Part shown: positions 1-64,000 of the stretch, piece after piece
How the letters are laid out: each line of letters starts with the position of its first letter
Numbering within the stretch: the first letter of the stretch is position 1
NCBI GenBank assembly: GCA_017457295.1
Contig: JAFTHS010000040.1
Coordinates: forward strand, 25,786 to 89,785
From: Paludibacteraceae bacterium
Lineage (GTDB): Bacteria > Bacteroidota > Bacteroidia > Bacteroidales > Paludibacteraceae
Direction of reading: 5' to 3'
Length of the DNA stretch: 64,000 nucleotides
Position numbers and translations under genes: made by a program
The notes under the pieces: generated by a model
What the model was told of the DNA's origin: nothing
Seen by the model: the letters and a program-made list of their open reading frames with translations, nothing else
Database searches by the model: none

Positions 1-146
1 TGGGGGGTAAATTTCTAAACATTTCTATTCATTAATTAATTCGTTGCAAAAGTAGTAAAAAAACACGAAAAACCAAACAAAAACCGTGCTACGAGGCAGA
101 AAAATATAAAAAATGGCAGAAAAATGACATTTTTTCTGTCAAAATG

Positions 147-177
147 TTTGCAGAATTGGAAAAATGTAGTAACTTTG
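147..177 (+). promoter_or_regulatory. Bacteroidetes-type promoter upstream of the HU gene (-33 TTTG 147-150, -7 TAACTTTG 170-177)
   Basis: Exact TTTG / TAnnTTTG match with a 19-nt spacer, about 60 nt upstream of the start codon. Confidence 0.5.
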
Positions 178-235
178 CATGCAAATCGTCGGTTCGTCGA
201 TGAGAGAAACTTAAGTTTAATTAATTAAATCATTA

Positions 236-505
236 ATGATTATGAATAAAGCAGATTTGGTAGCTGCAATTGCAGCTGAGGCTGGTTTGACAAAAGTACA
301 AGCACAAGGTGCTCTTGAGGCAACTGTAAATGCAATCGCTGGTGCTCTTCAAAAAGGTGAGAGCGTTCAATTGGTAGGTTTCGGTACTTTCTCTGTAGTT
401 GAGAAAGCTGCTCGCCAAGGCGTTAACCCTGCAACTGGTGCTAAGATTGAAATCCCTGCTAAGAAAGTAGCAAAATTCAAAGCTGGTAAAGGTTTGGCAC
501 TCTAA
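236..505 (+). CDS. hup: HU family DNA-binding protein (DNABII)
   Basis: 89-aa ORF. MNKADLVAAIA...VQLVGFGTFSVVEKAARQGVNPATGAKIEIPA is typical HU/IHF. The true start is probably the ATG at 242. Confidence 0.9.
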   Translation: MIMNKADLVAAIAAEAGLTKVQAQGALEATVNAIAGALQKGESVQLVGFGTFSVVEKAARQGVNPATGAKIEIPAKKVAKFKAGKGLAL

Positions 506-522
506 TTGGTGCGTACCCATAC

Positions 523-555
523 AACGAGTTGCTCTTTGGGGCAACTCGTTTTTGT
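523..555 (+). terminator. Rho-independent terminator after hup
   Basis: 10-bp stem aacgagttgc / gcaactcgtt with an 8-nt loop, followed by a T-run. Confidence 0.75.
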
Positions 556-615
556 GTAAAACAGACCTATACACCCCCTATCAAGATCCTTTAAACGTTT
601 AAAACTATTAAAACT

Positions 616-1191
616 ATGTTGAACATCATCCTCTGTGGTGCCCCAGGTAGTGGCAAAGGAACCCAATCCGACCTTATCGTTAAGAAATACGGACTTCAGC
701 ATCTTTCTACAGGCGATGCGCTGCGCGCCGAAATCAAGTCTGGAAGCGAACTCGGAAAGGAAATTGGCGAATTGATAGCAGGAGGCAACCTCGTACCTGA
801 CCACAAAATGATTCACCTTATCGAGCGCTATCTCGACAACTTACCTGCCGACTGCAAAGGAGTCATCTTCGATGGCTTTCCTCGTACCGTGGCTCAAGCA
901 GAAGCACTCGAACTGCTGCTCGACCGTCGCCATATGAAGGCAGTTCTTCTCGACCTCTTCGTAGAAGAAGACGAAGTCATCAAACGACTCCTCAATCGTG
1001 GCAAAACTAGCGGTCGCGCCGATGACAACTACGTCACCATCAAAAAACGTCTCCAAGTATATCAAACAGAGACCAAACCTGTTTGTACCTATTATCTCCA
1101 TCGCCACAACTATTTTGCTATCAATGGCAACTACTCGATGGAAGATACCTTCTGCCAAATTGACAACATCTTGAAACTTGCTAGTAAGTAA
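616..1191 (+). CDS. adk: Adenylate kinase
   Basis: P-loop [10 protein letters not shown] and [10 protein letters not shown]; 191 aa, short-lid form. Confidence 0.95.
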
Positions 1192-1229
1192 CATACTCTC
1201 TTGATATAAACTCTCAACACGAAACGAAT

Positions 1230-2405
1230 ATGGCTTCATCCTCGTTTATCGATTATGTAAAAATCTACTGCCGCTCTGGTAAGGGGGGTGCTGGCAGTAT
1301 GCACTTCCACCGCGCGAAATATGTGCCCAAAGGAGGTCCTGATGGTGGTGATGGTGGACGAGGAGGACATATCATTCTCCGCGGTAATCGCAACCTCTGG
1401 ACATTGCTTCACCTCAAATACCAAAAGCATATCTTTGCTACCGATGGCGGTAGCGGAGGAGCTTCACGCTCTTTTGGAAAAGATGGCGAGGATAAAATCA
1501 TTGAAGTACCTTGTGGCACAGTTGTTTACAACGGAGATACGGGTGAGTTTATGTGCGAGGTAAAAGAGCACCAAGAGGAGATTATTCTCTTCCGCGGAGG
1601 AAAAGGCGGACTAGGCAACTGGCATTTCCGCACAGCCACCAACCAAGCACCGCGCTATGCACAACCAGGCGAACCATGCATGGAAGCCAATGTGATATTG
1701 CAACTCAAGGTGCTGGCGGACGTAGGTTTAGTAGGATTTCCTAATGCAGGAAAATCCACACTACTATCGGTGGTTAGCGCGGCTAAGCCCGAGATTGCTG
1801 ACTATCCGTTCACCACACTAACGCCGCAATTGGGCATCGTTTCCTATCGCGACAACCAGTCGTTCTGCATGGCAGATATCCCAGGTATCATCGAGGGAGC
1901 TGCCGAAGGAAAGGGATTAGGACTTCGTTTCTTGCGCCATATCGAACGCAATGCTGTATTGCTATTCATGGTGCCTGTAATCACCGAAGATATACAACGG
2001 GAATACGAGATTCTCCTTGCTGAGTTAGAGAAATACAACCCACAATTGCTCACCAAAGCACGCATACTAGCCATCTCCAAATGCGATATTGCTGACCCCG
2101 AGATAGATCTAGAGCAACTCACCAAACAACTTGCCGAGGAATTGGAGATTCCTGTTATCACTTTCTCCTCCGCAAGTGGTATGGGTATTACCGAACTCAA
2201 AGATATGCTCTGGGAAGAACTCAACAAAGAGCAAAATCAAGTCATTGATATCTCGCATGCTCCGATTGAAGTCAAAGTCATTGAGCGTGATGACGATGAT
2301 GATATGGACGACGATGACGAGCCACACACCATCTACCTCAACGAAGTAGAAGAGGAGTGGGATCTTGACAAATATCGAGGAATAGGTTGGGACACTCAAG
2401 AGTAG
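1230..2405 (+). CDS. obg: GTPase Obg/CgtA
   Basis: Glycine-rich Obg fold ([14 protein letters not shown]), G1 [10 protein letters not shown]3 DIPG, acidic C-terminal tail. Confidence 0.95.
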
Positions 2406-2447
2406 CAAAATTTTGAATGATAAATTAGGTATTAATGGTCTGCAGTT

Positions 2448-4223
2448 TTGAATTCGAAATTCACATATGATCAGTTTATCGCTTGGCGCGAGCAGCATAT
2501 CCCACAAAAGAACTTAGTATTGATTCTCAGTTTCTTTGTGGGAGCGTTGTCCTCATGCGCAGCACAAGTGCTCAAACTAATGATTCATGGCATTCAGCAT
2601 CTGGTAGAGCACTACCTCATCGAGCAACACCATTGGTGGTATCTTATCACTCCAATGATAGGTATCACACTGGCGGGACTATTCGTCAAATACGTAGTTA
2701 AAGACGACATCTCGCATGGTATTACCAAAATTCTCTATGCCATCTCACAACGTAAATCCATTATCAAGCTGCACAATACATGGTCTTCCCTCGTTGGCTC
2801 TGCACTCACCATCGGATTCGGTGGCTCTGTAGGAGCTGAGGCACCTATCGTATTGACAGGTTCGGCTATCGGTAGCAATCTGGCCAAGCTTTTCCGCCTC
2901 GACCAAAAAACCATGATGCTCATGATTGGTTGCGGTGCCGCAGGTGCGGTAGGTGGTATCTTCCAAGCACCTATTGCGGGCCTAGTCTTCACCCTTGAGG
3001 TACTGATGATGGACCTAACAATGACCTCCGTCGCACCATTGCTTATCTCCTCTGTCACCGCTACTGCCATATCATTCGTAGCCAACGGACAAGAGGCCAT
3101 GTTCCCACTCACCAATAGCGAACCATTCTTCGTAGAGCGATTGCCATGGTACCTCATTCTGGGTGTGATGTGTGGATTAGTCTCCTTGTATTTCACACGA
3201 GGAATGAACCGATTAGAGCAACTCTTCAAACGCCATGTGCAGAATACGTGGGCGAAATTCCTAGTCGGAGGAGCTGTACTTGGATTATTGCTATTCCTCT
3301 TCCCACCACTCTATGGCGAAGGATACGATGTCATCAAACAGCTGATCAATGGTGATTCTGTGTCTGCCATTACCAATAGTCCTTTCGAACAGTTAGGCAC
3401 CAGCTCATGGGTACTGATTGGCTATTTCGTAGCCATTCTACTGCTGAAGATTTTCGCATCAGTAGCCACCAATGGCGGTGGAGGAGTAGGAGGTATTTTC
3501 GCGCCTTCACTATTTATGGGAGCTATTATTGGATTTATTTGCGCCCGCCTGATGAATATCATCGGCATAGGCGTACCAGAATCCAATTTTGCATTGGCTG
3601 GCATGTCAGGACTGATGGCAGGCGTAATGCATGCGCCATTGACTGGCATTTTCCTCATAGCCGAGCTCACTGGTGGCTACCACCTCTTTATGCCACTAAT
3701 GACCGTAGCGGTAACATCATTCCTCACCATCAAGATTTTCGAACCTCATAGCTTGTATGCTATGCGTTTGGCACAAAAAGGCGAACTGCTTACCCACAAC
3801 AAAGACCGCTCTGTGCTCACACTCATGAAGATGGAGAACGTGCTGGAAACCGACCTAATGACCCTGCATCCAGACATGAGTTTGGGCGAATTGGTAAAGG
3901 TGATTGCGCAAAGCAAACGCAATATCTTCCCCGTAGTAGATACTGATGGCAGATTACTAGGAATACTATTGCTAGACGAGGTGCGCAACATCATGTTCCA
4001 ACCGCGACTATACAAACGCTTCACCGTCAAACAACTCATGAACTCGCCACAAGCCATATTGATGGACAATATGTCCATGGGCAAGGTGATGGAGATTTTC
4101 GAGGATACTGGTGCTTGGAACCTACCCGTAGTGGATGACCACAAACGCTATCTAGGTTTCGTTAGCAAGTCTAAAATCTTCAACTCCTATCGACACGTAT
4201 TAGTACATTTCTCCGAAGAATAG
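2448..4223 (+). CDS. ClC family voltage-gated chloride channel / H+-Cl- antiporter with C-terminal CBS pair
   Basis: Polytopic protein with ClC motifs GSVGAEAP and GGIFAPSL, plus CBS-like repeats at the C-terminus. TTG start inferred because there is no in-frame ATG upstream of the conserved N-terminus. Confidence 0.85.
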   Translation: MNSKFTYDQFIAWREQHIPQKNLVLILSFFVGALSSCAAQVLKLMIHGIQHLVEHYLIEQHHWWYLITPMIGITLAGLFVKYVVKDDISHGITKILYAISQRKSIIKLHNTWSSLVGSALTIGFGGSVGAEAPIVLTGSAIGSNLAKLFRLDQKTMMLMIGCGAAGAVGGIFQAPIAGLVFTLEVLMMDLTMTSVAPLLISSVTATAISFVANGQEAMFPLTNSEPFFVERLPWYLILGVMCGLVSLYFTRGMNRLEQLFKRHVQNTWAKFLVGGAVLGLLLFLFPPLYGEGYDVIKQLINGDSVSAITNSPFEQLGTSSWVLIGYFVAILLLKIFASVATNGGGGVGGIFAPSLFMGAIIGFICARLMNIIGIGVPESNFALAGMSGLMAGVMHAPLTGIFLIAELTGGYHLFMPLMTVAVTSFLTIKIFEPHSLYAMRLAQKGELLTHNKDRSVLTLMKMENVLETDLMTLHPDMSLGELVKVIAQSKRNIFPVVDTDGRLLGILLLDEVRNIMFQPRLYKRFTVKQLMNSPQAILMDNMSMGKVMEIFEDTGAWNLPVVDDHKRYLGFVSKSKIFNSYRHVLVHFSEE

Positions 4224-4231
4224 AATCACAT

Positions 4232-7868
<3,637 letters not shown>

Positions 7869-7881
7869 TACAACTACGAAT

Positions 7882-8334
7882 ATGAAATTTCAACAAACGA
7901 TATTTGATTTCTTTCACAAGCGACAACCCAAGCGCGAAGTGATAATGCATCGGTGGGAAGATGTGCGAAGCGTAGCCATCATTTCCGATAATAGTACCAT
8001 CGACCATATTGTACATACTATCACCAAAGATGCACGCTCAGTGGACGTATTTCTACTACCCAACAAGAAAGATGTTTGTACGCTCACAGGACGCCCAAAA
8101 TCGGCTATACGCGAGGCTCTGACAGCACGTCAGTACGACTTGCTCATCGACCTCACACAACAGCCATCCATCACGCTCCAATATATGGCCATGTACGTCC
8201 GCGCTGACTTTAAGACTGGACGACATATCTGCGATGGTATTCACGACATGACTATAGATACTCCCGCACAAAGCACACCCGATTACCTATTCGAACAAAT
8301 AGTACGGTATATCAACATGTTTACTCAGAAATAG
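7882..8334 (+). CDS. Hypothetical protein (conserved Bacteroidetes-type small cytoplasmic protein)
   Basis: 150-aa ORF filling the gap between ligA and tsaD. No motif recognised. Confidence 0.5.
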   Translation: MKFQQTIFDFFHKRQPKREVIMHRWEDVRSVAIISDNSTIDHIVHTITKDARSVDVFLLPNKKDVCTLTGRPKSAIREALTARQYDLLIDLTQQPSITLQYMAMYVRADFKTGRHICDGIHDMTIDTPAQSTPDYLFEQIVRYINMFTQK

Positions 8335-8339
8335 TCCAC

Positions 8340-9365
8340 ATGGAAAACAAGATTATATTAGCCATAGAATCCAGTTGTGACGACACTTCTGCCGCAGTGA
8401 TTCGCGATGGAGTGCTACTGAGCAATGTGACCGCTTCGCAAGGCGTGCACGAAGAGTTTGGTGGCGTAGTACCAGAGTTGGCAAGTCGAGCACATCAGTT
8501 GAATATTATGCCCGTAGTGGATGCTGCACTGAAGCGCGCTGGAGTGGTGAGCAATGAGCTGAGCGCAATCGCATTCACTCGTGGCCCTGGCTTGTTAGGA
8601 AGTCTATTAGTAGGCGTCAGCTTTGCCAAAGGATTGGCTCTTGCACTGAATATCCCTCTGGTAGAGGTAAATCACCTGCAAGCGCACATATTAGCCCACT
8701 TCATCACTCCTACAGAAGGCAGAACTTCTCCAGCACCCACGTTCCCATTTCTCTGCTTGCTTGTCAGTGGAGGCAATAGTCAGATAGTGTTGGTCAAGTC
8801 GTACAATGAGATGGAAATCATAGGGCAAACAATAGACGACGCTGCAGGCGAGGCCTTTGATAAGTGTGCCAAAATTATGGGACTACCCTATCCTGGTGGC
8901 CCATGGATTGACCGCCTTGCCAAGGAAGGCAATGCCGAAGCATTTCAATTTGCCAAACCAAACATTGCAGGATACAACTATTCGTTCTCTGGATTAAAGA
9001 CATCATTCCTCTATTTCCTCCGCGACCATCTGAAGGAAAACCCAAACTTTATCGAAGAAAACAAAGCAGACCTTTGCGCATCATTGCAAAAGACAATCAT
9101 TGATATACTTATCAATAAGCTGAAACGTGCTGCCAAAGACCTCAAAATAAACGAAATCGCAGTGGCTGGCGGGGTAAGTGCCAATAGCGGACTTCGCGAT
9201 GCATTGCAGGATTTAGGTCGCCGCCATCGTTGGAAAGTGCATATTCCGCCATTCTCCTATACCACCGATAATGCAGCTATGGTATGCCAAGCAGGATATT
9301 TTAAATACCTAGAGGGCGAGTTCTGCCCTATGGACGCAGCGCCTTATGCAAAAACTAAGATTTGA
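8340..9365 (+). CDS. tsaD: tRNA N6-adenosine threonylcarbamoyltransferase
   Basis: Kae1/TsaD/Gcp family: ILAIESSCDDTSAAV, VNHLQAHI, GGVSAN. Confidence 0.95.
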   Translation: MENKIILAIESSCDDTSAAVIRDGVLLSNVTASQGVHEEFGGVVPELASRAHQLNIMPVVDAALKRAGVVSNELSAIAFTRGPGLLGSLLVGVSFAKGLALALNIPLVEVNHLQAHILAHFITPTEGRTSPAPTFPFLCLLVSGGNSQIVLVKSYNEMEIIGQTIDDAAGEAFDKCAKIMGLPYPGGPWIDRLAKEGNAEAFQFAKPNIAGYNYSFSGLKTSFLYFLRDHLKENPNFIEENKADLCASLQKTIIDILINKLKRAAKDLKINEIAVAGGVSANSGLRDALQDLGRRHRWKVHIPPFSYTTDNAAMVCQAGYFKYLEGEFCPMDAAPYAKTKI

Positions 9366-9903
9366 CATATTAAAACCCTACACCGACATCATCCTATTTG
9401 TAGTGGCATTGTTGGCAGCGAACTATTTCTGGAAGTTCACCGTGTTGGGAGATGAAAGTGGCATACAAGTCACATGGTTTGGTATGGACATCACTCGTCC
9501 GTTTGATATTATGGCAACCCATATTGCCAATGCCGCATATTGGCTGATTCATCTCACACGCGATACCATATTCCTTTATCCCGACAATGTGCTATGGTTC
9601 ACTTCTGATTCTAGTGTGCGCATCGTATGGAGTTGTACGGGACTCAAGCAATCCTTCATTTGGATTATCATCATGCTAGTCGCACGAGGACAATGGAAAC
9701 ACAAATTATGGTTTATTCCGTTAGGCCTCGTATGTGCCTATATATTCAATATACTGCGCATCACCCTGATTGCTATGGCCATTGAGCATCACCCCGAATG
9801 GTTTGATTTCTTGCATGAGTACCTTTTCAAGTACCTCTTCTACGGCATGCTCTTCTGCCTATGGCTCTGGTGGACACACCGAATAGCGAAATCTGCCTCT
9901 TAA
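9346..9903 (+). CDS. Exosortase/archaeosortase family protein (XrtF-like)
   Basis: 185-aa polytopic protein with Cys/Arg/His motifs in exosortase order: WSCTGLK, NILRITLIAM, HEYLF. Overlaps the tsaD end by 20 nt. Confidence 0.55.
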   Translation: MQKLRFDILKPYTDIILFVVALLAANYFWKFTVLGDESGIQVTWFGMDITRPFDIMATHIANAAYWLIHLTRDTIFLYPDNVLWFTSDSSVRIVWSCTGLKQSFIWIIIMLVARGQWKHKLWFIPLGLVCAYIFNILRITLIAMAIEHHPEWFDFLHEYLFKYLFYGMLFCLWLWWTHRIAKSAS

Positions 9904-9947
9904 CACTTTAAGAACTCTTAAAACTTTTTAACCTATAAACACACACC

Positions 9948-11324
9948 ATGGAATTACCTTTTGCTGAATCGTGGAAAATCAAGATGGTAGAACCCATCCG
10001 CAAATCCACCCGCGCAGAGCGCGAACAATGGCTGAAAGAAGCCAAGAACAACATCTTTATGCTCCGCAGCGAGCAAGTGTATATCGACCTTCTGACCGAC
10101 TCGGGTACAGGCGCCATGTCTGACCGCCAATGGGCAGCACTGATGCTCGGCGATGAGAGTTATTCGGGCAGTAAGTCTTTCTTCGAACTCAAAGACACCA
10201 TCACCCGCATCACTGGTTTCAACTATGTCATTCCTACTCACCAAGGTCGTGCAGCAGAGAATGTGCTCTTCTCTCACCTTGTACGTGAGGGACAAGTAAT
10301 CCCTGGCAATGCGCACTTTGATACCACCAAAGGCCATATTGAGGCACGCCGTGCTCATGCGATTGACGTGACTATCAAAGAGGCGAAAGATACCCAATTG
10401 GAGATTCCTTTCAAGGGTAATGTGGATCTCGAGCACCTCGAGCAACTCCTCAAGGATAACCCTGGCAATGTACCATTCATGGTACTCACTGTCACCAACA
10501 ACACCGTAGGTGGACAACCCGTATCTATGAAGAATATCCGCGAGACATGCGAGCTCTGCCACAAGTATGGTGTGCCTGTGAATATGGACTCGGCTCGCTT
10601 TGCTGAGAATGCATACTTCATCAAGACCCGCGAGGAGGGCTATGCCGACAAGACCATCCAAGAGATTGCCAAGGAGATGTTCTCTTATGCTGATAGCATG
10701 ACTATGTCTGCCAAGAAAGACGGTATCGTGAATATGGGTGGTTTTATCGCTACCAACCGCGAGGACTGGTACGAGGGTTGCAAACGCTACTGTATCCCAT
10801 ACGAGGGCTTTATCACCTATGGTGGTATGAACGGTCGCGATATGGCGGCATTGGCAGTGGGCTTGGAAGAGAACACCCAATTCGACATGCTGCAAACGCG
10901 TATCCACCAAGTGGAGTACCTGGCTCAGTTGCTCGATGAGTATGGCATCCCATACCAACGCCCTGCTGGCGGTCACGCTATCTTTGTGGATGCGGATAAG
11001 GTATTGACCCATGTGCCAATTGAGGAGTTCCCTGCTCAGACATTGACTTGCGAGCTCTACCTGGAGGCAGGTATCCGTGCTTGCGAGATTGGTTATATAT
11101 TGGCTGACCGCGACCCTATTACCCGTGAGAACCGCTTTGGTGGTTTGGACTTGGTTCGCCTCTGTATCCCTCGCCGCGTATATACCGACAACCATATGAA
11201 GGTCATTGCTGCTGCACTCAAGAATGTGTATGACCGTCGTGAAACCATCACCCGCGGTTTGGCTATTACGAAAGAGGCTCCGCTGATGCGCCACTTCACC
11301 GTAGAGTTGGAGCGTCTGGGATAA
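9948..11324 (+). CDS. tnaA: Tryptophanase / beta-eliminating lyase (PLP-dependent)
   Basis: YIDLLTDSGTGAMS, DSARFAENAYFIK and PLP-lysine motif MSAKKDG. Family certain; tryptophan versus tyrosine specificity not decidable by eye. Confidence 0.8.
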   Translation: MELPFAESWKIKMVEPIRKSTRAEREQWLKEAKNNIFMLRSEQVYIDLLTDSGTGAMSDRQWAALMLGDESYSGSKSFFELKDTITRITGFNYVIPTHQGRAAENVLFSHLVREGQVIPGNAHFDTTKGHIEARRAHAIDVTIKEAKDTQLEIPFKGNVDLEHLEQLLKDNPGNVPFMVLTVTNNTVGGQPVSMKNIRETCELCHKYGVPVNMDSARFAENAYFIKTREEGYADKTIQEIAKEMFSYADSMTMSAKKDGIVNMGGFIATNREDWYEGCKRYCIPYEGFITYGGMNGRDMAALAVGLEENTQFDMLQTRIHQVEYLAQLLDEYGIPYQRPAGGHAIFVDADKVLTHVPIEEFPAQTLTCELYLEAGIRACEIGYILADRDPITRENRFGGLDLVRLCIPRRVYTDNHMKVIAAALKNVYDRRETITRGLAITKEAPLMRHFTVELERLG

Positions 11325-11354
11325 TCTCAACTGTGCAGAAACACGATAATAGAA

Positions 11355-11383
11355 AAAGCGTCAGGATTGAACCCTGACGCTTT
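11355..11383. terminator. Bidirectional hairpin between the convergent tnaA and chorismate mutase genes
   Basis: 11-bp stem aaagcgtcagg / cctgacgcttt. The right arm overlaps the last codons of the minus-strand gene. Confidence 0.55.
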
Positions 11384-11621
11384 CTTTATGCAATGCATCC
11401 ATCACTTCGCGGACGGTATCTTCGCTTATGCCCTTTTCCCTACCCCATTGCAGGCATTGGTCAAGCACCTGCTGGTAGCGGTTGGATTGTAGCACTGGCT
11501 CACCGTGGGTATGTTTCCACTCGCCTATCTCACGAGCGATATCCATACGCTGTGCAATGATCTCCCACAAGTGTTTGTCCAAGTGGTCGATCTCTGCGCG
11601 AAGTGAAGATAGATCTTTCAT
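11361..11621 (-). CDS. Chorismate mutase (AroQ class, type II)
   Basis: 86 aa. LRAEIDHLDKHLWEIIAQRMDIAREIGEWK is typical of the CM_2 helical-bundle family. Start overlaps the valS stop (TAATG). Confidence 0.8.
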   Translation of the reverse strand: MKDLSSLRAEIDHLDKHLWEIIAQRMDIAREIGEWKHTHGEPVLQSNRYQQVLDQCLQWGREKGISEDTVREVMDALHKESVRVQS

Positions 11622-14314
11622 TACTTCAATGCCGCAATGGCCTCTTTGAGTGTAGCGATACGTGTCTCTGCATCGGCTTTCTTCTTGCGCTCAAGCTCTA
11701 CGATCTCTGGTTTGGCGTTTTGAACGAATCGTTCGTTGCTCAGTTTGCCCATTACACCGCGGAGGAAGCCCTCTTGGTGTGCCAACTCGGCCTCGAGTTT
11801 CTTGAGTTCGTCTTCCACATTGATGAACTTCTCCAATGGTACGCTATACTCGGTGGTACCGATGATGAAAGATGCACTACCAGCACTCTTCTCTGCGCCA
11901 ATAGCCAACTCCACATTCGCCAATTTCACTACTACCGCAGGCAATGCCTCTGGGCAAACCAGGGTGAGTACCTCCTTAGGAGAGATATTCTTTTGTGCAC
12001 GGATATTGCGGATAGCAGAGATGATATCGAAGCATTGTGTGGCGTTGTTGAGCAGTTGTGTAGTGTTGTGTAGCGGTTGTGTAGTGTTGAGTGGAGAAAC
12101 CATGAGTGATTCGCCTGGTTTGCGCTCCTCAATAGCTTGCCACAACTCTTCGGTGATGAATGGCATGAATGGGTGGAGGAGTTTGAGCATGGTATCCATG
12201 AATTGGATGGTTTGCTCGTAGGTAGCGCGATCGATTGGTTGACCGTATGCAGGTTTAATGATCTCGAGGTACCAGCCAGAGAAGTCATCGCAATAGAGTT
12301 TGTAGATAGCCATGAGGGCTTCGCTGAGGCGGTATTTGCTGAATAGGTCAGCCACCTCGTCTTGTGCTTTTTCCAATACAGCTTTAAACCAATTGATACC
12401 CCATTGGTTGGTTTGCGGCATATCAGCATCGGCTACTTCCCAGCCCTTGATGAGGCGGAAGCAGTTCCAAATCTTGTTACAGAAGTTGCGTCCTTGCTCG
12501 CAGAGGCTGTCGTCAAACAAGATATCATTGCCCGCAGGAGCGCAGAGCATCATACCCATACGCACACCGTCGGCACCAAAGCGTTCGATGAGATCCAGTG
12601 GGTCAGGGCTGTTACCCAATGACTTGGACATCTTGCGGCCGAGTTTGTCGCGCACGATACCTGTGAAATATACATGACGGAATGGCATCTTGCCGATATA
12701 TTCATATCCCGCCATGATCATACGTGCTACCCAGAAGAAGATGATATCTGGACCCGTTACGAGGTCGGCAGTTGGATAGTAATAGTTGATCTCGTCGTTG
12801 CCAGGGTTGTTGATGCCATCAAAGAGACTGATTGGCCAGAGCCATGATGAGAACCATGTGTCGAGTGCGCCTTCGTCTTGTACCAATGCATCGATGCTCA
12901 AGCCCGATTTCTCGGCAGCTGCTTCGATGTTTGGTGCTACGATGATCTTATCCTCAGGATAGTTCTCAGCACCTGTCTCAGCGAGCAGTGCTTTCTCGTA
13001 GTATGCAGGGATACGGTGTCCCCACCAGAGTTGGCGAGAGATACACCAGTCTTTGATATTCTCGAGCCAGTTGCGGTAGGTGTTTTTGTATTTTGTTGGA
13101 TAGAAGACGATGTCGTCGTTCATTACTGGTGGCAAGGCGATGTCAGCAAAGTGTTGCATGCGGATGAACCATTGCAAGCTGAGGCGTGGTTCGATAGGCA
13201 CATTGGTACGCTCTGAGTAGCCGACCTTGTTGTTGTAGGCTTCCACTTTCTCCACGAGTCCTTCGGCTTGGAGATCGATAACGATTTGCTTGCGGCAGTC
13301 GAATCGTTCCATGCCTTGGTAGGCAGCTACATTAGGATAGATGTCAGCCTCCAATCCCTCGACATTCACATGGGCGTCGGCGGTGAAGATGTCGTAGGTG
13401 GTGAGGTCGTATTTTTGTCCGAGTGCATAGTCGTTCACGTCGTGTGCAGGGGTTACTTTCAAGCAACCTGTACCAAACTCAATCTCCACATAGCGGTCCT
13501 CGATGACAGGGATCACTCGTCCTACTTTAGGAACGATGACGTGCTTGCCTTTGAGCCATTGGTTCTTAGGGTCTTTTGGATTGATACACATGGCCACGTC
13601 GCCCATGATAGTCTCAGGACGGGTAGTAGCCACTACGGCGTAGTAACCTTTCTCGTCTTGGTGGATGACATTGCCCTCTGCGTTTGCCTCGTCGCCTACA
13701 GGCTCTACTACGTAGTACTTCATGTAGTAGAGTTTGGAGTGTTCCTCTTGGTAGATCACCTCCTCGTCGGATAGTGCAGTTTGGCGCTCTGGATCCCAGT
13801 TCACCATGCGCAAGCCTCGGTAGATGAGTCCTTTGTTGTAGAGGTCGCAGAATACATCAATCACGGCTTTGGAGCGTGTCTCGTCCATGGTGAAGGCGGT
13901 GCGGTCCCAGTCGCACGAGCAGCCGAGTGTGCGCAATTGCTTGAGGATGATGCCTCCGTGCTCGTCTGTCCATGCCCATGCGTGTTTGAGGAACTCTTCG
14001 CGTGTGAGGTCGCTCTTGTTGATGCCTTGCTCTTTGAGTCGTTTGATAACCTTGGCTTCTGTAGCGATAGAGGCGTGGTCGGTACCAGGTGCCCAGCAAG
14101 CATTCTTACCCTCGAGGCGTGCGCGACGGACGAGGATGTCCTGGATGGTGTTGTTGAGTACGTGTCCCATGTGCAGTACGCCTGTCACGTTTGGTGGAGG
14201 TATGACAACGGTGTATGCCTCACGCTGGTCGGGTGTACTGTGGAATAGTTTGTTGTCTTGCCAATATTGATACCATTTGGCTTCGATGTCTGTTGGATTG
14301 TATTTTGCGTCCAT
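11621..14314 (-). CDS. valS: Valine--tRNA ligase
   Basis: [13 protein letters not shown] (HIGH), KMSKSLGN (KMSKS), C-terminal coiled coil; 897 aa. Confidence 0.97.
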
Positions 14315-14426
14315 ATATTCAAGCCCTTAGGGCTGTTTAAAAGGTTTTTATAGTTTCAACGTTTCAATCGGGTCCATGCATATAAAACATATAACACCAA
14401 AAAAATCGTGCAAAGGTACAACAAAA

Positions 14427-14458
14427 TTTGCAAATTTGCAAAAAAAGCAGTACTTTTG
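14427..14458 (+). promoter_or_regulatory. Bacteroidetes-type promoter upstream of lepB (-33 TTTG, -7 TACTTTTG)
   Basis: TTTG at 14427-14430 and TAnnTTTG at 14451-14458, 30 nt before the start codon. Confidence 0.5.
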
Positions 14459-14487
14459 CATGATTTTTTGGTATTAAAACACTACAT

Positions 14488-15861
14488 ATGAAAAGTTTTC
14501 AAGATAGAATCCACGAAGTAACCACCAAAGGGTGGATTTCTTGTGGTGTATGGTGCGCCATTTACATCGCGTTTGTCGTTTGGGTAGCATGGGGCGATTG
14601 GGCAAGTCTTGGTTGGCTCGTGCTGTTGCCAATTATTGCTGATATGTTCACCACCAAATATATCCCATGGAACTGGTGGAAGAAGTACAAACCCCTCACC
14701 AAAGAGGAAGAGGCAGCAGGCAAGAAGAATCCGCATGCCAACAGCACGCTCTATACCATATGTTCGTGGATAGATGCCATCGTTTTTGCGTTGGTAGCGG
14801 TGTATTTTATCAATGTATATATATTCCAGAATTATCAGATACCTACTTCGTCGTTGGAGAAAACCCTGCGTGTGGGCGATTTCTTGTGTGTGAATAAGAT
14901 GAGTTACGGAGCGCGTGTACCCAATACACCTCTCTCTATGCCTCTCGTGCAACACACCTTCCCTTGGGGCGGAAAGAGCTATTTCGACAACCCACAATGG
15001 GAGTACAAGCGCCTCCGTGGTTGGGACAAAGTGGAGAAAGGCGACATCGTGGTCTTCAACTTCCCGACAGGCGATACCGTCTGCACGAAGATGCAAAACC
15101 CCGACTACTATACTCTCTGCCACTACTACGGCAAGCGCACGGTGGAGAACCGCAAGGATGTCTTTGGCGAGATTGTTGTTCGCCCTGTGGACCGCCGAGA
15201 GAACTATGTCAAACGTTGCGTAGGTACCCCTGGCGATACATTGCAAATCATTGATAATGTGATTTATATCGACGGCGTGAAAGAACCCGTACACCCATAC
15301 TTGCAGTACAACTATATCGTCCAAACCGATGGTCATGTGTTGGGTAATAGTTACCTGAGCAAATTGGGTATTTCCAAAGATGACCGCGAGAGCAATGGCA
15401 ACGGATTGTATCGCCTGCCACTGACCGCAGCGATGAAAGCCGAACTCGAGAAGAATAGCCATGTCCTCAGCATAGAGATTGAGCCCGAAGACCAAGGCGG
15501 CGAGGTGTATCCTTTGGGACACAACTCGTGGACACGCGATAACTACGGACCAATTTATATCCCAGCCAAAGGGGATACGGTAATGATTACCGAAGATAAT
15601 TTCCACCTATACAAGCGCATAGCCGATGCCTACGAGTTCAAACCAATGAAAGTGGGTGAACCATACATCTTTGAAATGGATTATTATTGGATGATGGGCG
15701 ACAACCGCCACAAGTCAGCCGATAGCCGTTATTGGGGCTTTGTGCCAGAAGACCATATCGTAGGCCGCCCAATGTTCGTTTGGCTCAGTATTGAGAAAGA
15801 CAACCCATGGGGCAAAGGTCATATCCGTTGGAATCGCATCGGACTCAGCCATTTTGAGTAA
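14488..15861 (+). CDS. lepB: Signal peptidase I (S26 family)
   Basis: Catalytic Ser box IPTSSLEKTL, Lys box YVKRCVG, box E GDNRHKSADSRYWGFVPEDHIVG. Confidence 0.92.
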   Translation: MKSFQDRIHEVTTKGWISCGVWCAIYIAFVVWVAWGDWASLGWLVLLPIIADMFTTKYIPWNWWKKYKPLTKEEEAAGKKNPHANSTLYTICSWIDAIVFALVAVYFINVYIFQNYQIPTSSLEKTLRVGDFLCVNKMSYGARVPNTPLSMPLVQHTFPWGGKSYFDNPQWEYKRLRGWDKVEKGDIVVFNFPTGDTVCTKMQNPDYYTLCHYYGKRTVENRKDVFGEIVVRPVDRRENYVKRCVGTPGDTLQIIDNVIYIDGVKEPVHPYLQYNYIVQTDGHVLGNSYLSKLGISKDDRESNGNGLYRLPLTAAMKAELEKNSHVLSIEIEPEDQGGEVYPLGHNSWTRDNYGPIYIPAKGDTVMITEDNFHLYKRIADAYEFKPMKVGEPYIFEMDYYWMMGDNRHKSADSRYWGFVPEDHIVGRPMFVWLSIEKDNPWGKGHIRWNRIGLSHFE

Positions 15862-16427
15862 TGATTCTGCCTACCACATATATGGGTCCTGTGGAATGGT
15901 ACCGCCAGTTTTTGGCGAATCCATCGGCAGTGCAGATTGAGGTAATGGAGAGTTTTCCCAAGCAAACCTACCGCAATCGCTGTACGATTACTCTACCGCA
16001 CGACTCACAATCCAATTGCCAATCGCCTATTGCCAATAGCCTCACGCTCACCGTACCCGTGAAGCGTGTGGATAGCAAACAGTTCACCCGCGATGTGGAG
16101 ATTAGTTACCAGAAATGTTGGCAACATCAGCATTGGATTGCTCTCGTCAGTGCCTACAAACGCACACCCTATTTCGATTACTATGCCGATTTCTTCCGTC
16201 CGTTCTACGAACAAGAAACGCGCTTTTTAGTCGATCTCAACGAGAAAATACACGAGGTAATCATTCGTTTGATAGCGAACGATGAGCCAAGAACAAAGAG
16301 CCAAGAACAAAGACTAATTACCACTGCAGATTGGGCAGGGCAAGATTTAGAGCAAGCATTCGGCAACGGACAAAGTATATTAGACATATTGTTTGAATAC
16401 GGACCAGAATCCGTAATGAAGATATGA
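15861..16427 (+). CDS. WbqC family protein
   Basis: 188 aa with YMGPVEWYRQF…FPKQTYRNRC, typical of WbqC-like proteins, which commonly follow lepB in Bacteroidetes. Confidence 0.7.
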   Translation: MILPTTYMGPVEWYRQFLANPSAVQIEVMESFPKQTYRNRCTITLPHDSQSNCQSPIANSLTLTVPVKRVDSKQFTRDVEISYQKCWQHQHWIALVSAYKRTPYFDYYADFFRPFYEQETRFLVDLNEKIHEVIIRLIANDEPRTKSQEQRLITTADWAGQDLEQAFGNGQSILDILFEYGPESVMKI

Positions 16428-17446
16428 ATATAGATTGGAGTAAACTGACATTTCACTATACCGAAACGGACTATATCGTTCGTGCGGCATGCAAGAATGG
16501 TGTATGGGAACGCCCCTATGCCACGCGCGACAAGATGATTCCTATCCATGCTGCAGCCACAGGCCTGCACTATGGTCAAGAGTGTTTCGAGGGGCTGAAA
16601 GCCTTTCGTGGTGTGGATGGTAAGGTGCGTATTTTCCGCATGAAGGAGAACGCCAAACGCATGTACCATTCTGCCGAAGGACTACTGATGACCCCCGTGC
16701 CCGTTGAACTCTTCTGCGAAGCGATATTGTTGGCATTGGAGAAAAACATCGATTTCCTTCCTCCTTACGGGACTGGTGCCACACTCTATTTCCGTCCGTT
16801 GCTCGTTGCTACTACGCCTGATATCAGTGTAGGACCAGGCAAAGATTGTGAGTTTGTGGTAGTCCCTACGCCTATCGGTCCGTACTTCCCCAATGGCTTC
16901 AAAGGCATGCCTGCTATCGTGAACCGCACCATCGATCGTGCGGCACCACAAGGTACAGGCTGCTGGAAAGTGGGTGGTAACTACGCGGCATCTTTCCGCG
17001 CCAGCGAAGCGGCGCACGCCATGGGCTATGAGTGTATGTTCACCGATGCCAAAACGCACAAGTATATCGATGAGTGCACAGCTTCCAATTTCATAGCAAT
17101 CAAACAGCGAAGCGATCTAACTTTCGAATACCTCACCCCACGTAGCACCGCCATTTTGCCCAGTATTACCAACGATTCGTTGATGACATTGGCGCGTGAG
17201 ATGGGTATGAAGGTCACTCGCCGTCATATTCGTGTAGAGGAACTGGCGGATATACAAGAAGCAGCTGCTTGCGGTACGGCGTGCGTGATTTCGCCACTGA
17301 CCAAGGTTGTTGACCCTGACAAGAATATCACCTACTCTTTCGGCGACAAGCCCGGTCCTGTATTGACAAAACTCTACCACGCCTTGCAAGACATCCAGTA
17401 CGGTCGCACAGAAGACAAGCACGGCTGGTGCTTGGTAGTGGAGTAA
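16424..17446 (+). CDS. ilvE: Branched-chain amino acid aminotransferase (fold type IV PLP)
   Basis: 340 aa. LHYGQECFEGLKAF, FRP…N..R, GTGCWKVGGNYAAS. Confidence 0.9.
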   Translation: MNIDWSKLTFHYTETDYIVRAACKNGVWERPYATRDKMIPIHAAATGLHYGQECFEGLKAFRGVDGKVRIFRMKENAKRMYHSAEGLLMTPVPVELFCEAILLALEKNIDFLPPYGTGATLYFRPLLVATTPDISVGPGKDCEFVVVPTPIGPYFPNGFKGMPAIVNRTIDRAAPQGTGCWKVGGNYAASFRASEAAHAMGYECMFTDAKTHKYIDECTASNFIAIKQRSDLTFEYLTPRSTAILPSITNDSLMTLAREMGMKVTRRHIRVEELADIQEAAACGTACVISPLTKVVDPDKNITYSFGDKPGPVLTKLYHALQDIQYGRTEDKHGWCLVVE

Positions 17447-17494
17447 TCTATTTTCCTCTGCAAATAATATCGAAGTGCTAACGTTCAGCGCTTG

Positions 17495-18658
17495 TTATTC
17501 ACGAATACAAGCGTCGTATATGGCATTGGCCAATGTGTTCATAACGTCTTTACCTTCCACATACGTATATCCATTGGTCATGGCCACTATTCCCCATCCA
17601 TCGGCGGGACTCCATATCATAATGCTTCTCAATCCGTATGCGTCGCCTTCGTGACCGATGGGGTAATGTCCTGGTACATTATATCGGTCATCATTAATAA
17701 AGTCCACAAACTCATACAAGCACAACCCATATTGATCTTCCCATTTGTTTTGCTTCTTCCATACAGGTGTCTGCATGGTTCTAGCACTTTCTTCGGAAAT
17801 GATACGCACGCCATTCAGTTCGCCATAGTTCATGTGCATCATCATATAGGTAGCCAAGTCGTGTGCTGAGATCTTCACGCCTCCTGTTGGCGAGAACATC
17901 GGAGCCGAATATCCCATCACATAATCGTCCATTCTGTGTGCGACACTTCCATATGCCGAAGATTTCACATATTCGCCATCTTGATAGCGGTAGATGCTCG
18001 CGAAGCGACTATTGTCCAGCGAGTCCACATTGTGTCCGCCGCACAATCCCAGACGATGTATCACGCTATCTCTCACGTAGTTGTCAAAACGAACGCCTGA
18101 CATTTTCTCTAGGATAGTACCAGCCAAGTTCAGTCCCAGATTAGAGTAGTTATATCCTTCTCCTGGCTTATATTCGTAGTACGACTCTGCGCAATCGCCA
18201 TACACCTCCGGGTTCAGGTGATCTAGTGTAGAATAGTCCTCTTTATCTCGAATACTTGCGGTGTGCGACAGTATCATTCTCAAGGTAATGGGCACGTCGG
18301 GATGATGAGGGTTACGAATCTTGAATCCTATCAAATCGCTCACGTCATCATCCAGCGAAATTTGTCCTTTCTCCACCAGTTGCATCAGACTGGTAGCGGT
18401 AAAAGATTTGGAGATAGATGCAATTCGCATCATGTGGTCGTTGCATAGTGGAGTTTGGGTTTCCAAGTCTTTGTATCCAAATGATTGATTGTAGATTATC
18501 TGTCCATCTTTCACTACTGCGGCCGCTACCCCTACAGTTTGAAATTCGTTCATTACGTTCTGGATTGCTTTGTCGATTTGCTTCTGCTGTGAAGGTGTAC
18601 AACTGGTCATCAGGAGGCTGATGGCTGCGATTGCCATAAAGAATGATTTTGTTCTCAT
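17495..18658 (-). CDS. Serine hydrolase, class C beta-lactamase/DD-peptidase-related lipoprotein
   Basis: Lipobox LLMTSC, SxxK motif IASISKSF, 387 aa. Confidence 0.8.
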   Translation of the reverse strand: MRTKSFFMAIAAISLLMTSCTPSQQKQIDKAIQNVMNEFQTVGVAAAVVKDGQIIYNQSFGYKDLETQTPLCNDHMMRIASISKSFTATSLMQLVEKGQISLDDDVSDLIGFKIRNPHHPDVPITLRMILSHTASIRDKEDYSTLDHLNPEVYGDCAESYYEYKPGEGYNYSNLGLNLAGTILEKMSGVRFDNYVRDSVIHRLGLCGGHNVDSLDNSRFASIYRYQDGEYVKSSAYGSVAHRMDDYVMGYSAPMFSPTGGVKISAHDLATYMMMHMNYGELNGVRIISEESARTMQTPVWKKQNKWEDQYGLCLYEFVDFINDDRYNVPGHYPIGHEGDAYGLRSIMIWSPADGWGIVAMTNGYTYVEGKDVMNTLANAIYDACIRE

Positions 18659-18849
18659 ATTGATTGTGTTTTGCTAATTAGTATATGGTATTTTTCTGTT
18701 ATCAGGATCTCCATTAGTAGCCACTAATTTTGTTTGTCGCTGCAAAGTTACAAAAATAATTTGAATTACCAATGCTATTTACCAAAAAAGATAATAAAAA
18801 AACAACACCCCAAGCAATAGTCTATACCACAACCCTACTATTTGCTACC

Positions 18850-18907
18850 ATTAATTAGTGATTAATTAGTGATTAATTAGTGATTAATTAGTGATTAGTT
18901 AGTGATT
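18850..18907. repeat. Tandem 11-bp repeat (ATTAATTAGTG) x5
   Basis: Four perfect units and one variant (attagttagtg) read directly from the sequence. Confidence 0.95.
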
Positions 18908-19007
18908 CCCGAACCTTCATCCTATGAAAACCATAAGTCTTGCGCATCTACAAATTTTGTTGTTCCCTTGCAACCGATTCGGTAAAGCGTTCCCATCAAA
19001 ACATATT

Positions 19008-19067
19008 TTATAAGACCAGACGCATACTGCCATTTACGCAAATTCGCATAACTGGCAGTTTTATTTG
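19008..19067 (+). terminator. Terminator-like hairpin element, copy 1 of a 2-copy dispersed element (partner at 62913-62972, minus)
   Basis: ctgcca…tggcag imperfect hairpin followed by TTTTATTTG. About 75-80 percent identical by eye to the reverse complement of 62913-62972. Confidence 0.5.
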
Positions 19068-19288
19068 TACCACTCTTGCTCAATTCAAAATAATTCATTA
19101 CAACCTACCACTTGCCACAAACTCCTCCGCGACGGTCAACTCCTCGTCCTCCGCGATGGGAAGATATATAACGCAATAGGAAAAGAGTTGGAGCGTTTGG
19201 AAACTGAATGGTAAAAGGTGAGAACTACCCTAACAAAAAAACAGTGTGCCCACTTAATAGTAGGCACACTATTTTGTATTTTTCGGAG

Positions 19289-22200
19289 CTATATCTTTTG
19301 CCCCATAACGTTATATTCTACGCCGTCACGCACGATTACCAACTGCCCATTGCGGAAGAATTTGGTGTTTGGCGCAGACTGCAAAGTGGATGAAGTATCA
19401 GGCAAGTCTGTAGGCGTTTCGGCATCAATACACTGAATACCAGCGAATAAGCCCCATATCTCGTGCGACTGATAGTCTGCCAACGAACTGCATGGTACAC
19501 AAAGCGTAGCAGAATAATCCTTAAAACCACTATTATATACCTCTGGAGGCACTGGTGCGTAACAATAAATAGTATCAATTGCTGTGCAAGTTTTAAATGC
19601 ACTTTCTCCAACCGTTTCAAGACTCTTGCCAAGTGTCAGTGTGGTCAAAGCCGTACAATCAAAGAATGCACACCAGCCAATAAGCGTTACACCGTTGCCG
19701 ATGACGGCAGATGTCAAAGCCGTACAACCCTCAAAGGCACAATATCTAACAGCCGTCACATTATCTGGCACAACGATAGCACTTAGCTTTGAGCAACCCG
19801 AGAACGCATATTCCCCTATATCAGTCAGCCCATTGCCCATAGCGACCGAAGTCAACGAGGTGCAATGTCTAAACGCCTGTACTCCTACCTTTTTCACACT
19901 GTTGGGAATGGCCACACTCGTCAATTCAGAGCATTTATAACATGCATTGTTAGCAATCAGAAGACAATTCTCCCTGACGCTAAATGCGCCTTTCACATCC
20001 GCTTGAACTTTGATCAAATAATCGCCAATATACAAGGCACCATTTTGCCAGTTGGTGGGGTTATTATAGATAGCTGTACCTAAGAACGCATCGGTTCCAA
20101 TACTGGTCACACCCGTACCGATATTCACTTTCTTCAATTGAGAGCAATCATAGAAGGCACTAACACCAATACTCTCCATACTTTGCGGGATAGTAATCTC
20201 CTCTAAAGCAGAGCAACCAGAGAACGCATTAGATTCGATACTTGTCACGCGATTGCCGATACCAACCTCCTTCAAGGCAGAGCAACCTCTGAATAAGGAA
20301 GATTCAATAGTAGTGATACTATCAGGAAGGACTATAGCGGGCAGGGAGACGCAATCCTCGAACGCCTCACTTCCTATACTGGTCACACCATTGCCAAGAG
20401 TCACCTTCTCCAATGCTGTACAACCACTGAACATCCATCTTCCAATACTCTTCACACCATTGCCGATACTCACCTCCTTTAAAGCAGTGCAATAGATGAA
20501 TGCATCTCTATCTATCGTCGTCACACCGTCTAAGATGACTACCTCCTCCAAAGCAGTGCAACCACGGAATGCTTCCCTCGCAATATGGGTCACATCGTTG
20601 CCGATAGTAATGGATGTCAACGAGGTGCAATTTAGGAACACATTCCGAGGAATTTCCTTCACTCCCTTTGGTATAATCACAGCATTAAGAGGAGCACGAT
20701 ATCCCACTATCGTACTGTCATTGATAAATAGTCTATCTATTTCTTTATCCACTATTTGAGCCCCCCAGTAGTTGTTTTCTTCAGCACTGAGGGAGGAATG
20801 GTTGATGATACTGTCTTTGGCAAGAGTACAGCCCGTAAGCGCACTACTTTCAAGACTCGTCACAGTATTAGGGATGGTGATAGACGATAGATTGGTACCA
20901 TTACTGAACGCATAATCCGCAATCGTTGTTATCTCCTCTGGAATGATAATAGTAGCAAGATGAGGACGACAACCTATCACCGTATCGTTGCTTATCAGCA
21001 ATCCATTAACTTCTTTTTCCACTATCTTAGCCTCCCAGTAGTTGTTTTCTTCCGCACTGAGGGACGAATGATTGATAAAGTTTTCTTTGGTAAAGAGGCA
21101 ATTTCTGAAAACACGATTTCCTATACTTGTTACACTGCTTGGAATCGTTATTGATGTCAAACCACTGCAACCACTAAATGCATAATCTCCGATATTCATC
21201 ACGCTATTGGGGAGGTTGATAGTTGTCAAGCCACTGCAACTACTAAATGCATATTGTCCGATATTCGTCACGCTGCCAGGGAGGGTAACTGATGACAATT
21301 GCCTGCAACCACTAAATGCACTACTTCCAATATGCGTCACACTATTGGGAATAGTAACCGATGACAATTTATCACATTCACCAAACGCATTATCGGCAAT
21401 CACTCGACAACCCTCTCTGATGGTATATGCGCCCTTTATCTCTGTTTTGGCTTTTATTAGGCAATTGCTGATGTACAACACGCCATCCTCCCAATTACTT
21501 TCGTCCTTTATAACTCCTGTTTCGCTAAACGCACTGCTGCCAATCGATGTTACACTCTCTGGAATAGTGACAGATGTCAGATCAAAACACTCATAGAACG
21601 CATTGCGGTCAATGGTTGTCACTCCCTCAGGGATATTGGCGGAAGTAAGGCGAGGTCTGGCTTCTACTAACACATTGCCGTTGAACAACATTCCGTCTAT
21701 TTCTTTCTCCGCTATATCAGCATACCAATAATCATTTTCTTCTGCATTGAGTGCTGAATGGTTGATCAAACTATCTTTAGCAAAGAAGCATCGCGAAAAT
21801 GCGGAATTTTCCATATGGGTCACGCTCTCTGGAATAGTCACTTTTGATAAATTACGGCAGTGATAGAATGCAAACCTGTCTATGCGTTTTACGCCATCAA
21901 GCATGTTCACAGTCGTTAAGCTTTCGCACTCATAGAATGCCTGTCCTCCAATACTCACCACACTGCCAGGGATAGTAATACCCGTCATCATGTCGCAAGC
22001 AGAGAATGTACCCTCTGCTATCAGCCGACAACCATCCTTCAGGGTGTATGCACCAGTTATATCCGATTGGGCAGCTACCAAGTAATTACTGACATATAGC
22101 AAACCATTCTCCCAATTGGATGCTTCATTATAAAAACCTGTATCATCAAAGGCATTATCTCCGATACTTGTTACGTTGCTGCCGATGGTTATCGAATCGA

Positions 22201-22675
22201 GACCTACGCAATATTGGAAGGCACCACCTCCAATACTGGTCACGCTATTTGGGATAATAATAGCATTTAAATTATCACACTCATTGAAGGCATATCTCCC
22301 AATACTCGTCACGCTGTCGGGGATAGTGATAGCAGGCAGCACAGAGCAATTGTAGAATGCATAATTTCCAATACTCGTCACGCTATTGGGTATGGTGACA
22401 GAAGTCAAATCAGGGCAATTATAAAATGCTCTTTCACCAATACTTGTTACGCTATAAATGGTGTCGTTATGGGTGATTGTTTCGGGAATCACTACGCTGG
22501 TCATACCTTCGTAGTTAGTACCGTTACCACTATCATCCAATGAATTGGTCACTTCCACGGTAAAGGGTTCAGTACTGCTGGTGATGTTGTAGTACAATTC
22601 ACCAGATTGGATTTTTTGTGCCCATGCGCCCGTCACAACGAGGATGGCAAGAATGAATGTAATAAATTGTTTCAT
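19289..22675 (-). CDS. BspA-type leucine-rich repeat surface protein with C-terminal secretion tail
   Basis: 1128 aa with signal peptide. Dozens of ~23-aa IPxSVTSIGxxAFxxCxxLxSIT units. C-terminus KFFRNGQLVIVRDGVEYNVMGQKI. Confidence 0.85.
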   Translation of the reverse strand: MKQFITFILAILVVTGAWAQKIQSGELYYNITSSTEPFTVEVTNSLDDSGNGTNYEGMTSVVIPETITHNDTIYSVTSIGERAFYNCPDLTSVTIPNSVTSIGNYAFYNCSVLPAITIPDSVTSIGRYAFNECDNLNAIIIPNSVTSIGGGAFQYCVGLDSITIGSNVTSIGDNAFDDTGFYNEASNWENGLLYVSNYLVAAQSDITGAYTLKDGCRLIAEGTFSACDMMTGITIPGSVVSIGGQAFYECESLTTVNMLDGVKRIDRFAFYHCRNLSKVTIPESVTHMENSAFSRCFFAKDSLINHSALNAEENDYWYADIAEKEIDGMLFNGNVLVEARPRLTSANIPEGVTTIDRNAFYECFDLTSVTIPESVTSIGSSAFSETGVIKDESNWEDGVLYISNCLIKAKTEIKGAYTIREGCRVIADNAFGECDKLSSVTIPNSVTHIGSSAFSGCRQLSSVTLPGSVTNIGQYAFSSCSGLTTINLPNSVMNIGDYAFSGCSGLTSITIPSSVTSIGNRVFRNCLFTKENFINHSSLSAEENNYWEAKIVEKEVNGLLISNDTVIGCRPHLATIIIPEEITTIADYAFSNGTNLSSITIPNTVTSLESSALTGCTLAKDSIINHSSLSAEENNYWGAQIVDKEIDRLFINDSTIVGYRAPLNAVIIPKGVKEIPRNVFLNCTSLTSITIGNDVTHIAREAFRGCTALEEVVILDGVTTIDRDAFIYCTALKEVSIGNGVKSIGRWMFSGCTALEKVTLGNGVTSIGSEAFEDCVSLPAIVLPDSITTIESSLFRGCSALKEVGIGNRVTSIESNAFSGCSALEEITIPQSMESIGVSAFYDCSQLKKVNIGTGVTSIGTDAFLGTAIYNNPTNWQNGALYIGDYLIKVQADVKGAFSVRENCLLIANNACYKCSELTSVAIPNSVKKVGVQAFRHCTSLTSVAMGNGLTDIGEYAFSGCSKLSAIVVPDNVTAVRYCAFEGCTALTSAVIGNGVTLIGWCAFFDCTALTTLTLGKSLETVGESAFKTCTAIDTIYCYAPVPPEVYNSGFKDYSATLCVPCSSLADYQSHEIWGLFAGIQCIDAETPTDLPDTSSTLQSAPNTKFFRNGQLVIVRDGVEYNVMGQKI

Positions 22676-23073
22676 TGTTGTATATTGTTTTTAGTTTTAC
22701 ATTTTCACATTGAAGATTTTTGAACCCTTTCACTTTTTTAGGCAGAGAGTAAAAAAATACACTATCGCAGAGCATATGGTATGCTACACGGTAGTGTATC
22801 TACAGTCATAGTGTCTAATTCTCGTGTCCTTGGAGGAGGTACGATGAAATGATGCTTCTCAGCATTCAACCCCACAGCACACGGCATATGATGATGCATC
22901 GTAATGCCTCGAACACAAGTTTTGGGTATGTACATAGTTGCGCTATTTTTCATCTACTGAACATAGCACAAAAACTATGCCATTGTTGTTCATAGGCAAC
23001 TGTAAAAGACGCTTAATGATTGCAAATTCTGTCTATAAGTTAGCCAAATTCGCCTACAAATAGGGCACATTTA

Positions 23074-23314
23074 GGCAACAGATGTGCTACAATGGTCGCG
23101 AAGTGGTCGCGTAGCCCGAAGAAAACTTGTAGGTGTTTCGGCACAATCTTCGCGCGAAGAAACTTTTTTGCAGAAAAATTTACCCACGCGGGAAACCCTA
23201 TAAACACAGGGCTTCCCGCGTGTTACATATACCACTTTACCGTCCAATTTCTCTAATCTTCGGCACAAAACCCCTTCCATGCCGAAAATACGGCAATAGT
23301 ATAAATATATAGAG
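23074..23314. repeat. Copy A of a dispersed composite repeat shared with 57727-58158
   Basis: The 45-bp module at 23074-23118 matches the reverse complement of 57877-57921 at 42/45 positions. The hairpin module cacgcgggaa…ttcccgcgtg (23185-23222) and its flanks match 58066-58103. Confidence 0.85.
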
Positions 23315-23353
23315 GTGGTGTTTGACACAAAATCATACTGCTGAACGATTTTA

Positions 23354-23385
23354 TTTGCAAATATGCAAAAAAAATATTACCTTTG
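23354..23385 (+). promoter_or_regulatory. Bacteroidetes-type promoter upstream of the POT transporter (-33 TTTG, -7 TACCTTTG)
   Basis: TTTG at 23354-23357 and TAnnTTTG at 23378-23385 with a 20-nt spacer. Confidence 0.5.
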
Positions 23386-23435
23386 CGCGGAATTTTGCGT
23401 AAAAATAATTATTAACCATAAAAACAACTAAATTT

Positions 23436-24962
23436 ATGTTTGAAAATCAACCTAAAGGTCTGTTTGCATTGGCGCTTGCCAACACAGGCGAACGATTTGG
23501 CTACTACACCATGTTAGCCGTATTTGCACTCTTCCTGCGTGCGAACTTCGGATTGGAAGCTGCCACCGCAGGACAAATCTATTCTACCTTCCTCGCGTTG
23601 GTGTATTTCTTGCCACTCGTAGGTGGTATCTTGGCAGACAAGATCGGCTATGGAAAGTGTGTAACCATTGGTATTATGGTGATGTTCCTAGGATATATCC
23701 TATTGGCTATTCCATTGGGCGCAGGTGGCACCGCTATGGGTGCGATGATTGCTGCGTTGGTACTCATCAGTTTTGGTACTGGTTTGTTCAAAGGTAACTT
23801 GCAAGTGATGGTGGGTAATCTCTACGACGATCCTAAGTACGCAGACAAGCGCGATGCTGCTTTCTCACTCTTCTACATGGCTATCAACATTGGTGCGATG
23901 TTCGCTCCTACTGCAGCTGTGAAGATCATGGATTGGGCACAAACCAGTCTGGGCGTGAGCGTGAACGATAGCTATCACTTTGCATTCATGGTAGCTTGCG
24001 CATCATTGATACTCAGTATCGTAATCTACTACGCTTGCCGTCCTTGGTTCAAGCACGTAGAGAACTCTGCTAAGCAAGCAGCTGCTACTGGTGCAAAAGT
24101 AGAAGAACTGACTCCAGAGCAAACCAAAAAGCGCATCGTGGCTCTCTGCCTCGTGTTCGCTGTGGTAATCTTCTTCTGGATGGCCTTCCACCAAAACGGT
24201 TTGACACTCACCTACTTCGCTAACGAGTTCGTACAACCACTCTGCACCGGCGTACAAACCATGTGGTTTGACATCATCAACCTTGTGATGATTGTCATCA
24301 TCGTATATGCAGGTTTCTCATTGGTACAAAGCAAGACTACTAAAGCAAAAGTATTCTCTGGCGTGGCTATCGCGGCTGCATTGGGCGTATTGGCATACAA
24401 GTACCTCCATATCTCTCCAGAAGGAATCACCTTGAGCGCACCAATCTTCCAACAGTTCAACCCATTCTACGTAGTGGCACTCACACCATTCAGCATGGCA
24501 CTCTTTGGTGCTCTCGCTAAGAAAGGCAAAGAGCCATCTGCACCACGCAAGATTGCGCTGGGTATGGTGGTGGCTACTATCGCCTATATCGTGATGGCTG
24601 TGGCTTGTATCGGTCTGCTCACTCCAAACGAGCAAGAGTTGGCTCGCGTAACTGGCGACCCAACCTTCGTGAATGCTAACGTACTCATCTACACCTACTT
24701 GATTCTCACCTTCGCAGAGTTGCTTCTCAGCCCAATGGGTATCTCCTTCGTGACCAAAGTGGCTCCTCCAAAATATAAGGGAATGATGATGGGTGGCTGG
24801 TTTGTGGCTACCGCTATCGGTAACTACCTTGTATCTATTGGTGGTAACCTCTGGGGCGACATGCCTTTGTGGGGCGTATGGAGCGTGTTCGTAGCTGTAT
24901 GTGCTGTGGCTGCGATCTTTATGTTCGCAATGATGAAGAAACTCGAAGATGCTACTAAGTAA
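23436..24962 (+). CDS. Proton-dependent oligopeptide transporter (POT/PTR2 family, MFS)
   Basis: 508-aa polytopic protein with N-terminal POT signature GERFGYYTMLAVFALFL. Confidence 0.85.
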   Translation: MFENQPKGLFALALANTGERFGYYTMLAVFALFLRANFGLEAATAGQIYSTFLALVYFLPLVGGILADKIGYGKCVTIGIMVMFLGYILLAIPLGAGGTAMGAMIAALVLISFGTGLFKGNLQVMVGNLYDDPKYADKRDAAFSLFYMAINIGAMFAPTAAVKIMDWAQTSLGVSVNDSYHFAFMVACASLILSIVIYYACRPWFKHVENSAKQAAATGAKVEELTPEQTKKRIVALCLVFAVVIFFWMAFHQNGLTLTYFANEFVQPLCTGVQTMWFDIINLVMIVIIVYAGFSLVQSKTTKAKVFSGVAIAAALGVLAYKYLHISPEGITLSAPIFQQFNPFYVVALTPFSMALFGALAKKGKEPSAPRKIALGMVVATIAYIVMAVACIGLLTPNEQELARVTGDPTFVNANVLIYTYLILTFAELLLSPMGISFVTKVAPPKYKGMMMGGWFVATAIGNYLVSIGGNLWGDMPLWGVWSVFVAVCAVAAIFMFAMMKKLEDATK

Positions 24963-24965
24963 TCT

Positions 24966-25730
24966 ATGAACAATCTTATTCAAGCAATAACCGACTACAC
25001 GACCGCTCTGGAGCAGAAACTCTCTGCTCTGGAGGCGCGTGTGACGCTTTTGGAAACTAAAAGCGGAAAGCTGAAAACTGAAAACGAGGCGTTAGAGGCA
25101 CAGATTGCTACTCTGCAGGCCGAAGTGGCTACACTCGTTGCTGCAGGTGCGGTGGCTGCACAAGCTGCGGAACCAGAAGTAGAGATCGAACTCATCGTGG
25201 AGGAAGAGACCGAGAGTGAAAACGGAAAGCTGAAAACTGAAAGCGGAAAGCTGAAAACTGAAAGCGGAAAGCTGAAAACTGAAAGCGGAAAGCTGAAAAC
25301 TGAAAACGAGCCCGCAGAAGAGCCACAAGAGGCAATGCAAGAGGCACAAGAGAAAGTAGCAGCAGAGCCAATAGTAGAAGAACCCGTAGTAGAGCCAGTG
25401 GCAGAACCAGCACCTGCTTCACAACCAGTAGCCAAGGCAGAGCCAGTAGCAGCTCCACAACCTGCTCCACGCCCTGCGCCACAACAGACATCGCTCTTTG
25501 GCACAGCCGTAGAGGATATCCGTCAAGCCATCTCCTTGGGCGACCGCTTCCTCTTCCAACGCGAACTCTTTGCAGGCAATGGCGAATTGATGCAAAAGAC
25601 ATTGGACGAAATCAATAGTCTTGGTTCGCTCAACGAGGCGATGGACTATGTGCTCGACAACTTCGATTGGGACAAAGAGTCCACCGCAGTACAACTCTTC
25701 GAGAACGTGCTCAAACGTCGCTTTGGATAA
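24966..25730 (+). CDS. Hypothetical repeat protein (coiled coil, GKLKTES heptads, Pro/Ala/Glu-rich linker, conserved C-terminal domain)
   Basis: 254 aa. The 21-bp coding repeats are built from heptanucleotide units. No family recognised. Confidence 0.6.
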   Translation: MNNLIQAITDYTTALEQKLSALEARVTLLETKSGKLKTENEALEAQIATLQAEVATLVAAGAVAAQAAEPEVEIELIVEEETESENGKLKTESGKLKTESGKLKTESGKLKTENEPAEEPQEAMQEAQEKVAAEPIVEEPVVEPVAEPAPASQPVAKAEPVAAPQPAPRPAPQQTSLFGTAVEDIRQAISLGDRFLFQRELFAGNGELMQKTLDEINSLGSLNEAMDYVLDNFDWDKESTAVQLFENVLKRRFG

Positions 25731-25807
25731 ACTGAAAACGGAAAACGGAAAACGGAAAACGGAAAACTGAAAACGGAAAACTGAAAACGGAAAACGGAAA
25801 ACGGAAA
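25731..25807. repeat. Heptanucleotide microsatellite (ACGGAAA/ACTGAAA) x11 filling the whole intergenic gap
   Basis: Eleven contiguous 7-nt units run from the base after the TAA stop (25728-25730) to the A of the rsmI ATG (25807). Confidence 0.95.
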
Positions 25808-26475
25808 TGCTCTACGTAGTACCTACACCCGTTGGCAATCTGGAGGACATCACTCTCCGTGCGCTTCGCGTGCTGAAAGAGGTGGACCTCATTCTTGCTG
25901 AAGACACGCGCACCTCATCCGTGCTGCTCAAGCACTACGATATCCATACGCCACTCAAGAGCCATCATAAGTTCAACGAACATGAGACGAGCGATGATAT
26001 GGCGGAACGCATTGCTGCGGGCATGACTGTGGCACTGATCTCCGATGCAGGTACACCCTGTATCTCCGACCCAGGGTTTATGCTGGTGCGCGCCTGCGTA
26101 GAGCGCGATGTAGAAGTACAATGTCTGCCCGGTGCAACGGCTTTTGTGCCCGCATTGGTGGATTCGGGCTTGCCCAACGACCGATTCTATTTCGAGGGCT
26201 TTCTCCCACAGAAGAAAGGTCGCCAGACACGCATGAAAATCTTGGCAGAGCAGACACATACGATGATTATCTACGAGTCGCCCTTCCGCTTGGTAAAGAC
26301 ACTGGAGCAACTGGCAGAGGTGATGGGCAGCGAACGCCGAGCAAGCGTGAGTCGCGAGATTAGCAAATTGCACGAGGATACCCAACGAGGCACCCTATTG
26401 GAACTCGCAGCACATTACAAACAAACGCCACCGAAAGGCGAAATCGTACTGATAGTTGAAGGAAAGAAGGAATGA
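25807..26475 (+). CDS. rsmI: 16S rRNA (cytidine1402-2'-O)-methyltransferase
   Basis: LYVVPTPVGNLEDITLRALRVLKEVDLILAEDTR; tetrapyrrole-methylase fold; 222 aa. Confidence 0.92.
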   Translation: MLYVVPTPVGNLEDITLRALRVLKEVDLILAEDTRTSSVLLKHYDIHTPLKSHHKFNEHETSDDMAERIAAGMTVALISDAGTPCISDPGFMLVRACVERDVEVQCLPGATAFVPALVDSGLPNDRFYFEGFLPQKKGRQTRMKILAEQTHTMIIYESPFRLVKTLEQLAEVMGSERRASVSREISKLHEDTQRGTLLELAAHYKQTPPKGEIVLIVEGKKE

Positions 26476-27986
26476 GCAGCAATCTGCAAATGAAAATATT
26501 GGCAAAGGAGACCGCCATTTATGGCGTGTCATCCATCGTAGGCAAGTTCCTCAACTGGCTGCTCGTGCCGCTGTACACATACGTGCTGCAACAGCAGTCG
26601 GATTATGGCATCGTGACCAACCTCTATGCGTGGACAGCATTGCTTCTGGTGATCCTCACCTATGGTATGGAGACGGGCTTCTTCCGCTTTGCCAACAAGG
26701 CAGAAGAAAATCCCAAGACGGTTTATAGCACTTCGCTCATTGCGCTCTTTACCACCTCTCTGCTCTTCGCAGTAGCATGCGTGGTATGGCGAATGCCAAT
26801 AGCCAACGCATTGGGTTATCCTACGCATAGCGAGTTTATCGCATTGCTCGGTATAGTAGTGGCAATGGATGCTTTTGCCAGCATACCATTTGCGTACTTG
26901 CGCTATAAGAAACGCCCACTGCAATTTGCAGCACTGAAACTGCTATTCGTATTCCTCAATATTATTCTCAATCTCTTCTTCCTCGTACTCTGTCCGAAGA
27001 TTCAAGATTGGGCAATCATATCCTCGTGGTACAATCCTAACTACGGTGTCGGATACGTATTTGTGGCGAATATATTGGCTACGGGCATACAGACACTATG
27101 TTTGTTGCCAGCGATAGTTGAGGGTTTTAAAAATGAGCACGGACTCCCGACTTCCGACTCCCGACGACTCTTCTCAGGTGACCTTCTCAAGCGAATGCTC
27201 CGCTACTCGCTACCGCTCTTGGTGTTGGGTGTGTGCGGCATTATGAACCAAACGCTGGACCGTATTCTATTCCCCTTCTTCTACGACGGAGCCGATGCAC
27301 AAGCACAATTAGGTATCTACGGTGCCTGCTTCAAAGTGGCGATGGTGATGATGATGTTTACACAAGCATTCCGCTACGCCTACGAACCATTTGTGTTTGC
27401 GAAACATAAAGATAGAGAATCAGTGGAGGCATATGCAGATGCTATGAAATATTATATCATCTTCTCGTATATGATACTGCTGGGAATGATATTCTACCTC
27501 GACCTGCTGAAGTTTATTATCGCCCCTTCCTATTGGGAGGGACTGAAAGTAGTACCTGTCGTGCTTTGGACATATATCTTCCAAGGTGTGTATTTCAACC
27601 TCAGTTTTTGGTACAAACTGACCGATAAAACGCAATGGGGCGCCTACTTCTCCATCATCGGAGTGGTCATCACCTTTGCGCTGCAAGCTATCTTCGTGCC
27701 ACGAATTGGCTATATGGCTTCCGCAGCAAGCAGTACAGTATGCTTCTTTATACTGATGCTGTTCTCTTATTTCGTGGGACGCAAGCACCTCAAGATACCA
27801 TACGATTTGCGCCGAATTGGCATATATACGGGAATTGTAGTAGCCATTTTGGCAGGATATTATGGTTTGGCACAGTTGTTGTCAATGAATGAATGGACCA
27901 AAATGGGATTAGGTACTATACTCTTCATTACATATAGTGTGCTATTCTATCGTTTGGATGGAAAAACACTGATCAAGAAAAAATAA
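26472..27986 (+). CDS. MOP-superfamily flippase (Wzx/polysaccharide biosynthesis protein-like)
   Basis: 504 aa, about 14 hydrophobic segments, typical N-terminus of oligosaccharide flippases. Substrate unknown. Confidence 0.65.
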   Translation: MSSNLQMKILAKETAIYGVSSIVGKFLNWLLVPLYTYVLQQQSDYGIVTNLYAWTALLLVILTYGMETGFFRFANKAEENPKTVYSTSLIALFTTSLLFAVACVVWRMPIANALGYPTHSEFIALLGIVVAMDAFASIPFAYLRYKKRPLQFAALKLLFVFLNIILNLFFLVLCPKIQDWAIISSWYNPNYGVGYVFVANILATGIQTLCLLPAIVEGFKNEHGLPTSDSRRLFSGDLLKRMLRYSLPLLVLGVCGIMNQTLDRILFPFFYDGADAQAQLGIYGACFKVAMVMMMFTQAFRYAYEPFVFAKHKDRESVEAYADAMKYYIIFSYMILLGMIFYLDLLKFIIAPSYWEGLKVVPVVLWTYIFQGVYFNLSFWYKLTDKTQWGAYFSIIGVVITFALQAIFVPRIGYMASAASSTVCFFILMLFSYFVGRKHLKIPYDLRRIGIYTGIVVAILAGYYGLAQLLSMNEWTKMGLGTILFITYSVLFYRLDGKTLIKKK

Positions 27987-27989
27987 CAT

Positions 27990-28607
27990 ATGTTTTCAGG
28001 AATAGTAGAAACTATGGCTCAGATCGTAAAGATTGAGCAAGAACAAACAAATAAACATTTCACCCTGCGCAACCCATATGGCGAACCGCTGAGCATTGAT
28101 CAGTCTATCGCGCACAATGGCGTATGTCTCACGGTGGTAAAGCTGGACGGCGACCTTTATACCGTAACGGCAATGCAAGAGACGCTGAACAGAACCAACC
28201 TTGGCGAAGCCAAAGAGGGCGATTGGGTGAACTTGGAGCGCAGCATGCTACTCGGCGAGCGATTGGACGGACATATCGTACAGGGGCATGTGGACCAAAC
28301 AGCGCGTTGCGTGGAAGTGAAAGAAACAGAAGGAAGTTGGTACTACCGCTTTGAATATGAGAGTACTAAGGAGATGGCTTTGCGTGGGTATTTCTGCGTG
28401 GATAAGGGATCTGTGAGTATCAATGGCGTGAGTCTCACCGTATGCGAGCCCGATGTGGTGGATGGTAAGGGGTATGTAAGCGTATGTATTATTCCTTATA
28501 CCCACGACAATACCAATTTCAAGTATATCGAAGTGGGTACGCAAGTGAACCTTGAATTCGATATTATCGGCAAATATATCACAAGAATGAATCAATTAAT
28601 ACAATAA
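27990..28607 (+). CDS. ribE: Riboflavin synthase
   Basis: MFSGIVE…, two lumazine-binding repeats (SIAHNGVCLTV / SVSINGVSLTV). Confidence 0.93.
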   Translation: MFSGIVETMAQIVKIEQEQTNKHFTLRNPYGEPLSIDQSIAHNGVCLTVVKLDGDLYTVTAMQETLNRTNLGEAKEGDWVNLERSMLLGERLDGHIVQGHVDQTARCVEVKETEGSWYYRFEYESTKEMALRGYFCVDKGSVSINGVSLTVCEPDVVDGKGYVSVCIIPYTHDNTNFKYIEVGTQVNLEFDIIGKYITRMNQLIQ

Positions 28608-28613
28608 CAAGAA

Positions 28614-29198
28614 ATGGATAAAATTAGTTATGCAATTGGCCTTAGCATGGGTCAGAATCTGATGGGAAGTGGCGTTACTTCCCTCGAATATGCTGATTTG
28701 GCAGCAGGTATCAAAGATGTAGTAGAGAAGAATCAACCACAAATCTCTTATCAAGAGGCGCAACAAGTATTGGGTAAGTTCTTCAGCGAACTCGAAGCCA
28801 AAATCGCAGGCGAAGCCAAAGCAGCAGGCGAAGCATTCTTGGCTGAGAACGCTAAACGCGAAGGCGTGAAAGTAACCGAGAGCGGCTTGCAATACGAAGT
28901 ATTGGAAGCAACTATCGGACAAAAACCTAAAGCTACCGACAAAGTGCGCGTACACTACGAGGGCACACTCATCGACGGCACCGTATTCGACAGCAGCTAC
29001 AAACGTGGTGAGAGCATCACTTTTGGTCTCAACCAAGTAATCAAAGGTTGGACAGAAGGCTTGCAACTCATGTCTATTGGCAGCAAATACAAACTCTACT
29101 TGCCATATCAATTGGCATACGGCGAGCGCGGCGCAGGAGCCAACATCCCTCCATACGCAGCCCTTATCTTTACCGTAGAGTTGCTCGGAATTGAATAA
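28614..29198 (+). CDS. FKBP-type peptidyl-prolyl cis-trans isomerase
   Basis: C-terminal FKBP domain VHYEGTLIDGTVFDSS…FGLNQVIKGWTEG…IPPYAALIFTVELL. Confidence 0.9.
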   Translation: MDKISYAIGLSMGQNLMGSGVTSLEYADLAAGIKDVVEKNQPQISYQEAQQVLGKFFSELEAKIAGEAKAAGEAFLAENAKREGVKVTESGLQYEVLEATIGQKPKATDKVRVHYEGTLIDGTVFDSSYKRGESITFGLNQVIKGWTEGLQLMSIGSKYKLYLPYQLAYGERGAGANIPPYAALIFTVELLGIE

Positions 29199-29227
29199 TC
29201 AACCAACAAAACTATACAAAATTAACA

Positions 29228-30481
29228 ATGAAAAAATTATCAATTATCCTCATTGCTGCTATGGCAATGATTTCATGTGGCAACACCTATCAAGTCAAAA
29301 CAGTTGCCCTCACCAGCCAAAACGATAGTATGAACTATGCTCTTGGCGTAGTAAATGGTGCACAAATGAAAATGTATCAACTGCGTAACGACTCTTCTAT
29401 TGAGACTGTTACCGAGTTTATCGATGCGCTTCAACGTGGCTACGATGGCAAGGTAGAAGAACTCAGCGAGGCAGGTAACATTGGTCGCAACATTGGTCAA
29501 GCAATCAAAAATGCAGAGAAAACAGGTTTAGCAGATAACCCTGCATGGGCTATCAACCAAAAGGTTTTCTTCCAAGGATTGGTAAATGGTTTGCGTCATG
29601 ACACCACCATGATGAAAGCAGAAGATGCACGCAACTACTTCCAAGCACAATACCAAGCAGCTGCTACTATCAACGATAGCATTGAGCCAGGCAAAGTGGT
29701 AAAAGGCAAATGCATCTACAAAGTGAAAACTATCGAACTCAAGAACCAAAACGATAGCGTAAACTACGCATTTGGTTACCTCAATGGCGACGAAGTAGCT
29801 CGCTATGTATTGCTTATGGACTCTACTGGCCAACTCACCAAAGACTTCATCATCAACATCAACAAAGGTTTGAAGAGCAAGGTTAAGAACCCACAAATCG
29901 TAAACATGGGTGAGCAAATCGGTAAGAATATCAAGGCGCAAGAGGCACAAGGTTTGATTGGCGAACCTAGTTTGGCTACCGACTTCGCACTCATCAAGCA
30001 AGGATTTATCAATGGTTTGCTCGGCGATACCGTTATGACTGGCGAACAAGCAGGCGAGTATATCCAAACAACAATGAACAATATCAAGTACGGTACCGTA
30101 AAAGAAGATGGCGAGAAGTTCTTAACTGAGAACGCACTCAAAGAGGGCGTAACCACCACCGAGAGTGGTCTTCAATACGAAGTGCTGAAGATGGGTAAAG
30201 GCAAAAAACCTGCTGCTACTGACCGCGTAAAAGTACACTATCATGGTACTCTCATCGATGGTACGGTATTCGATAGTAGTGTAGATCGTGGCGAACCTAT
30301 CGTATTCGGCTTGAATCAAGTAATCAAAGGTTGGACCGAAGGTGTACAACTCATGCCTGTTGGCAGCAAGTTCCGCTTCTATATCCCACAAGAGTTGGGT
30401 TACGGCGCACAAAACGCTGGTTCTATTCCTCCATACTCTACCCTCATCTTCGAAGTTGAGTTACTCGGCATCGAGAAGTAA
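29228..30481 (+). CDS. FKBP-type peptidyl-prolyl isomerase lipoprotein with duplicated N-terminal domain
   Basis: Lipobox AMISCG, two ~130-aa paralogous N-terminal modules, and a C-terminal FKBP domain nearly identical in motifs to the upstream gene. Confidence 0.88.
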   Translation: MKKLSIILIAAMAMISCGNTYQVKTVALTSQNDSMNYALGVVNGAQMKMYQLRNDSSIETVTEFIDALQRGYDGKVEELSEAGNIGRNIGQAIKNAEKTGLADNPAWAINQKVFFQGLVNGLRHDTTMMKAEDARNYFQAQYQAAATINDSIEPGKVVKGKCIYKVKTIELKNQNDSVNYAFGYLNGDEVARYVLLMDSTGQLTKDFIININKGLKSKVKNPQIVNMGEQIGKNIKAQEAQGLIGEPSLATDFALIKQGFINGLLGDTVMTGEQAGEYIQTTMNNIKYGTVKEDGEKFLTENALKEGVTTTESGLQYEVLKMGKGKKPAATDRVKVHYHGTLIDGTVFDSSVDRGEPIVFGLNQVIKGWTEGVQLMPVGSKFRFYIPQELGYGAQNAGSIPPYSTLIFEVELLGIEK

Positions 30482-30484
30482 ATC

Positions 30485-32008
30485 ATGGGCATCATCGCCA
30501 AACAAAGTATTCAAGGCACCATCGTCACCTATCTTGGGGTGGCGGTGGGCTTTGTTACTACGTTCTTCGTGCTGACGCGTTTCCTCTCGGCTGAGGAGAT
30601 TGGTTTGGCACGCGTATTGGTAGATGCTGCTACACTCTTTATCGGACTTGCTCAACTCGGTACTTCGTCCTCCATCATCCGTTTCTATCCACACTTTAAG
30701 GCGAAAGACGAAAGATTGGAGGTTACAGGCAAGAACTCTGACCACGGTTTCTTCTTCTGGACACTGATCGTTCCTTTGGTGGGGTTTGCACTCTTCACAG
30801 CTGTTTATTGCGCTTGTCATGAGCCACTTAGCCAGTGGTTTGGAGAGAAGTCACCATTGTTTGTAGATTACTACTACATGGTGCTGCCAATGGCATTCTT
30901 CATGCTCTATCAGACCATCTTTGAAACCAATGCCAACGTGCGCATGCATATCGTAGTGCCTCGTGCCGTGCGCGAACTCATCACTCGCATTGGATTGCTC
31001 GTTGCCTACCTACTCTACGCATTCCGCGTTGTGGATATCAATGGTTTTGTAGTGGCATTATGCAGCGTGTATGCTGTAGCAATGTTCTGCAATATGGTCT
31101 ATCTATTCTCGTTAGGTGAAGTGTCGCTTCGCCCCGATTGGGAGTTCTTGCGCCAGAATCGTCCATTAGTGCGCCAGTACCTGCTCTACACAGGGTTTCT
31201 GCTCGTTTCCGCAGTAGCCAGCGTGCTTGCACCAACGCTCTCTTCCTTCTTTATTACCGCTGAAATGGGACTAAATTATACAGGTATCTTTGCCATTGCC
31301 ACCTATATAGCCGTAATGGTCAGCATACCCTATCGCTCCATGACCGCCATTGCCTCACCACAATTGGCAACGGCCATAAAGGAGAATAATCAGCGCGAAA
31401 CGGCTCACCTTATGCAGCAAGTCAGCAGTACGCTCTTGCTCATAGGCGGCATGATTCTCTGCCTCATTTGGCTCAATATTGATCTCATCTTCCATATTCT
31501 GCCTAATGGCGAGACATACGCTACTGCCCGCCAAGTGGTATTGATGTTAGGCACCAGCCAACTCATTATTGCCGTTTGCTCGTTTAGTTCATCAGCACTC
31601 AACTACTCCCGCTTCTATGCCTTCTCCTTATTGTTTTCCTTTATTCTAACGGCTCTATCCATAGTGCTCAATAATCTTCTCATTCCTCATTTTGGTATGA
31701 ATGGAGCAGCCGTTAGCAATCTCATTGCTTATGCAATATATTTTCTATTAATCACACTGACAGTGCGTTACACGCTCCATGCACCCACTTTCACGCGCCA
31801 ACATCTGAAGATTCTTCTTCTGATTTTGGTGATACTCAATCTGAATTTCCTGTGGCAAGCCTACTTGCCAATCAATAATATATGGTTAAGTAGTATTATT
31901 CGCACCATAGTCCTCATCGGAGGAGGTTGTGCCGTAGCATGGTTCAAAAACCTCTCCCCCGAAATCAACCAGCAAGTGCGAAATGTTTGGTTAAAGGTTA
32001 AAGGTTAA
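30485..32008 (+). CDS. MOP-superfamily flippase (polysaccharide biosynthesis protein-like), second copy
   Basis: 507 aa polytopic protein; N-terminus IAKQSIQGTIVTYLGVAVGF typical of the family. Confidence 0.65.
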   Translation: MGIIAKQSIQGTIVTYLGVAVGFVTTFFVLTRFLSAEEIGLARVLVDAATLFIGLAQLGTSSSIIRFYPHFKAKDERLEVTGKNSDHGFFFWTLIVPLVGFALFTAVYCACHEPLSQWFGEKSPLFVDYYYMVLPMAFFMLYQTIFETNANVRMHIVVPRAVRELITRIGLLVAYLLYAFRVVDINGFVVALCSVYAVAMFCNMVYLFSLGEVSLRPDWEFLRQNRPLVRQYLLYTGFLLVSAVASVLAPTLSSFFITAEMGLNYTGIFAIATYIAVMVSIPYRSMTAIASPQLATAIKENNQRETAHLMQQVSSTLLLIGGMILCLIWLNIDLIFHILPNGETYATARQVVLMLGTSQLIIAVCSFSSSALNYSRFYAFSLLFSFILTALSIVLNNLLIPHFGMNGAAVSNLIAYAIYFLLITLTVRYTLHAPTFTRQHLKILLLILVILNLNFLWQAYLPINNIWLSSIIRTIVLIGGGCAVAWFKNLSPEINQQVRNVWLKVKG

Positions 32009-32019
32009 AGGCAAGAATT

Positions 32020-32772
32020 ATGCGTTATTTCATTCGCTTTGCATATGATGGCACTGCCTTTCATGGCTCGCAACGCCAGCCCAATGGCATTACTGTTCAA
32101 GAGACGATGGAGCAGGCGTTGGCTATGATTTTCCGCGAGGAGATACCACTCACTTTCGCTGGTCGTACCGATGCGGGTGTCCATGCGCGCGAGATGTATG
32201 CGCATTTTGATATTGGCTGCCAGCTTCCGGATGCCGGTCATATATGTTTTCGCCTCAACGGCATTTTGCCCGATTCCATCGCTATTTTTGACATCTATCC
32301 TATAACGGATGATGCACATGCGCGCTTCTCTGCCGTGCGCCGTACCTACGAGTATCATATCGTGGATCACAAAGATCCTTTCCTCTGTCAACAAGCCACG
32401 CGTGTGCGTCCAGGTTTGGACTTTGAGGCCATGAATGAGGCTGCGCAATTGTTGATTGGCAAACAGGATTTTGCTTCATTCTGCCGCACGAATACGGATG
32501 TGAAAACTACTATTTGCGACCTCACGCTTGCAGAATGGCGAGAATTAGGCAACGGACACGCTGTGTTCACTATTGCAGCCGACCGCTTCTTGCGTAATAT
32601 GGTGCGTGCCGTAGTAGGAACATTGTTTGAGGTAGGTCGTGGTAAGATGACCAAAGAGCAGTTTGCCGAGGTCATTGCGCAACACAATCGCTGCGCCGCA
32701 GGAGATTCTGCCCCTGCCGAAGGCCTTTTCCTCACACACATCGACTATCCACAAGAAATATTTTTACTATAA
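32020..32772 (+). CDS. truA: tRNA pseudouridine(38-40) synthase
   Basis: YDGTAFHGSQRQ and catalytic GRTDAGVHA. Confidence 0.93.
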   Translation: MRYFIRFAYDGTAFHGSQRQPNGITVQETMEQALAMIFREEIPLTFAGRTDAGVHAREMYAHFDIGCQLPDAGHICFRLNGILPDSIAIFDIYPITDDAHARFSAVRRTYEYHIVDHKDPFLCQQATRVRPGLDFEAMNEAAQLLIGKQDFASFCRTNTDVKTTICDLTLAEWRELGNGHAVFTIAADRFLRNMVRAVVGTLFEVGRGKMTKEQFAEVIAQHNRCAAGDSAPAEGLFLTHIDYPQEIFLL

Positions 32773-32793
32773 ACGTACAAAATTATTATACCT

Positions 32794-35700
32794 ATGAAAC
32801 AACGATTCTCCTTTCTCTTGATTGGCATTTGTTTGGCAATCTCTTCGGCAATAAGAGCCGATGTTACTTTTCGCGTAAATGTTCCTACTGGCACTACCCA
32901 TTGCTATGTTGTAGGTGCCCTTCCCGAACTCAGCAGTTGGGCTGCAGGGGCGGGTGTGGCCATGAACAAAGAGGAAGGAAAAGACCAATTCACCGTTACG
33001 GTAGCAGGTATTACGACTGCCGATATTAGTGCATCCGATGGATATAAATACATTTGCGGACCTGATTGGAAATATGTGGAAGTCACTGCTTCCAATGGCG
33101 AGGTGTCCAATCGCAAGACCGTTGGCAATCCCGATGTGGTAGCACGCTGGCGAAACACCTATACTGCCGTTGGAATCGTAGAGAATTGGACATTTGCAGG
33201 CAAGGATTATCCTGTACAAATCCTCTTGCCTACCAACTATGACAATACCAAGCAATACCCCGTTACCTATATGTTTGGTCGCCACCAACGCTACCGCGAT
33301 GCAGGTTCTGACACCGAGATGGGCGACCGTATTCTCTACTCCGACTCATGGGGCGTAGCAAAATCGGTGGCTGAATTGGAGGAGCAAGGATTTGAAGTAG
33401 GCATCATAGCCGTGATTTATGCCCAATTACCTGAGTTTACTCCTTGGGCGAACGAGGACTTCGCGGGTACAGGTCAAGCGGATGCTTTCCTCAAAGGATT
33501 CGTAGAGGACTTTAAGCCTGCTTTCGAGCAGAAATATGCGATTTCATCGGATAAATCAGCATGCACCATCATGGGTGCCGATGTGGCAGGACTCTTTGCT
33601 TTCTATGCCACCATGAAGCACCCCGAACTATTTGGCAAATGCGCTATGTTCTCCCCTGCTTTTTGGTATAATAAATACGAAATGCGCGATTTCATCGAGA
33701 ACGAGCGGCTTACGCCAACCGACTCTCGCTTTGCTTTTGTACAAACATCGGCTGATACTCATTGGACAACCGATGAGATTGATTACTACAATCAGTGGCT
33801 CAATAACCGAGGTTATCTCTCATACGTCTTGGATGTCGTGGGCGAGCACGATGACCGTACATGGGGATTAGTCTTCGGAGAAGTAGTGCAAGGTCCACCA
33901 AGCGCAGTTCCTACTATGGGAGCGAGAAGAGTCAATGCTCAAAATCAAACTACCGATTATACCGCCCATACATGGTACTTTATGAAGGGTGAGGGTACTA
34001 CATCTCTCACCTGCGATGGCACACCTACACAAAAGGGTAATTTCTACCGCGATGGCAAGACTCCTACTGCAGCACAGATGATTGTGAAGGAGATTCCTGT
34101 GGACAAAAAGAAATACTCCTACTACTGGAACCTCAATAGTGGTAGCAACTGCGATGGCGATTTACTGATGACTACGCCTAAAGATATTGGTTTCAAGGAC
34201 TCGCGCAAGACCACTTCTTGGCAGCGTGTGGCTGTGTTTGCAGACGGTAGCTACGAGCAGTCTGCTGCTTCTTCTGAGCACTTCAAGGTCAATGGCACCA
34301 CCATGACCAAGGGCAGCAACTACGAACTCTCTGCCTCTATCTCCCTCACCGATGACAAGACCGTTTCCGTGCATTATGGTAGTGTGAACTCGGGTAGCGA
34401 TATGGGCGAGTTGGTTAGCACCACCGTATCGGCTAACTGCCTCAAAGCCAATGTCCGTTACTCCTATCTGACCAACCAACTCACGGTGGAAGAAACTGCA
34501 TGGGGTAGTTCGGATATTGATTTGGAATACTTTAAGGTAGAGCCTGCCGTAGTGCATCCAGGTACACCTGTGAAGATGTCCGTTAAGATTGCCAACAAGA
34601 ATGGCTATAATGTCCATTTCCGCATGAATCATAACAACCAACCTTCTTCTGCTATCACCCTCAGCAAAGGTAGCAATGGCGAAGAGTTTTATACGATTTC
34701 ATCGCCAGAAAGTGGCATTTATGGCTTCTATTTGGACATCGAACTCAACGGCACTACCACCAAGGCGCACCGTGCGGTATATGTCAAAGTGGTGGACGGA
34801 CAGACCATTAATACTGCTATATCCAACAATCCATACGCCGATATTGATTGGGCTACTATCAACCAATTCAAGGGCAATTTCCATACCCATACTACCCAGT
34901 CCAACGATGCCAGCGATGGCTTCACCACCGCCTACGTTGTGGACAGATACCATGCTGCGGGCTATAAGATTCTCTCCCTCACCGACCATGACTATAACCC
35001 TTATCCATGGGAGTTGTTCCCCCAATATATGAGCACCATACCTGCACGCGACCCTGCTGCCTTGGGTATGTTGGCTGTTCCGGGCAATGAGCTCAGCAAG
35101 GACAATACCAACAGTTGGAGCGAGCGCACAGGCGGACAATTCAACCACCACAACGATTTCTTCACAGGTCGCCAAGGACAGGAGTTTGCTTCTTTGCAGG
35201 AGTCATATGCCTACACCTACGCCCTCGGGGGTATGCAAATCATCAACCACCCAGGACAGTATTGGAGTATTGACAATACCTATAGTGAGACGCAGAAGGA
35301 TGGTCCGGGTTGGCATGCTAATAACTTCCTTACCTTCCCATCATTGATTGGTTTGGAGGTGTACAACCAAGGCAATCGTCGCCCTAATGACCGTATCCTA
35401 TGGGATCAAATCTTGCAGCGCACTATGCCTCATCGCCCTGTTTATGGTTACTCATGCGACGATGCGCACAACAACGACCAACTCTTCCGCAACTACAATT
35501 TCATGCTCATGGAGGAACTTACCACCGACGAACTGAAAGATGCTATGCGCAAAGGTGAGAGCTATTTCTGCTACGAGCCAGCAGGTACGGGCGAAGGCAA
35601 AGCACCACGTATCAGCAATATCAGTGTAGATGAAATTAATAAGACCATCACTATTGCAGCCAACGGCCTAGTACATTGGATTTATGCTACCGACAAGACT

Positions 35701-36108
35701 TCTACTTCGGCATCCTCTGCCCGCAGCACTGTGGTGGGTATAGGCAACACGTTCTCCTACGCAGGCTATCAGGGCTCGTATGTACGCGCATTCATCACCA
35801 ATGTGTATGGCGAGACATGTACCCAACCTATCAGTTTTGCTGATGAGAAAACGGTGGACGTAGAGGATATACCAGTAGAGAATCGTTTAGCATTGCTGCT
35901 ATATCCTAATCCTGCTAATGCATATTTGAATGTGTTTATGAATGCTTACGAGCAAGAAGATATGATTCACATCTACGACACTAATGGTAAACTACTGATT
36001 ATTAAGCTAGTAGTTGGAGCTGTAACAATGGTGCCAGTACAATCCTTATCTTCAGGAATGTATATCGTGCGCGTTGGAGAACGCATTGGTAAATTTTTTA
36101 AGGAATAA
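32794..36108 (+). CDS. Secreted multidomain protein: CBM-like N-domain, esterase-D-like alpha/beta fold, central beta-rich region, PHP phosphoesterase-like domain, T9SS C-terminal domain
   Basis: Signal peptide; YPVTYMFGRHQ…GADVAGLFAF…FSPAFWY (esterase-like); FHTHT…LTDHDY…CDDAHN (PHP motifs); C-terminus LLLYPNPANAYLNV…GMYIVRVGERIGKFFKE. Confidence 0.7.
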   Translation: MKQRFSFLLIGICLAISSAIRADVTFRVNVPTGTTHCYVVGALPELSSWAAGAGVAMNKEEGKDQFTVTVAGITTADISASDGYKYICGPDWKYVEVTASNGEVSNRKTVGNPDVVARWRNTYTAVGIVENWTFAGKDYPVQILLPTNYDNTKQYPVTYMFGRHQRYRDAGSDTEMGDRILYSDSWGVAKSVAELEEQGFEVGIIAVIYAQLPEFTPWANEDFAGTGQADAFLKGFVEDFKPAFEQKYAISSDKSACTIMGADVAGLFAFYATMKHPELFGKCAMFSPAFWYNKYEMRDFIENERLTPTDSRFAFVQTSADTHWTTDEIDYYNQWLNNRGYLSYVLDVVGEHDDRTWGLVFGEVVQGPPSAVPTMGARRVNAQNQTTDYTAHTWYFMKGEGTTSLTCDGTPTQKGNFYRDGKTPTAAQMIVKEIPVDKKKYSYYWNLNSGSNCDGDLLMTTPKDIGFKDSRKTTSWQRVAVFADGSYEQSAASSEHFKVNGTTMTKGSNYELSASISLTDDKTVSVHYGSVNSGSDMGELVSTTVSANCLKANVRYSYLTNQLTVEETAWGSSDIDLEYFKVEPAVVHPGTPVKMSVKIANKNGYNVHFRMNHNNQPSSAITLSKGSNGEEFYTISSPESGIYGFYLDIELNGTTTKAHRAVYVKVVDGQTINTAISNNPYADIDWATINQFKGNFHTHTTQSNDASDGFTTAYVVDRYHAAGYKILSLTDHDYNPYPWELFPQYMSTIPARDPAALGMLAVPGNELSKDNTNSWSERTGGQFNHHNDFFTGRQGQEFASLQESYAYTYALGGMQIINHPGQYWSIDNTYSETQKDGPGWHANNFLTFPSLIGLEVYNQGNRRPNDRILWDQILQRTMPHRPVYGYSCDDAHNNDQLFRNYNFMLMEELTTDELKDAMRKGESYFCYEPAGTGEGKAPRISNISVDEINKTITIAANGLVHWIYATDKTSTSASSARSTVVGIGNTFSYAGYQGSYVRAFITNVYGETCTQPISFADEKTVDVEDIPVENRLALLLYPNPANAYLNVFMNAYEQEDMIHIYDTNGKLLIIKLVVGAVTMVPVQSLSSGMYIVRVGERIGKFFKE

Positions 36109-36186
36109 GCATCATTCTTGGCATACTTTTTGCAGAAAGAATAGCGAAAGAATTAATATATTTATAAACTAAAAAACAATTATTAT

Positions 36187-36348
36187 ATGAAAAAGTATAT
36201 ATGTGATGTATGCGGTTGGGAATATGATCCAACAGTAGGTGTAGAAGAAGCGGGAATTGTTCCTGGCACAGCATGGGAAGATGTACCTGCAGACTTTGTT
36301 TGCCCACTCTGCGGAGTAGGAAAAGATGAGTTTTCAGTAGCAGAATAG
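36187..36348 (+). CDS. Rubredoxin
   Basis: 53 aa, not in the ORF track: [53 protein letters not shown], with CxxC…CPxC iron ligands and WxYDP. Confidence 0.92.
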
Positions 36349-36384
36349 GCATTCCTCTATCCTTTCCTAGGAGGTATAAATTAA

Positions 36385-37659
36385 GTGAAAATTCACTTTA
36401 GCACATTAGGATGCAAACTTAACTTTGCTGAGAGTAGCGCTCTCGGCAAAGTGCTTTTGTCACGTGGACATCAACGTGCTTCACAGAACGAAGTACCAGA
36501 CGTATGCGTAATCAATACTTGCTCTGTCACCGATGCTGCAGACCACAAGGATCGCCAAGCAATCAATCAACTGCATCGCAAATACCCTAATGCCATTATT
36601 ATCGTGACTGGCTGCTATGCTCAATTACAACCGCAGCAGATTGCAAATATCGAAGGTGTAGATTATATATTAGGGCAAAACGAGAAATACGATATCCCCA
36701 CCCTCATAGACGAGATAGAACAACGCTGCCATACCTCTTGCACAGCAAGTAGCAAAATTCGTGTAGCATCAATTCGTGAAATAGACGAATTTCATGGAGT
36801 ACGCTCGGGAGATGATCGTACGCGCTGTTTTATCAAAGTACAAGACGGATGCAATTATTTCTGCACCTACTGCACCATTCCTTATGCACGAGGCAAATCA
36901 CGCAACCCTAAGATATCAGAAGTGCTACAAAATGCACAAGAAGCTATCAATCAAGGTGCCAAAGAATTGATCCTGACAGGAGTAAACATTGGTGACTTCG
37001 GACGAAGCACAGAAGAGACATTTGCAGATTTAATCAAGGCCATTGATGCACTCTCTGGCGATTTTCGAGTGCGAATTTCATCATGCGAGCCCAACTTATT
37101 GACCGATGAAATCATTGATTTTGTAGCACAATCCCAGCATTTTGCTCCGCACTTCCATATTCCATTACAATCTGGCAGCAACGAAGTGTTGCAAATCATG
37201 AAACGCCGCTACACACGCGAACTATTTGCAGATCGCGTAAAGCACATCCGTCAGGTGATGCCACATGCTTTCATCGGTGTGGATTGTATGGTTGGAGTTC
37301 GAGGTGAAACTGCCTCTTATTGGGAAGACTACCTATCATTTATCAAGCAATTAGATGTAAGCCAACTACATGTATTCACCTATTCAGAACGGGCAAATAC
37401 CCGCATGCTAGAAATGCCTTTGCACATAGTGCCAAAAGCAGAACGCCAACGCCGAAGCAAGATCCTGCATGAAGTATCCGAAGAGAAAACCAAGGCATTC
37501 TATGCTAAATACGCACATAGAAAAGCAGTAGTACTATGGGAATCTAAAAAAGAAGGCGACCAAATGGCAGGTTTCACCGACAACTATATCAAAGTGTATC
37601 GACCATACGATAAAAGCAAGATCAATACTTTTGAAACAATAAATTCGGCAGAAAAATAA
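36385..37659 (+). CDS. mtaB: tRNA (t6A37) methylthiotransferase MtaB (radical SAM, MiaB-like)
   Basis: UPF0004 N-domain (TLGCKLNFAES, NTCSVT), radical SAM CNYFCTYCTIP, TRAM-like C-terminus; GTG start. Confidence 0.85.
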   Translation: MKIHFSTLGCKLNFAESSALGKVLLSRGHQRASQNEVPDVCVINTCSVTDAADHKDRQAINQLHRKYPNAIIIVTGCYAQLQPQQIANIEGVDYILGQNEKYDIPTLIDEIEQRCHTSCTASSKIRVASIREIDEFHGVRSGDDRTRCFIKVQDGCNYFCTYCTIPYARGKSRNPKISEVLQNAQEAINQGAKELILTGVNIGDFGRSTEETFADLIKAIDALSGDFRVRISSCEPNLLTDEIIDFVAQSQHFAPHFHIPLQSGSNEVLQIMKRRYTRELFADRVKHIRQVMPHAFIGVDCMVGVRGETASYWEDYLSFIKQLDVSQLHVFTYSERANTRMLEMPLHIVPKAERQRRSKILHEVSEEKTKAFYAKYAHRKAVVLWESKKEGDQMAGFTDNYIKVYRPYDKSKINTFETINSAEK

Positions 37660-37771
37660 CTTTTTTCTGCAAAAACCTTGCATATGTGCAATTTTTGTTG
37701 TACTTTTGCAGTGTCTTTGCATTGACTAGCAAAGATTTTCCCCAAATTATAAGAAATTTATTACACATTTT

Positions 37772-39829
37772 ATGCAATACGACATGCGAAAACTCGAGCG
37801 TATGACGCTCGAACAGTTGACGGAAATTGCACAAACGTTCAATATCAAGGTTGGACGCAATGATGCTGCGCAATCCGTTATTTACCAGATTTTAGATGCT
37901 CAAGCTGACAAACATGGTGCCGAAGTCCAAGCCCGTGCAGATGCACGCGAGGAGAAGCGCAAAGGCAAACGTGCACGAATTCAGAATGGTCCACAAAAAG
38001 TTAATACCGATAACCTCAAAAGCAATCGTGTATTAGCTACTGTAGGCAGCAAGGAAGAGACACTAGGGCTAATCAAGGAAGAACAATCTAAGCAACCAAT
38101 ACCTAAACCAGTGATATCTGCTGTTCAACCATCGCTGTTTGAGATGGCTACAGCTCAACAGCCAGAACAACCATCTCCAGATGTGCAACCAACTGAGGAA
38201 GCAAAGGATGAACCCACAGCTAAAAAGAAACGTGAGCGTAAAACCAAAGAGGCAAAGCACCCCGTAGCAGAAGTTGTAAGCGAAACAGCAGAGCCTATTA
38301 CGCCAGCAGCAGACACTGCATCCTCTGTAGAAGAACCTGCTACCAAACCACACGAGAAGAAACGCGGACGTCCAAAGAAAGAAAAAGCAGTTGCAACGAC
38401 CGCAGCATCGGAGAAAAATGAAGCAACCCCTGAAGAGGTAGGGCTACAGGAGAATGTAGCAACAACACAAGAAGAAACGCCTGCACAGACTCCTAATCCG
38501 CACACACCAAGCCGCAAAAACGAGACTAAAGAAGAACGCCAAGCACGTGTAAATGCTCGTATCGCACAAATCACTCAGCAGATAGCTAAACGCGAAGAAC
38601 AAATCGCTAACGGTGAAGAAATCACTCCTATCAATGAGAAGCCACAACCTAAAGTCGTACTTTCTCCCGAAGAGGAGATGCTCAACAAAGGTGTAGAAGC
38701 ATTTGGCGACACGATTACGGCTATCGGCACATTAGAGTGCGCACCTGATGGCTATGGATTCTTGCGTAGTGCAGACTACAACTATATCTCTTCGCCAGAT
38801 GATATTTATGTATCACAACAACAAATCCGCCAATATAGTCTTAAAACAGGCGACACTGTGGAATGTACTATCCGTCCTCCAAAAGAGGCAGACAAGTATT
38901 TCCCCATGAAAGAGGTAGTGCGTATCAATGGTATCTCTCCTGCATTAGCAAAAGAGCGTATCGCATTCGAGAACCTTACACCATTATTCCCTGATGAGAA
39001 GTTCAAATTATGTAAGGGCGACAAAAGCGACCCATTATCGGTACGCATCATCGACTTCTTTGCACCTATTGGCAAAGGACAACGTGGCTTGATTGTCGCA
39101 CAACCTAAGACCGGTAAGACCGTCTTGCTCAAAGATATCGCCAACGCAATTGCAGCCAACCACCCAGAAGTATATATGATTGTACTGCTGATCGATGAGC
39201 GTCCAGAGGAGGTAACCGACATGGCACGTTCTGTAAATGCAGAAGTTATTGCCTCAACCTTTGACGAACCAGCAGAGAATCATGTGAAAGTAGCAAACAT
39301 CGTGCATGAGAAAGCAAAACGATTGGTAGAATGCGGACACGACGTGGTTATATTATTAGATAGCATCACGCGCCTTGCGCGCGCATATAATACGGTAGCA
39401 CCTGCTAGCGGAAAAGTGTTATCCGGTGGTGTAGAGGCACAGGCATTGCACAAGCCCAAACGCTTCTTTGGTGCTGCCCGTAATATTGAGAATGGTGGTA
39501 GTTTGACCATCATCGCTACTGCCTTGACCGAGACTGGAAGCAAGATGGATGATGTAATCTTTGAGGAGTTTAAAGGCACAGGTAACATGGAATTGCAACT
39601 CGACCGTAAACTCAGCAACAAACGCATCTTCCCTGCCGTTGATATAGCGGCATCTTCTACTCGCCGCGACGACCTGCTGGTTCCTGCGGATGTACTGAGC
39701 CGAATGTGGATGATCCGCAAGGAGTTGACAGACATGAACAGCATAGAGGCAATGGAGAAACTCAAGACTTACATGGAGCGCACGAACGACAACGATGAGT
39801 TTCTATTGTCGGTAACAGGTATCAGATAA
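37772..39829 (+). CDS. rho: Transcription termination factor Rho with ~270-aa low-complexity N-terminal insertion
   Basis: Rho_N helix bundle, K/E/P/A/T-rich insertion, CSD GYGFLR, Walker [10 protein letters not shown]-terminal ATPase. Confidence 0.95.
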
Positions 39830-39900
39830 AAGTGTCGTAAGGTTCCAATGAGATTTCAATCAGGTTCCAATGGAGGCACGAGGCAAATAGGAGGGAGCAT

Positions 39901-40344
39901 ATGCGCATTGCTATTATCAATGGTCCAAACTTAAATATACTAGGCAGACGCGAGCCAAATATCTACGGCACTCGCTCAATGGAGCAAGTGCTAGTAGATC
40001 TTCAGCGTATTTATCCCGACGTATATTTAGTATATCATCAGTCTAACCATGAAGGCGACTTAATTGATTGGATACAGCAATATGGATTGTTATCTATGCA
40101 TAATACACCATACAACGGTATTGTACTCAATGCAGGCGGGTATACACATACAAGTATAGCATTGCGCGATGCGGTGGCGTGCAGTCGGGTGCCTGTAGTG
40201 GAAATGCACATATCAAATATTGCAGAACGTGAGAGCTTTAGACACATTAGCCTACTCACAGATGTATGCCAACATACCATTATGGGACATGGCATTGAAG
40301 GCTATCAAGAAGCAGTGGATTGGATTATCAAACACACCAAATGA
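39901..40344 (+). CDS. aroQ: 3-dehydroquinate dehydratase, type II
   Basis: IINGPNLNILGRREPNIYG, HQSNHEG, HISNIAERESFR. Confidence 0.93.
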   Translation: MRIAIINGPNLNILGRREPNIYGTRSMEQVLVDLQRIYPDVYLVYHQSNHEGDLIDWIQQYGLLSMHNTPYNGIVLNAGGYTHTSIALRDAVACSRVPVVEMHISNIAERESFRHISLLTDVCQHTIMGHGIEGYQEAVDWIIKHTK

Positions 40345-41108
40345 AAAGACGCAACTGGTCATATTGTATCATTGGACTAGTGCTGCTATGGGGAAATATC
40401 TGCATAGGAAAAGCGCAAAACAATCCATATGTGGACGACAAATTGTTTCACTATGGTTTTTCTTTGGGAGTATCTTATCTCACTTACGGCGTTACCGAGT
40501 TGGATAGTATCACACAAGTAGCCACACAAGGCACTGTTTACCATGCGCGTACCTCTGCACCAGGCATTGGTTTCACCATTGGCGGCCTAATCGACTTGCG
40601 CTTGGCTCGCTACTTAAATCTACGTTTCTGCCCTAGTCTAAGTTTTGATACGCGAACTATCACATACCTACACGATAGTATTCCTATTGACGAAATAAAG
40701 GGAGTAGATTGCCTGAATAATCAACCTACGATACAAACTATCCCAATCAGCCTTCCATTATACCTAAAGTGGTCCGCAGCACGGGAAGTGAATTACCGTC
40801 CGTATCTAATCGCAGGTGGTGGTGTCAGTTATAGCGTATCTTTTAAGAAAGATGTGGTAATCTATCCTAATCCCCTTGATTATTTCGTGGAAGTGGGCTT
40901 TGGATGCGATTTCTATTTCCGATGGTTCAAACTATGTCCTGAAATAAAATATCGTTTGGGCTTCAACAATGTACTAACCTCGCTACCCACGGGTATTGAT
41001 CCTGCCAATGACAAGGCATGGAATCCTAGTGAACAAGACCATTTTTATACCAATTCCCTGTCTAGTTTGAGAAATCAGCAAATATCACTCATATTCCACT
41101 TTGAATAA
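40341..41108 (+). CDS. Outer-membrane beta-barrel protein (PorT/OMP_b-brl_2-like, tentative)
   Basis: Signal peptide MKRRNWSYCIIGLVLLWGNICIGKAQ, alternating beta-strand pattern, C-terminal LIFHFE. The start at 40341 forms an ATGA overlap with the aroQ stop. Confidence 0.55.
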   Translation: MKRRNWSYCIIGLVLLWGNICIGKAQNNPYVDDKLFHYGFSLGVSYLTYGVTELDSITQVATQGTVYHARTSAPGIGFTIGGLIDLRLARYLNLRFCPSLSFDTRTITYLHDSIPIDEIKGVDCLNNQPTIQTIPISLPLYLKWSAAREVNYRPYLIAGGGVSYSVSFKKDVVIYPNPLDYFVEVGFGCDFYFRWFKLCPEIKYRLGFNNVLTSLPTGIDPANDKAWNPSEQDHFYTNSLSSLRNQQISLIFHFE

Positions 41109-41131
41109 GAATTTGAAAAGGTAAATAGAAC

Positions 41132-42598
41132 ATGCTTCGATTAAAACAATACATATTATTATTGTTCCTTCCTTTAGCTATCATCTCTTGTCAAGAAGAT
41201 ATACTATCGGATGACCCTACTTTGCGCCTGACATTCTCGCATGACTCCTTGTTGTTTGACACCGTCTTCACCAAGATGGGATCATCCACCAAGCGAATGA
41301 TGGTATATAATCCTCACAACAATGCCATCCTAATCAACAGAGTAGAAATGGCAAACGGACAATCATTCTTCATCAACCTAGATGGTGAGAATCAGCTTGA
41401 GAATCTACGTGATATCACATTGAGGGGAGGAGATAGTTTATTTCTTTTCGTTCGTGCAGAAATTGACCCACAGAAAACCAGTAGTCCTTTAGTAGAAGAT
41501 ACTATCACATTCTATGTGAGCAATCAACCGCAGCATATCTATCTGCAGGCATATGGCCAAAATGTGGAAATTATCCGTAGCGAGGAGAAGTTTGTACAAT
41601 GCAATCATTTGAATTTGAAAAATACAAAGCCCTACTTGATATATGATACGTTGGTGGTAGTAGGCAATCTGACTATTCAGCGTGGAACAACGCTATATAT
41701 GCACTCTGGTTCGGTGATTTATGCTTATGGCAACGTAATAGCAGAAGGCACCAAGGAAGAACCTATCATCATTCGAGGTGATCGCACCGACATGCTATTC
41801 GACTCAGTGCCATACCGAGTGGCCTCAGGGCAATGGAATGGATTATATTTAATCCATCCTAAAGGATGGGCTACACCTCGATATAGCATCAATCATACCG
41901 ATATACTTTCGGGGTCTATCGGCTTATACGCTCTTTCAGAAGAAATGGAGCAGCGTCCTACCATGTCGCTTACCAATGCCCGAATTCATAATCATTCTTT
42001 ATATGGATTGGTATTGCAGAATATCGATGCTACTGTGGTAAATTGCGAGATTAGCAACTGTGCCTCCTACTGCGTATATCTATCGGGAGGAAAGCACACT
42101 TTTGTGCATAATACTATTGCATCTTATTTTGGTTTCCCATATACCACTATCAATATTCATAACAATATTCTAGCAGAAGATGTAGCAGCATTGTATATCA
42201 ACAACCTAAGCAAAAATATGGCTCCCACAGCAGCTTCATTCCACAATTGCATTATCACTGGCGCACGCAAAAACAATGTAGTGGTAGCTACTCCACTAAC
42301 CAATCACTACGAAGGCACCTTCTCTGGCAACTACCTACGCGCCGATTCGCTACCAGAAGCTTTTGCTCGAAATAATATATATGCAAGCGATTCGGATAGT
42401 GTAGTATTCCGCAATATTTATTATTTGTACCGCGAATACCACTACTACGATTTTAGATTAGACTCCTTATCACCTGCACGTGGTGTAGCAGATTCCATAA
42501 TTTCACTATCCTATCCATACGATCGCATAGGTACTCGCCGCAAGACTCATCCCGATGCAGGATGCTACGAATATATAGAAGAAGCAACGTCAAATTAG
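41132..42598 (+). CDS. Hypothetical lipoprotein with probable right-handed beta-helix repeats
   Basis: Lipobox LAIISCQ; repeated N/G-x-I/V turns (NCEISNC, HNTIASY, FHNCIITG). Confidence 0.5.
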   Translation: MLRLKQYILLLFLPLAIISCQEDILSDDPTLRLTFSHDSLLFDTVFTKMGSSTKRMMVYNPHNNAILINRVEMANGQSFFINLDGENQLENLRDITLRGGDSLFLFVRAEIDPQKTSSPLVEDTITFYVSNQPQHIYLQAYGQNVEIIRSEEKFVQCNHLNLKNTKPYLIYDTLVVVGNLTIQRGTTLYMHSGSVIYAYGNVIAEGTKEEPIIIRGDRTDMLFDSVPYRVASGQWNGLYLIHPKGWATPRYSINHTDILSGSIGLYALSEEMEQRPTMSLTNARIHNHSLYGLVLQNIDATVVNCEISNCASYCVYLSGGKHTFVHNTIASYFGFPYTTINIHNNILAEDVAALYINNLSKNMAPTAASFHNCIITGARKNNVVVATPLTNHYEGTFSGNYLRADSLPEAFARNNIYASDSDSVVFRNIYYLYREYHYYDFRLDSLSPARGVADSIISLSYPYDRIGTRRKTHPDAGCYEYIEEATSN

Positions 42599-42659
42599 GC
42601 AAGACACATACTCTCATCTACCTAAAATCATCAACAATTTGGCTTTTTTTCTAAAAAAA

Positions 42660-42691
42660 TTTGGTAGATTGAGAAAAAAGCAGTACCTTTG
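42660..42691 (+). promoter_or_regulatory. Bacteroidetes-type promoter upstream of rpmH (-33 TTTG, -7 TACCTTTG)
   Basis: TTTG at 42660-42663 and TAnnTTTG at 42684-42691 with a 20-nt spacer. Confidence 0.5.
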
Positions 42692-42754
42692 CATGCTTTT
42701 TCGCGCAAATTATAAACTCGCCCCATAGATTGGGCCTAAAATAAAGATAAAACA

Positions 42755-42913
42755 ATGAAACGTACATTCCAACCAAGCCAACGTCGCCGCCGTAACAAAC
42801 ATGGCTTCCGTGCCCGTATGGCAACTGCAAATGGTCGCCGTGTATTGGCAGCACGTCGTGCACACGGTCGTAAAAAATTAACCGTAGCAGACGAAGGTCG
42901 TCACAAACGCTAA
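42755..42913 (+). CDS. rpmH: 50S ribosomal protein L34
   Basis: 52 aa, not in the ORF track: [52 protein letters not shown]. Confidence 0.95.
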
Positions 42914-42959
42914 TCAACGGTTAGAGTTCCTTAGGGGCATTTCCTAAGGCATAAGCATT

Positions 42960-42987
42960 GGGAAAAGATATACTCTTTTCCCTTATT
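42960..42987 (+). terminator. Hairpin terminator after rpmH
   Basis: 8-bp stem gggaaaag / cttttccc followed by ttattg. A second 7-bp hairpin (ccttagg / cctaagg) lies at 42929-42949. Confidence 0.5.
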
Positions 42988-43009
42988 GTGTTATAATAAA
43001 ACATCGTAT

Positions 43010-43345
43010 ATGGAAAATACACGACAACAAAAGATTGAACGCTTGATACAAAAGGATCTGAGCGACATTTTTTTAAGATACGCGCGCGCGTTACGCGGTA
43101 CCTTGATATCCGTCAGTGAGGTGCGAATATCACCCGACTTGAGCATCGCGCATGTCTATCTAAGCATTTTTCCACAAGATAAAGTGGCTTTCACTATCGC
43201 TCAAGTGCAAGAGGATACTGGTAAGATTCGTGGTGAATTAGGACGCTTGGAGCGTCATCAACTGCGTGTCATACCTGAATTGCATTTCCATCTCGACGAA
43301 ACAATTGAGCGTATGGAACGCATTGACGAACTGCTAAAGCAATAA
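43010..43345 (+). CDS. rbfA: Ribosome-binding factor A
   Basis: MENTRQQKIERLIQKDLSDIF…VSEVRISPDLSIAHVYLS…LR.IPEL.F. ATG at 43010 preferred over the TTG at 42986. Confidence 0.88.
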   Translation: MENTRQQKIERLIQKDLSDIFLRYARALRGTLISVSEVRISPDLSIAHVYLSIFPQDKVAFTIAQVQEDTGKIRGELGRLERHQLRVIPELHFHLDETIERMERIDELLKQ

Positions 43346-43394
43346 GTAGTAAAAGTAGCGGGCAATCCATTAAAGTAGTAATAGAAGCACCAGC

Positions 43395-44606
43395 ATGAAG
43401 ACCGAACTGAAAATAGCATGGCGGTATCTATTTGCTAAAAAGCAATACAATGCCATACATATCATTTCTGGTATCAGTGCCGCAGCAATAGGAGTAGTCA
43501 CTGCGGCTATGGTGTGCGTGCTCAGCGTGATGAATGGTTTCGGAACCATGGTAGAGCAAATGTTTTCTCTGTTCGACCCCGATATCCGCATTACCGCCAA
43601 TACAGGCAAATCATTCTACGACCAAGGCGATGCTTTTCTTGCACTGCGTGAATTGCCATGTGTAGATATCATTAGCCAAAGCATTGAAGAAACGGCTCTT
43701 CTTCAATTCGAGGATAAGCAAATGCCCGTTCGATTGCATGGTGTAGACTCTGTATTTAGTCAACTTACTCATATTGATAGTATCATCACCGATGGGTATT
43801 ACACTGTAAACGATGGAGCTTTTGACCGAGCGGTACTAGGTGTTGGATTGGCAGCGCAAATGGGCATTGGCGCTCGATTCGTGAGTCCATTGCATTTGTA
43901 TGCTCCCAAGCGTAATGCCAAAGTGAATATGCTGCGTCCAGATCAAAGTTTCAATGATGAAGTATGTTACATCGCAGGTACATTTGCCGTACAACAAGCC
44001 ACCTACGACGAGGAAGTTATGTTGGTAGATATAGACCTAACACGCAGGTTACTTGATTATCGCTGCAATGAGATAACCGCATTGCAGGTAAAATTATCAC
44101 CTAACACATCCGTTCGTCAGGCAAAAAAAGATATTCAGCAGATTCTTGGAGATGAATTCAACATTGCAGACCGATACGAACAGCATCAAGATTTTTATCG
44201 CTTGCTACATATAGAGAAACTGCTTACTGCCTTATTGTTGGTTTTTATTTTACTCATTGCTTCGTTCAATATTGTTGGTTCGTTGACTATGCTGATAGTG
44301 GATAAGCAATCCGACATACGCACTCTCAGTCACTTGGGTGCGAGCAAGCAGATGATTCAACGCATATTCCTCTTTGAGGGGTGGTTGATATCTTCGTTGG
44401 GTGCGGGTATTGGTTTGATTATCGGTCTGATGGTTTGCTTGATACAGGAGCACTTTGGACTACTCAAACTGGGTAATGGTACCGAATATGTGCTATCGGC
44501 CTATCCTGTCACAGTACAAGCCACCGACATTGTACTTGCGTCTCTGATTGTGCTTTCGTTAGGAGCTATAGCGGCTTGGATACCCGCTAAAAGAATTAAG
44601 TATTAA
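43395..44606 (+). CDS. FtsX-like ABC transporter permease (LolC/LolE family)
   Basis: 403 aa: N-terminal TM, large periplasmic loop, three C-terminal TMs, start MKTELKIAWRYLFAKK. Confidence 0.8.
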   Translation: MKTELKIAWRYLFAKKQYNAIHIISGISAAAIGVVTAAMVCVLSVMNGFGTMVEQMFSLFDPDIRITANTGKSFYDQGDAFLALRELPCVDIISQSIEETALLQFEDKQMPVRLHGVDSVFSQLTHIDSIITDGYYTVNDGAFDRAVLGVGLAAQMGIGARFVSPLHLYAPKRNAKVNMLRPDQSFNDEVCYIAGTFAVQQATYDEEVMLVDIDLTRRLLDYRCNEITALQVKLSPNTSVRQAKKDIQQILGDEFNIADRYEQHQDFYRLLHIEKLLTALLLVFILLIASFNIVGSLTMLIVDKQSDIRTLSHLGASKQMIQRIFLFEGWLISSLGAGIGLIIGLMVCLIQEHFGLLKLGNGTEYVLSAYPVTVQATDIVLASLIVLSLGAIAAWIPAKRIKY

Positions 44607-44628
44607 ATATAGGGAATTGATTACATAT

Positions 44629-45162
44629 ATGAAGCATATCCTACATATATTACCACTACTGCTATTATTGGCATCATGCCATTCTCCACATCATTCTAAT
44701 ATGCCTAATGAGTTGGCATACGATAGCGTATATACAATAGCTGATTTACAATGGCATAAGCAATACTACCCCACCCTTGATCAGCAAGTATTTTCTGTGG
44801 ACCTACTTACTGATGGATTGGCTTTTGACTCTGCTTATCATATCACGGGTACAGGCTTGAACCTGTTTTTCTCTGATATTTTTCTCCCTCTGACCGATAG
44901 TCTACTGACTGAGGGAGCGTATTGTATGGATACTACTGCATCGTCTTACACCTTTCTTCCCTATATGAATTTCGATGGGAACATTACAGGTTGCTATATG
45001 CTTGATATACAAGAAAGCAGCATCAAACGCATTATTGGCTTCACAAGTGGAGAGTTTGAAATCCACTACGTAGACAATGACATACAAATGGACATTACGC
45101 TTTACCAAGCTGACTCCACATGCTATCGTGCCGTATATCAAGGTCCTTGCATATATCGATGA
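44629..45162 (+). CDS. Hypothetical lipoprotein
   Basis: MKHILHILPLLLLLASC lipobox. ATG at 44629 preferred over the TTG at 44617. Stop overlaps the xerD start (ATGA). Confidence 0.5.
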   Translation: MKHILHILPLLLLLASCHSPHHSNMPNELAYDSVYTIADLQWHKQYYPTLDQQVFSVDLLTDGLAFDSAYHITGTGLNLFFSDIFLPLTDSLLTEGAYCMDTTASSYTFLPYMNFDGNITGCYMLDIQESSIKRIIGFTSGEFEIHYVDNDIQMDITLYQADSTCYRAVYQGPCIYR

Positions 45163-46040
45163 TTGAACGCGAATATCATACCTACCTAAAATTGGAGCGA
45201 GGACTGAGTAGCCACTCCATAGATGCCTACGAACGTGATTTACATCGTTTGAAAATGTATATGGGCAAGCATGGTATAGACATCGTTCATGCCACGTTTG
45301 ATGATTTGCAGGCCTTTGTGTTTGATGTTTTCAAAGAAATTGATAGCGCAAAAACACAAGCACGACTTTTATCGGGTATCCATTCGTTCTACCGTTTTTT
45401 GCTATATCACCATTACATTGAGCAAGACCCATCCGAATTGCTAGAGATGCCACGCATTGAGAAGAAGTTACCAGAAGTACTCTCTTTAGAAGAAATTGAT
45501 GCTATGATTGCACAAATTGACATGTCTAAGGCGGAAGGGCACCGTAATCGTGCTATCATTGAGATGCTCTATGGTAGTGGTTTACGTGTGAGCGAGTTGG
45601 TAGATCTTAGATTAAGCAATATCTATCGTCAAGAAGGATACATGCGCATATTGGGCAAAGGAAACAAACAACGCCTAGTTCCTATCTCTCCAGAAGCAGA
45701 TAAGCAGTTAGAATATTGGTTGGAAGATCGATGCCATTTAGATATCAAGCCAGAAGCTAAAGATATAGCTTTTCTCAACCACTATGGTCGCCAACTTACA
45801 CGTGCTATGATTTTCACTATCGTTAAGCGACTAGCTCAGTTAGCAGGTATCACCAAAACCATATCTCCACACACATTGCGCCATTCGTTTGCTACACATT
45901 TGCTGCAAAATGGAGCCGATTTACGTATTATTCAGCAGTTATTGGGACATGAATCTATTGTCACGACAGAGATTTACACACATGTAGATATCCACGATTT
46001 GCGTGAAGCTGTAATCAAATATCACCCAGAAAATAGATGA
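45159..46040 (+). CDS. xerD: Site-specific tyrosine recombinase XerD
   Basis: MIEREYHTYLKLERGLSSHSIDAYERDL; catalytic RHSFATHLL…LLGHESIVTTEIYTHV. Confidence 0.88.
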   Translation: MIEREYHTYLKLERGLSSHSIDAYERDLHRLKMYMGKHGIDIVHATFDDLQAFVFDVFKEIDSAKTQARLLSGIHSFYRFLLYHHYIEQDPSELLEMPRIEKKLPEVLSLEEIDAMIAQIDMSKAEGHRNRAIIEMLYGSGLRVSELVDLRLSNIYRQEGYMRILGKGNKQRLVPISPEADKQLEYWLEDRCHLDIKPEAKDIAFLNHYGRQLTRAMIFTIVKRLAQLAGITKTISPHTLRHSFATHLLQNGADLRIIQQLLGHESIVTTEIYTHVDIHDLREAVIKYHPENR

Positions 46041-48457
46041 AACGCCTCTGCCACATATTGATTGCATTGCTATGTCCGTTGTGCATCTTCTCACAATTGG
46101 CAGAAACCATTATTGTGGGCGAGATCTATGACCACCTTTCTGGCGAACCATTGCCGAATGTGAATGTGGTACTGCAAGGCACTTCCTATGGTACTACATC
46201 TTCTCCAGAAGGTTTATTCCTATTGCGCTGCAATATTGATAAGCCCCGTCAGATGGTAGTATCGGCTATTGGTTACCACACACAACGTTTTCGTATTGAG
46301 CCTGGTATGCAAGTAGGCATAGATATTGAGATGCAAGAAAAAGTGAATTCACTCAACGAAGTATTTGTAGTACCAGGTGCCAATCCTGCATTGCCGTTAA
46401 TGGAACAGGTACGCAAACATCGTCAGTATAATTCGCAACTACTTGTTCAAGCCACCGACCATAGCAAGCAAAACGTACAAACAGCATTGTTTGTATCAGA
46501 CATACAAGCCAAACATTTGCGTAGGACATTGTGGAAAAACTTGCAACACGGCATGATTCAACAAGGCGATTCTACCTACCTTATTCCGCTCTATTGGCGT
46601 CACCAACAACCCGATACAATCTGCGAACAAGCTATGTTGCTTACCTCCACAGAGTATCAGATGCTACTTGCGCAAATGCCTACAACCTATGATTTCTACG
46701 ATAACAATTTACCTATCTTATCTATGTCGATGCTCAGTCCTTTGGCAACATCGGGCAACACCTACTATAACTACTATTTGGCTGACAGCACCTACGTGGG
46801 TAATGAGAAACATTATACCATACATTTTCGAACAAAAAACACTTTCTACGCCACATTCAATGGTGAGCTGATTATCGACTCTGCCACGTACGCATTGCGC
46901 AGTATTTCCGCCACGGTGCCTGTGCAAACCAATATCAATTATCTCAAGCAACTGACTATCAAACAATCGTTCGCGCCAAACAATGCTCTGCTACAAGAGA
47001 ACCTATCCATGTTGCTTGACTTTGCAATAAAGTCCGATACTAGTCATATTTTCCCTACTCTGCTCATCACTCGTGCCACACAATATCCGTTATCCGATAA
47101 CCTCTATCCGCTAACCAATAGCAGATATCCGATAATCGATACACTATCCACTACACCCGATATTGCCGAACCTATCCACATGCAGATTACCCAAAGCATA
47201 GACTCTTTGCGCCAAACACCACTATTCAAAGTAGCAGAGTTTGTAGCATACATTTTGCAAACAGGCAACATACCCACTAGCAAATATGTGGAAGTTGGAC
47301 CAGTCAACAAACTACTTGACATTAACCGCTATGCAGGAGTGCAAGTGGGCATACCACTGAGCACTACCCCAGCACTATGGAAGAACGTAGCGATGAATGG
47401 TTATGTTTCCTACGGTACCAAAGATCGGGCATGGAAAGGCATGGGGCAAATCGAAGTGGCATTGCCAAGTGTCAAGCGGCACATCTTCCGTATCCGCTAT
47501 AGCGACGATTATATCTTCTCTGATGTCAATGATTTTCAAGAATATATTCGTGAGAACAACATCTTCGACCCTCAGATTAATCTTATCACACGCATCATGC
47601 GTGCAGCACCGTTCAACGAAGATTACTACTACAACACCATCACTCGTCGTCGCGAGGGAAGAGTGCATTTCGAGAACGAGTGGCACAAGAATATAGAAAC
47701 ACAGGGCTATATCAAAGTTGGCAGATTGGGCTATGGAGAAGTCAGCAGCGACTACGATGCACAGCCATCATTTTTCTACTCCACTCTGGGGGCTTCCGTA
47801 CGCTTGAGTTATGACGAACGTGTAGTAGATTCCTATTTCCATCGTCGCCATATCTATAACCATTTGCCTGTGCTATACTTAGGTGCAGAGTTGGGTAGCT
47901 ATACTCTGCATTCTAATCCTTCCACTGAAGGGGCATACCACATGTACGGAAACATCCAACTCATGTTGCGTCACAACATCGATATGGGTATGGCGGGACA
48001 CTTGCACTACTTGCTGCAAGCAGGAATGATTTTTGGGCGTGTGCCTTATCCATTGCTACACATTTTCACTTCTAACCAGACGCACACCTTCGATATCCAT
48101 CGGTTCTCGTTGATGAACAACTATCAGTATGGTGCAGATCAATATGTGTCGATGCAAGCTCATTGGAATGGCAAGGGATTGTTGTTCAATCTCATTCCCG
48201 GAGTTCGATATCTGCACTTACGCGAACTATTAGAGCTGAAGGTCGCGTGGGGAGGTTTGCGTCAGAACCATCAGTCGGTTTTGCCTTTCCCCACTGGCCA
48301 TTTGTCGTCATTGCAAATACCTTATGTAGAGGCAGGCGTGGGTATCGGAAATATCCTACGAGTTGGAGAAGTATATGGTGTATTCCGCCTAACCCATTTG
48401 CAAGACAACACATGCCCATGGTGGGCACTCCGTTTCCGATTTACTATAGGAATGTAA
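46037..48457 (+). CDS. CarboxypepD_reg-like domain protein (DUF5686-like large outer-membrane-associated protein)
   Basis: Signal peptide; N-terminal IIVGEIYDHLSGEPLPNVNVVLQGTSYGTTSSPEGLFLL; 806 aa with aromatic-rich beta segments toward the C-terminus. Confidence 0.6.
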   Translation: MKRLCHILIALLCPLCIFSQLAETIIVGEIYDHLSGEPLPNVNVVLQGTSYGTTSSPEGLFLLRCNIDKPRQMVVSAIGYHTQRFRIEPGMQVGIDIEMQEKVNSLNEVFVVPGANPALPLMEQVRKHRQYNSQLLVQATDHSKQNVQTALFVSDIQAKHLRRTLWKNLQHGMIQQGDSTYLIPLYWRHQQPDTICEQAMLLTSTEYQMLLAQMPTTYDFYDNNLPILSMSMLSPLATSGNTYYNYYLADSTYVGNEKHYTIHFRTKNTFYATFNGELIIDSATYALRSISATVPVQTNINYLKQLTIKQSFAPNNALLQENLSMLLDFAIKSDTSHIFPTLLITRATQYPLSDNLYPLTNSRYPIIDTLSTTPDIAEPIHMQITQSIDSLRQTPLFKVAEFVAYILQTGNIPTSKYVEVGPVNKLLDINRYAGVQVGIPLSTTPALWKNVAMNGYVSYGTKDRAWKGMGQIEVALPSVKRHIFRIRYSDDYIFSDVNDFQEYIRENNIFDPQINLITRIMRAAPFNEDYYYNTITRRREGRVHFENEWHKNIETQGYIKVGRLGYGEVSSDYDAQPSFFYSTLGASVRLSYDERVVDSYFHRRHIYNHLPVLYLGAELGSYTLHSNPSTEGAYHMYGNIQLMLRHNIDMGMAGHLHYLLQAGMIFGRVPYPLLHIFTSNQTHTFDIHRFSLMNNYQYGADQYVSMQAHWNGKGLLFNLIPGVRYLHLRELLELKVAWGGLRQNHQSVLPFPTGHLSSLQIPYVEAGVGIGNILRVGEVYGVFRLTHLQDNTCPWWALRFRFTIGM

Positions 48458-48490
48458 ATAACTAATATGATAAATTAATATTATAGGGTA

Positions 48491-49066
48491 ATGAGTGATA
48501 ACAACGAAGACATACGCATAGAATATTGCGAAGGTTCGCGTCGAAGTATTCAGCAGGTGCTAGACGCTTGCCGAGAGGAACGCCGTCCATATGTGCTAAT
48601 CAAGAAGGATTTAAAAGAACACTCAAAATTAGCTACAATCCTCGTCCCTATCACGATGCTTGAGGAGGAAGTATATAAGGCAGAGATATGCACCTATCTG
48701 GCTAGAAAGACAGGTGCACACATTATTCTGCTACGGGCCAATGACTATGGTAGCAAGGCCAAACGCAACACTCAACGGATCATCACACACATTCGCACTA
48801 TTTGTGAACGAACAGGAAATAAAATCACTTACGAAGAACAAGTAGCCAAAGGCGACAGTTTTCATATCCACAAAGAACTTGCCTCCATATCCTACAATCT
48901 TCAAGAGAAAGATAAAGGAGGCATCTTGATACTCCTCACTGCTAGCCGAGAATATGGGCTAGATGATTGGCTTTTTGGTCCGCCTGAACAATATGTAATC
49001 CGCCACAGTTCTGTGCCCGTGATGTTGGTTAACCCACGATCCGACCTTTTCTCGCTCTGCGATTAA
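48491..49066 (+). CDS. Universal stress protein-like (divergent)
   Basis: 191 aa. C-terminal …EQYVIRHSSVPVMLVNP resembles the USP ATP-binding end. Weak call. Confidence 0.4.
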   Translation: MSDNNEDIRIEYCEGSRRSIQQVLDACREERRPYVLIKKDLKEHSKLATILVPITMLEEEVYKAEICTYLARKTGAHIILLRANDYGSKAKRNTQRIITHIRTICERTGNKITYEEQVAKGDSFHIHKELASISYNLQEKDKGGILILLTASREYGLDDWLFGPPEQYVIRHSSVPVMLVNPRSDLFSLCD

Positions 49067-49084
49067 GAATGTAGGCCGATTATA

Positions 49085-50275
49085 TCACTTTCTAGGAGCA
49101 GATACGTAGGTTGGATAGAATACTTGCTTCAAGCTATCTGCTACGTTGTGATGATTCTTGAGCAACACATTTGCAGGGAAATAACACTCGCCCGTGATGC
49201 CCTCAATGGTGCGATTGAGGCGAAGTTGGCGGCAAATCTCATTGCCCTCGTTCCAAGCAGCAGCTGCTTTAGGATTGCCCAAGTGGTATGGAGCCATACC
49301 TATATATACACGGCACTTATCGGTAGCATGTTGAGCCCACCAATGAGCCAAAATCTCGTAGTCTGCCACCTTCTTGCCAATCTCCCAATATAGTTGAGGT
49401 ACAACATAGTCAATCCACCCCTTCTCCATCCAAAGGAGAATATCGGCATAGAGTTGATCATAGTTTTGCAAGCCATTGGTCTCACTACCACGTGGGTCAT
49501 TCACTTTGTTGCGCCAAATGCCAAATGGAGAGATGCCAAACTGAACATGAGGCTTGATACTATTGATGGTGTTATGAACTTGCTCTATTGCTAAATTCAC
49601 GTTGTCGCGACGCCAATCACCAATATTATCAAACCCACGAGAATCCTTTGCATATGCCTCTGCATCAGGGAAGTCTTGTCCCGATACTGGATAAGGATAG
49701 AAATAGTCATCCATATGAATAGCTTGAATATCATAGCGAGTAACCAAATCGGCTACTACAGCACAAAGGAAGTCGCGAGTCTCTTGTAGATGAGGAGCAA
49801 AATACCATTGTGTGCCGTACTTAAGAAACCATTCGGGATGCTTGTGATAAATGTGATTTGAAGCAAGATCTTCAATCTTGCTACCGCCACCAGTCACACG
49901 ATAAGGGTTGATCCATACATGTACATCGATGCCGCGCTTGTGTGCTTCTTGACAAACGAACTCTAAAGGATCATAAGTAGCTGCCTCTCCTTGCTTGCCA
50001 GTGAGCCAAGCGCTCCATGGTTCTAGTTCAGAAGCATATAGTGCATCAGCAGTAGGACGCACTTGGAATACGATAGCATTGAGGTGCATTGCTTGGAATG
50101 AATCCAACATAGCCACCATATCCTGCTTTTGTTGATCATAATTACCAATAGCCGCCTTAGTAGGAAAATCAATATTGGCTACTGTGCTTACCCATGTAGC
50201 ACGAAAATAAGGCTGTCCTGCAAACATCATAGTTGCCAACGCAGCCAATAGAATAGTAAGAATTGGTCTTTTCAT
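49085..50275 (-). CDS. Glycoside hydrolase-like family 10 (GHL10/DUF187) protein
   Basis: Signal peptide; YFRATWVSTVANIDFP, VHVWINPYRV, WIDYVVPQLYW. Confidence 0.75.
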   Translation of the reverse strand: MKRPILTILLAALATMMFAGQPYFRATWVSTVANIDFPTKAAIGNYDQQKQDMVAMLDSFQAMHLNAIVFQVRPTADALYASELEPWSAWLTGKQGEAATYDPLEFVCQEAHKRGIDVHVWINPYRVTGGGSKIEDLASNHIYHKHPEWFLKYGTQWYFAPHLQETRDFLCAVVADLVTRYDIQAIHMDDYFYPYPVSGQDFPDAEAYAKDSRGFDNIGDWRRDNVNLAIEQVHNTINSIKPHVQFGISPFGIWRNKVNDPRGSETNGLQNYDQLYADILLWMEKGWIDYVVPQLYWEIGKKVADYEILAHWWAQHATDKCRVYIGMAPYHLGNPKAAAAWNEGNEICRQLRLNRTIEGITGECYFPANVLLKNHHNVADSLKQVFYPTYVSAPRK

Positions 50276-50319
50276 GGAATTGTAATTTATTGTTATTTAG
50301 TATTTCACCATTCACTTCA

Positions 50320-51135
50320 CTAATATGCCTCTGAAGAATTGGGGAAAGAAGATTGCTTCACGGCCTGTACATACTGTCCTACTGCTCCCTTAACCGCATC
50401 TCCTAACTCAGCAAAATGACGCAAGAACTTAGGTTTGAAGCCTTGATTTAGCCCAAGCATATCATGAAGTACTAGCACTTGACCATCGGTCATATTCCCC
50501 GCACCAATACCAATGGTAGGACATGACACCAACTTGGTAACATCTTCTGCCAGATGTGCAGGAATCTTCTCCAGCACGATAGCGAAGCACCCTGCACCAT
50601 CCAAAAGTTGCGCATCACGAAGCAGTTTATCAGCTTCTACTGCCTCCTTGGCACGTAGGCCATAACCACCCAACTGATTCACGCTTTGAGGGGTAAGACC
50701 AAGGTGGCCCATCACAGGAATACCCGCTCTTACCAGGTGGCGAATAACGGGCAAGATCTCCTCGCCACCTTCCAACTTGAGCGCATCTGCCCCCGACTCC
50801 TTCATCATACGGACTGCATTACGCACAGCATCTTCCTCACTCACTTGATAACTACCAAAAGGCATATCCAAGACTACCAGACAATGTTTCGCTGCACGTA
50901 CCACACCGCGAGCTAGGAAAATCATTTCATCCACCGTGATGGGTAAAGTATAAGAATTGCCACAAACAACGTTGGACGCACTATCACCCACGAGAATCAT
51001 ATCAATGCCAGCCTCATCCAACAAAGTAGTAAGTGTAAAATCATAACTGGTGAGCATGGCTATCTTTTCGCCCTGCTGCTTCATCTGACGCAAACGCGTG
51101 GTCGTCATACGAGTATTTTGAACATGAACAGACAT
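50320..51135 (-). CDS. panB: 3-methyl-2-oxobutanoate hydroxymethyltransferase
   Basis: KIAMLTSYDF, ILVGDSASNVV, DMPFGSYQ, LKLEGG. Confidence 0.93.
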   Translation of the reverse strand: MSVHVQNTRMTTTRLRQMKQQGEKIAMLTSYDFTLTTLLDEAGIDMILVGDSASNVVCGNSYTLPITVDEMIFLARGVVRAAKHCLVVLDMPFGSYQVSEEDAVRNAVRMMKESGADALKLEGGEEILPVIRHLVRAGIPVMGHLGLTPQSVNQLGGYGLRAKEAVEADKLLRDAQLLDGAGCFAIVLEKIPAHLAEDVTKLVSCPTIGIGAGNMTDGQVLVLHDMLGLNQGFKPKFLRHFAELGDAVKGAVGQYVQAVKQSSFPNSSEAY

Positions 51136-51187
51136 AATAATCGATGATTTTTACTTTTTATAGTTTACAAATTAGTGTGTAAAATTA

Positions 51188-52090
51188 CTAATTAAGATCG
51201 TACCCATAGTGGCGAAGGCGCATTTGCGATGATCGCCAGTCTTTGTCCACCTTGACAAAGAGCTGCAGGAATACAGGTTTGCCAAAGAATGCCTCTATTT
51301 CGCGGCGTGCTTGTGTTCCTACTCGCTTCAGTGCTTTGCCGCCTTTACCGATGATAATACCCTTTTGACTATCACGCTCCACATAGATGACCGCACCAAT
51401 GCGGATGATGCCCTCTGGGTGTTGTTCGTCGGGCTCCTCGTCCAAAAATGACTCAACCTCCACCTCTACGCTATAAGGAATCTCCTTGTCGTAGTTGAGC
51501 AGAATCTTCTCGCGAATCATCTCATCCACAAAGAAACGCGATGACTTGTCGGTCAATTGGTCTTTGGGGAAGAATGGCGGACATTCAGGTAGTGCCTCAC
51601 GGATAGCGGCGAAGAGTTGGTCGGTGCCAAACTTCTGCTGTGCGGAGATAGGGAACACCGTTGCCTCAGGCAATACGCGATGCCAGTACTCCACTAGTTG
51701 CTCCAGTGTTTCTTGCGTAGTAAGGTCTATCTTATTGATAATCAAGAATACTTTTGCCTTGATGCGCTTCACTTTGTCAAGGAAGTCGGCATTCTTATCG
51801 GGGTTGTCTTGTACGTCTGTCACATAGAGTAGCACATCCGCATCCACCAATGCCGAGCGCGAGAACTCCAACATCTGCTCTTGCAGTTTGTAATTGGGTT
51901 GTAGCACACCTGGCGTGTCGCTATATACCATTTGAAAGTCATCGCCATTGACGATACCCATGATACGATGGCGAGTGGTTTGCGCCTTCGATGTGATAAT
52001 CGACAGGCGCTCACCCACCAATACGTTCATCAGTGTGGATTTACCCACATTGGGATTACCTACTATATTTACAAAACCTGATTTGTGCAT
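51188..52090 (-). CDS. era: GTPase Era
   Basis: G1 GNPNVGKST, G3 DTPG, NKID, C-terminal KH domain. Confidence 0.95.
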   Translation of the reverse strand: MHKSGFVNIVGNPNVGKSTLMNVLVGERLSIITSKAQTTRHRIMGIVNGDDFQMVYSDTPGVLQPNYKLQEQMLEFSRSALVDADVLLYVTDVQDNPDKNADFLDKVKRIKAKVFLIINKIDLTTQETLEQLVEYWHRVLPEATVFPISAQQKFGTDQLFAAIREALPECPPFFPKDQLTDKSSRFFVDEMIREKILLNYDKEIPYSVEVEVESFLDEEPDEQHPEGIIRIGAVIYVERDSQKGIIIGKGGKALKRVGTQARREIEAFFGKPVFLQLFVKVDKDWRSSQMRLRHYGYDLN

Positions 52091-52094
52091 TTAC

Positions 52095-54992
52095 TTAATA
52101 ACTGAATAAGCGTGATTTAGAGAGTTTGGTAATCTTGCCATACTTGGCTTTGATTTGCTTTTGGTCAATGAGTTTAGGGTCACCCATGATGAGAATAGTG
52201 ATAGGTTTGTCTTTTACTCGTTGCTCATAGAAAGATAGCACATTATCAAAAGTCAAGCGTTGAATATCACGCACTTGCAGCATGGCAGGGTCCACCTTGT
52301 AACCCAAGAGCATATTGGCTGTCAGGCGTTGACTCTTGCTGCGGAAAGTAGGCTTGTTGGACAATACCGATTGACGTAAGACGGTGCGGATATTCTCCAT
52401 TGTTTCAGGATACTGTGGCATAGAATCCAAGAGGCTCATATACACGTCTATTGCATCAGCTACCTTGTCGGATTGTGTACCCACATAGCCCGTGAACTTG
52501 GTCAGTTGTCCTTGTTTTGGAGCGCGTGAGAAATAGCCATATGCGGTGTATGCCATAGAGCGTTTTTCGCGTATCTCGTTCATCACAAGACCAGAGAAAC
52601 CGCCACCAAAGTACTCGTTGAATGCCATATAATTTACTGCTTCCTTCACGTTGTATGGTTCGCCATCAATGAGGAAATACACTTTGGCTTGTTGCATACT
52701 TGCATCAGGGAGGAAGTATATCTTATTCTCCGTGATAGGCACAACAGGACGCTCCACAGGTGATTTGGTTGGGCGCACATGCTGATTGAGTGAGAGTTTG
52801 GTATAGAGGATATTCTTCACATCCAATGCTGGCAACGCACCTGCGTAGTGAATCTCCAACTCGTAGTTTTGCACTTGGTGCAACACACCTTCGAGTTGCG
52901 ACGGAGTCATTTGCAGCACCTCTTCCATCAACGCAGGGCGTTTGATATATGGAGAGTTCTCGCCATAACGTACATAGTCGAAAGCCGCATCTGCCACAAT
53001 ATCGGTATTGCGTTCCTCTACTTTGCGCGAAGAATATACTTGACCCTTGATATTGTTGATTAGCATGTCGTTTTCGGATTCGAAGTTAGGGAACATCATG
53101 TGCAGATTGACCATCTCCACAATCTTCTCTAAGTTCTCTTCGTTACCTTCAATATCTACATAGAAATATCCGTCCGATACTGAGTAACTGCATTTGCCGC
53201 CCAACTTAGCGAGGTTAGCGCGGAACTCTGCTGGCTTGATGCCTGGTGTACCCTTGATACCCGACATATTCATCAATGCCGCAGCATACTCTAATAGTGG
53301 CAACTCGTATGTGCCCACACCATATTTCAAACGGAGTGAGAAGATATGGTTCTTGGTGTTTGGTGTGCAATATACGCTCACGCCCTCGTAGAAACGGTCT
53401 TGGTCAATGTCAGAGAAGTCAATGAAAGTAGGTGTAAGTTTGCCCGCAGGAATAGCATCTAAGTATTGGCAATACTCCGACTCGCCCTTTGGCGACTCCA
53501 GTGATTTGATTTTTGGTTTGGGCAGTTTGTCTTTTTTAGGTGTACCCTCCTCAATCTCAAACACTTTCTTTGGAGCACCCAAATACTGCTTTGCTACGCG
53601 CTTGAGGTCGTCCATTGTGATAGCAGCCACCAACTCTTTCTCGCGCAGGATCTCCTCTACCGATTGTTGATAAGTAAAAGCGTTGTAGAGCAGCGATACT
53701 TTCATCTGAGGATACTCCATTGTGCGGTCAAACTCTTGGTAGAAGTTCTGGCGCACCATCTCCACCAACTCGGGGTCAATGTCGCCATCCACCAGTTTCT
53801 GCACCTCTTTCATTACCAATTCCTCCGTTTCTTTGAGCGAAGTATAGGTTTGTGTTTGAGCATCCATGTATGGCACTGCCACCACGAGGAAGCGACCTTG
53901 GTCACGGCGCGTGTCGTTGGCTGCTACGGCATACATGAGTTTATTGTCCAATGTCAGTTGGTCAAGCAAACCAATCTGCATGGAGTTGGAGAGCAAATTA
54001 GCCACGAAATTCAATGTCAGTTCATCTTTATCGCCCACAGCCACACCGTTGTACGCGATATTTAGCTCTGGCATATAGCCCAGTTTAGCAGTATAGCGTT
54101 CATCTTGTGTGAAGGCAGTGGTAGGATACTTTGTGCGCTCAGGCAGAGGGCGCGATTGCAGTTTGCCAAAGGTCTTTTCAATCAATGGTTTGGTAGTCTC
54201 AATCTCAAAATCACCCACCAAGATAAGTGCCATATTGTTAGGCACATACCATGTATTGTAGAAGTCGATGAGTTTGCGCAGTTTAGGATTCTTCAGGTCC
54301 TCTGGATAACCGATGATGTCGCGTGCGTAGGCATGTCCCTCATAGAGTTTGCCGAAAATAAAGTTGCGCACGTGGGTGGAGTTGTCATCAAGGTACATAT
54401 TGTATTCCTCGAACACGTTTTCTAGTTCGGCTTGGAAGCTGCGGAACACAGGATTGGTCAAGCGGTCTGCGTAAAGAGTGAGCCAACGCTCCATCTGATA
54501 AGAAGGGAACGAGTTCATATAGCAGGTCACATCGTAACTGGTAAACGCGTTCAATCCCTCGCCACCAATACCCTGAATCAGGTTGGAGAATTCATCCGTA
54601 GCAGCATATTGCGCAGCTTCGCGCGACACTTCGTTGATGCGCAGTTGCACCGCCTCGCGCGCTTGGTCATCGGTGGTGAGTGCCAGTGTATCGTAGAGGG
54701 CAATGATTTGCTCGTAAAGCGGTTTCTCTTTTGCCCAATCAAGTGCGCCAATGCGGTCGGTACCTTTGAAGAGCATGTGCTCGAGGTAGTGTGCCAGACC
54801 AGTAGCATCAGCAGGCTCATCAATGGAACCCGCGCGGGTGACAGTCCAACCCTGCACATCGGGTTGGTCATGGTCTTCCCACAAGTAAACGGTCAAACCA
54901 TTGTCCAATTGGTACTGTACGAAATCATCATTCTGTGCCCATGCTGCGAATGTGAGGCAGACACAAATCAAACTGACAAAAACTCTTTTCAT
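52095..54992 (-). CDS. M16 family (insulinase/pitrilysin-like) zinc peptidase, double-length
   Basis: Signal peptide; inverted zinc motif HYLEHMLFKG (HxxEH); 965 aa. Confidence 0.85.
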   Translation of the reverse strand: MKRVFVSLICVCLTFAAWAQNDDFVQYQLDNGLTVYLWEDHDQPDVQGWTVTRAGSIDEPADATGLAHYLEHMLFKGTDRIGALDWAKEKPLYEQIIALYDTLALTTDDQAREAVQLRINEVSREAAQYAATDEFSNLIQGIGGEGLNAFTSYDVTCYMNSFPSYQMERWLTLYADRLTNPVFRSFQAELENVFEEYNMYLDDNSTHVRNFIFGKLYEGHAYARDIIGYPEDLKNPKLRKLIDFYNTWYVPNNMALILVGDFEIETTKPLIEKTFGKLQSRPLPERTKYPTTAFTQDERYTAKLGYMPELNIAYNGVAVGDKDELTLNFVANLLSNSMQIGLLDQLTLDNKLMYAVAANDTRRDQGRFLVVAVPYMDAQTQTYTSLKETEELVMKEVQKLVDGDIDPELVEMVRQNFYQEFDRTMEYPQMKVSLLYNAFTYQQSVEEILREKELVAAITMDDLKRVAKQYLGAPKKVFEIEEGTPKKDKLPKPKIKSLESPKGESEYCQYLDAIPAGKLTPTFIDFSDIDQDRFYEGVSVYCTPNTKNHIFSLRLKYGVGTYELPLLEYAAALMNMSGIKGTPGIKPAEFRANLAKLGGKCSYSVSDGYFYVDIEGNEENLEKIVEMVNLHMMFPNFESENDMLINNIKGQVYSSRKVEERNTDIVADAAFDYVRYGENSPYIKRPALMEEVLQMTPSQLEGVLHQVQNYELEIHYAGALPALDVKNILYTKLSLNQHVRPTKSPVERPVVPITENKIYFLPDASMQQAKVYFLIDGEPYNVKEAVNYMAFNEYFGGGFSGLVMNEIREKRSMAYTAYGYFSRAPKQGQLTKFTGYVGTQSDKVADAIDVYMSLLDSMPQYPETMENIRTVLRQSVLSNKPTFRSKSQRLTANMLLGYKVDPAMLQVRDIQRLTFDNVLSFYEQRVKDKPITILIMGDPKLIDQKQIKAKYGKITKLSKSRLFSY

Positions 54993-55109
54993 ATTTTCTC
55001 GCCTTTAAACTTTAATCTCTAAATTTTAAACTCTAAACAGTAGCACCGTACGGGGTCCCCGAAAAATCTGCTGATTTTTGGGGTGTTGTAGGGCGTCCAC
55101 TAAACACAA

Positions 55110-56135
55110 TTACCACTCGAGCAGTACTTTGCCACATTGGCCGCTGACCATGACGTCGAAGCCCTTTTGGAAGTCGTCGAAGTGGAAGCGGTGAGTAATC
55201 ACTGGACTCAAATCCAAACCACCCAACAACATCTGCTCCATCTGATACCATGTCTCCCACATGCGACGGCCAGTGATGCCCTTGATAGTCAAAGCATTGA
55301 AGATGATATCCGACCAATTGACTTGCGTGTTGCTTGGCAAGATACCCAACTGCGCGATATTAGCACCCTTATACATGTGCGCGATCATATCATTAAACGC
55401 TGCTGGTGCACCCGACATCTCCAAACCAATATCGAAGCCGCGTATACCCAATTGCTTCATTGCACCCTCTACGGTCTCGCCCTTCGAGCCATTGACCGTG
55501 ATAGTAGCACCCATCTTCTTGGCAATCTCGAGGCGTTGCTCGTTGAGGTCGGTCACGACAATATTCTTCGCTCCCGCATAGCGGCAGATACCTGCAGCCA
55601 TCGTACCAATCAAGCCCGCACCTGTGATAAGCACATCTTCGCCCAAGAGAGGGAAAGCCAATGCGGTATGCGTAGCATTGCCGAAGGGGTCCATGATAGC
55701 GGCGAAGTCGTCTGGAATCTCAGGGCGAATATGCACGATATTGCTCTCAGGGATAGTCACATACTCTGCGAATGCTCCGTCCTTGCCCATGATACCAACT
55801 GAGATAGTGTTCTCGCACACGTGCCCCATGCCACGACGGCAGTTGCGGCAAGTGCCGCAGACGATATGTCCCTCGGCAGTCACGCGGTCGCCTACTTTCA
55901 CACCACGAACACCTGGTCCGACCTCTACAGCCACGCCCACGAACTCGTGACCCATGATATAGGGCGGTGTGCAATGGCTTTGCGACCATTCGTCCCATTT
56001 ATACATGTGCAGATCCGTACCGCAAATAGCTGCTTTGGTAACCTTGATAAGCACATCATTCACGCCTACTTGAGGCATTGGCACCTCTTCCATCCAGAGC
56101 CCTGGCTCGGCATAACGTTTTACAAGCGCTTTCAT
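55110..56135 (-). CDS. tdh: L-threonine 3-dehydrogenase
   Basis: MKALVKRYAEPGLWMEEVPMP…AICGTDLHMYKWDEWS; Zn-ADH family, close to the E. coli Tdh N-terminus. Confidence 0.92.
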   Translation of the reverse strand: MKALVKRYAEPGLWMEEVPMPQVGVNDVLIKVTKAAICGTDLHMYKWDEWSQSHCTPPYIMGHEFVGVAVEVGPGVRGVKVGDRVTAEGHIVCGTCRNCRRGMGHVCENTISVGIMGKDGAFAEYVTIPESNIVHIRPEIPDDFAAIMDPFGNATHTALAFPLLGEDVLITGAGLIGTMAAGICRYAGAKNIVVTDLNEQRLEIAKKMGATITVNGSKGETVEGAMKQLGIRGFDIGLEMSGAPAAFNDMIAHMYKGANIAQLGILPSNTQVNWSDIIFNALTIKGITGRRMWETWYQMEQMLLGGLDLSPVITHRFHFDDFQKGFDVMVSGQCGKVLLEW

Positions 56136-56199
56136 ATTGTTGTATTGTTCAAAATTGTTCAGTATTGTTCAATGTGATTCACATTTTTCAATTTCGGCG

Positions 56200-56207
56200 C
56201 AAAGGTA
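56200..56207 (-). promoter_or_regulatory. Candidate -7 box (TACCTTTG) of the tdh promoter
   Basis: The reverse complement of caaaggta matches TAnnTTTG, about 65 nt upstream of the tdh ATG. Confidence 0.4.
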
Positions 56208-56398
56208 GTGAAAAATCACGAATTATGCAAGAGTTTGTTGCATTTTATAACAACACTTCCTAATAATATGTTGCAAAATCTTCGGGACAGAAGGGGGCTT
56301 GTGACAGAAATCGCTTGCGATTAATCATTCGAACCCATTGGGCGAAATAAGACGATTGTGCCGAAGGTTAGTGGAATTCAACGTGGAATATTATTGCT

Positions 56399-57598
56399 TT
56401 ACAAGGATAAGAATCGTTCTATCGGAGTTGAGAAAAATAATTCTGTTGGAAAAGCATCGCCACCAACCACAAGTGAGTACTCTGGATGAAATTTGTCAGC
56501 AAAAACATGAAGACCACTATTATCTTGTCGGTGACCACTTTTCACTTCTAATGCCATCAATCGATTTCCTGTTTGACGGATGATAAAATCCAATTCATCA
56601 TTGTGGTCTCTCCAATAATACAGGTCATAATCCTGCTCCTGCGCATGGTTGATGAGATGTGCACCTATAGCACTTTCCACCCAACGCCCCCAGCGACTTG
56701 GATCAAGTTGTTCGGTCTTAAATCCTCGACCTTGAAAATAACTCAATAGAGCGGTATTATAGACTTGATATTTTGGAATCGACTGATAGCGTCTTGCAAA
56801 GTCAGCTGCATACCGCTGCAATCCCCCTAATAGAGATGCTTCATCTAAAGTCTTGAGATAATTAGCTAAGGTGGATGTGTTTCCCGCCTCATTTAATTGA
56901 CCAATAATCTTATTGAATGCAATAATTTCGCCACTATACGCACATCCAATTTCGAATAGTTGTCTCATTAGAGCAGGTTTAAGTACGCGTTTGGTCATTA
57001 ACACATCGCGATTAATAGCTGGCTCAATAATAGAATCTCGCATATATTGACGCCAACGTTTCTCGTTATTGACATAGGGAGCAGCACCAGGGTATCCACC
57101 AAAATAGATGTACTGTTCAATTGAAAAGTTGAATGCTTCGTGCATTTCGGTGTAGGACCAATGTGGCACACGAATCAGCTCAAAGCGTCCCATCAAACTC
57201 TCCGTTAAGCCGTCTTTGAGTAGCAAACGACTACTGCCTAACAAAATCAGTTTGATATTGATATCATGAAAGGTGTCGTAGTCCCATTCTTTTTTGACAA
57301 TTTCGCTCCAATTGTCTATTTTTTGCACCTCGTCGATAATCAGTATATGCTCTTGTTGCCCCTCCAATTGCATACGAATACGAACGGATTGCCATTTCTC
57401 TGATATCCATGCACGATTATTTGTAGCTACTTCATCTGCATTTAGACTGGTAGCAGGTATAGTGCATTGTGCTAAAAATTGCTTGATGAGTGTAGTTTTT
57501 CCTACTTGACGTGGACCTGCAAGAACTTGAATACATTTTCTGGGTTCTTGCATACGTTCAATAATTGTACTTAATTGTGAGCGAACTATCATATACAA
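56399..57598 (-). CDS. AAA-family ATPase with DUF4143-like C-terminal domain
   Basis: Walker A LAGPRQVGKTT, Walker B ILIIDEVQ; 399 aa architecture typical of stand-alone AAA_14/DUF4143 proteins. Confidence 0.8.
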   Translation of the reverse strand: MYMIVRSQLSTIIERMQEPRKCIQVLAGPRQVGKTTLIKQFLAQCTIPATSLNADEVATNNRAWISEKWQSVRIRMQLEGQQEHILIIDEVQKIDNWSEIVKKEWDYDTFHDINIKLILLGSSRLLLKDGLTESLMGRFELIRVPHWSYTEMHEAFNFSIEQYIYFGGYPGAAPYVNNEKRWRQYMRDSIIEPAINRDVLMTKRVLKPALMRQLFEIGCAYSGEIIAFNKIIGQLNEAGNTSTLANYLKTLDEASLLGGLQRYAADFARRYQSIPKYQVYNTALLSYFQGRGFKTEQLDPSRWGRWVESAIGAHLINHAQEQDYDLYYWRDHNDELDFIIRQTGNRLMALEVKSGHRQDNSGLHVFADKFHPEYSLVVGGDAFPTELFFSTPIERFLSL

Positions 57599-57622
57599 CT
57601 GATTTATAGTTTTTTGTCGAAT

Positions 57623-57681
57623 CCAAAATTCTCAAACACTCTCTCCCAAATTCTCAAAGTATCATTCCCAAATTCTCAAAC
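57623..57681. repeat. Three direct repeats CCCAAATTCTCAAA(C/G) at 22-bp spacing
   Basis: Units at 57623-57637, 57645-57659 and 57667-57681, just upstream of the AAA ATPase start. Confidence 0.9.
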
Positions 57682-57726
57682 TCGGTGCAAAATTACTATA
57701 TTTTTGTGAACTATGCAAGTTTTTAG

Positions 57727-58158
57727 GTGTATTTTTTTGAAAAAAGTTTTTGGGTGCTGAATGTTGTGCTGAAAGTTACCTGCAAGTTTCGGGACCACTA
57801 TAGGAGATCTGTGGGATATCTGTAGGCTTTCTGTGGCTGTATTAGGTCGCTCTTTTAATCACTCTCAAGTTGACTGCGGGCTACGCGATCACTTCGCGAC
57901 CACTGTAGCACATCTGCTGCCTAGTTGTATCACAGCGGTGGCTTTGTGTTTTCACCTTTTCGTTTTCCATATGCCTCTATATATTATAGGGGTGCTGAAT
58001 ACTCAGCGTTTTAGTGGTTTGGTGCTGAATATTTGAGATTTTTGGGAATAAAATGGTATATACAACACGCGGGAAGTGTAGTGTTTACTAAGATTCCCGC
58101 GTGAGTGTATTTTTTTGAAAGAAGTTTGTGAGTGCTGAATGTTGTACTGAGAGTTATC
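57727..58158. repeat. Copy B of the dispersed composite repeat, bounded by 54-bp direct repeats
   Basis: 57727-57780 and 58105-58158 are 48/54 identical. Internal modules match 23074-23314 in inverted orientation. GTGCTGAAT occurs four times. Confidence 0.85.
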
Positions 58159-58172
58159 AATCATCAGCAAGG

Positions 58173-58970
58173 TTATTCCTTCACTTTCGTATGCGCTACA
58201 ATGTGAATACTCAATTCGTAAAGCAGGTATAGCGGTACTGTCACCAACAACAAAGTGAATATATCCGCAGTCGGTGTAATGACGGCTGACAAGATGGCTA
58301 ACACTACTATTGCATGTTTGCGGTATTGTACCAATAGCGGTTTGTCTATCAATCCCAATTTTGCCAAGAAATAGGCAATGATAGGTATCTCAAATAATAT
58401 GCCCATAAGCAATGATAACACCAATAGTGTTGATATATACGACTTTAGTGCAATCTGATTAACAACCATCTCTTGTACTTGATAGGTACTTAAGAATCGA
58501 AATGCGAAGGGGAATATCACAAAATAGTTGAGCAATACGCCCATGGCAAACAATATCACGCCAAAGAATATCAGCAGTATTGAATAGCGCTTTTCTTGTG
58601 TGTATAGCGCAGGAGCGATAAAGCCATAGAGTTGGATGATGAGATATGGGAACGCTACTAACACGCCCATAATGACTGCCACTTGCAAGTGCGTAGTGAA
58701 TTGCGATGCTAATTCGATATTGATAAACTCAATAGCGAAATCTCCTGGGCATAGTGCAGGCATAGACAATCGCTCTGCTAACCAACACAATCCGCGATAG
58801 AGAATAAAGTCGGATTTGGATGGAGCAAAGAGTATGCTGAAGAGTGCGTCCTTAAAGCAGAACGCAGCAATAGCGCATACTAACCACACTGCCAAGCAAC
58901 GGAAAACAACCTTTCGGAACACTTCTACATGTTCCCAAAAGGTCATTTTCTCCTCGTTATTATTTTTCAT
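58173..58970 (-). CDS. tatC: Twin-arginine translocase subunit TatC
   Basis: [12 protein letters not shown]…, six TM segments, FEIP and TPTAD motifs. The true start may be Met9 (58946). Confidence 0.92.
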
Positions 58971-59184
58971 CTTGGTTTGGTTGCTGTTCGGTAGACTGTT
59001 GCGATGGTTGATCTTTTAAGGGGCGTTTTACTTCCTCCTCCATCTCATTCATTCCCTGTTTGAACATCTTTACGCCTTTACCCATTCCTTTCATTAGCTC
59101 TGGAATTTTCTTGCCTCCAAATAGCAATAGCACAATGAGAACAATAAAAATAATCTCAGGTGCTCCTATCATCAATAGTGTCAT
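58960..59184 (-). CDS. tatA: Twin-arginine translocase subunit TatA/E
   Basis: 74 aa with a single TM, hinge [12 protein letters not shown], an amphipathic helix and an acidic tail. Confidence 0.9.
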
Positions 59185-59186
59185 GA

Positions 59187-59396
59187 TTAGATAATTTGAA
59201 TGTTAATACTATTCATGTTTTTCCATAAGAATACGAGTACCCATATTGCAATCAAACAAAGTATAGCTATAGTCGTACTAATTACAGCCACTTTATTCCA
59301 CACTCCGTGTTGTCTATTAAACCAACGGATAAGAAAGATGGCGAAGACAATAGTACTAACGCTAATAATTGCTAATAGAATGACCCCTATATTCAT
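59187..59396 (-). CDS. Small two-TM membrane protein, operon member, unknown function
   Basis: 69 aa with two ~20-residue hydrophobic helices. 4-nt overlap with the upstream gene; ends 2 nt before tatA. Confidence 0.55.
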
Positions 59397-59668
59397 TGTG
59401 GCATATTTAAATATATCTCACAAGTGTCAAAATTGATTTCCCAATGTCCACCTTCGCAAGATTCCCAGTTGTATTTAGTTGCCATGTCATCCCACCATTG
59501 TTGGAACTTGCTGCCTGTTTCGCCCATATCTTTTACGAGCTTTTCATACAACTCTGCGTTATCAGCAGTGAGAATCTTTGCCAATTCGGTCAAACCATTT
59601 CGACGCTCAAATAGCGTTTGAATGGTGTTTTTTTCTTCGACAGTTACCTGTCCTACAAGTTTTTTCAT
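59393..59668 (-). CDS. CXXX repeat peptide modification system accessory protein (91 aa)
   Basis: Size, position and operon context fit the NCBIfam-named accessory protein of this system. Assignment is from memory of the family, not from a search. Confidence 0.55.
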   Translation of the reverse strand: MKKLVGQVTVEEKNTIQTLFERRNGLTELAKILTADNAELYEKLVKDMGETGSKFQQWWDDMATKYNWESCEGGHWEINFDTCEIYLNMPQ

Positions 59669-59669
59669 A

Positions 59670-60623
59670 TTAAAATTCCTCCTTTACCTCAAATGGATCT
59701 AAATATGTGATTTCTTTTATCTCGTTATTGACTACATACCCTGCCTCTTTCAATTGTAATTGCAAATCGCGTGCAGCATTGCGCTCAAGGTGCGAGATGA
59801 TACATTGTTGGCGCGATGGGGTGTTGTTGTCCCATGTGAGTTTTTGATTGAGCCAAATACAACGATTGCAATGGTATGCATCACAAATGCGACAAAGTGG
59901 CGCATGGTCAAGTTGCAAGAGTTGTTTGTTTGGAATGTCAAGCCCTCTCTCTAAATCTCCTACACTACGCGAAGCATCTTTAGTCTTGTGATTCATGCGA
60001 TTGCTAATGCCCATCTGCTCATCATAATAGAATGCGGGGCAGAGGTAGAACTTTCCATTAGGTGCAAGCGTAATATTGCCAATACCTGCTTCACAATTGT
60101 GCATCTCGGTCAATTGCAAACGGTCTGTCAAGATGTTGAGTTGTGGGTTCTTTGCTTGCTTGTATAGATTGAGCAAAACGGCATTGAGCGTTGCCAATGC
60201 TTTTTTGTAATCTTCAATCTGTTCATCAGTAAATGATTCAATATTCGTCAAGCAGATATTGAGACGCGTGGTTTGTGGCAAGAGTGCTGCAATATCGTAT
60301 TGCTTTGCAATAAACTCGGCAATCGTCAAGCGCAATACAATATTGTCCGTTTCTGCTATTGTTGGCACAGAATCAAGTACTTGCACCTCACGTCCAATCT
60401 TCACATGGTCAATCGTCTCAATGAGTTCGTTGTATTCCGTAGGGAGTTCGTAGTCGGGATATACAAACTGAATCATCAAGTTTTGTTTCATACCAAAGAG
60501 GATTGCTTTGCGCAAGGTCTCCAATGGCATCAACTTTCGCTCTGTGAGCGGATTATTAGCATGGCAATAAGCCACGCTGGTGTCATCCAATAGGATAACC
60601 AAATATTGCAAATATGGTTTCAT
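59670..60623 (-). CDS. SPASM-domain maturase paralog lacking the radical SAM CX3CX2C motif (CXXX repeat peptide maturase-like)
   Basis: 317 aa with no CX3CX2C motif. C-terminal C-x16-GKFYLC…CRICDAYHCNRC…C is a SPASM-like seven-Cys signature. Confidence 0.65.
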   Translation of the reverse strand: MKPYLQYLVILLDDTSVAYCHANNPLTERKLMPLETLRKAILFGMKQNLMIQFVYPDYELPTEYNELIETIDHVKIGREVQVLDSVPTIAETDNIVLRLTIAEFIAKQYDIAALLPQTTRLNICLTNIESFTDEQIEDYKKALATLNAVLLNLYKQAKNPQLNILTDRLQLTEMHNCEAGIGNITLAPNGKFYLCPAFYYDEQMGISNRMNHKTKDASRSVGDLERGLDIPNKQLLQLDHAPLCRICDAYHCNRCIWLNQKLTWDNNTPSRQQCIISHLERNAARDLQLQLKEAGYVVNNEIKEITYLDPFEVKEEF

Positions 60624-60626
60624 TGC

Positions 60627-61850
60627 TTAGCAGATAATGTCGTTTGACGATTTCTTGTTTTGCTCAAATTCCTCGCGCTTGCCTTCTAATTCTAGTTTGC
60701 GGTAGAGCTTGTTCCAATAATAGTTGTTGGCACGCACACGCGCTTTGTGCATTTTGCAAATAGCGGTTGCACGTTCAAAGACGGTGTGCGTCTTGGCTGC
60801 ATCGTAGTTCTCGCCTTGGCACCAAGCACATCCCTCTGCTACTTCGCAATCTACGCACTCGGGCAAAGATTGGGTACAAAGATCAAGTGTAAGAAACGGA
60901 CGGAGTTTATTATTGTCAATTCCATCGTGAATGTTTCCGACAATCCATGCCTCTTTGTCACGAAGTGAGTATTGAGCGAAGCGAGTGCATGGGTAGAAAT
61001 TACCTGCTGCATCAACCGCTAACATCTTACCTGCACCGCACCAGTTTTGATTTTGTAATTGGCAATCTAAAGGTTTACCCATATTTTCGGAGAAGAAAGA
61101 ACATGCATAGTTTCTATATAATTCTTTATCTATGATTGTATCTGCCAATTGCATAAGTTGTTCCTCAAAGCGTAAGTCATCGCCTTCAGCCCATACATTC
61201 TCAAATACGCAGTTGATATTCACTTGATGAATGCCTAAGTCATAGAGGTGCAAAACAGATTCGCAGATATAGGGTATATCCGCAGATGAGATAGTCACTT
61301 TCGTGCCATCGCCAGGGAATTGGCTTTGCCATAGTGGTATATTCCTTACTACATCATCATACGAACCGCGTTCTGGACCATCACCCTTCCATATACGGTT
61401 AAGGTCGTGCTTGCGGCGAGTACCATCAATAGTAATACCAATACTTAGGTGTGATTTATTTTTCTCAATGAAGCGTTGTACTTTCTCGCTGGCATAGTTA
61501 ATACCATTGGTAGAGAATGAGAAACGATAGGAATTAAACCAATGGTGATTGCGACGGAAAAGTTCTTGTTTGATATAGTCGCAGATCTTGTCTATAAGGT
61601 CAATTTCTAGAAATGGTTCTCCTCCTATAAAGTCCCATACAACAGACTCGTACGCAAAGTTTGGATCATTTTCTCTATCCAATACATAATCAATAGCTGC
61701 CTTTGCTACTTCAAAAGGCATACGTTCCTTCTCGTTTTTGCCTACCAAATAGCAGTATTTGCAGGCAAGTTGGCAATCTTTGGTGACGATAAAGGTGATG
61801 TTTTTAGAAATTCCTGCTTGCCAAACACCATTGTATTTTTTTATTTGCAT
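60627..61850 (-). CDS. Radical SAM/SPASM peptide maturase (CXXX-repeat target family)
   Basis: C26-x3-C30-x2-C33 (DCQLACKYC). SPASM domain CGAGKMLAVDAAGNFYPC…CVDCEVAEGCAWC…C. 407 aa. Confidence 0.85.
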   Translation of the reverse strand: MQIKKYNGVWQAGISKNITFIVTKDCQLACKYCYLVGKNEKERMPFEVAKAAIDYVLDRENDPNFAYESVVWDFIGGEPFLEIDLIDKICDYIKQELFRRNHHWFNSYRFSFSTNGINYASEKVQRFIEKNKSHLSIGITIDGTRRKHDLNRIWKGDGPERGSYDDVVRNIPLWQSQFPGDGTKVTISSADIPYICESVLHLYDLGIHQVNINCVFENVWAEGDDLRFEEQLMQLADTIIDKELYRNYACSFFSENMGKPLDCQLQNQNWCGAGKMLAVDAAGNFYPCTRFAQYSLRDKEAWIVGNIHDGIDNNKLRPFLTLDLCTQSLPECVDCEVAEGCAWCQGENYDAAKTHTVFERATAICKMHKARVRANNYYWNKLYRKLELEGKREEFEQNKKSSNDIIC

Positions 61851-61927
61851 AGTATCTGAATAAATTCATTATGAACAATTACCATAGAAGATAAAATTGT
61901 ATCAACTATGGTAATCATTCCATTATT

Positions 61928-62158
61928 TTAACTGATAAGTGCCAATAAAGCTTTAATATCGGGTACACACCAATCTTCCAATGTATTACCCGCAAATATC
62001 AAAATAAAATTTCCATAAAAAGGTGAGTTCTCTATATTATATGGGAGATGATAGTAATGAATCACGCCATAATTTTTCAACTTATCATTTGATACACAAC
62101 GCCATTTTTGATTGGTAGCTAACCAATCAGCTTCTATTGGGGTTATTGCTCTCCTCAT
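61928..62158 (-). CDS. Hypothetical 76-aa protein between the precursor and the maturase
   Basis: ATG-initiated ORF 22 nt downstream of the precursor stop and co-directional with it. No motif recognised. Confidence 0.4.
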   Translation of the reverse strand: MRRAITPIEADWLATNQKWRCVSNDKLKNYGVIHYYHLPYNIENSPFYGNFILIFAGNTLEDWCVPDIKALLALIS

Positions 62159-62180
62159 AATTGCAATTATGGTTCATAAA

Positions 62181-62474
62181 CTAAAAATAAGCCTGTGAGC
62201 CACAACTTGTAGTACATTTGGTTTCACAACTGCCTGAGCATGAGTTTTGACAACCAAATTTACAACTACCTTGACACATACTGTGGCATGTGTTTTCGCA
62301 AGATCCCATACAAGAATTAGAACAACTAAGACCACAACCTGTTTCAGCTGCTTGCATTACATTAGGCATACTTGCCATTACTACTGCACCAACAACAGGC
62401 AATGCAGCTTTTGCGGCTTTTTTGAAAAACTCTCTACGCGATTGGAGTTCTTCGTTTTGTTTTTTGTTAGACAT
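62181..62474 (-). CDS. Tat-signal CXXX-repeat precursor peptide (radical SAM target)
   Basis: 97 aa with SRREFFK twin-arginine motif and a hydrophobic h-region. Twelve Cys fall at residues 47, 51, 55 … 91, exactly every fourth position. Confidence 0.85.
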   Translation of the reverse strand: MSNKKQNEELQSRREFFKKAAKAALPVVGAVVMASMPNVMQAAETGCGLSCSNSCMGSCENTCHSMCQGSCKFGCQNSCSGSCETKCTTSCGSQAYF

Positions 62475-62880
62475 AAAACTTAAGTTTTTGTTGTATAGGA
62501 ACTCCCAACTATACGGATTATTGGTTAAGTATAGGCATAAAATAAAAAGCGTGGAGTCCGACTATTGCCGTTCCATGCTCTGAGGCTGTCGCATTGCCTT
62601 ACTGATAAAACGACAACGCGAAGCCCACGCCGAATATAAATATTCTCCGTGCTACACAGTTAAGGTACGCGTGTGCGTATGTACATATACGCAAATGGCG
62701 TACCAAAATAGGCACAAGAGGGATAATCTATATCCCGTAGGACATCTACCGTTGCTATGTTCCTATCAGTTTGAAACTTGCGACATTTCAGAGCATCAGA
62801 ACAGAGCGCTAATAAACGCCTTTTAAATATGTCTGCTACCCCCGCCGATGACGTGCAGACATCCCCGGCGTGGAATTGCG
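62475..62880 (-). promoter_or_regulatory. Long (~400 nt) hairpin-rich 5' leader or independent sRNA upstream of the precursor gene; class unknown
   Basis: Lies between a consensus promoter (62885-62916) and the precursor ATG. Contains an 8-bp hairpin (62829-62862) with a possible pseudoknot, a nested 7+7-bp hairpin (62664-62704), and a T-run at about 62540-62550. Confidence 0.45.
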
Positions 62881-62884
62881 GGTG

Positions 62885-62916
62885 CAAATATACAACATTT
62901 TTTTGACATGACCAAA
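62885..62916 (-). promoter_or_regulatory. Bacteroidetes-type promoter (-33 TTTG, -7 TATATTTG) driving the leader and precursor operon
   Basis: On the minus strand, TTTG (62913-62916) and TATATTTG (62885-62892) with a 20-nt spacer. Confidence 0.55.
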
Positions 62917-62972
62917 TAAAAATGCCATTTATGCGAATTTAGCATAAATGGCAGAGGTGTTTTGGCTTATAA
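62913..62972 (-). terminator. Rho-independent terminator of the kinase-like gene; copy 2 of the element at 19008-19067
   Basis: 12-bp perfect stem tgccatttatgc / gcataaatggca (62923-62953) followed on the minus strand by TTTTTATTT. Confidence 0.75.
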
Positions 62973-63058
62973 CGCTATATTAAACATGTCGGGCAACGGT
63001 ATGCGTTGCGGATTAGTTATGAACTATAAGTGATGAATAATTTAGGGGAGTTAGTATT

Positions 63059-63865
63059 TTATTTTCTAATAAATTTTACGATGCAATCAATACAAATAGG
63101 AGTGTCGGAAACAGCATCAATAAACACATTTGCAGGGTGCATATCTTCTAAGTGTAAGCGTTCTCCAATATAATTTACGCCTCGTCCATCTCCGTTATCA
63201 CGAAAGCCCTTTTGAGCAACCATGAGATCTATCTCTTGCTTGGTAGCTAATCGTTTGCAAGTAACATAGGGTTGCGTACAAATAATACGGAACATTCCTT
63301 CGGAATCGCGCGTAAAGCCAATCACATTCATAGGAGTTTCTGCAAAGAGTGCATTGTGCAATACGATAGATTCTAATGCTCTGCCAAGTGTGGCATAGAT
63401 GGATGTACGAAGCTTGATGACAGAGGTGTCGCCATTTTGGTAATAAACTTTGGCTTCTGCTCCTTGGGCAATCATCGGACCATATTCCACTTCGATATCC
63501 TTTTCGGCATTATCGAACCATATACCTCTGACTTCTGCCCATTGACGAACCAGTTTCTCTTGAAGTTCGTCTATCTCCCAATTTCCTGGGCTAATTTGGC
63601 TTGCTGAAGCATTTGCACTTGCTTCAAGGCTTGTTCGCGCGTAGCAGCTGACGATGTACGCCCCAATGAGCATCTCACCTGCGCAGCAGAGACCTGCATG
63701 CTCCGCTTGATTGAATTGAGTAAGGTTTGTTTTTCCATTGAGTATGTCGTTTGTGAAATTATCAATCAGTTGTGTTGTTTGCTCTGAAAATCCGTTATAA
63801 CGAATAGCAGCATAGATTGATTCTATGCTTATTGGCGATGTGCTATTCAATAGTTCTTCTGACAT
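63059..63865 (-). CDS. Minimal protein-kinase-like fold protein (Bud32/RIO/Kdo-kinase-like) with unknown N-terminal domain
   Basis: AQGAEAKVYY (Gly-loop-like), SVIKLR (candidate Lys), LEDMHPANVF (catalytic-loop-like), ICIDCIV (DFG-equivalent). Confidence 0.5.
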   Translation of the reverse strand: MSEELLNSTSPISIESIYAAIRYNGFSEQTTQLIDNFTNDILNGKTNLTQFNQAEHAGLCCAGEMLIGAYIVSCYARTSLEASANASASQISPGNWEIDELQEKLVRQWAEVRGIWFDNAEKDIEVEYGPMIAQGAEAKVYYQNGDTSVIKLRTSIYATLGRALESIVLHNALFAETPMNVIGFTRDSEGMFRIICTQPYVTCKRLATKQEIDLMVAQKGFRDNGDGRGVNYIGERLHLEDMHPANVFIDAVSDTPICIDCIVKFIRK

Positions 63866-63895
63866 GATTTTCTATGCAATTTATAATTCTGCCTG

Positions 63896-63903
63896 CAAAG
63901 ATA
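63896..63903 (-). promoter_or_regulatory. Candidate -7 box (TATCTTTG) for the kinase-like gene
   Basis: The reverse complement of caaagata matches TAnnTTTG, about 30 nt upstream of the ATG at 63865. Confidence 0.4.
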
Positions 63904-64000
63904 CACTTTTTTTTTGAGATGTACAAGGCATGAATGATTTTTGAGCAATTTTTTTTAGGATCTTTCTTGCATATGTCAAAATTAAACAGTACTTTCGAAC

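Follow-up and report, generated by a model that had tools for sequence, protein, structure and literature searches.

The operon at positions 58173-62916 of the DNA analysed here is probably a self-contained cassette for the maturation and export of cysteine-ladder peptides. This DNA, the window in the following, is a 64,000-nt stretch of contig JAFTHS010000040.1 from a gut Bacteroidales bacterium of the Paludibacteraceae. An ORF check of the window recovers eight open reading frames at the positions given beforehand, all on the minus strand like every other feature of the operon discussed below, and bears out the junctions between an 11-nt overlap and a 77-nt gap that had been reported in a preliminary description of the locus. 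Independent contigs from ENA and Logan carry the same eight-gene block. A survey of about 160 related loci reduces the proposed eight-gene system to a core of six, namely the precursor or precursors, a radical SAM/SPASM enzyme, its paralog, a 91-aa protein, tatA and tatC. The two remaining genes are present here and sporadic elsewhere. The 76-aa ORF (61928..62158) has no Pfam or NCBIfam match and homologues in only five of the surveyed loci; judged by homology, it is outside the conserved part of the system. The 69-aa ORF (59187..59396), which overlaps the 91-aa gene by 4 nt, has no Pfam or NCBIfam family either and homologues in about 10 of 160 loci. With its two hydrophobic stretches it looks like a two-TM membrane protein encoded by a sporadic accessory gene.

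The operon is preceded by a promoter of the Bacteroidota type at 62885..62916, with the -33 element TTTG at 62916-62913, a 20-nt spacer and the -7 element TATATTTG at 62892-62885. The form TTTG-N20-TATATTTG corresponds to the Bacteroidota consensus and not to classical sigma-70, and in a motif scan of the minus strand it is the sole TAnnTTTG with a -33 box from 63100 down to 57695, where the next gene has its promoter. Both this promoter and a leader of about 400 nt had been proposed before; the leader measures about 405 nt. In operon order, the genes are separated by gaps of 22, 77, 3 and 1 nt, followed by a 4-nt overlap, a 2-nt gap and an 11-nt overlap. With the starts chosen by public gene callers, which shorten TatA to 70 aa and TatC to 257 aa, the last two junctions become gaps of 14 and 13 nt. 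A stable intercistronic hairpin at 61873..61920, an inverted repeat with a folding energy of -22.9 kcal/mol and a z-score of -4.6, separates the precursor and 76-aa genes from the enzyme genes and may, for example, set the ratio of precursor to enzyme. Downstream of tatC, a hairpin with a 10-bp stem and an 18-nt loop (58066..58103) lies in a region folding with -34.1 kcal/mol (z -6.7) and is the likely 3' end of the transcript, in agreement with the end assigned previously. A simple terminator scan missed it because its loop exceeds 8 nt. This hairpin adjoins one copy of a 52-nt direct repeat (58105-58156 and 57727-57778, 90% identical).

The core of the operon had been recognised as the 'CXXX repeat peptide modification system' of NCBIfam, and the HMM comparison supports this assignment. 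TIGR04114, TIGR04115, TIGR04116 and TIGR04119 all score above their curated cut-offs and far above chance, and the genes are adjacent and in canonical order, so that family scores identify the locus as a member. We take this system to be a computational definition by Haft and colleagues, made from sequence only. The system is widespread, and all taxa in which we found it are anaerobes. The literature we searched contained no paper mentioning the CXXX repeat peptide modification system, and we found no description of its product, its reaction, a family-wide Tat signal, an embedded tatAC pair or the leader RNA; the curators' descriptions may mention the Tat signal.

The radical SAM/SPASM peptide maturase of the CXXX-repeat target family (60627..61850) scores 621.2 bits with TIGR04115 against a cut-off of 350. 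It carries CxxxCxxC at residues 26-33 and has no N-terminal RRE domain. An intact and highly conserved enzyme of this peptide-maturase clade is present in every locus surveyed. Its second-best NCBIfam match is the PapB model NF047865 with 184.8 bits, below the cut-off of 340. The SCIFF model TIGR03974 gives 112.7 bits against 425, with an alignment running from model position 96 and residue 15, and TIGR03906 (QhpD) gives a weak match of 97 bits. The only PDB sequence match is CteB (nearest solved structure 5WGG, E 4e-25). By these similarities, thioether-forming maturases are the closest to our enzyme. Its paralog (59670..60623; TIGR04119, 208.4 bits, cut-off 150) had been described as a SPASM-only protein. 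It does keep the SPASM cysteines with two auxiliary-cluster sites, but the remainder is more than a SPASM domain. An hhalign comparison connects it to the radical SAM family (95.6%, E 1e-8), and an AF2 model with pLDDT 89 has CteB as its best Foldseek match over the full length (TM 0.60-0.65, E ~2e-8). As modelled, the paralog is a complete but degenerate radical-SAM/SPASM fold of the CteB/anSME type, a pseudo-radical SAM protein that lacks the SAM-cluster motif. The 91-aa protein (59393..59668; TIGR04116, 99.8 bits, cut-off 50) is highly conserved, with 6567 clusters in a homology search. Its AF2 model (pLDDT 87.6) has no Foldseek match in the PDB (best E ~2) and is unlike known leader-binding and Tat-chaperone folds. 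One relative fuses the radical SAM enzyme to the paralog, and two others fuse the paralog to the 91-aa protein, which argues for a complex.

The 97-aa precursor (62181..62474) consists of a twin-arginine signal (SRREFFKKAAKAALPVVGA...) and 12 C-X-X-X units, with exactly three residues after each of its 12 cysteines. The Tat-type motif SRREFFKK, followed by AAKAALPVVGAVVMASMP, fits S/T-R-R-x-F-L-K with a moderately hydrophobic h-region, and the signal is likely cleaved near MQA/AETG. Among the listed NCBIfam and Pfam families, no Tat-signal model matches at E <= 0.01 apart from a weak, sub-threshold TIGR02811; the precursor is a predicted Tat substrate on the strength of its motif. Its score with the repeat model TIGR04114 is marginal (21.7 bits, cut-off 20) with 12 perfect repeats visible, and that with the paralog model TIGR04117 is 41 bits, below the cut-off of 50. 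The Tat signal claimed initially is supported here by its motif and is common across homologues. The motif is kept in 165 of 180 distinct homologues, and conservation extends beyond it to a consensus EELQSRREFFKKAAKxALP, with L at +12 in 79% and P at +13 in 88%. The arginine pair is present in 140/150 Bacteroidales-type precursors and in 34/38 from distant clades, including the cultured Anaeroselena agilis. Overall, about 90% of CXXX precursors carry the signal, non-Bacteroidales clades such as Negativicutes included, and from its distribution the Tat signal is a family-wide trait. The repeat cores contain 22.6% cysteine and small residues, and cysteine is the sole invariant position. Asp and Glu are scarce (3-6% at each repeat position), and cysteine occupies i+4. 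Many substrates of the system are not small peptides but predicted lipoproteins of 150-590 aa, and with them the label 'RiPP-like' shades into protein maturation. Long precursor paralogs carry a lipobox.

tatA (58960..59184) encodes 74 aa, or 70 aa if translation begins with the ATG at 59172, and matches TIGR01411 with 66 bits against 53.9 as well as PF02416. tatC (58173..58970) encodes 265 aa, or 257 aa when the ATG at 58946 is the start, and matches TIGR00945 with 153 bits against 132.7 and PF00902 with 196 bits. By these scores both are genuine tat genes. Their junctions are tight, tatA starts within a few nucleotides of the 91-aa or 69-aa gene across loci, and the motif scan of the operon strand finds no consensus promoter in front of tatA of the kind that would have set the pair apart; both genes are predicted to belong to the transcription unit of the precursor. 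The preliminary description had asked how often this linkage recurs. tatAC is embedded in 71 of 78 Bacteroidales-type loci with enough flank versus 1 of 17 distant ones. By this count, the adjacency is strongly enriched in the clade of the present locus and embedding is clade-specific, set against the family-wide Tat signal. With tatAC missing from 7 of the 78 and most distant loci, the CXXX system as such does not depend on a dedicated translocase. In loci without tat genes, we find no recurrent alternative exporter or leader peptidase. In a sub-variant of two loci, KK or RK replaces RR, an ABC transporter lies upstream and the 91-aa gene is absent.

Within the leader, about 290 nt (62541..62832) form a conserved structured RNA, which goes beyond the leader of the initial description. 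Strong covariation across about 68 loci, retrieved with nhmmer, supports a structured RNA in the 5' UTR, one previously undescribed. It adopts a rod-like fold in which the 5' and 3' ends are paired and terminates with CCACGC and a U-tract. Compensatory changes occur in 18 of the 21 pairs that form the long-range helix. For the whole tested structure, 93% of cells pair versus about 45% in slid controls, and none of 500 shuffles reaches the observed pairing values. The MFE z-score is -6.4. Searches of Rfam 15 gave no match beyond chance miRNA-level matches, with E <= 1 over the region and E <= 10 for the element alone. As for a possible terminator/anti-terminator switch, the 3' strand ACGCUUUU stays complementary both to an internal GGCGU and to the 5' AAAAGGCGU, two pairings that covariation cannot separate. 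The leader RNA is a candidate riboswitch or attenuator.

Several observations could be read differently. The leader may act at the DNA level, as a mobile repeat or a promoter segment that inverts, or encode a small protein, instead of being a regulatory RNA. Bacteroidales often switch surface proteins by invertible promoters between inverted repeats, the element is flanked by a 9-bp inverted repeat (AAAAGGCGT/ACGCTTTTT) and occurs upstream of several other kinds of surface-protein genes, and a 75-aa ORF overlaps it in the window. Yet the helices contain 267 G.U pairs versus 15 A.C pairs and therefore reflect strand-specific pairing. Insertions of variable length fall between the conserved helices, and the promoter lies outside the element, upstream at a fixed distance (50-57 nt from the RNA core in most related loci). 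An open reading frame spans the element in just 15 of 68 copies. We regard a DNA element or gene as very improbable. Unlikely, to a lesser degree, is that tatAC serves these Bacteroidales merely as their housekeeping Tat system, placed by chance beside its most abundant substrate, and that the cluster is an ordinary CXXX system lacking dedicated export. Precursors of other phyla have Tat signals with the tat locus elsewhere, seven Bacteroidales-type loci lack an embedded tatC, and only one tatAC pair is visible in the 64-kb window. Against this, genome bins with two CXXX clusters contain two tatAC pairs, one per cluster, and the pairs of one such bin are separate and diverged (tatC 75% and 92% identical). 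One locus has duplicated paralog, 91-aa and tatA genes. The closeness of tatA to the preceding gene with no promoter motif points in the same direction, and the precursor is the only ORF of the window with a Tat-like motif.

The chemistry of the ladder allows for a further alternative, in which the cysteines are loaded with Fe-S clusters or metal in the cytoplasm and not covalently cross-linked. The paralog with its two auxiliary-cluster sites would be a scaffold or donor, and the product a periplasmic or surface peptide that binds metal or sulfide or carries electrons. The need for Tat would come from a holo-peptide already folded around its cofactor, as in classical Tat redox proteins; cofactor-containing proteins classically use this route. 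The cysteine-rich cores with cysteine alone invariant, a paralog that keeps SPASM cysteines yet cannot cleave SAM, and the anaerobic lifestyle of every taxon found are in line with such loading. Every locus, however, has an intact radical SAM enzyme of the peptide-maturase clade, for which cofactor insertion has no need known to us, and the nearest characterised relatives of this enzyme all make covalent peptide modifications. Nor do we know of an Fe-S or metallothionein motif with a regular C-X3-C and Gly, Ser or Thr in between. We consider metal loading doubtful.

For the preferred reading, a maturation-and-export cassette, comparative genomics and knowledge of the families suggest modification in the cytoplasm followed by Tat export. 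Transcription from one promoter would yield the structured leader RNA, and this RNA probably controls whether transcription reads through into the operon. The precursor would be made in the cytoplasm, where its twin-arginine signal probably doubles as recognition leader for a modification complex of the active radical SAM/SPASM enzyme, the degenerate paralog with its auxiliary Fe-S cysteines and the 91-aa partner. This complex would act on the cysteines of the (C-X-X-X)n core, modifying the core at or through them, most likely by intramolecular thioether cross-links. Acceptors need not be acidic and could be the backbone C-alpha or Ser/Thr/Gly side positions; with Asp and Glu this scarce in the repeats, the cross-link chemistry is a guess. 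We propose that the rigid cross-linked product is exported folded by the minimal TatA-TatC of the operon because it cannot be threaded through Sec. Signal peptidase I would remove the signal from short forms like the present precursor, and lipoprotein processing would apply to long lipobox paralogs. In its mature form, this Cys-rich peptide would be cross-linked and redox-insensitive, and would reside in the periplasm or on the surface of a strictly anaerobic cell. As a tentative generalisation, CXXX products may be a distinct and very abundant class among the secreted peptides and surface lipoproteins of anaerobes, Tat-dependent and cross-linked after translation, with an RR signal doubling as RiPP leader and a ladder of thioether 'disulfide surrogates' installed before export by a radical SAM enzyme and a pseudo-enzyme. 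Gut and rumen Bacteroidales cassettes would bring their own TatAC and share their control with other surface-protein genes, through a new class of large structured leader RNAs.

Among known systems, CteB/SCIFF (PDB 5WGG, 5WHY) shares the sequence match of the enzyme, the fold match of the paralog and a Cys-rich peptide substrate in anaerobes. CteB differs by its N-terminal RRE, and the alignment of our enzyme starts at CteB residue 94. Given the low SCIFF score and the missing RRE, we reject membership in the SCIFF/CteB system; to our knowledge, SCIFF peptides have no signal peptide. QhpD also introduces Cys thioether cross-links with a radical SAM/SPASM enzyme into a small cytoplasmic protein that later works in the periplasm. 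QhpC, the gamma subunit of quinohemoprotein amine dehydrogenase, is a single substrate with no repeat ladder, and its export reportedly uses a dedicated ABC-type exporter with a subtilisin-like leader protease and not Tat. PapB, the freyrasin maturase, is likewise a radical SAM/SPASM enzyme, and its NCBIfam alignment starts near residue 1 as does that of our enzyme, so that an N-terminal RRE extension is apparently lacking in both. The PapA substrate repeats cysteine at i, i+4 spacing as CX3D (PMC9413430). The spacing is shared by the precursor, but its i+4 residue is Cys and not Asp/Glu, and the rarity of acidic residues rules out PapB-type Cys-Asp chemistry. Besides the sub-cut-off PapB score, this locus differs by the added pseudo-radical SAM paralog and 91-aa protein and by a Tat signal in place of a conventional leader. 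For the export part, a known likeness is the minimal TatA-TatC pair of B. subtilis that is dedicated to one substrate and linked to its gene. There, TatAdCd is the specific exporter of PhoD, whose gene shows an association with the tatCd operon (PMC3827258). PhoD, an ordinary enzyme, comes without modification machinery, whereas tatAC lies here inside a peptide-maturation operon and is duplicated along with it.

The locus is a genuine member of the database-defined, uncharacterised CXXX repeat peptide modification system, in which the precursor carries a cysteine at every fourth residue. The ORF listing of the window places eight minus-strand genes exactly where the preliminary description had put them: the precursor (62181-62474), a 76-aa ORF (61928-62158), the radical SAM enzyme (rSAM, 60627-61850), its paralog (59670-60623) and, from 59668 down to 58173, the genes of a 91-aa and a 69-aa protein, tatA and tatC. 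Their assignment to this system and the identity of the Tat genes are borne out by profile scores above the model cut-offs, namely TIGR04115 for rSAM (621 vs 350 bits), TIGR04119 for the paralog (208 vs 150 bits), TIGR04116 for the 91-aa protein (99.8 vs 50 bits), the TIGR04114 repeat for the precursor (21.7 vs 20 bits), TIGR01411 for TatA (66 vs 53.9 bits) and TIGR00945 for TatC (153 vs 132.7 bits). The 76-aa and 69-aa ORFs gave no family match in the profile searches. Judging by homologue names, the host belongs with the uncultured Bacteroidales of gut and rumen, Paludibacteraceae for the most part. The founding paper of the CXXX system is reportedly that of Haft and Basu from 2011; we found no paper on the system in the literature searched, and a Bacteroidales RiPP-mining paper does not cover it.

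The precursor is separated from the 76-aa ORF by 22 nt and the latter from rSAM by 77 nt. Gaps of 3 nt and 1 nt follow between rSAM and paralog and between paralog and 91-aa gene, the 91-aa and 69-aa genes overlap by 4 nt, tatA begins after a 2-nt gap, and tatA and tatC overlap by 11 nt. With the alternative starts of public gene callers (TatA 70 aa, TatC 257 aa), the last two junctions become gaps of 14 and 13 nt. An identical eight-gene block is present on independent ENA and Logan contigs. Inside the 77-nt gap, between the precursor and 76-aa ORF on one side and the enzyme genes on the other, lies a hairpin (61873-61920, minus strand; -22.9 kcal/mol, z -4.6) that might set the precursor:enzyme transcript ratio.

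The operon promoter at 62916-62885 (minus strand) reads TTTG-N20-TATATTTG, the Bacteroidota consensus. Only three TAnnTTTG sites are found on the minus strand between 57600 and 63100: this promoter, a site in the precursor CDS that lacks a -33 box, and, at 57695, the promoter serving the next gene. There is therefore no consensus promoter ahead of tatA or tatC, in line with their proposed place as last cistrons of the unit. A generic sigma-70 scan returned 15 sites compared with 17.9 in shuffled sequence, i.e. no excess, and a promoter-like site inside tatC (58352-58325) was set aside because of this count and because the Bacteroidota consensus differs. A 42-nt similarity, which goes beyond the short -33 and -7 boxes, is common to three minus-strand promoter regions (57677-57718, 62874-62915 and 63885-63926) and amounts to 62-74% relative to the operon's promoter. 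Downstream of tatC is a 10-bp hairpin (58103-58066, minus strand; region -34 kcal/mol, z -6.7) that adjoins a 52-nt direct repeat. The two copies of this repeat (57727-57778 and 58105-58156, 90% identical) flank the region from tatC to the next gene, an AAA_14/DUF4143 ATPase gene with three tandem 22-nt units (TCCCAAATTCTCAAAC...) in its 5' UTR at 57622-57687. The upstream neighbour (63059-63865, minus strand) encodes a protein with the Kinase-PolyVal domain (PF18762), which typically occurs in polyvalent proteins of mobile elements, and ends at a bidirectional terminator-like hairpin (62923-62953).

The only PDB sequence match of rSAM is CteB (5WGG, E 4e-25). CteB has an N-terminal RRE, whereas the rSAM alignment begins after this domain, at CteB residue 94. 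Membership of rSAM in the two families of characterised thioether maturases, PapB (185 vs cut-off 340 bits) and SCIFF (113 vs cut-off 425 bits), was rejected, and the acceptor-motif test failed for both too. The second maturase had been described as a SPASM-only paralog. Its SPASM cysteines are indeed kept, but the protein extends beyond a SPASM domain: residues 95-294 align with rSAM residues 183-385 (profile-profile, 95.6% probability, E 1e-8), and a complete radical-SAM/SPASM fold is predicted because the AlphaFold model (pLDDT 89, pTM 0.87) superimposes over its whole length on CteB (TM 0.60-0.65, E ~2e-8) and also on anSME. A single conserved Cys stands in place of CxxxCxxC, and with the SPASM cysteines kept the paralog is therefore better described as a pseudo-enzyme than as a mere SPASM domain.

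The 91-aa protein gave 6567 clusters in the homology search (90% identity clustering), mostly from gut and rumen metagenomes, and is highly conserved, with 79-99% identity in the best 120 of these. Its AF2 model, predicted from a comparatively shallow alignment, has a three-stranded sheet and four helices (pLDDT 87.6) and no PDB match by Foldseek (best E ~2). Given this confident model without a match, assignments as RRE, PqqD-like protein or NapD-like signal-peptide chaperone are unsupported. Natural fusions of rSAM with paralog and of paralog with 91-aa protein, among the homologues P0248 (700 aa), P0228 (442 aa) and P0269 (538 aa), indicate that these three putative maturation proteins act together.

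The system-specific paralog, which forms 586 clusters at 50% identity, served as survey marker. With one genome scanned per GTDB species, at least 592 paralog loci turned up, in at least 592 species-representative genomes. The closest 80 were fetched with 10-kb flanks (50-95% identity, all Bacteroidales), 80 further loci came from a metagenome scan seeded with a distant clade, and all were annotated with custom HMMs made from the window proteins. The conserved genes run from precursor (1-5 copies) through rSAM, paralog, 91-aa gene and tatA to tatC. The eight-gene unit described earlier is thus present here, but two of its members lie outside the conserved order, as the 76-aa ORF recurs in only 5 of the fetched loci and the 69-aa ORF in ~10.

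Where a locus extends at least 1.5 kb past the 91-aa gene, tatA and tatC are both embedded in 71 of 78 cases of Bacteroidales type compared with 1 of 17 in the distant clade, which takes in Negativicutes, Spirochaetales and other Bacteroidota. The adjacency of tatAC to the CXXX genes, asked about from the window, is thus strongly enriched in the Bacteroidales type. The Tat signal seen on the window's precursor recurs in both groups (RR motif in 140/150 and 34/38), and precursors lacking it are mostly ORFs truncated at a contig end. Anaeroselena agilis, a cultured species, has a precursor reading TRRDFIKRAGLALP, and its CXXX locus has no tat gene within 10 kb. Two genome bins with two CXXX clusters each carry a separate tatAC per cluster, with 92% identity between the tatC copies of one bin and 75% between those of the other. 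Given the near-universal RR motif in both groups, the tatAC adjacency and the duplicated tatAC, we conclude that the Tat signal is a family-wide trait and that the embedded translocase is a Bacteroidales elaboration travelling with the cassette. Loci without tatAC show no recurrent replacement exporter or leader peptidase. A sub-variant with divergent signal (L095 8323-8538, L096 2890-3093, L101 1850-2101) has short precursors of 67-83 aa with 5-6 Cys and the core CTGGCGGQCLSGCKDECITVS. RR is changed to KK in L095 and to RK in L096 and is kept in L101; the 91-aa gene is absent from all three, and L095 and L096 have a large ABC transporter upstream. This sub-variant may be a natural counter-example with export independent of Tat.

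Over 165 distinct precursors, a phylogenetically non-independent sample, the signal follows the pattern EELQ-S-RR-E-F-F-K-K-A-A-K-x-A-L-P; position +12 is L in 79% and position +13 is P in 88%. Since this conservation extends well past the Tat motif, it suggests that the signal may double as recognition leader for the maturation proteins. Short precursors, as in the window, have 75-130 aa, 7-16 Cys and a signal-peptidase-I-like end. Long precursors have 150-589 aa and up to 73 Cys (for example L006 8124-8765, L068 7968-8741, L119 773-1771 and L146 6919-8688), some carry extra non-repeat domains, and many of their signals end in a lipobox L-[ST]-[SA]-C. The lipobox Cys is often followed by acidic residues, as in the export signals of Bacteroidota surface lipoproteins. 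CXXX-repeat ORFs without leader occur directly upstream of rSAM in L036 (8362-8574) and L049 (8536-8784); with 70-82 aa and no signal peptide, they could be genuine cytoplasmic variants or frames open by chance.

Within the cores, 2750 of ~3100 Cys-Cys spacings are exactly three residues. Gly takes position x2 in 37% of repeats, and Ser, Thr or Gly position x3 in 70%; Asp and Glu make up 3-6% and Pro 0.2%. PapB acts on CX3D motifs, where it couples Cys with Asp or Glu (PMC9413430), an acceptor essentially absent from CXXX cores. As Cys is the only invariant residue, the chemistry must, judging from the repeat pattern, act on Cys or by way of it, and its partner must be a non-acidic residue or the backbone.

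In dozens of loci, the sequence ahead of the first precursor gene matches the ~400-nt leader at the nucleotide level, and these loci reach Prevotella-level relatives with proteins only ~50% identical. With an nhmmer profile we counted 68 copies of 216-330 nt (e.g. L004 7637-7934, L082 6819-7144, L025 6697-6928); the single copy in the window spans 62832-62541 on the minus strand. The element was not detected in the Bacteroidales sub-clade L067-L079 nor in distant clades. An alignment of 40 sequences over more than 400 columns has conserved blocks separated by variable insertions, and RNAalifold predicts a long-range helix between 5' and 3' blocks with both-sided changes in 18 of 21 pairs. Over all 32 pairs tested, 93% of cells are paired compared with ~45% with a slid partner, and 0 of 500 shuffles attained the values seen. 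The window leader alone folds into the same rod with paired ends (z -6.4). The RNA has a closing helix plus U-tract. Its 3' strand ACGCUUUU has two possible partners, an internal GGCGU and the 5' AAAAGGCGU; covariation cannot separate the two pairings, which could be terminator/anti-terminator alternatives.

A non-RNA explanation of this leader is contradicted on several sides, and we hold it to be very improbable. G.U pairs exceed A.C pairs by 267 to 15, so the pairing belongs to the transcribed strand and not to a DNA inverted repeat. In most copies 50-57 nt (about 52 nt) separate the consensus promoter from the conserved core downstream of it; a promoter is present within 130 nt upstream in 54/68 copies (background 0.06) and between leader RNA and next gene in only 3/68. 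Strand specificity and promoter position speak against an inverton, as does against a small ORF the frame being open across the element in only 15/68 copies; both readings were rejected. Nor is it a known RNA, having no match in Rfam 15. A CXXX precursor starts within 400 nt downstream of the element in 48 cases. Other copies precede Sec-signal envelope or surface genes (BspA-type LRR (LRR_5), OMP beta-barrel, LysM, Fib_succ_major, DUF3332), as in L007 16537-16777, L036 12714-12974, L047 1545-1312 (minus strand), L077 14673-14904, L025 6697-6928, L032 6727-6960 and L080 6148-6475, and some envelope genes are inserted between leader RNA and CXXX precursor. We read the element as a 5' regulatory leader for secreted and surface cargo genes and as a candidate for a new class of riboswitch or attenuator in Bacteroidales, where few such classes are known to us.

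For the peptide itself we favour, with moderate confidence, a scheme in which the Cys ladder would be modified in the cytoplasm by a complex of rSAM, pseudo-rSAM and 91-aa protein, the cross-linked and hence folded product would be exported by the TatAC of the cassette, and the signal would be removed last. Judged by the enzyme's nearest relatives, the cross-links would most likely be thioethers. Loading of the Cys ladder with a cofactor or metal appears unlikely next to such cross-linking. Equally doubtful is that the translocase is merely a housekeeping Tat. A survey of TatC (PMC3827258) offers no detail on Bacteroidales. The window has one tatAC pair, and its precursor is the only ORF there with a Tat-like motif; the distant clade mostly has the signal without adjacent tatAC, and each cluster of the two-cluster bins has its own.

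What is new here is the combination of family-wide Tat signal, embedded translocase and new leader RNA; the CXXX system itself was already defined in databases. The system is abundant: the 91-aa marker forms 6,567 clusters, and the paralog occurs in at least 592 species-representative genomes. The Tat route would offer a clean genetic handle on it. Should the products prove to be thioether-stapled peptides of the surface or periplasm, a role in envelope biology, in metal or redox chemistry or in gut interactions is conceivable. The leader RNA is large, shows unusually clear covariation, has no Rfam family and precedes several kinds of surface-protein genes. Radical-SAM peptide maturation systems normally come with a leader peptidase and an ABC exporter. 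A family whose export signal is of Tat type, with a translocase of its own in the gut Bacteroidales members, would bring RiPP biosynthesis together with folded-protein export, fields that seldom touch. The nearest precedent known to us for such a substrate-linked translocase is PhoD of B. subtilis with TatAd-TatCd (PMC3827258).

Follow-up and report, generated by a model that had tools for sequence, protein, structure and literature searches.

The genes at positions 58173–59396 of the 64 000-nucleotide window (the whole stretch of Paludibacteraceae DNA that was analysed) encode a 69-aa membrane protein, TatA and TatC. They stand at the downstream end of a series of features that probably forms a single make-and-export operon, in the order promoter, leader RNA, precursor, radical SAM (rSAM) maturase, second maturase, accessory protein, 69-aa protein, TatA and TatC (Table 1).

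Table 1. Features of the predicted make-and-export operon, in the order in which they are read
Feature	Position	Strand	Details and basis
Candidate Bacteroidetes-type promoter	62885..62916	-	TTTG + 20-nt spacer + TATATTTG; read from sequence and TAnnTTTG scan
Structured leader RNA	62543..62843	-	Two mutually pairing blocks; blastn, nhmmer, RNAalifold
CXXX-repeat precursor, 97 aa	62181..62474	-	Twin-arginine signal SRREFFKKAAKAALPVVGAVV + Cys-x3-Cys repeat core
Radical SAM/SPASM peptide maturase, CXXX-repeat target family	60627..61850	-	TIGR04115, PF04055
CXXX repeat peptide maturase, SPASM-like second enzyme	59670..60623	-	TIGR04119
CXXX repeat modification system accessory protein, 91 aa	59393..59668	-	TIGR04116
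69-aa predicted two-helix membrane hairpin protein, orphan family	59187..59396	-	AlphaFold2, alignment, dN/dS
TatA, 74 aa (70 aa from Met5)	58960..59184	-	TIGR01411, PF02416
TatC, 265 aa from Met1 or 257 aa from Met9	58173..58970	-	TIGR00945, PF00902
Stem-loop 3′ of tatC, probable operon transcript end	58060..58110	-	−24.3 kcal/mol; inverted repeat

Members of TIGR04115, TIGR04119 and TIGR04116 co-occur at this locus with a Cys-x3 repeat precursor, which identifies it as a CXXX-repeat rSAM system. The rSAM maturase scored 621 bits against TIGR04115 (cut-off 350), the second maturase 208 bits against TIGR04119 (cut-off 150) and the accessory protein 99.8 bits against TIGR04116 (cut-off 50). The precursor scored 21.7 bits against TIGR04114 (cut-off 20) and 41.4 bits, under the cut-off of 50, against the paralog model TIGR04117. 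Homologues were numerous, with 5544 clusters for the second maturase (word-index search) and 6567 for the accessory protein. Across precursors, the signal region was 54 % conserved in pairwise comparisons as against 26 % for the cores. The accessory allele found here has a short tail ending in LNMPQ, while sister alleles have a Cys-rich tail (CNNECNCNK) that alternates with the 69-aa gene. An AlphaFold2 model of the accessory protein (pLDDT 83) had no match in the PDB at E≤0.001 using Foldseek, the best TM-score being 0.41. Roles as a Tat proofreading chaperone (TorD/DmsD, NapD) or as a PqqD-like RiPP recognition element were rejected, as no fold similarity was detected.

TatA combines an N-terminal transmembrane helix, an F-G hinge and an amphipathic helix with scores above the curated profile cut-offs (TIGR01411, 66 bits, cut-off 53.9; PF02416, 53 bits, cut-off 21), and was assigned to the TatA/E family on these grounds. 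TatC is likewise a member of its family (TIGR00945, 153 bits, cut-off 132.7), with a PF00902 match of 196 bits spanning profile positions 1–208 of 208. The tight junctions described in an earlier, sequence-only reading of this region were recovered. The accessory gene and the 69-aa ORF share an ATGA on the minus strand at 59393–59396, giving a 4-nt overlap, and the TAA stop codon of the 69-aa ORF is followed by ‘tc’ and the ATG of tatA at 59184, a gap of 2 nt; a TatA start at Met5, as chosen by gene callers in L092–L095, would widen it to 14 nt. The tatA and tatC frames share 11 nt; with Met9 as the TatC start, 13 nt would separate them instead. Comparison of start codons showed that a short polar N-terminal extension with the upstream Met is present in most relatives, so that Met1 is at least as likely as Met9; in distant clades the upstream Met is the sole possible start. 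Chance is not a sufficient explanation of these junctions, because the same coupling was seen again in 70 related genomes.

Neither a promoter-like box nor a terminator had been noticed between the genes, and the scans agreed. No exact TAnnTTTG match was present on the minus strand across 57696–62254, although this is weak evidence against an internal promoter because only about two chance matches were expected. One match was found inside the precursor ORF (62255–62262). Terminator-like hairpins were absent from the minus strand of 58960–59700. A sigma-70 promoter scan gave no excess over shuffled sequences, this model being uninformative for Bacteroidetes. At the upstream end, the promoter candidate directly follows a terminator-like hairpin (62953–62923) that belongs to the preceding gene. 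At the downstream end, a hairpin 60–110 nt past the tatC stop codon folds far better than shuffled sequences (z=−7.97) and was missed by the simple terminator scan because the U-run after it is imperfect. The promoter candidate and this strong hairpin bracket the unit and, with no TAnnTTTG box from the rSAM gene to tatC in a low-power scan, are consistent with co-transcription, as are the tight junctions.

The operon leader is a covariation-supported structured RNA with a terminator. It is about 300 nt long, and blastn and nhmmer located it in about 40 related loci, 5′ of the first precursor there. Blocks at 62726–62843 and 62543–62640 pair with each other; RNAalifold gave 63 pairs with compensatory changes in 23. 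In the alignment, 95.4 % of cells were paired compared to 36–46 % with slid partners, a proportion reached in none of 500 shuffles. A terminator hairpin with a U-run forms the 3′ end (approximately 62539–62581, −19.4 kcal/mol). The leader had no Rfam match at E≤1, and a search of Rfam over 57300–63100 returned a single chance-level match (E=0.23, far under the gathering score). We regard this RNA as a new candidate riboswitch or attenuator of the CXXX system. Between the precursor and the rSAM gene, folding was no better than for shuffles (z=−1.6), and an additional attenuator there was rejected.

To place the locus among its relatives, 71 evaluable species-level Bacteroidales genomes were compared. 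In 70 of these, at 46–95 % maturase identity, tatA–tatC was tightly packed against the CXXX modification genes, in agreement with the proposal that the two sets of genes are chained; the exception was L091 (Dysgonamonadaceae), which has a CXXX cluster without adjacent tatAC. The accessory gene directly abutted tatA in 65 of the 70 linked genomes, with an ATGA overlap in 17, and the spacing from the accessory gene to tatA ranged from −4 to +108 nt, or approximately 200 nt where the 69-aa gene intervenes. TatC identity followed cluster identity from 42 % to 98 %. Twin-arginine (RR) signals were present in 114 of 116 distinct precursors. With a cargo gene bearing an RR signal in the same unit as tatA–tatC, which is one mark of a substrate-dedicated Tat system, these proportions (70/71 genomes and 114/116 precursors) make the tatAC pair a candidate for that class. 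The conserved feature is the apparent operon fusion of tatA–tatC with the CXXX genes.

Carriers belong to at least two named families (Paludibacteraceae and Muribaculaceae) and also include many unclassified MAGs. A plasmid search returned a distant Anaerococcus cluster as its sole match, and a plasmid-borne Bacteroidales block is therefore unsupported.

If the tatAC pair were instead a housekeeping Tat system with a CXXX cluster lying upstream by mere synteny, TatA and TatC would be expected to look as they do, as ordinary family members with no special domains. This is very unlikely, as the linkage spans families (70 of 71 genomes) and includes overlaps of stop and start codons, and even clusters that are nearly identical have different genes flanking the block. 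In each of two MAGs that hold two clusters, both clusters have a tatAC pair of their own (TatC copies 75 % and 92 % identical), and no credible Tat signals other than those of the precursors were found in the approximately 1.4 Mb around the clusters. Furthermore, a Firmicute, Anaerococcus prevotii, has the same maturase family with an ABC exporter at the tatAC position and a precursor without an RR signal.

The sequence-only reading had also placed the 69-aa protein as the link through which tatA and tatC are chained to the modification genes. This does not hold, since the accessory gene abuts tatA directly in most linked genomes and the small gene is a clade-restricted insert, present in five of the 71 genomes and absent from 65 of the 70 linked clusters. 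The gene does recur: an exhaustive phmmer search found four representatives among 1.84 billion proteins, all at the accessory/tatA junction, and every known homologue lies between these two genes. Since tatAC itself tracks with the CXXX cluster, a comparison of whether the 69-aa gene follows the CXXX genes or the tat genes is non-discriminating. Searches of Pfam, NCBIfam and PHROGs with all seven family members gave composition noise (E≥0.0017, far under gathering scores). The absence of a TatA/B-type hinge was borne out, with no TatA/B-type features in profiles or profile–profile comparison. Membership of the TatA/B/E family was rejected, as there was no PF02416 or TIGR01411 match and two long helices are predicted instead, and so was a degenerate tatA copy or tatC fragment (hhalign probability 0.5 % against the cluster TatA profile and 0.15 % against TatC).

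The AlphaFold2 model of the 69-aa protein consists of two helices (residues 3–28 and 32–68) joined by a three-residue turn (pLDDT 81). Family members range from 61 to 69 aa with an unconserved C-terminal tail. Seven positions were invariant at 35–72 % identity, including the Q-x-G turn and two Trp (S12, W25, Q29, G31, N34 and W52 among them), and the turn was basic in six of the seven members. dN/dS was 0.08–0.41 (0.08–0.27 in close pairs) with the frame kept, showing purifying selection, compared to 0.01–0.10 for the accessory gene and tatC. Taken together with its distribution, this shows that the 69-aa ORF is a real gene and an optional, fast-evolving extra of a few lineages.

The elevated dN/dS also fits a weak or absent specific function. 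One such explanation is that an insert of about 190 bp is kept open for ribosome passage from the accessory gene to tatA, its hydrophobicity being merely tolerated. Both ends of the insert do keep coupling-type junctions (ATGA at one, and 2–4 nt or an overlap at the other), dN/dS is 3–10 times that of neighbouring genes, and variable length, an unconserved tail, frequent loss and the lack of a detectable parent family point the same way. We consider this unlikely, however, as dN/dS is well under 1, positions are invariant in divergent homologues, the family persists across lineages with TatC only 76–79 % identical, and relatives achieve coupling without any spacer.

Of the roles suggested for the small protein beforehand, a required Tat adaptor can be discarded, because relatives with 95–98 % identical TatC lack the gene. 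It is also unlikely that the protein is matched to the modified peptide as its receptor or immunity factor, because identical or 99 % identical 69-aa proteins were found beside unrelated core peptides. For immunity against the mature CXXX product in particular, a tiny hydrophobic two-helix protein within a peptide-modification cluster is what would be predicted, and fast evolution with a patchy, allele-like, recombination-shaped distribution is typical of competition and immunity genes. Yet 65 of the 70 clusters have neither this gene nor an analogous small membrane ORF (none recurred in clusters without the 69-aa gene), the invariant residues fall in the probable cytoplasmic turn rather than on the periplasmic side, and many precursors exceed 200 aa, some with lipobox-like sites, unlike a bacteriocin. 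These observations, together with the lack of match to the cores, make an immunity protein decidedly improbable. Any role must be non-essential, given the absence of the gene from 65 of 70 clusters and from close relatives. Nor is the protein a general link between the genes, as it occurs in only five of 71 genomes, is unrelated to both TatA and TatC and varies independently of the cores. Most likely it is a membrane protein that works with the conserved machinery but can be dispensed with.

The best explanation of the region as a whole, to which we assign a probability of roughly 0.55, is that 58173–59396 is the export end of a make-and-export operon and that the 69-aa protein is a clade-restricted addition to it. 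In the mechanism proposed, the twin-arginine signal of the Cys-x3-Cys precursors probably doubles as the recognition leader, and the precursor would be modified by the radical SAM/SPASM enzymes in the cytoplasm, since the Fe-S clusters and SAM that these require are cytoplasmic. Export of the product, by then cross-linked and folded, would fall to the cluster’s own TatA/TatC, and reading frames that overlap or abut may keep the amount of this pair in fixed proportion to the rest of the cluster. As a later addition, the 69-aa protein would be a small helical hairpin of the inner membrane whose synthesis keeps pace with that of the accessory protein and TatA. The conserved basic turn of the hairpin (W-x3-Q-x-G-x2-N-K) most likely lies on the cytoplasmic side, which would leave both termini outside, and the protein most likely acts as a modulator or tether on the accessory protein, the signal peptide or TatAC, not on the variable mature peptide.

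A bolder version would have Tat captured as the dedicated exporter of an rSAM factory, with the RR signal as the RiPP leader, the hairpin or Cys-rich tail as a gate for handover to TatC, and a riboswitch-like leader switching the unit. In this full form it is a speculative and rather improbable model. If true, the 69-aa hairpin or Cys-rich accessory tail would represent a novel type of coupling device, linked to Tat and serving quality control. Independently of this, the alternation of Cys-rich tail and 69-aa gene marks the accessory/TatA junction as a recombination-shuffled and functionally interesting spot. Taken by itself, the 69-aa protein has modest importance.

rSAM-modified peptides normally leave the cell via ABC transporters, and Tat is usually seen as a general route for cofactor-containing enzymes. 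The wider interest of the locus is that rSAM modification and Tat appear to be fused in one operon across gut and rumen Bacteroidales. This provides testable models in which cytoplasmic cross-linking is followed by passage of a folded peptide or protein across the membrane, and in which one signal peptide serves both the modification enzymes and the translocase. In addition, a nearly universal export module is missing from the way annotation databases define the CXXX families.

The closest known system is the CXXX-repeat rSAM system (TIGR04114–TIGR04119), reportedly a computational definition by Haft and Basu in 2011. Its four protein families all occur here in the usual order, with scores that exceed or approach their cut-offs, and public annotations of relatives carry CXXX family names. 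Relative to the database definition, as far as checked, the locus adds the tatAC module, the Tat-signal leader, the 69-aa gene and the leader RNA. Nothing relevant was found in searchable texts on CXXX, TIGR0411x or SPASM together with Tat. After its own family, the maturase is nearest to the PapB-type thioether-forming enzymes (NF047865, 185 bits; TIGR03974, 113 bits), a likeness to ranthipeptide and sactipeptide clusters (PapB, CteB, SCIFF), and the A. prevotii homologue has the classic layout of precursor, maturase and ABC exporter. Unlike those clusters, predicted export here is by Tat and not by an ABC transporter/peptidase, the leader is a putative cleavable RR signal peptide, and many precursors are longer than 200 aa.

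The 69-aa protein resembles TatA, TatB and TatE as a small, predicted inner-membrane protein encoded beside tatA and tatC, but differs in having two transmembrane helices and neither a hinge nor an amphipathic helix. In size, hydrophobicity and location in an rSAM operon it can be likened to AlbB of the subtilosin cluster, a small hydrophobic immunity protein; unlike an AlbB-type protein, compared by description, it is absent from most clusters and unmatched to the core peptide.

A substrate-dedicated Tat operon is represented by phoD–tatAd–tatCd of Bacillus subtilis (PMC3827258). In both cases a cargo gene lies beside a two-component TatA/TatC of its own, in the same orientation, and a genome may hold more than one tatAC, each tied to particular cargo, as in the MAGs with two clusters. 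The present system differs in that its host is a Gram-negative member of the Bacteroidales, the apparent coupling is by overlapping codons, the cargo specificity of TatAC is putative, and the cargo is a hypervariable family of peptides or proteins with Cys-rich repeats, on which rSAM enzymes of the same operon would act first.

The CXXX system (a Cys-x3 repeat precursor, a TIGR04115 maturase, a TIGR04119 maturase and a TIGR04116 accessory protein) is encoded with tatA and tatC in eight densely packed minus-strand genes at 58173-62474 of the window. In the sequence-only reading, tatAC was chained to the modification genes through a 69-aa protein with two TM segments. This was partly supported by comparison with related loci: tatAC is fused to the cluster in almost all evaluable loci, but the proposed link is a minor, lineage-specific accessory. 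The biology of interest is a conserved, putative make-and-export operon with a leader RNA.

Features of the putative CXXX-tatAC operon and its flanks (window coordinates)
Feature	Position	Strand	Basis or remarks
Candidate promoter	62885-62916	minus	
TAnnTTTG	62885-62892	minus	TTTG ahead at 20-nt spacing; just past the terminator-like hairpin of the upstream gene
Structured leader RNA, ~300 nt	62543-62843	minus	covariation
Leader terminator	~62539-62581	minus	hairpin and U-run
Precursor, 97 aa	62181-62474	minus	SRREFFKK twin-arginine signal, Cys-x3-Cys repeat core
TAnnTTTG	62255-62262	minus	within precursor ORF
ORF, 76 aa, unconserved	61928-62158	minus	between precursor and rSAM gene
Radical SAM/SPASM maturase	60627-61850	minus	TIGR04115, 621 bits
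Second maturase	59670-60623	minus	TIGR04119
Accessory protein, 91 aa	59393-59668	minus	TIGR04116
Accessory-tail junction	59393-59420		equivalents in L005, L007, L013-L017, L020, L030, L033, L036, L056
69-aa ORF	59187-59396	minus	
TatA	58960-59184	minus	TIGR01411, PF02416
TatC	58173-58970	minus	TIGR00945, PF00902
TAnnTTTG	57688-57695	minus	ahead of next gene

A scan of one genome per species, for which second-maturase sequences had been aligned, yielded 80 loci (46-95 % identity in this protein), mostly from herbivore and human guts. They belong to Paludibacteraceae, Candidatus Aphodosoma, Enterocola and Colicola, Muribaculaceae, Tannerella, Dysgonamonadaceae and unclassified Bacteroidales MAGs. 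Loci were annotated by profiles made from the window's proteins, and 71 had sufficient sequence beyond the accessory gene for linkage to be evaluated. In 70 of these, tatA and tatC lay directly 3' of the accessory gene on the same strand, with a distance to tatA of -4 to +108 nt and a direct ATGA overlap in 17 loci. The sole exception was a Dysgonamonadaceae MAG (L091, 10946-12598), where the accessory gene is followed by a convergent RarA-like ATPase gene. Identity of TatC to the window protein dropped from 98 to 42 %, parallel to the remainder of the cluster, while the genes flanking the block varied even among clusters that are partly 95-100 % identical. Two MAGs had two clusters apiece, each with its own tatAC (TatC pairs 75 % and 92 % identical), although binning may have merged strains in these assemblies.

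A twin-arginine (RR) motif was present in 114 of 116 distinct precursors, with a mean pairwise identity of 54 % for the signal region compared to 26 % for the core. No further credible Tat signals were detected in the ~1.4 Mb surrounding the clusters, a cluster-biased sample. Taken with the Anaerococcus prevotii system described below, these results indicate that TatAC is probably the export module of the Bacteroidales CXXX system and not a chance neighbour. Hypervariable cores behind a conserved signal were seen in the window and in related loci L005, L007, L012-L016, L020 and L047; the window and L012 precursors, for example, have a common signal and different cores. Precursors ranged from ~80 to >400 aa in length, and a lipobox-like site (LLNSC, LLSSC or AFTSC) follows the RR signal in some of the long ones, which suggests Tat-exported lipoproteins.

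The gene junctions were as the sequence-only reading had described them: the accessory and 69-aa genes overlap by ATGA, the 69-aa stop is 2 nt from the tatA ATG (14 nt with the Met5 start of TatA that gene callers picked elsewhere), and the overlap of tatA with tatC is 11 nt, which becomes a 13-nt gap for a TatC start at Met9. A TatC start at Met1 is plausible, since a short polar extension headed by an upstream Met is retained in relatives and offers the sole possible start in distant clades. The 76-aa ORF, probably not a conserved gene, had no family match in profile searches; L001 has a 108-nt spacer instead of it, but L092 has it annotated as a gene.

The 69-aa gene recurs in CXXX clusters, in five of the 71 species genomes that could be evaluated and at a constant junction; all copies with readable context lie between the accessory gene and tatA. 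Its homologues numbered two clusters by word-index search and four representatives by an exhaustive phmmer search of 1.84 billion, and homologues of the accessory protein formed 6567 clusters in a large protein collection. The ORF is a real gene: its homologues, 61-69 aa long, retain the frame, all pairs with estimable dS have a dN/dS of 0.08-0.41 (0.01-0.10 for the accessory gene and tatC) and seven positions are invariant (M1, S12, W25, Q29, G31, N34 and W52) in a family of 35-72 % identity. No Pfam, NCBIfam or PHROG family was matched, and kinship with the TatA or TatC of the cluster was rejected as the profiles of both were unrelated. The protein represents an undescribed orphan family of uncertain importance. 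An AlphaFold2 model (pLDDT 81) gave a helical hairpin with helices at 3-28 and 32-68 and the turn at Q29-x-G31. Since the turn region is basic in six of seven family members and the termini are not, the turn is predicted to be cytoplasmic with both termini outside.

In a tree of the accessory protein, TatA and TatC, clusters with the 69-aa gene (carriers) all fell in one sub-clade, mixed with non-carriers. Non-carriers with 95-98 % identical TatC are without the gene owing to a clean ~190 bp indel, and no recurrent small membrane ORF replaced it in clusters without it. The 69-aa gene is therefore optional. It had been suggested that the protein could be a receptor for the modified peptide or an immunity protein, and immunity is a main rival explanation; however, one 69-aa protein, identical or 99 % identical, pairs with quite different core peptides and flanking genes, so that it does not correspond to a particular mature product. 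This argues against a receptor or immunity protein specific to the peptide, and for a partner among the conserved parts, which may be the signal peptide, the accessory protein or TatA/TatC. The favoured reading, of low confidence, is that the 69-aa protein would be embedded in the membrane as a dispensable modulator or tether and would act at the cytoplasmic face, together with the accessory protein or the translocon. The other main rival to such a modulator is that the ORF is a passenger, kept open for ribosome hand-over to tatA.

Within the carrier clade, the 3' end of the accessory gene has two alternative states. Carriers have a short tail (e.g. LNMPQ or IIPE), and 12 non-carrier relatives, including the closest, have a Cys-rich extension of pattern C(N/G/S)xxCxCxK (e.g. 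CNNECNCNK or CGTCDCK) that was found in no carrier. Neither the 69-aa gene nor this tail is essential, as most clusters have neither. Cluster DNA is a mosaic of 75 % and 99-100 % identical segments (window versus L012, L056, L013, L015 and L001); against L056, for example, the 5' half of the rSAM gene is 75-79 % identical, while a portion of the maturase and the beginning of tatC reach 99-100 %. Such a pattern points to frequent homologous recombination between co-circulating clusters. Both tail states predate the split of the window from its nearest non-carrier and, given the mosaic, appear to have been swapped through recombination and not to stem from repeated deletion.

Exact minus-strand TAnnTTTG occurred at only three places near the cluster. 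None lay between the rSAM gene and tatC, in agreement with the sequence-only reading, although this is weak evidence as about two would be expected by chance. The tatC stop is followed, at 60-110 nt, by a strong hairpin (-24.3 kcal/mol, z = -8). Promoter candidate, motif absence and hairpin would fit a single transcript from ~62880 to ~58060. The non-coding stretch past tatC (57600-58170) had no Rfam match; it contains two direct copies of a 52-nt repeat at a distance of 378 nt (57727-57778 and 58105-58156, with 90 % identity), four copies of GGTGCTGAAT and, ahead of an AAA_14/DUF4143 gene, three tandem 22-nt repeats (57622-57687).

The leader, ~410 nt from the promoter candidate to the precursor ATG, is conserved in ~40 related loci, 5' of the first precursor. 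Its two blocks pair over a long range as a long interrupted rod. RNAalifold gave 63 pairs, 23 with compensatory double changes; 95.4 % of cells were paired, compared to 36-46 % with partners slid by 1-3 columns, and none of 500 shuffles matched the observed covariation. The 5' arm of the 3'-terminal hairpin (GGAACG) alternatively pairs with an invariant TGTTCT in block 1, the layout of a putative terminator/antiterminator switch. No match was found in Rfam 15 at E <= 1. The leader may be an attenuator of riboswitch-like type that acts on the entire operon, including tatAC, or else an independent small RNA. Related locus L047 has a second, inverted copy with both blocks (1315-1557, locus minus strand) ~6 kb upstream of its own leader.

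TIGRFAMs/NCBIfam has listed the CXXX-system protein families since 2011, and their names appear in public annotations. No paper tying the system to Tat was found in the literature searched, although the Tat signal may have been mentioned before. Related peptide systems use ABC exporters, in contrast to Tat in the CXXX operon. A Firmicute version of the system, with a distant member of the maturase family, was found on plasmid pAPRE01 of Anaerococcus prevotii (L096, 44-4287), where it adjoins a class III lanthipeptide cluster. Its 56-aa CxxxC precursor lacks an RR signal, the rSAM protein and maturase are fused (728 aa), a 41-aa protein resembles the accessory protein's N-terminal half, and an ABC transporter takes the position of tatAC. 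The closest functional precedent is phoD-tatAd-tatCd of Bacillus subtilis, a substrate-linked Tat operon (PMC3827258). The CXXX operon would work similarly, linking a substrate to tatAC, but with a cargo that is radical-SAM modified, hypervariable and Cys-rich.

What the first reader, a model, noticed from the sequence alone, without database searches (positions are those of the whole stretch)
62181..62474. Precursor with a perfect 12-cysteine ladder at i, i+4 behind a consensus Tat signal
The sequence is MSNKKQNEELQSRREFFKKAAKAALPVVGAVVMASMPNVMQAAETG-C-GLS-C-SNS-C-MGS-C-ENT-C-HSM-C-QGS-C-KFG-C-QNS-C-SGS-C-ETK-C-TTS-C-GSQAYF. SRREFFK fits the S/T-R-R-x-F-L-K consensus. The signal peptidase site is ambiguous (VMA|S or MQA|A). 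Cys occupy residues 47, 51 … 91 (DNA 62202-62336) with no exception. The residue before Cys is Ser in 7 of 11 repeats, and otherwise Thr, Gly, Met or Lys. In a helix, i+4 spacing would put all the thiols on one face as a cysteine stripe. That arrangement could suit serial thioether or disulfide cross-links or a linear metal or polysulfide chain. The spacer residues (S, T, N, Q, E, K, H, M) include possible acceptors for sacti- or ranthipeptide-type links. No C/S-x-P/A-x-R formylglycine motif is present.
Basis: partly seen in the sequence, partly recalled or inferred. Interest (0 to 1): 0.8.

Follow-up and report, generated by a model that had tools for sequence, protein, structure and literature searches.

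The report
Known CXXX-repeat radical-SAM peptide, Tat-exported
This small gene encodes the cysteine-ladder substrate peptide of an already catalogued, chemically uncharacterised "CXXX-repeat" radical-SAM modification system that gut Bacteroidales encode next to their own TatA/TatC export genes.

Summary
A 97-aa ORF (62181-62474, minus strand) has SRREFFK and 12 Cys at residues 47-91, spaced by exactly four (DNA 62202-62336). This is far beyond chance and is not a DNA repeat.

It is not new. The operon matches NCBIfam's curated CXXX-repeat peptide modification system:
- precursor: TIGR04114 repeat
- rSAM/SPASM maturase: TIGR04115, 621 bits
- SPASM-only partner: TIGR04119
- small accessory protein: TIGR04116
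- then TatA and TatC

Public sources already name homologs "Cys-Xaa-Xaa-Xaa repeat radical SAM target protein". This gene order recurs across the 80 related Bacteroidales loci fetched. Homologs keep the RR motif (125 of 126 short representatives) and the spacing (84-88% of Cys-Cys gaps equal 4).

The leader is conserved well beyond what Tat targeting needs.

Best model: cytoplasmic radical-SAM modification, most likely thioether stapling, followed by Tat export. I found no report of the product chemistry.

Side finding: phage-like contigs encode 1,600-1,800-aa proteins with up to 142 consecutive CXXX units next to a TIGR04115-type rSAM, with no Tat signal.

The parts
62181..62474 (-). Precursor gene (97 aa + stop): the CXXX-repeat radical-SAM target peptide
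   Evidence: Translation. TIGR04114 repeat 21.7 bits (cutoff 20); TIGR04117 41.4 bits (below its cutoff of 50). 429 homologs, several named 'Cys-Xaa-Xaa-Xaa repeat radical SAM target protein'.
62349..62474 (-). Leader, residues 1-42: twin-arginine signal peptide (SRREFFK at 62421-62441), inferred also to serve as the maturase recognition leader. Probable signal peptidase I site MQA|A.
   Evidence: RR is 100% conserved, the two following Phe about 100% and the Lys 96%. Conservation extends from -6 to +24 around RR (NEELQSRREFFKKAAKAALPVVGA), well beyond the Tat consensus. The cleavage site is inferred, not predicted with TatP/SignalP.
62202..62336 (-). Core: 12 Cys at exact i+4 spacing (residues 47-91), followed by a 6-residue tail GSQAYF (62184-62201)
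   Evidence: The tail after the last Cys is 5-7 residues in most family members and often ends in Y/F/W.
61928..62158 (-). 76-aa ORF between precursor and maturase; not a core component
   Evidence: No family hit. Homolog found in only 2 of 80 related loci. Called as a gene in the near-identical contig L081.
60627..61850 (-). Radical SAM/SPASM peptide maturase (407 aa), CXXX-repeat target family
   Evidence: TIGR04115 621 bits (cutoff 350). CxxxCxxC at C26/C30/C33. Aligns to CteB (5WGG), E = 3.8e-25, from CteB residue 94 onward, so it has no N-terminal RRE domain. C271/C288/C344 align with the CteB AC1 ligands and C332/C335/C341/C365 with AC2 (with PMC10177961).
59670..60623 (-). 'CXXX repeat peptide maturase' (317 aa): a SPASM-type Cys motif without a radical-SAM cluster motif
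   Evidence: TIGR04119 208 bits (cutoff 150). No CxxxCxxC. C177-x12-G-x4-C195, C244xxC247x4C252xxC255 and C274 are all invariant. Only the SPASM stretch aligns with the rSAM. The AF2 model is poor (pLDDT 52.7).
59393..59668 (-). 'CXXX repeat peptide modification system protein' (91 aa), accessory protein of unknown role
   Evidence: TIGR04116 99.8 bits (cutoff 50). 6,567 homolog clusters. Confident AF2 model, pLDDT 89.6, beta-alpha4-beta-beta. No significant PDB fold match; best E = 1.3.
59187..59396 (-). 69-aa ORF with two hydrophobic segments; overlaps the TIGR04116 gene by 4 bp; not a core component
   Evidence: Hydropathy and gene gaps. Homolog in 7 of 80 loci. No family hit.
58960..59184 (-). 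TatA (74 aa)
   Evidence: TIGR01411 66 bits (cutoff 53.9); PF02416. Present downstream of the cassette in 65 of 80 loci; most absences appear to be at contig ends.
58173..58970 (-). TatC (265 aa); overlaps tatA by 11 bp
   Evidence: TIGR00945 153 bits (cutoff 132.7); PF00902 196 bits. Present in 64 of 80 loci. Gene gaps.

Best explanation
The ORF is the substrate peptide of the CXXX-repeat peptide modification system (NCBIfam TIGR04114/04115/04116/04119). SHOWN: it heads a tightly packed minus-strand operon of precursor, (76-aa ORF), rSAM/SPASM maturase, SPASM-only partner, 91-aa accessory protein, (69-aa ORF), TatA and TatC. This order is conserved across Bacteroidales, and the RR motif and i+4 Cys spacing are family-wide. 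INFERRED MECHANISM: in the cytoplasm, the 42-residue N-terminus acts both as a Tat signal and as a RiPP-style leader. The rSAM has no RRE domain of its own, so it must recognise the peptide in some other way, possibly with help from the two accessory proteins. It then modifies the ladder one CXXX unit at a time. It keeps the CteB/PapB-type auxiliary-cluster ligands, including the three-Cys AC1 whose open iron site binds the substrate thiolate in PapB and Tte1186. The most likely chemistry is therefore S-C thioether stapling. No spacer side chain is conserved and Gly is common at every spacer position. If every unit is modified in the same way, the carbon acceptor must be a backbone C-alpha (sactionine-type) or the neighbouring Cys at i+4, which is the only invariant partner and sits at the same distance as the Asp in PapB's CX3D. 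The modified peptide is then exported post-translationally by the co-encoded TatA/TatC, and the leader is removed near MQA|A. This releases a peptide of about 55 residues into the periplasm. Its biological role is unknown. Wide conservation in gut Bacteroidales and reuse of the ladder in phage-like fibre-sized proteins point to a structural or physical role rather than a classic strain-specific bacteriocin.
For: - **Family assignment:** TIGR04115 621 bits against a cutoff of 350, TIGR04119 208 against 150, TIGR04116 99.8 against 50, TIGR04114 21.7 against 20, and TatA/TatC above their cutoffs.
- **Synteny in 80 loci:** TIGR04119 in 79, precursor in 76, TIGR04116 in 71, TatA in 65, TatC in 64.
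- **Operon packing:** gaps of 3, 1, -4, 2 and -11 bp.
- **Family-wide RR motif and spacing:**
- **Leader:** conserved from -6 to +24 around RR.
- **Closest characterised relatives:** the named, characterised enzymes among the best-scoring families are thioether formers, namely PapB 184.8 bits, the SCIFF maturase 112.7 and QhpD 96.6. The only PDB hit is CteB.
- **Cluster ligands:** all seven CteB auxiliary-cluster Cys align and are invariant in the family. PapB and Tte1186 bind the substrate Cys at an auxiliary cluster, probably AC1, and PapB makes six Cys-to-Asp C-beta thioethers in CX3D motifs (PMC10177961).
- **Independent co-occurrence:** two phage-like loci pair 1,610-aa and 1,824-aa ladder proteins with TIGR04115-type rSAMs (345 bits; the L083 enzyme is 35% identical to the window enzyme). 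L083 has no detectable Tat, TIGR04116 or TIGR04119 homologs; L084 was not checked for them.
- **Spacer composition:** Gly at 6%, 41% and 25% of x1, x2 and x3.
Against: - No experimental data exist here or in the literature I could search. Expression, modification, export and cleavage are all inferred.
- The thioether assignment rests only on homology ranking and conserved cluster ligands. SPASM enzymes also catalyse C-C cross-links, epimerisation and Cys oxidation.
- The PapB model score (184.8) is well below its cutoff of 340, so this is not a PapB-family enzyme.
- The roles of TIGR04119 and TIGR04116 are unknown. TIGR04116 has no detectable RRE-like or Tat-chaperone-like fold.
- The Tat signal was judged by motif only, not by TatP or SignalP.
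- Whether Tat in these genomes serves other substrates could not be assessed.
Confidence: 0.8

Rival explanations
1. The maturase installs a modification other than thioether cross-links on the ladder, for example Cys oxidation or desulfurisation, epimerisation, C-C cross-links between spacers, or S- or C-methylation. Precursor identity and Tat export stay as in the main model.
For: The enzyme is only distantly related to any characterised maturase: PapB 184.8 bits against a cutoff of 340, and anSME 49.9 bits. The SPASM superfamily covers many chemistries, and cyclophane formers also appear in the hit list. The presence of a second, SPASM-only protein (TIGR04119) is not typical of the simple thioether systems compared here.
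Against: The only invariant core residue is Cys. The named, characterised enzymes among the best-scoring families are Cys-thioether enzymes. The three-Cys AC1 site, which ligates the substrate thiolate in PapB and Tte1186, is conserved (PMC10177961). No C/S-x-P/A-x-R formylglycine motif is present (sequence). Aromatic residues needed for cyclophanes are not conserved.
Confidence: 0.2
2. The ladder is a metal- or iron-sulfur-binding Tat substrate, like a ferredoxin or a periplasmic metallothionein. The SPASM proteins act in cofactor insertion, and Tat is used because the peptide is exported with a bound cofactor.
For: Tat classically exports cofactor-loaded proteins (established knowledge). The core has 12 thiols and no other conserved feature. 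The partner TIGR04119 has Fe-S-type Cys motifs but no SAM-cleaving cluster.
Against: Repeat number varies from 4 to 70 or more Cys, and to 142-168 in the giant proteins, with no fixed cluster-sized module. CxxxC spacing is not a known [4Fe-4S] motif (own knowledge). An intact rSAM active site (CxxxCxxC plus SPASM) is strictly conserved at 77-94% identity across families, which implies catalysis on the peptide. The phage-like giant versions have no Tat signal.
Confidence: 0.08
3. The product is a secreted antimicrobial (a sactipeptide- or ranthipeptide-like bacteriocin) used in competition between strains. The hypervariable core reflects diversifying selection.
For: A conserved leader with a hypervariable core is the classic RiPP bacteriocin pattern. 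There are 1-5 paralogous precursors per locus. Sactipeptides such as thuricin CD also use CxxxCxxxC donors (own knowledge).
Against: Relatives of the maturase occur in at least 592 species-representative genomes, with a very strongly conserved enzyme, and the 80 closest loci keep the same synteny. This is unlike patchy bacteriocin clusters. No immunity gene, ABC exporter or leader protease is conserved in the cassette. There was no match to the 91-aa accessory protein in 72,556 plasmids. The core is polar and Gly/Ser-rich rather than amphipathic.
Confidence: 0.12
4. The ORF is a chance or non-functional reading frame.
For: None, beyond its short length and the lack of any Pfam-A hit in the local copy.
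Against: P = 3.9e-11 for the ladder. 429 homologs with a conserved leader. 1,177 representative clusters. Conserved position upstream of the maturase.
Confidence: 0.01

Closest known systems
CXXX-repeat peptide modification system (NCBIfam/TIGRFAMs TIGR04114 repeat, TIGR04117 target paralogs, TIGR04115 rSAM, TIGR04119 maturase, TIGR04116 accessory). From memory, it was defined in Haft & Basu 2011, J Bacteriol, which I could not retrieve.
   Same: All components are present above their curated cutoffs and in the conserved order. The precursor has tandem CXXX units behind a twin-arginine leader. Public sources already use these names for close homologs.
   Different: Nothing essential differs. 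The precursor scores below the cutoff of the TIGR04117 paralog model (41.4 against 50) and is caught only by the repeat model TIGR04114. Two small non-conserved ORFs (76 aa and 69 aa) are interleaved in this locus.
PapB/PapA (freyrasin), ranthipeptide
   Same: An rSAM/SPASM enzyme acts on a peptide with a repeated Cys-X3 unit. PapB makes six Cys-S to Asp-C-beta thioethers in CX3D motifs (PMC10177961). It is the second-best family hit for the window enzyme, and the auxiliary-cluster Cys pattern is the same.
   Different: The score of 184.8 is below PapB's cutoff of 340. There is no Asp at i+4; that residue is always Cys. This system has a Tat leader and Tat genes in place of a conventional leader and exporter, has no RRE domain in the enzyme, and has two extra accessory proteins.
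CteB/CteA (SCIFF) and Tte1186
   Same: CteB is the closest solved structure (5WGG, E = 3.8e-25). The RS, AC1 and AC2 cysteines all align. These enzymes form thioethers from a Cys donor (PMC10177961).
   Different: CteB carries an N-terminal RRE of about 90 residues that is absent here. SCIFF peptides have six Cys in a conserved, non-periodic core and no signal peptide.
QhpD/QhpC (quinohemoprotein amine dehydrogenase gamma subunit)
   Same: An rSAM/SPASM enzyme cross-links a Cys-rich polypeptide in the cytoplasm before it reaches the periplasm (own knowledge). TIGR03906 hits at 96.6 bits.
   Different: QhpC is an enzyme subunit with four cross-links and, from memory, its own dedicated exporter. 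It has no CXXX periodicity and is not known to use a Tat leader.
Cys-every-fifth system CefA/CefB (NF038107) and CcpM Cys-rich peptide maturase (TIGR04068)
   Same: These are other catalogued rSAM/SPASM systems whose targets are defined by periodic or dense Cys. Both appear in the hit list.
   Different: The scores are weak (52 and 126 bits, far below their cutoffs). The Cys period differs, and no Tat linkage is evident from their names; this was not examined here.

Membership tests
CXXX-repeat peptide modification system | Target peptide with tandem Cys-Xaa-Xaa-Xaa repeats (TIGR04114 repeat model) | tested here: met
   21.7 bits against a cutoff of 20. 12 consecutive units.
CXXX-repeat peptide modification system | Adjacent rSAM/SPASM maturase of family TIGR04115 | tested here: met
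   621.2 bits against a cutoff of 350, over the full model length. The enzyme lies 330 bp downstream in the same operon.
CXXX-repeat peptide modification system | TIGR04119 'CXXX repeat peptide maturase' partner | tested here: met
   208.4 bits against a cutoff of 150.
CXXX-repeat peptide modification system | TIGR04116 accessory protein | tested here: met
   99.8 bits against a cutoff of 50.
CXXX-repeat peptide modification system | Membership of the full-length target-protein model TIGR04117 (paralog family) | tested here: not met
   41.4 bits against a cutoff of 50. The model name (Syntroph_Cxxx, kind 'paralog') suggests a narrower lineage, so this does not affect system membership.
Twin-arginine (Tat) substrates | S/T-R-R-x-F-L-K motif, then a hydrophobic h-region, then a small-x-small cleavage site | tested here: met
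   SRREFFK at residues 12-18, an h-region of about residues 20-34 (mean hydropathy up to 1.7), and MQA|A. This is motif-level only; TatP and SignalP were not available.
Twin-arginine (Tat) substrates | Export actually depends on TatABC | not testable with these tools
   Only genomic linkage to TatA/TatC is available, in 64-65 of 80 loci.
Ranthipeptides (PapB type) | Enzyme reaches the PapB family cutoff | tested here: not met
   184.8 bits against a cutoff of 340.
Ranthipeptides (PapB type) | Conserved side-chain acceptor (Asp/Glu/Thr etc.) at a fixed distance from each donor Cys | tested here: not met
   x1, x2 and x3 are hypervariable, with Gly at 6%, 41% and 25%. The residue at i+4 is Cys.
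Sactipeptides | Cys S to backbone C-alpha thioethers installed by an rSAM/SPASM enzyme | not testable with these tools
   This is compatible with the position-independent spacers but needs MS/NMR. Sactipeptide maturase models score far below their cutoffs (RumMC 69.2 against 720).
RiPPs with RRE-dependent leader recognition | PqqD-like RRE domain fused to the maturase or encoded as a discrete protein | tested here: not met
   The rSAM aligns to CteB only from residue 94, so it has no N-terminal domain. The TIGR04116 model (pLDDT 89.6) has no PDB fold match; best E = 1.3. TIGR04119 could not be modelled.

The most novel reading that the evidence does not exclude
The maturase staples every CXXX unit in the same way. 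Cys sulfur bonds either to a backbone C-alpha or to the next Cys at i+4 (the PapB CX3D geometry with Cys in place of Asp). This turns the ladder into a continuous thioether-zipped rod, which would be a new cross-link topology and in effect a new class of modified peptide or protein. Bacteroidales export the short version through a Tat translocase encoded in the same operon, which would be an unusual export route for a RiPP. Phage-like elements use the same enzyme-ladder pair, without Tat, to build shafts of about 570 residues in proteins of 1,600-1,800 aa.
Probability: 0.3. Interest if true: 0.75.

Novelty: already known. Interest (0 to 1): 0.35.

Why it matters
The system is catalogued, but as far as I could find its chemistry and function are untested. 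It appears to be widespread in gut and rumen Bacteroidales: at least 592 species-representative genomes carry relatives of the maturase, and its accessory proteins form thousands of 90%-identity clusters. Its maturase is unusually conserved, and it is physically linked to the Tat genes.

Solving the product structure would show what a radical SAM enzyme does with a substrate whose only constant feature is Cys at every fourth residue. It would also test whether Tat can serve as a RiPP exporter, and might explain why these anaerobes keep a Tat system.

The window instance adds no new kind of system. The analysis here does narrow the chemistry, by excluding fixed side-chain acceptors. It also shows that the ladder-enzyme pair exists outside the Tat context, in phage-like giant proteins.

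Tried and rejected
**Literature.**
- Eight full-text searches found no paper on this system. Terms included 'CXXX repeat', 'CXXX-repeat', TIGR04115, 'Cys-Xaa-Xaa-Xaa', ranthipeptide + twin-arginine, RiPP + 'Tat signal', SPASM + Bacteroidetes, and 'peptide maturase'.
- Haft & Basu 2011, Hudson et al. 2019 and Grell et al. 2015 are not held.
- The Bacteroidales RiPP-mining paper PMC10352776 does not mention the system.

**Sequence and RNA checks.**
- DNA tandem repeat as the origin of the ladder: rejected.
- Structured RNA in the 580-bp upstream region: only a sub-threshold chance miRNA hit.
- Sigma-70 promoter scan: no enrichment (12 found against 15.4 expected), and Bacteroidales promoters are not covered by the scan.

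**Accessory proteins.**
- TIGR04116 as a PqqD-like RRE or Tat chaperone: confident model but no PDB fold match and no PDB sequence match.
- TIGR04119 structure: pLDDT 52.7, unusable, so no fold search was run. The hhalign comparison against the rSAM aligns only the SPASM stretch (E = 0.026, probability 1.9%).

**Mobile or phage origin of the cassette.**
- No plasmid match to the 91-aa accessory protein.
- The single 'phage' hit, MT837480.1, is an unverified 6.8-kb scaffold carrying the whole cassette including TatAC, probably bacterial.

**Other.**
- Lipoprotein reading for this peptide: rejected, because Glu sits at -3 of the first Cys. Some long paralogs do have lipobox-like sites.
- Context of the giant ladder proteins via viral and metagenome pattern scans and the phage BLAST: nothing found. 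The exact-sequence contig look-up then worked.
Full report

MSNKKQNEELQSRREFFKKAAKAALPVVGAVVMASMPNVMQAAETGCGLSCSNSCMGSCENTCHSMCQGSCKFGCQNSCSGSCETKCTTSCGSQAYF

- The 12 Cys sit at residues 47, 51 ... 91 (DNA 62202-62336), and there are no others.
- With 12 Cys in the 52-residue core, a perfect ladder has probability 3.9e-11. None of 200,000 shuffles gave a ladder longer than 8.
- Tandem Repeats Finder sees no period-12 DNA repeat, so the pattern is maintained at the protein level.
- It is the only ladder ORF in the window and, by a crude motif filter, the only ORF with a Tat-like N-terminus.

**2. What it is.** The neighbours on the same strand form a tightly packed operon, with gaps of 3, 1, -4, 2 and -11 bp after the maturase.

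| Gene (window coordinates) | Assignment | Score vs cutoff |
|---|---|---|
| 60627-61850 | TIGR04115, radical SAM peptide maturase, CXXX-repeat target family | 621 vs 350 |
| 59670-60623 | TIGR04119, CXXX repeat peptide maturase | 208 vs 150 |
| 59393-59668 | TIGR04116, CXXX repeat peptide modification system protein | 99.8 vs 50 |
| 58960-59184 | TatA (TIGR01411) | 66 vs 53.9 |
| 58173-58970 | TatC (TIGR00945) | 153 vs 132.7 |

- The precursor passes the TIGR04114 repeat model (21.7 against 20). It falls below the cutoff of the paralog model TIGR04117 (41.4 against 50).
- Public sources already name close homologs "Cys-Xaa-Xaa-Xaa repeat radical SAM target protein", "CXXX repeat peptide maturase" and "CXXX repeat peptide modification system protein". 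A newer Pfam entry, PF27846 (tSAM_targ_Cxxx_rpt), is precomputed on them.
- The finding is therefore a member of a catalogued system. From memory, that system was introduced in Haft & Basu 2011, which I could not retrieve.

**3.
The best 80 are nearly all labelled Bacteroidales MAGs from gut and rumen: Paludibacteraceae at up to 94% identity, and Muribaculaceae, Prevotellaceae and Rikenellaceae at 77-82%.
- In those 80 loci, the order precursor, rSAM, TIGR04119, TIGR04116, TatA, TatC recurs: 79, 76, 71, 65 and 64 loci for the respective partners. Most absences appear to fall at contig ends.
- The 76-aa and 69-aa ORFs of this window recur in only 2 and 7 loci and are not core. Larger gaps in some loci hold an IS transposase or unrelated secreted proteins.
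- The precursor has 429 homologs. Of the 120 listed, 103 carry [ST]RRxF[FLIVM]K, and the longest exact ladder ranges from 4 to 17 Cys.
- A profile search of 1.84 billion representatives finds 1,177 clusters (591 at E <= 1e-10). Of 126 short representatives, 125 have the RR motif, and 83.8% of Cys-Cys gaps equal 4.
- Loci carry 1-5 precursor paralogs.

**4. Anatomy of the peptide.**
- Anchored on RR, conservation runs from -6 to +24 (N-E-E-L-Q-S-R-R-E-F-F-K-K-A-A-K-A-A-L-P-V-V-G-A), with many positions above 80%. This is far more than Tat targeting needs. It fits a leader that is also read by the maturation proteins; that dual role is an inference.
- A Pro at +24 (P37) is 86% conserved, and a small-x-small motif precedes the first Cys in 214 of 233 sequences. 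This favours cleavage near MQA|A over VMA|S.
- In the core, 88.5% of Cys-Cys gaps are 4 and 5.7% are 3. Spacer composition is x1 = S22/K12/T10/Y8/Q8, x2 = G41/N11/S11, x3 = S29/G25/T20 (percent). Pro is almost absent.
- Two consequences follow. First, this composition is not helix-favouring, so the "cysteine stripe on a helix" idea has no support. Second, no spacer position has a conserved side chain and each tolerates Gly. A ranthipeptide-style side-chain acceptor at a fixed position therefore cannot be the general rule. If all units are modified alike, the acceptor must be a backbone C-alpha or the neighbouring Cys.

**5. The enzymes.**
- *The rSAM.* It has CxxxCxxC at C26/C30/C33 and a full SPASM Cys set. 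Its only PDB relative by sequence is CteB (5WGG, E = 3.8e-25). The alignment begins at CteB residue 94, so the N-terminal RRE of CteB is missing here.
- Using the CteB ligand list in PMC10177961 (chain numbering is offset by +3), C271/C288/C344 correspond to AC1, which has three Cys and an open iron site. C332/C335/C341/C365 correspond to AC2. All are invariant in 22 orthologs.
- PMC10177961 shows that the substrate Cys/SeCys of PapB and Tte1186 ligates an auxiliary cluster, probably AC1, before C-S bond formation. It also shows that PapB installs six Cys-to-Asp C-beta thioethers in CX3D motifs. The named, characterised enzymes among the best-scoring families after TIGR04115 are thioether formers: PapB 184.8, SCIFF maturase 112.7 and QhpD 96.6 bits. 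Thioether chemistry is the best inference from this, but it is not demonstrated.
- *The TIGR04119 protein.* It lacks CxxxCxxC but has invariant C177-x12-G-x4-C195, C244xxC247x4C252xxC255 and C274. This stretch is the only part that aligns with the rSAM profile. It looks like a SPASM-only, non-SAM-cleaving partner. Its AF2 model was unusable.
- *The TIGR04116 protein.* It gives a confident model (pLDDT 89.6, beta-alpha4-beta-beta) with no significant PDB fold neighbour (best E = 1.3). It cannot be called an RRE or a TorD-like chaperone.

**6. Mechanism proposed.** *Shown:* the gene content, the synteny and the conserved motifs. *Inferred:* the following sequence of events.
- The peptide is modified in the cytoplasm, because radical SAM chemistry needs SAM, reductant and Fe-S clusters.
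- It is then exported post-translationally through the co-encoded TatA/TatC.
- The leader is removed, releasing a peptide of about 55 residues.

QhpC/QhpD offers a comparable logic of cross-linking first and exporting afterwards (own knowledge). I rate precursor identity and system membership at about 0.95. I rate the thioether assignment at about 0.5. The biological role is open.

**7. Independent support from an unexpected place.**
- The representative search also returned proteins of 767-1,803 aa with no RR motif, whose C-terminal parts are enormous ladders. P0363 has 142 consecutive Cys at i+4, and P0508 has 155 gaps of exactly 4. Their tails (…CTGSAYKISA, …CTGFAYKPLTA) resemble the window's …CGSQAYF.
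- Two such genes could be placed on contigs: L083 (a 212-kb contig) and L084 (an 18-kb contig). In both, a radical SAM gene bearing a Hint/intein-type domain lies two genes upstream.
- These enzymes score 345.5 and 345.2 bits on TIGR04115, just under the cutoff, with PapB next at 144-155 bits. The L083 enzyme is 35% identical to the window maturase.
- Neighbours hit tail-fibre and other PHROGs and a homing endonuclease. No TIGR04119, TIGR04116, TatA or TatC homolog is detectable in L083; L084 was not checked for them.
- The minimal conserved pair is therefore the ladder plus a TIGR04115-type rSAM. This strengthens the enzyme-substrate inference. It also suggests that the modified ladder is a structural element, and that the Tat leader and the two accessory proteins are specific to the exported Bacteroidales version.
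- The window precursor also hits phrog_6085 (E = 1.6e-5).

**8. Rivals.**
- A different modification chemistry (0.2).
- A metal or Fe-S carrier (0.08). The wildly variable repeat number and the strictly conserved catalytic rSAM argue against it.
- A bacteriocin (0.12). The broad, syntenic distribution and the lack of conserved immunity, protease or ABC genes argue against it.
- A chance ORF (0.01).

**9. Novelty and score.**
However, the system is already catalogued and annotated, so the novelty class is "already known".
- I found no report of the product's chemistry in the searchable literature. A real open question therefore remains, which keeps interest moderate at 0.35.
- The most novel reading not excluded is a continuous thioether-zipped rod, exported by an operon-encoded Tat system and reused by phages. 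I give it a probability of 0.3 and an interest of 0.75 if true.

Noticed in passing
L083:10001-15475 (P0508) with rSAM at L083:4077-5876; L084:7274-12106 (P0363) with rSAM at L084:2787-4556: Giant proteins of 1,610-1,824 aa have 142-162 Cys at almost unbroken i+4 spacing and no Tat signal. Each lies two genes downstream of a TIGR04115-type radical SAM gene (345 bits) that carries a Hint/intein-type domain. The neighbourhoods look phage-like (tail-fibre PHROGs, homing endonuclease), and one contig is 212 kb.
   Followed up: partly
Representative proteins P0372, P0377, P0383, P0394, P0432, P0435, P0436, P0440, P0451, P0457, P0490, P0502; also L002:5215-5964, L009:4140-4889, L039:4361-5071: Long RR-bearing family members (about 210-589 aa, up to 70 Cys). 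Their first Cys follows a lipobox-like sequence and is followed by an acidic stretch (for example ...LTSC-SKGD, ...FMSC-SKDKDD). They may be Tat-targeted, possibly surface-exposed, lipoprotein versions of the ladder.
   Followed up: no
window 63059-63865 (-): The gene immediately upstream encodes a 268-aa protein with the Kinase-PolyVal domain (PF18762, E = 1.7e-30), a kinase type described from polyvalent proteins. A strong terminator-like hairpin (62923-62953) separates it from the CXXX operon.
   Followed up: no
window 56399-57598 (-): An AAA_14/DUF4143 ATPase lies just downstream of tatC. Weakly similar genes flank the cassette in a few other loci (L006, L012, L033, L040, L076).
   Followed up: no
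window about 56000-64000 versus 50000-56000: GC content drops from 0.45-0.52 to 0.35-0.43 across the region holding the ATPase, the CXXX/Tat operon and the kinase gene. This may indicate an island or simply a compositionally distinct segment.
   Followed up: no
window 61928-62158 (-) and 59187-59396 (-): Two small ORFs are interleaved in the operon: a 76-aa soluble one and a 69-aa one with two hydrophobic segments. Neither has a family hit, and they recur in only 2 and 7 of 80 related loci. The 76-aa ORF is called as a gene in the near-identical contig L081.
   Followed up: partly
80 related loci: The rSAM maturase is unusually conserved across Bacteroidales families (77-94% identity). In the same loci TatC ranges from 41% to 98% and the TIGR04119 partner from 43% to 95%. 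This suggests very strong constraint on the enzyme despite hypervariable substrates.
   Followed up: no
L082 (MT837480.1, 'UNVERIFIED: Bacteriophage sp.', human faeces): A 6.8-kb scaffold deposited as phage carries the complete cassette: two ladder ORFs, rSAM, TIGR04119, TIGR04116, TatA and TatC. It is probably a misassigned bacterial fragment.
   Followed up: yes
L022:5757-6005 and L033:5701-5913: Leaderless ladder ORFs with no RR motif (for example MPHYTSCNNNCSWTCTDTCKGKC...) lie immediately upstream of the maturase, alongside normal RR-bearing precursors. In all, 7 of 124 ladder ORFs lack an RR motif.
   Followed up: no
L011:8327-9490: An IS-type transposase gene is inserted between the TIGR04119 and TIGR04116 genes. 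L047 has 2.5 kb of unrelated secreted-protein genes at the same junction.
   Followed up: partly
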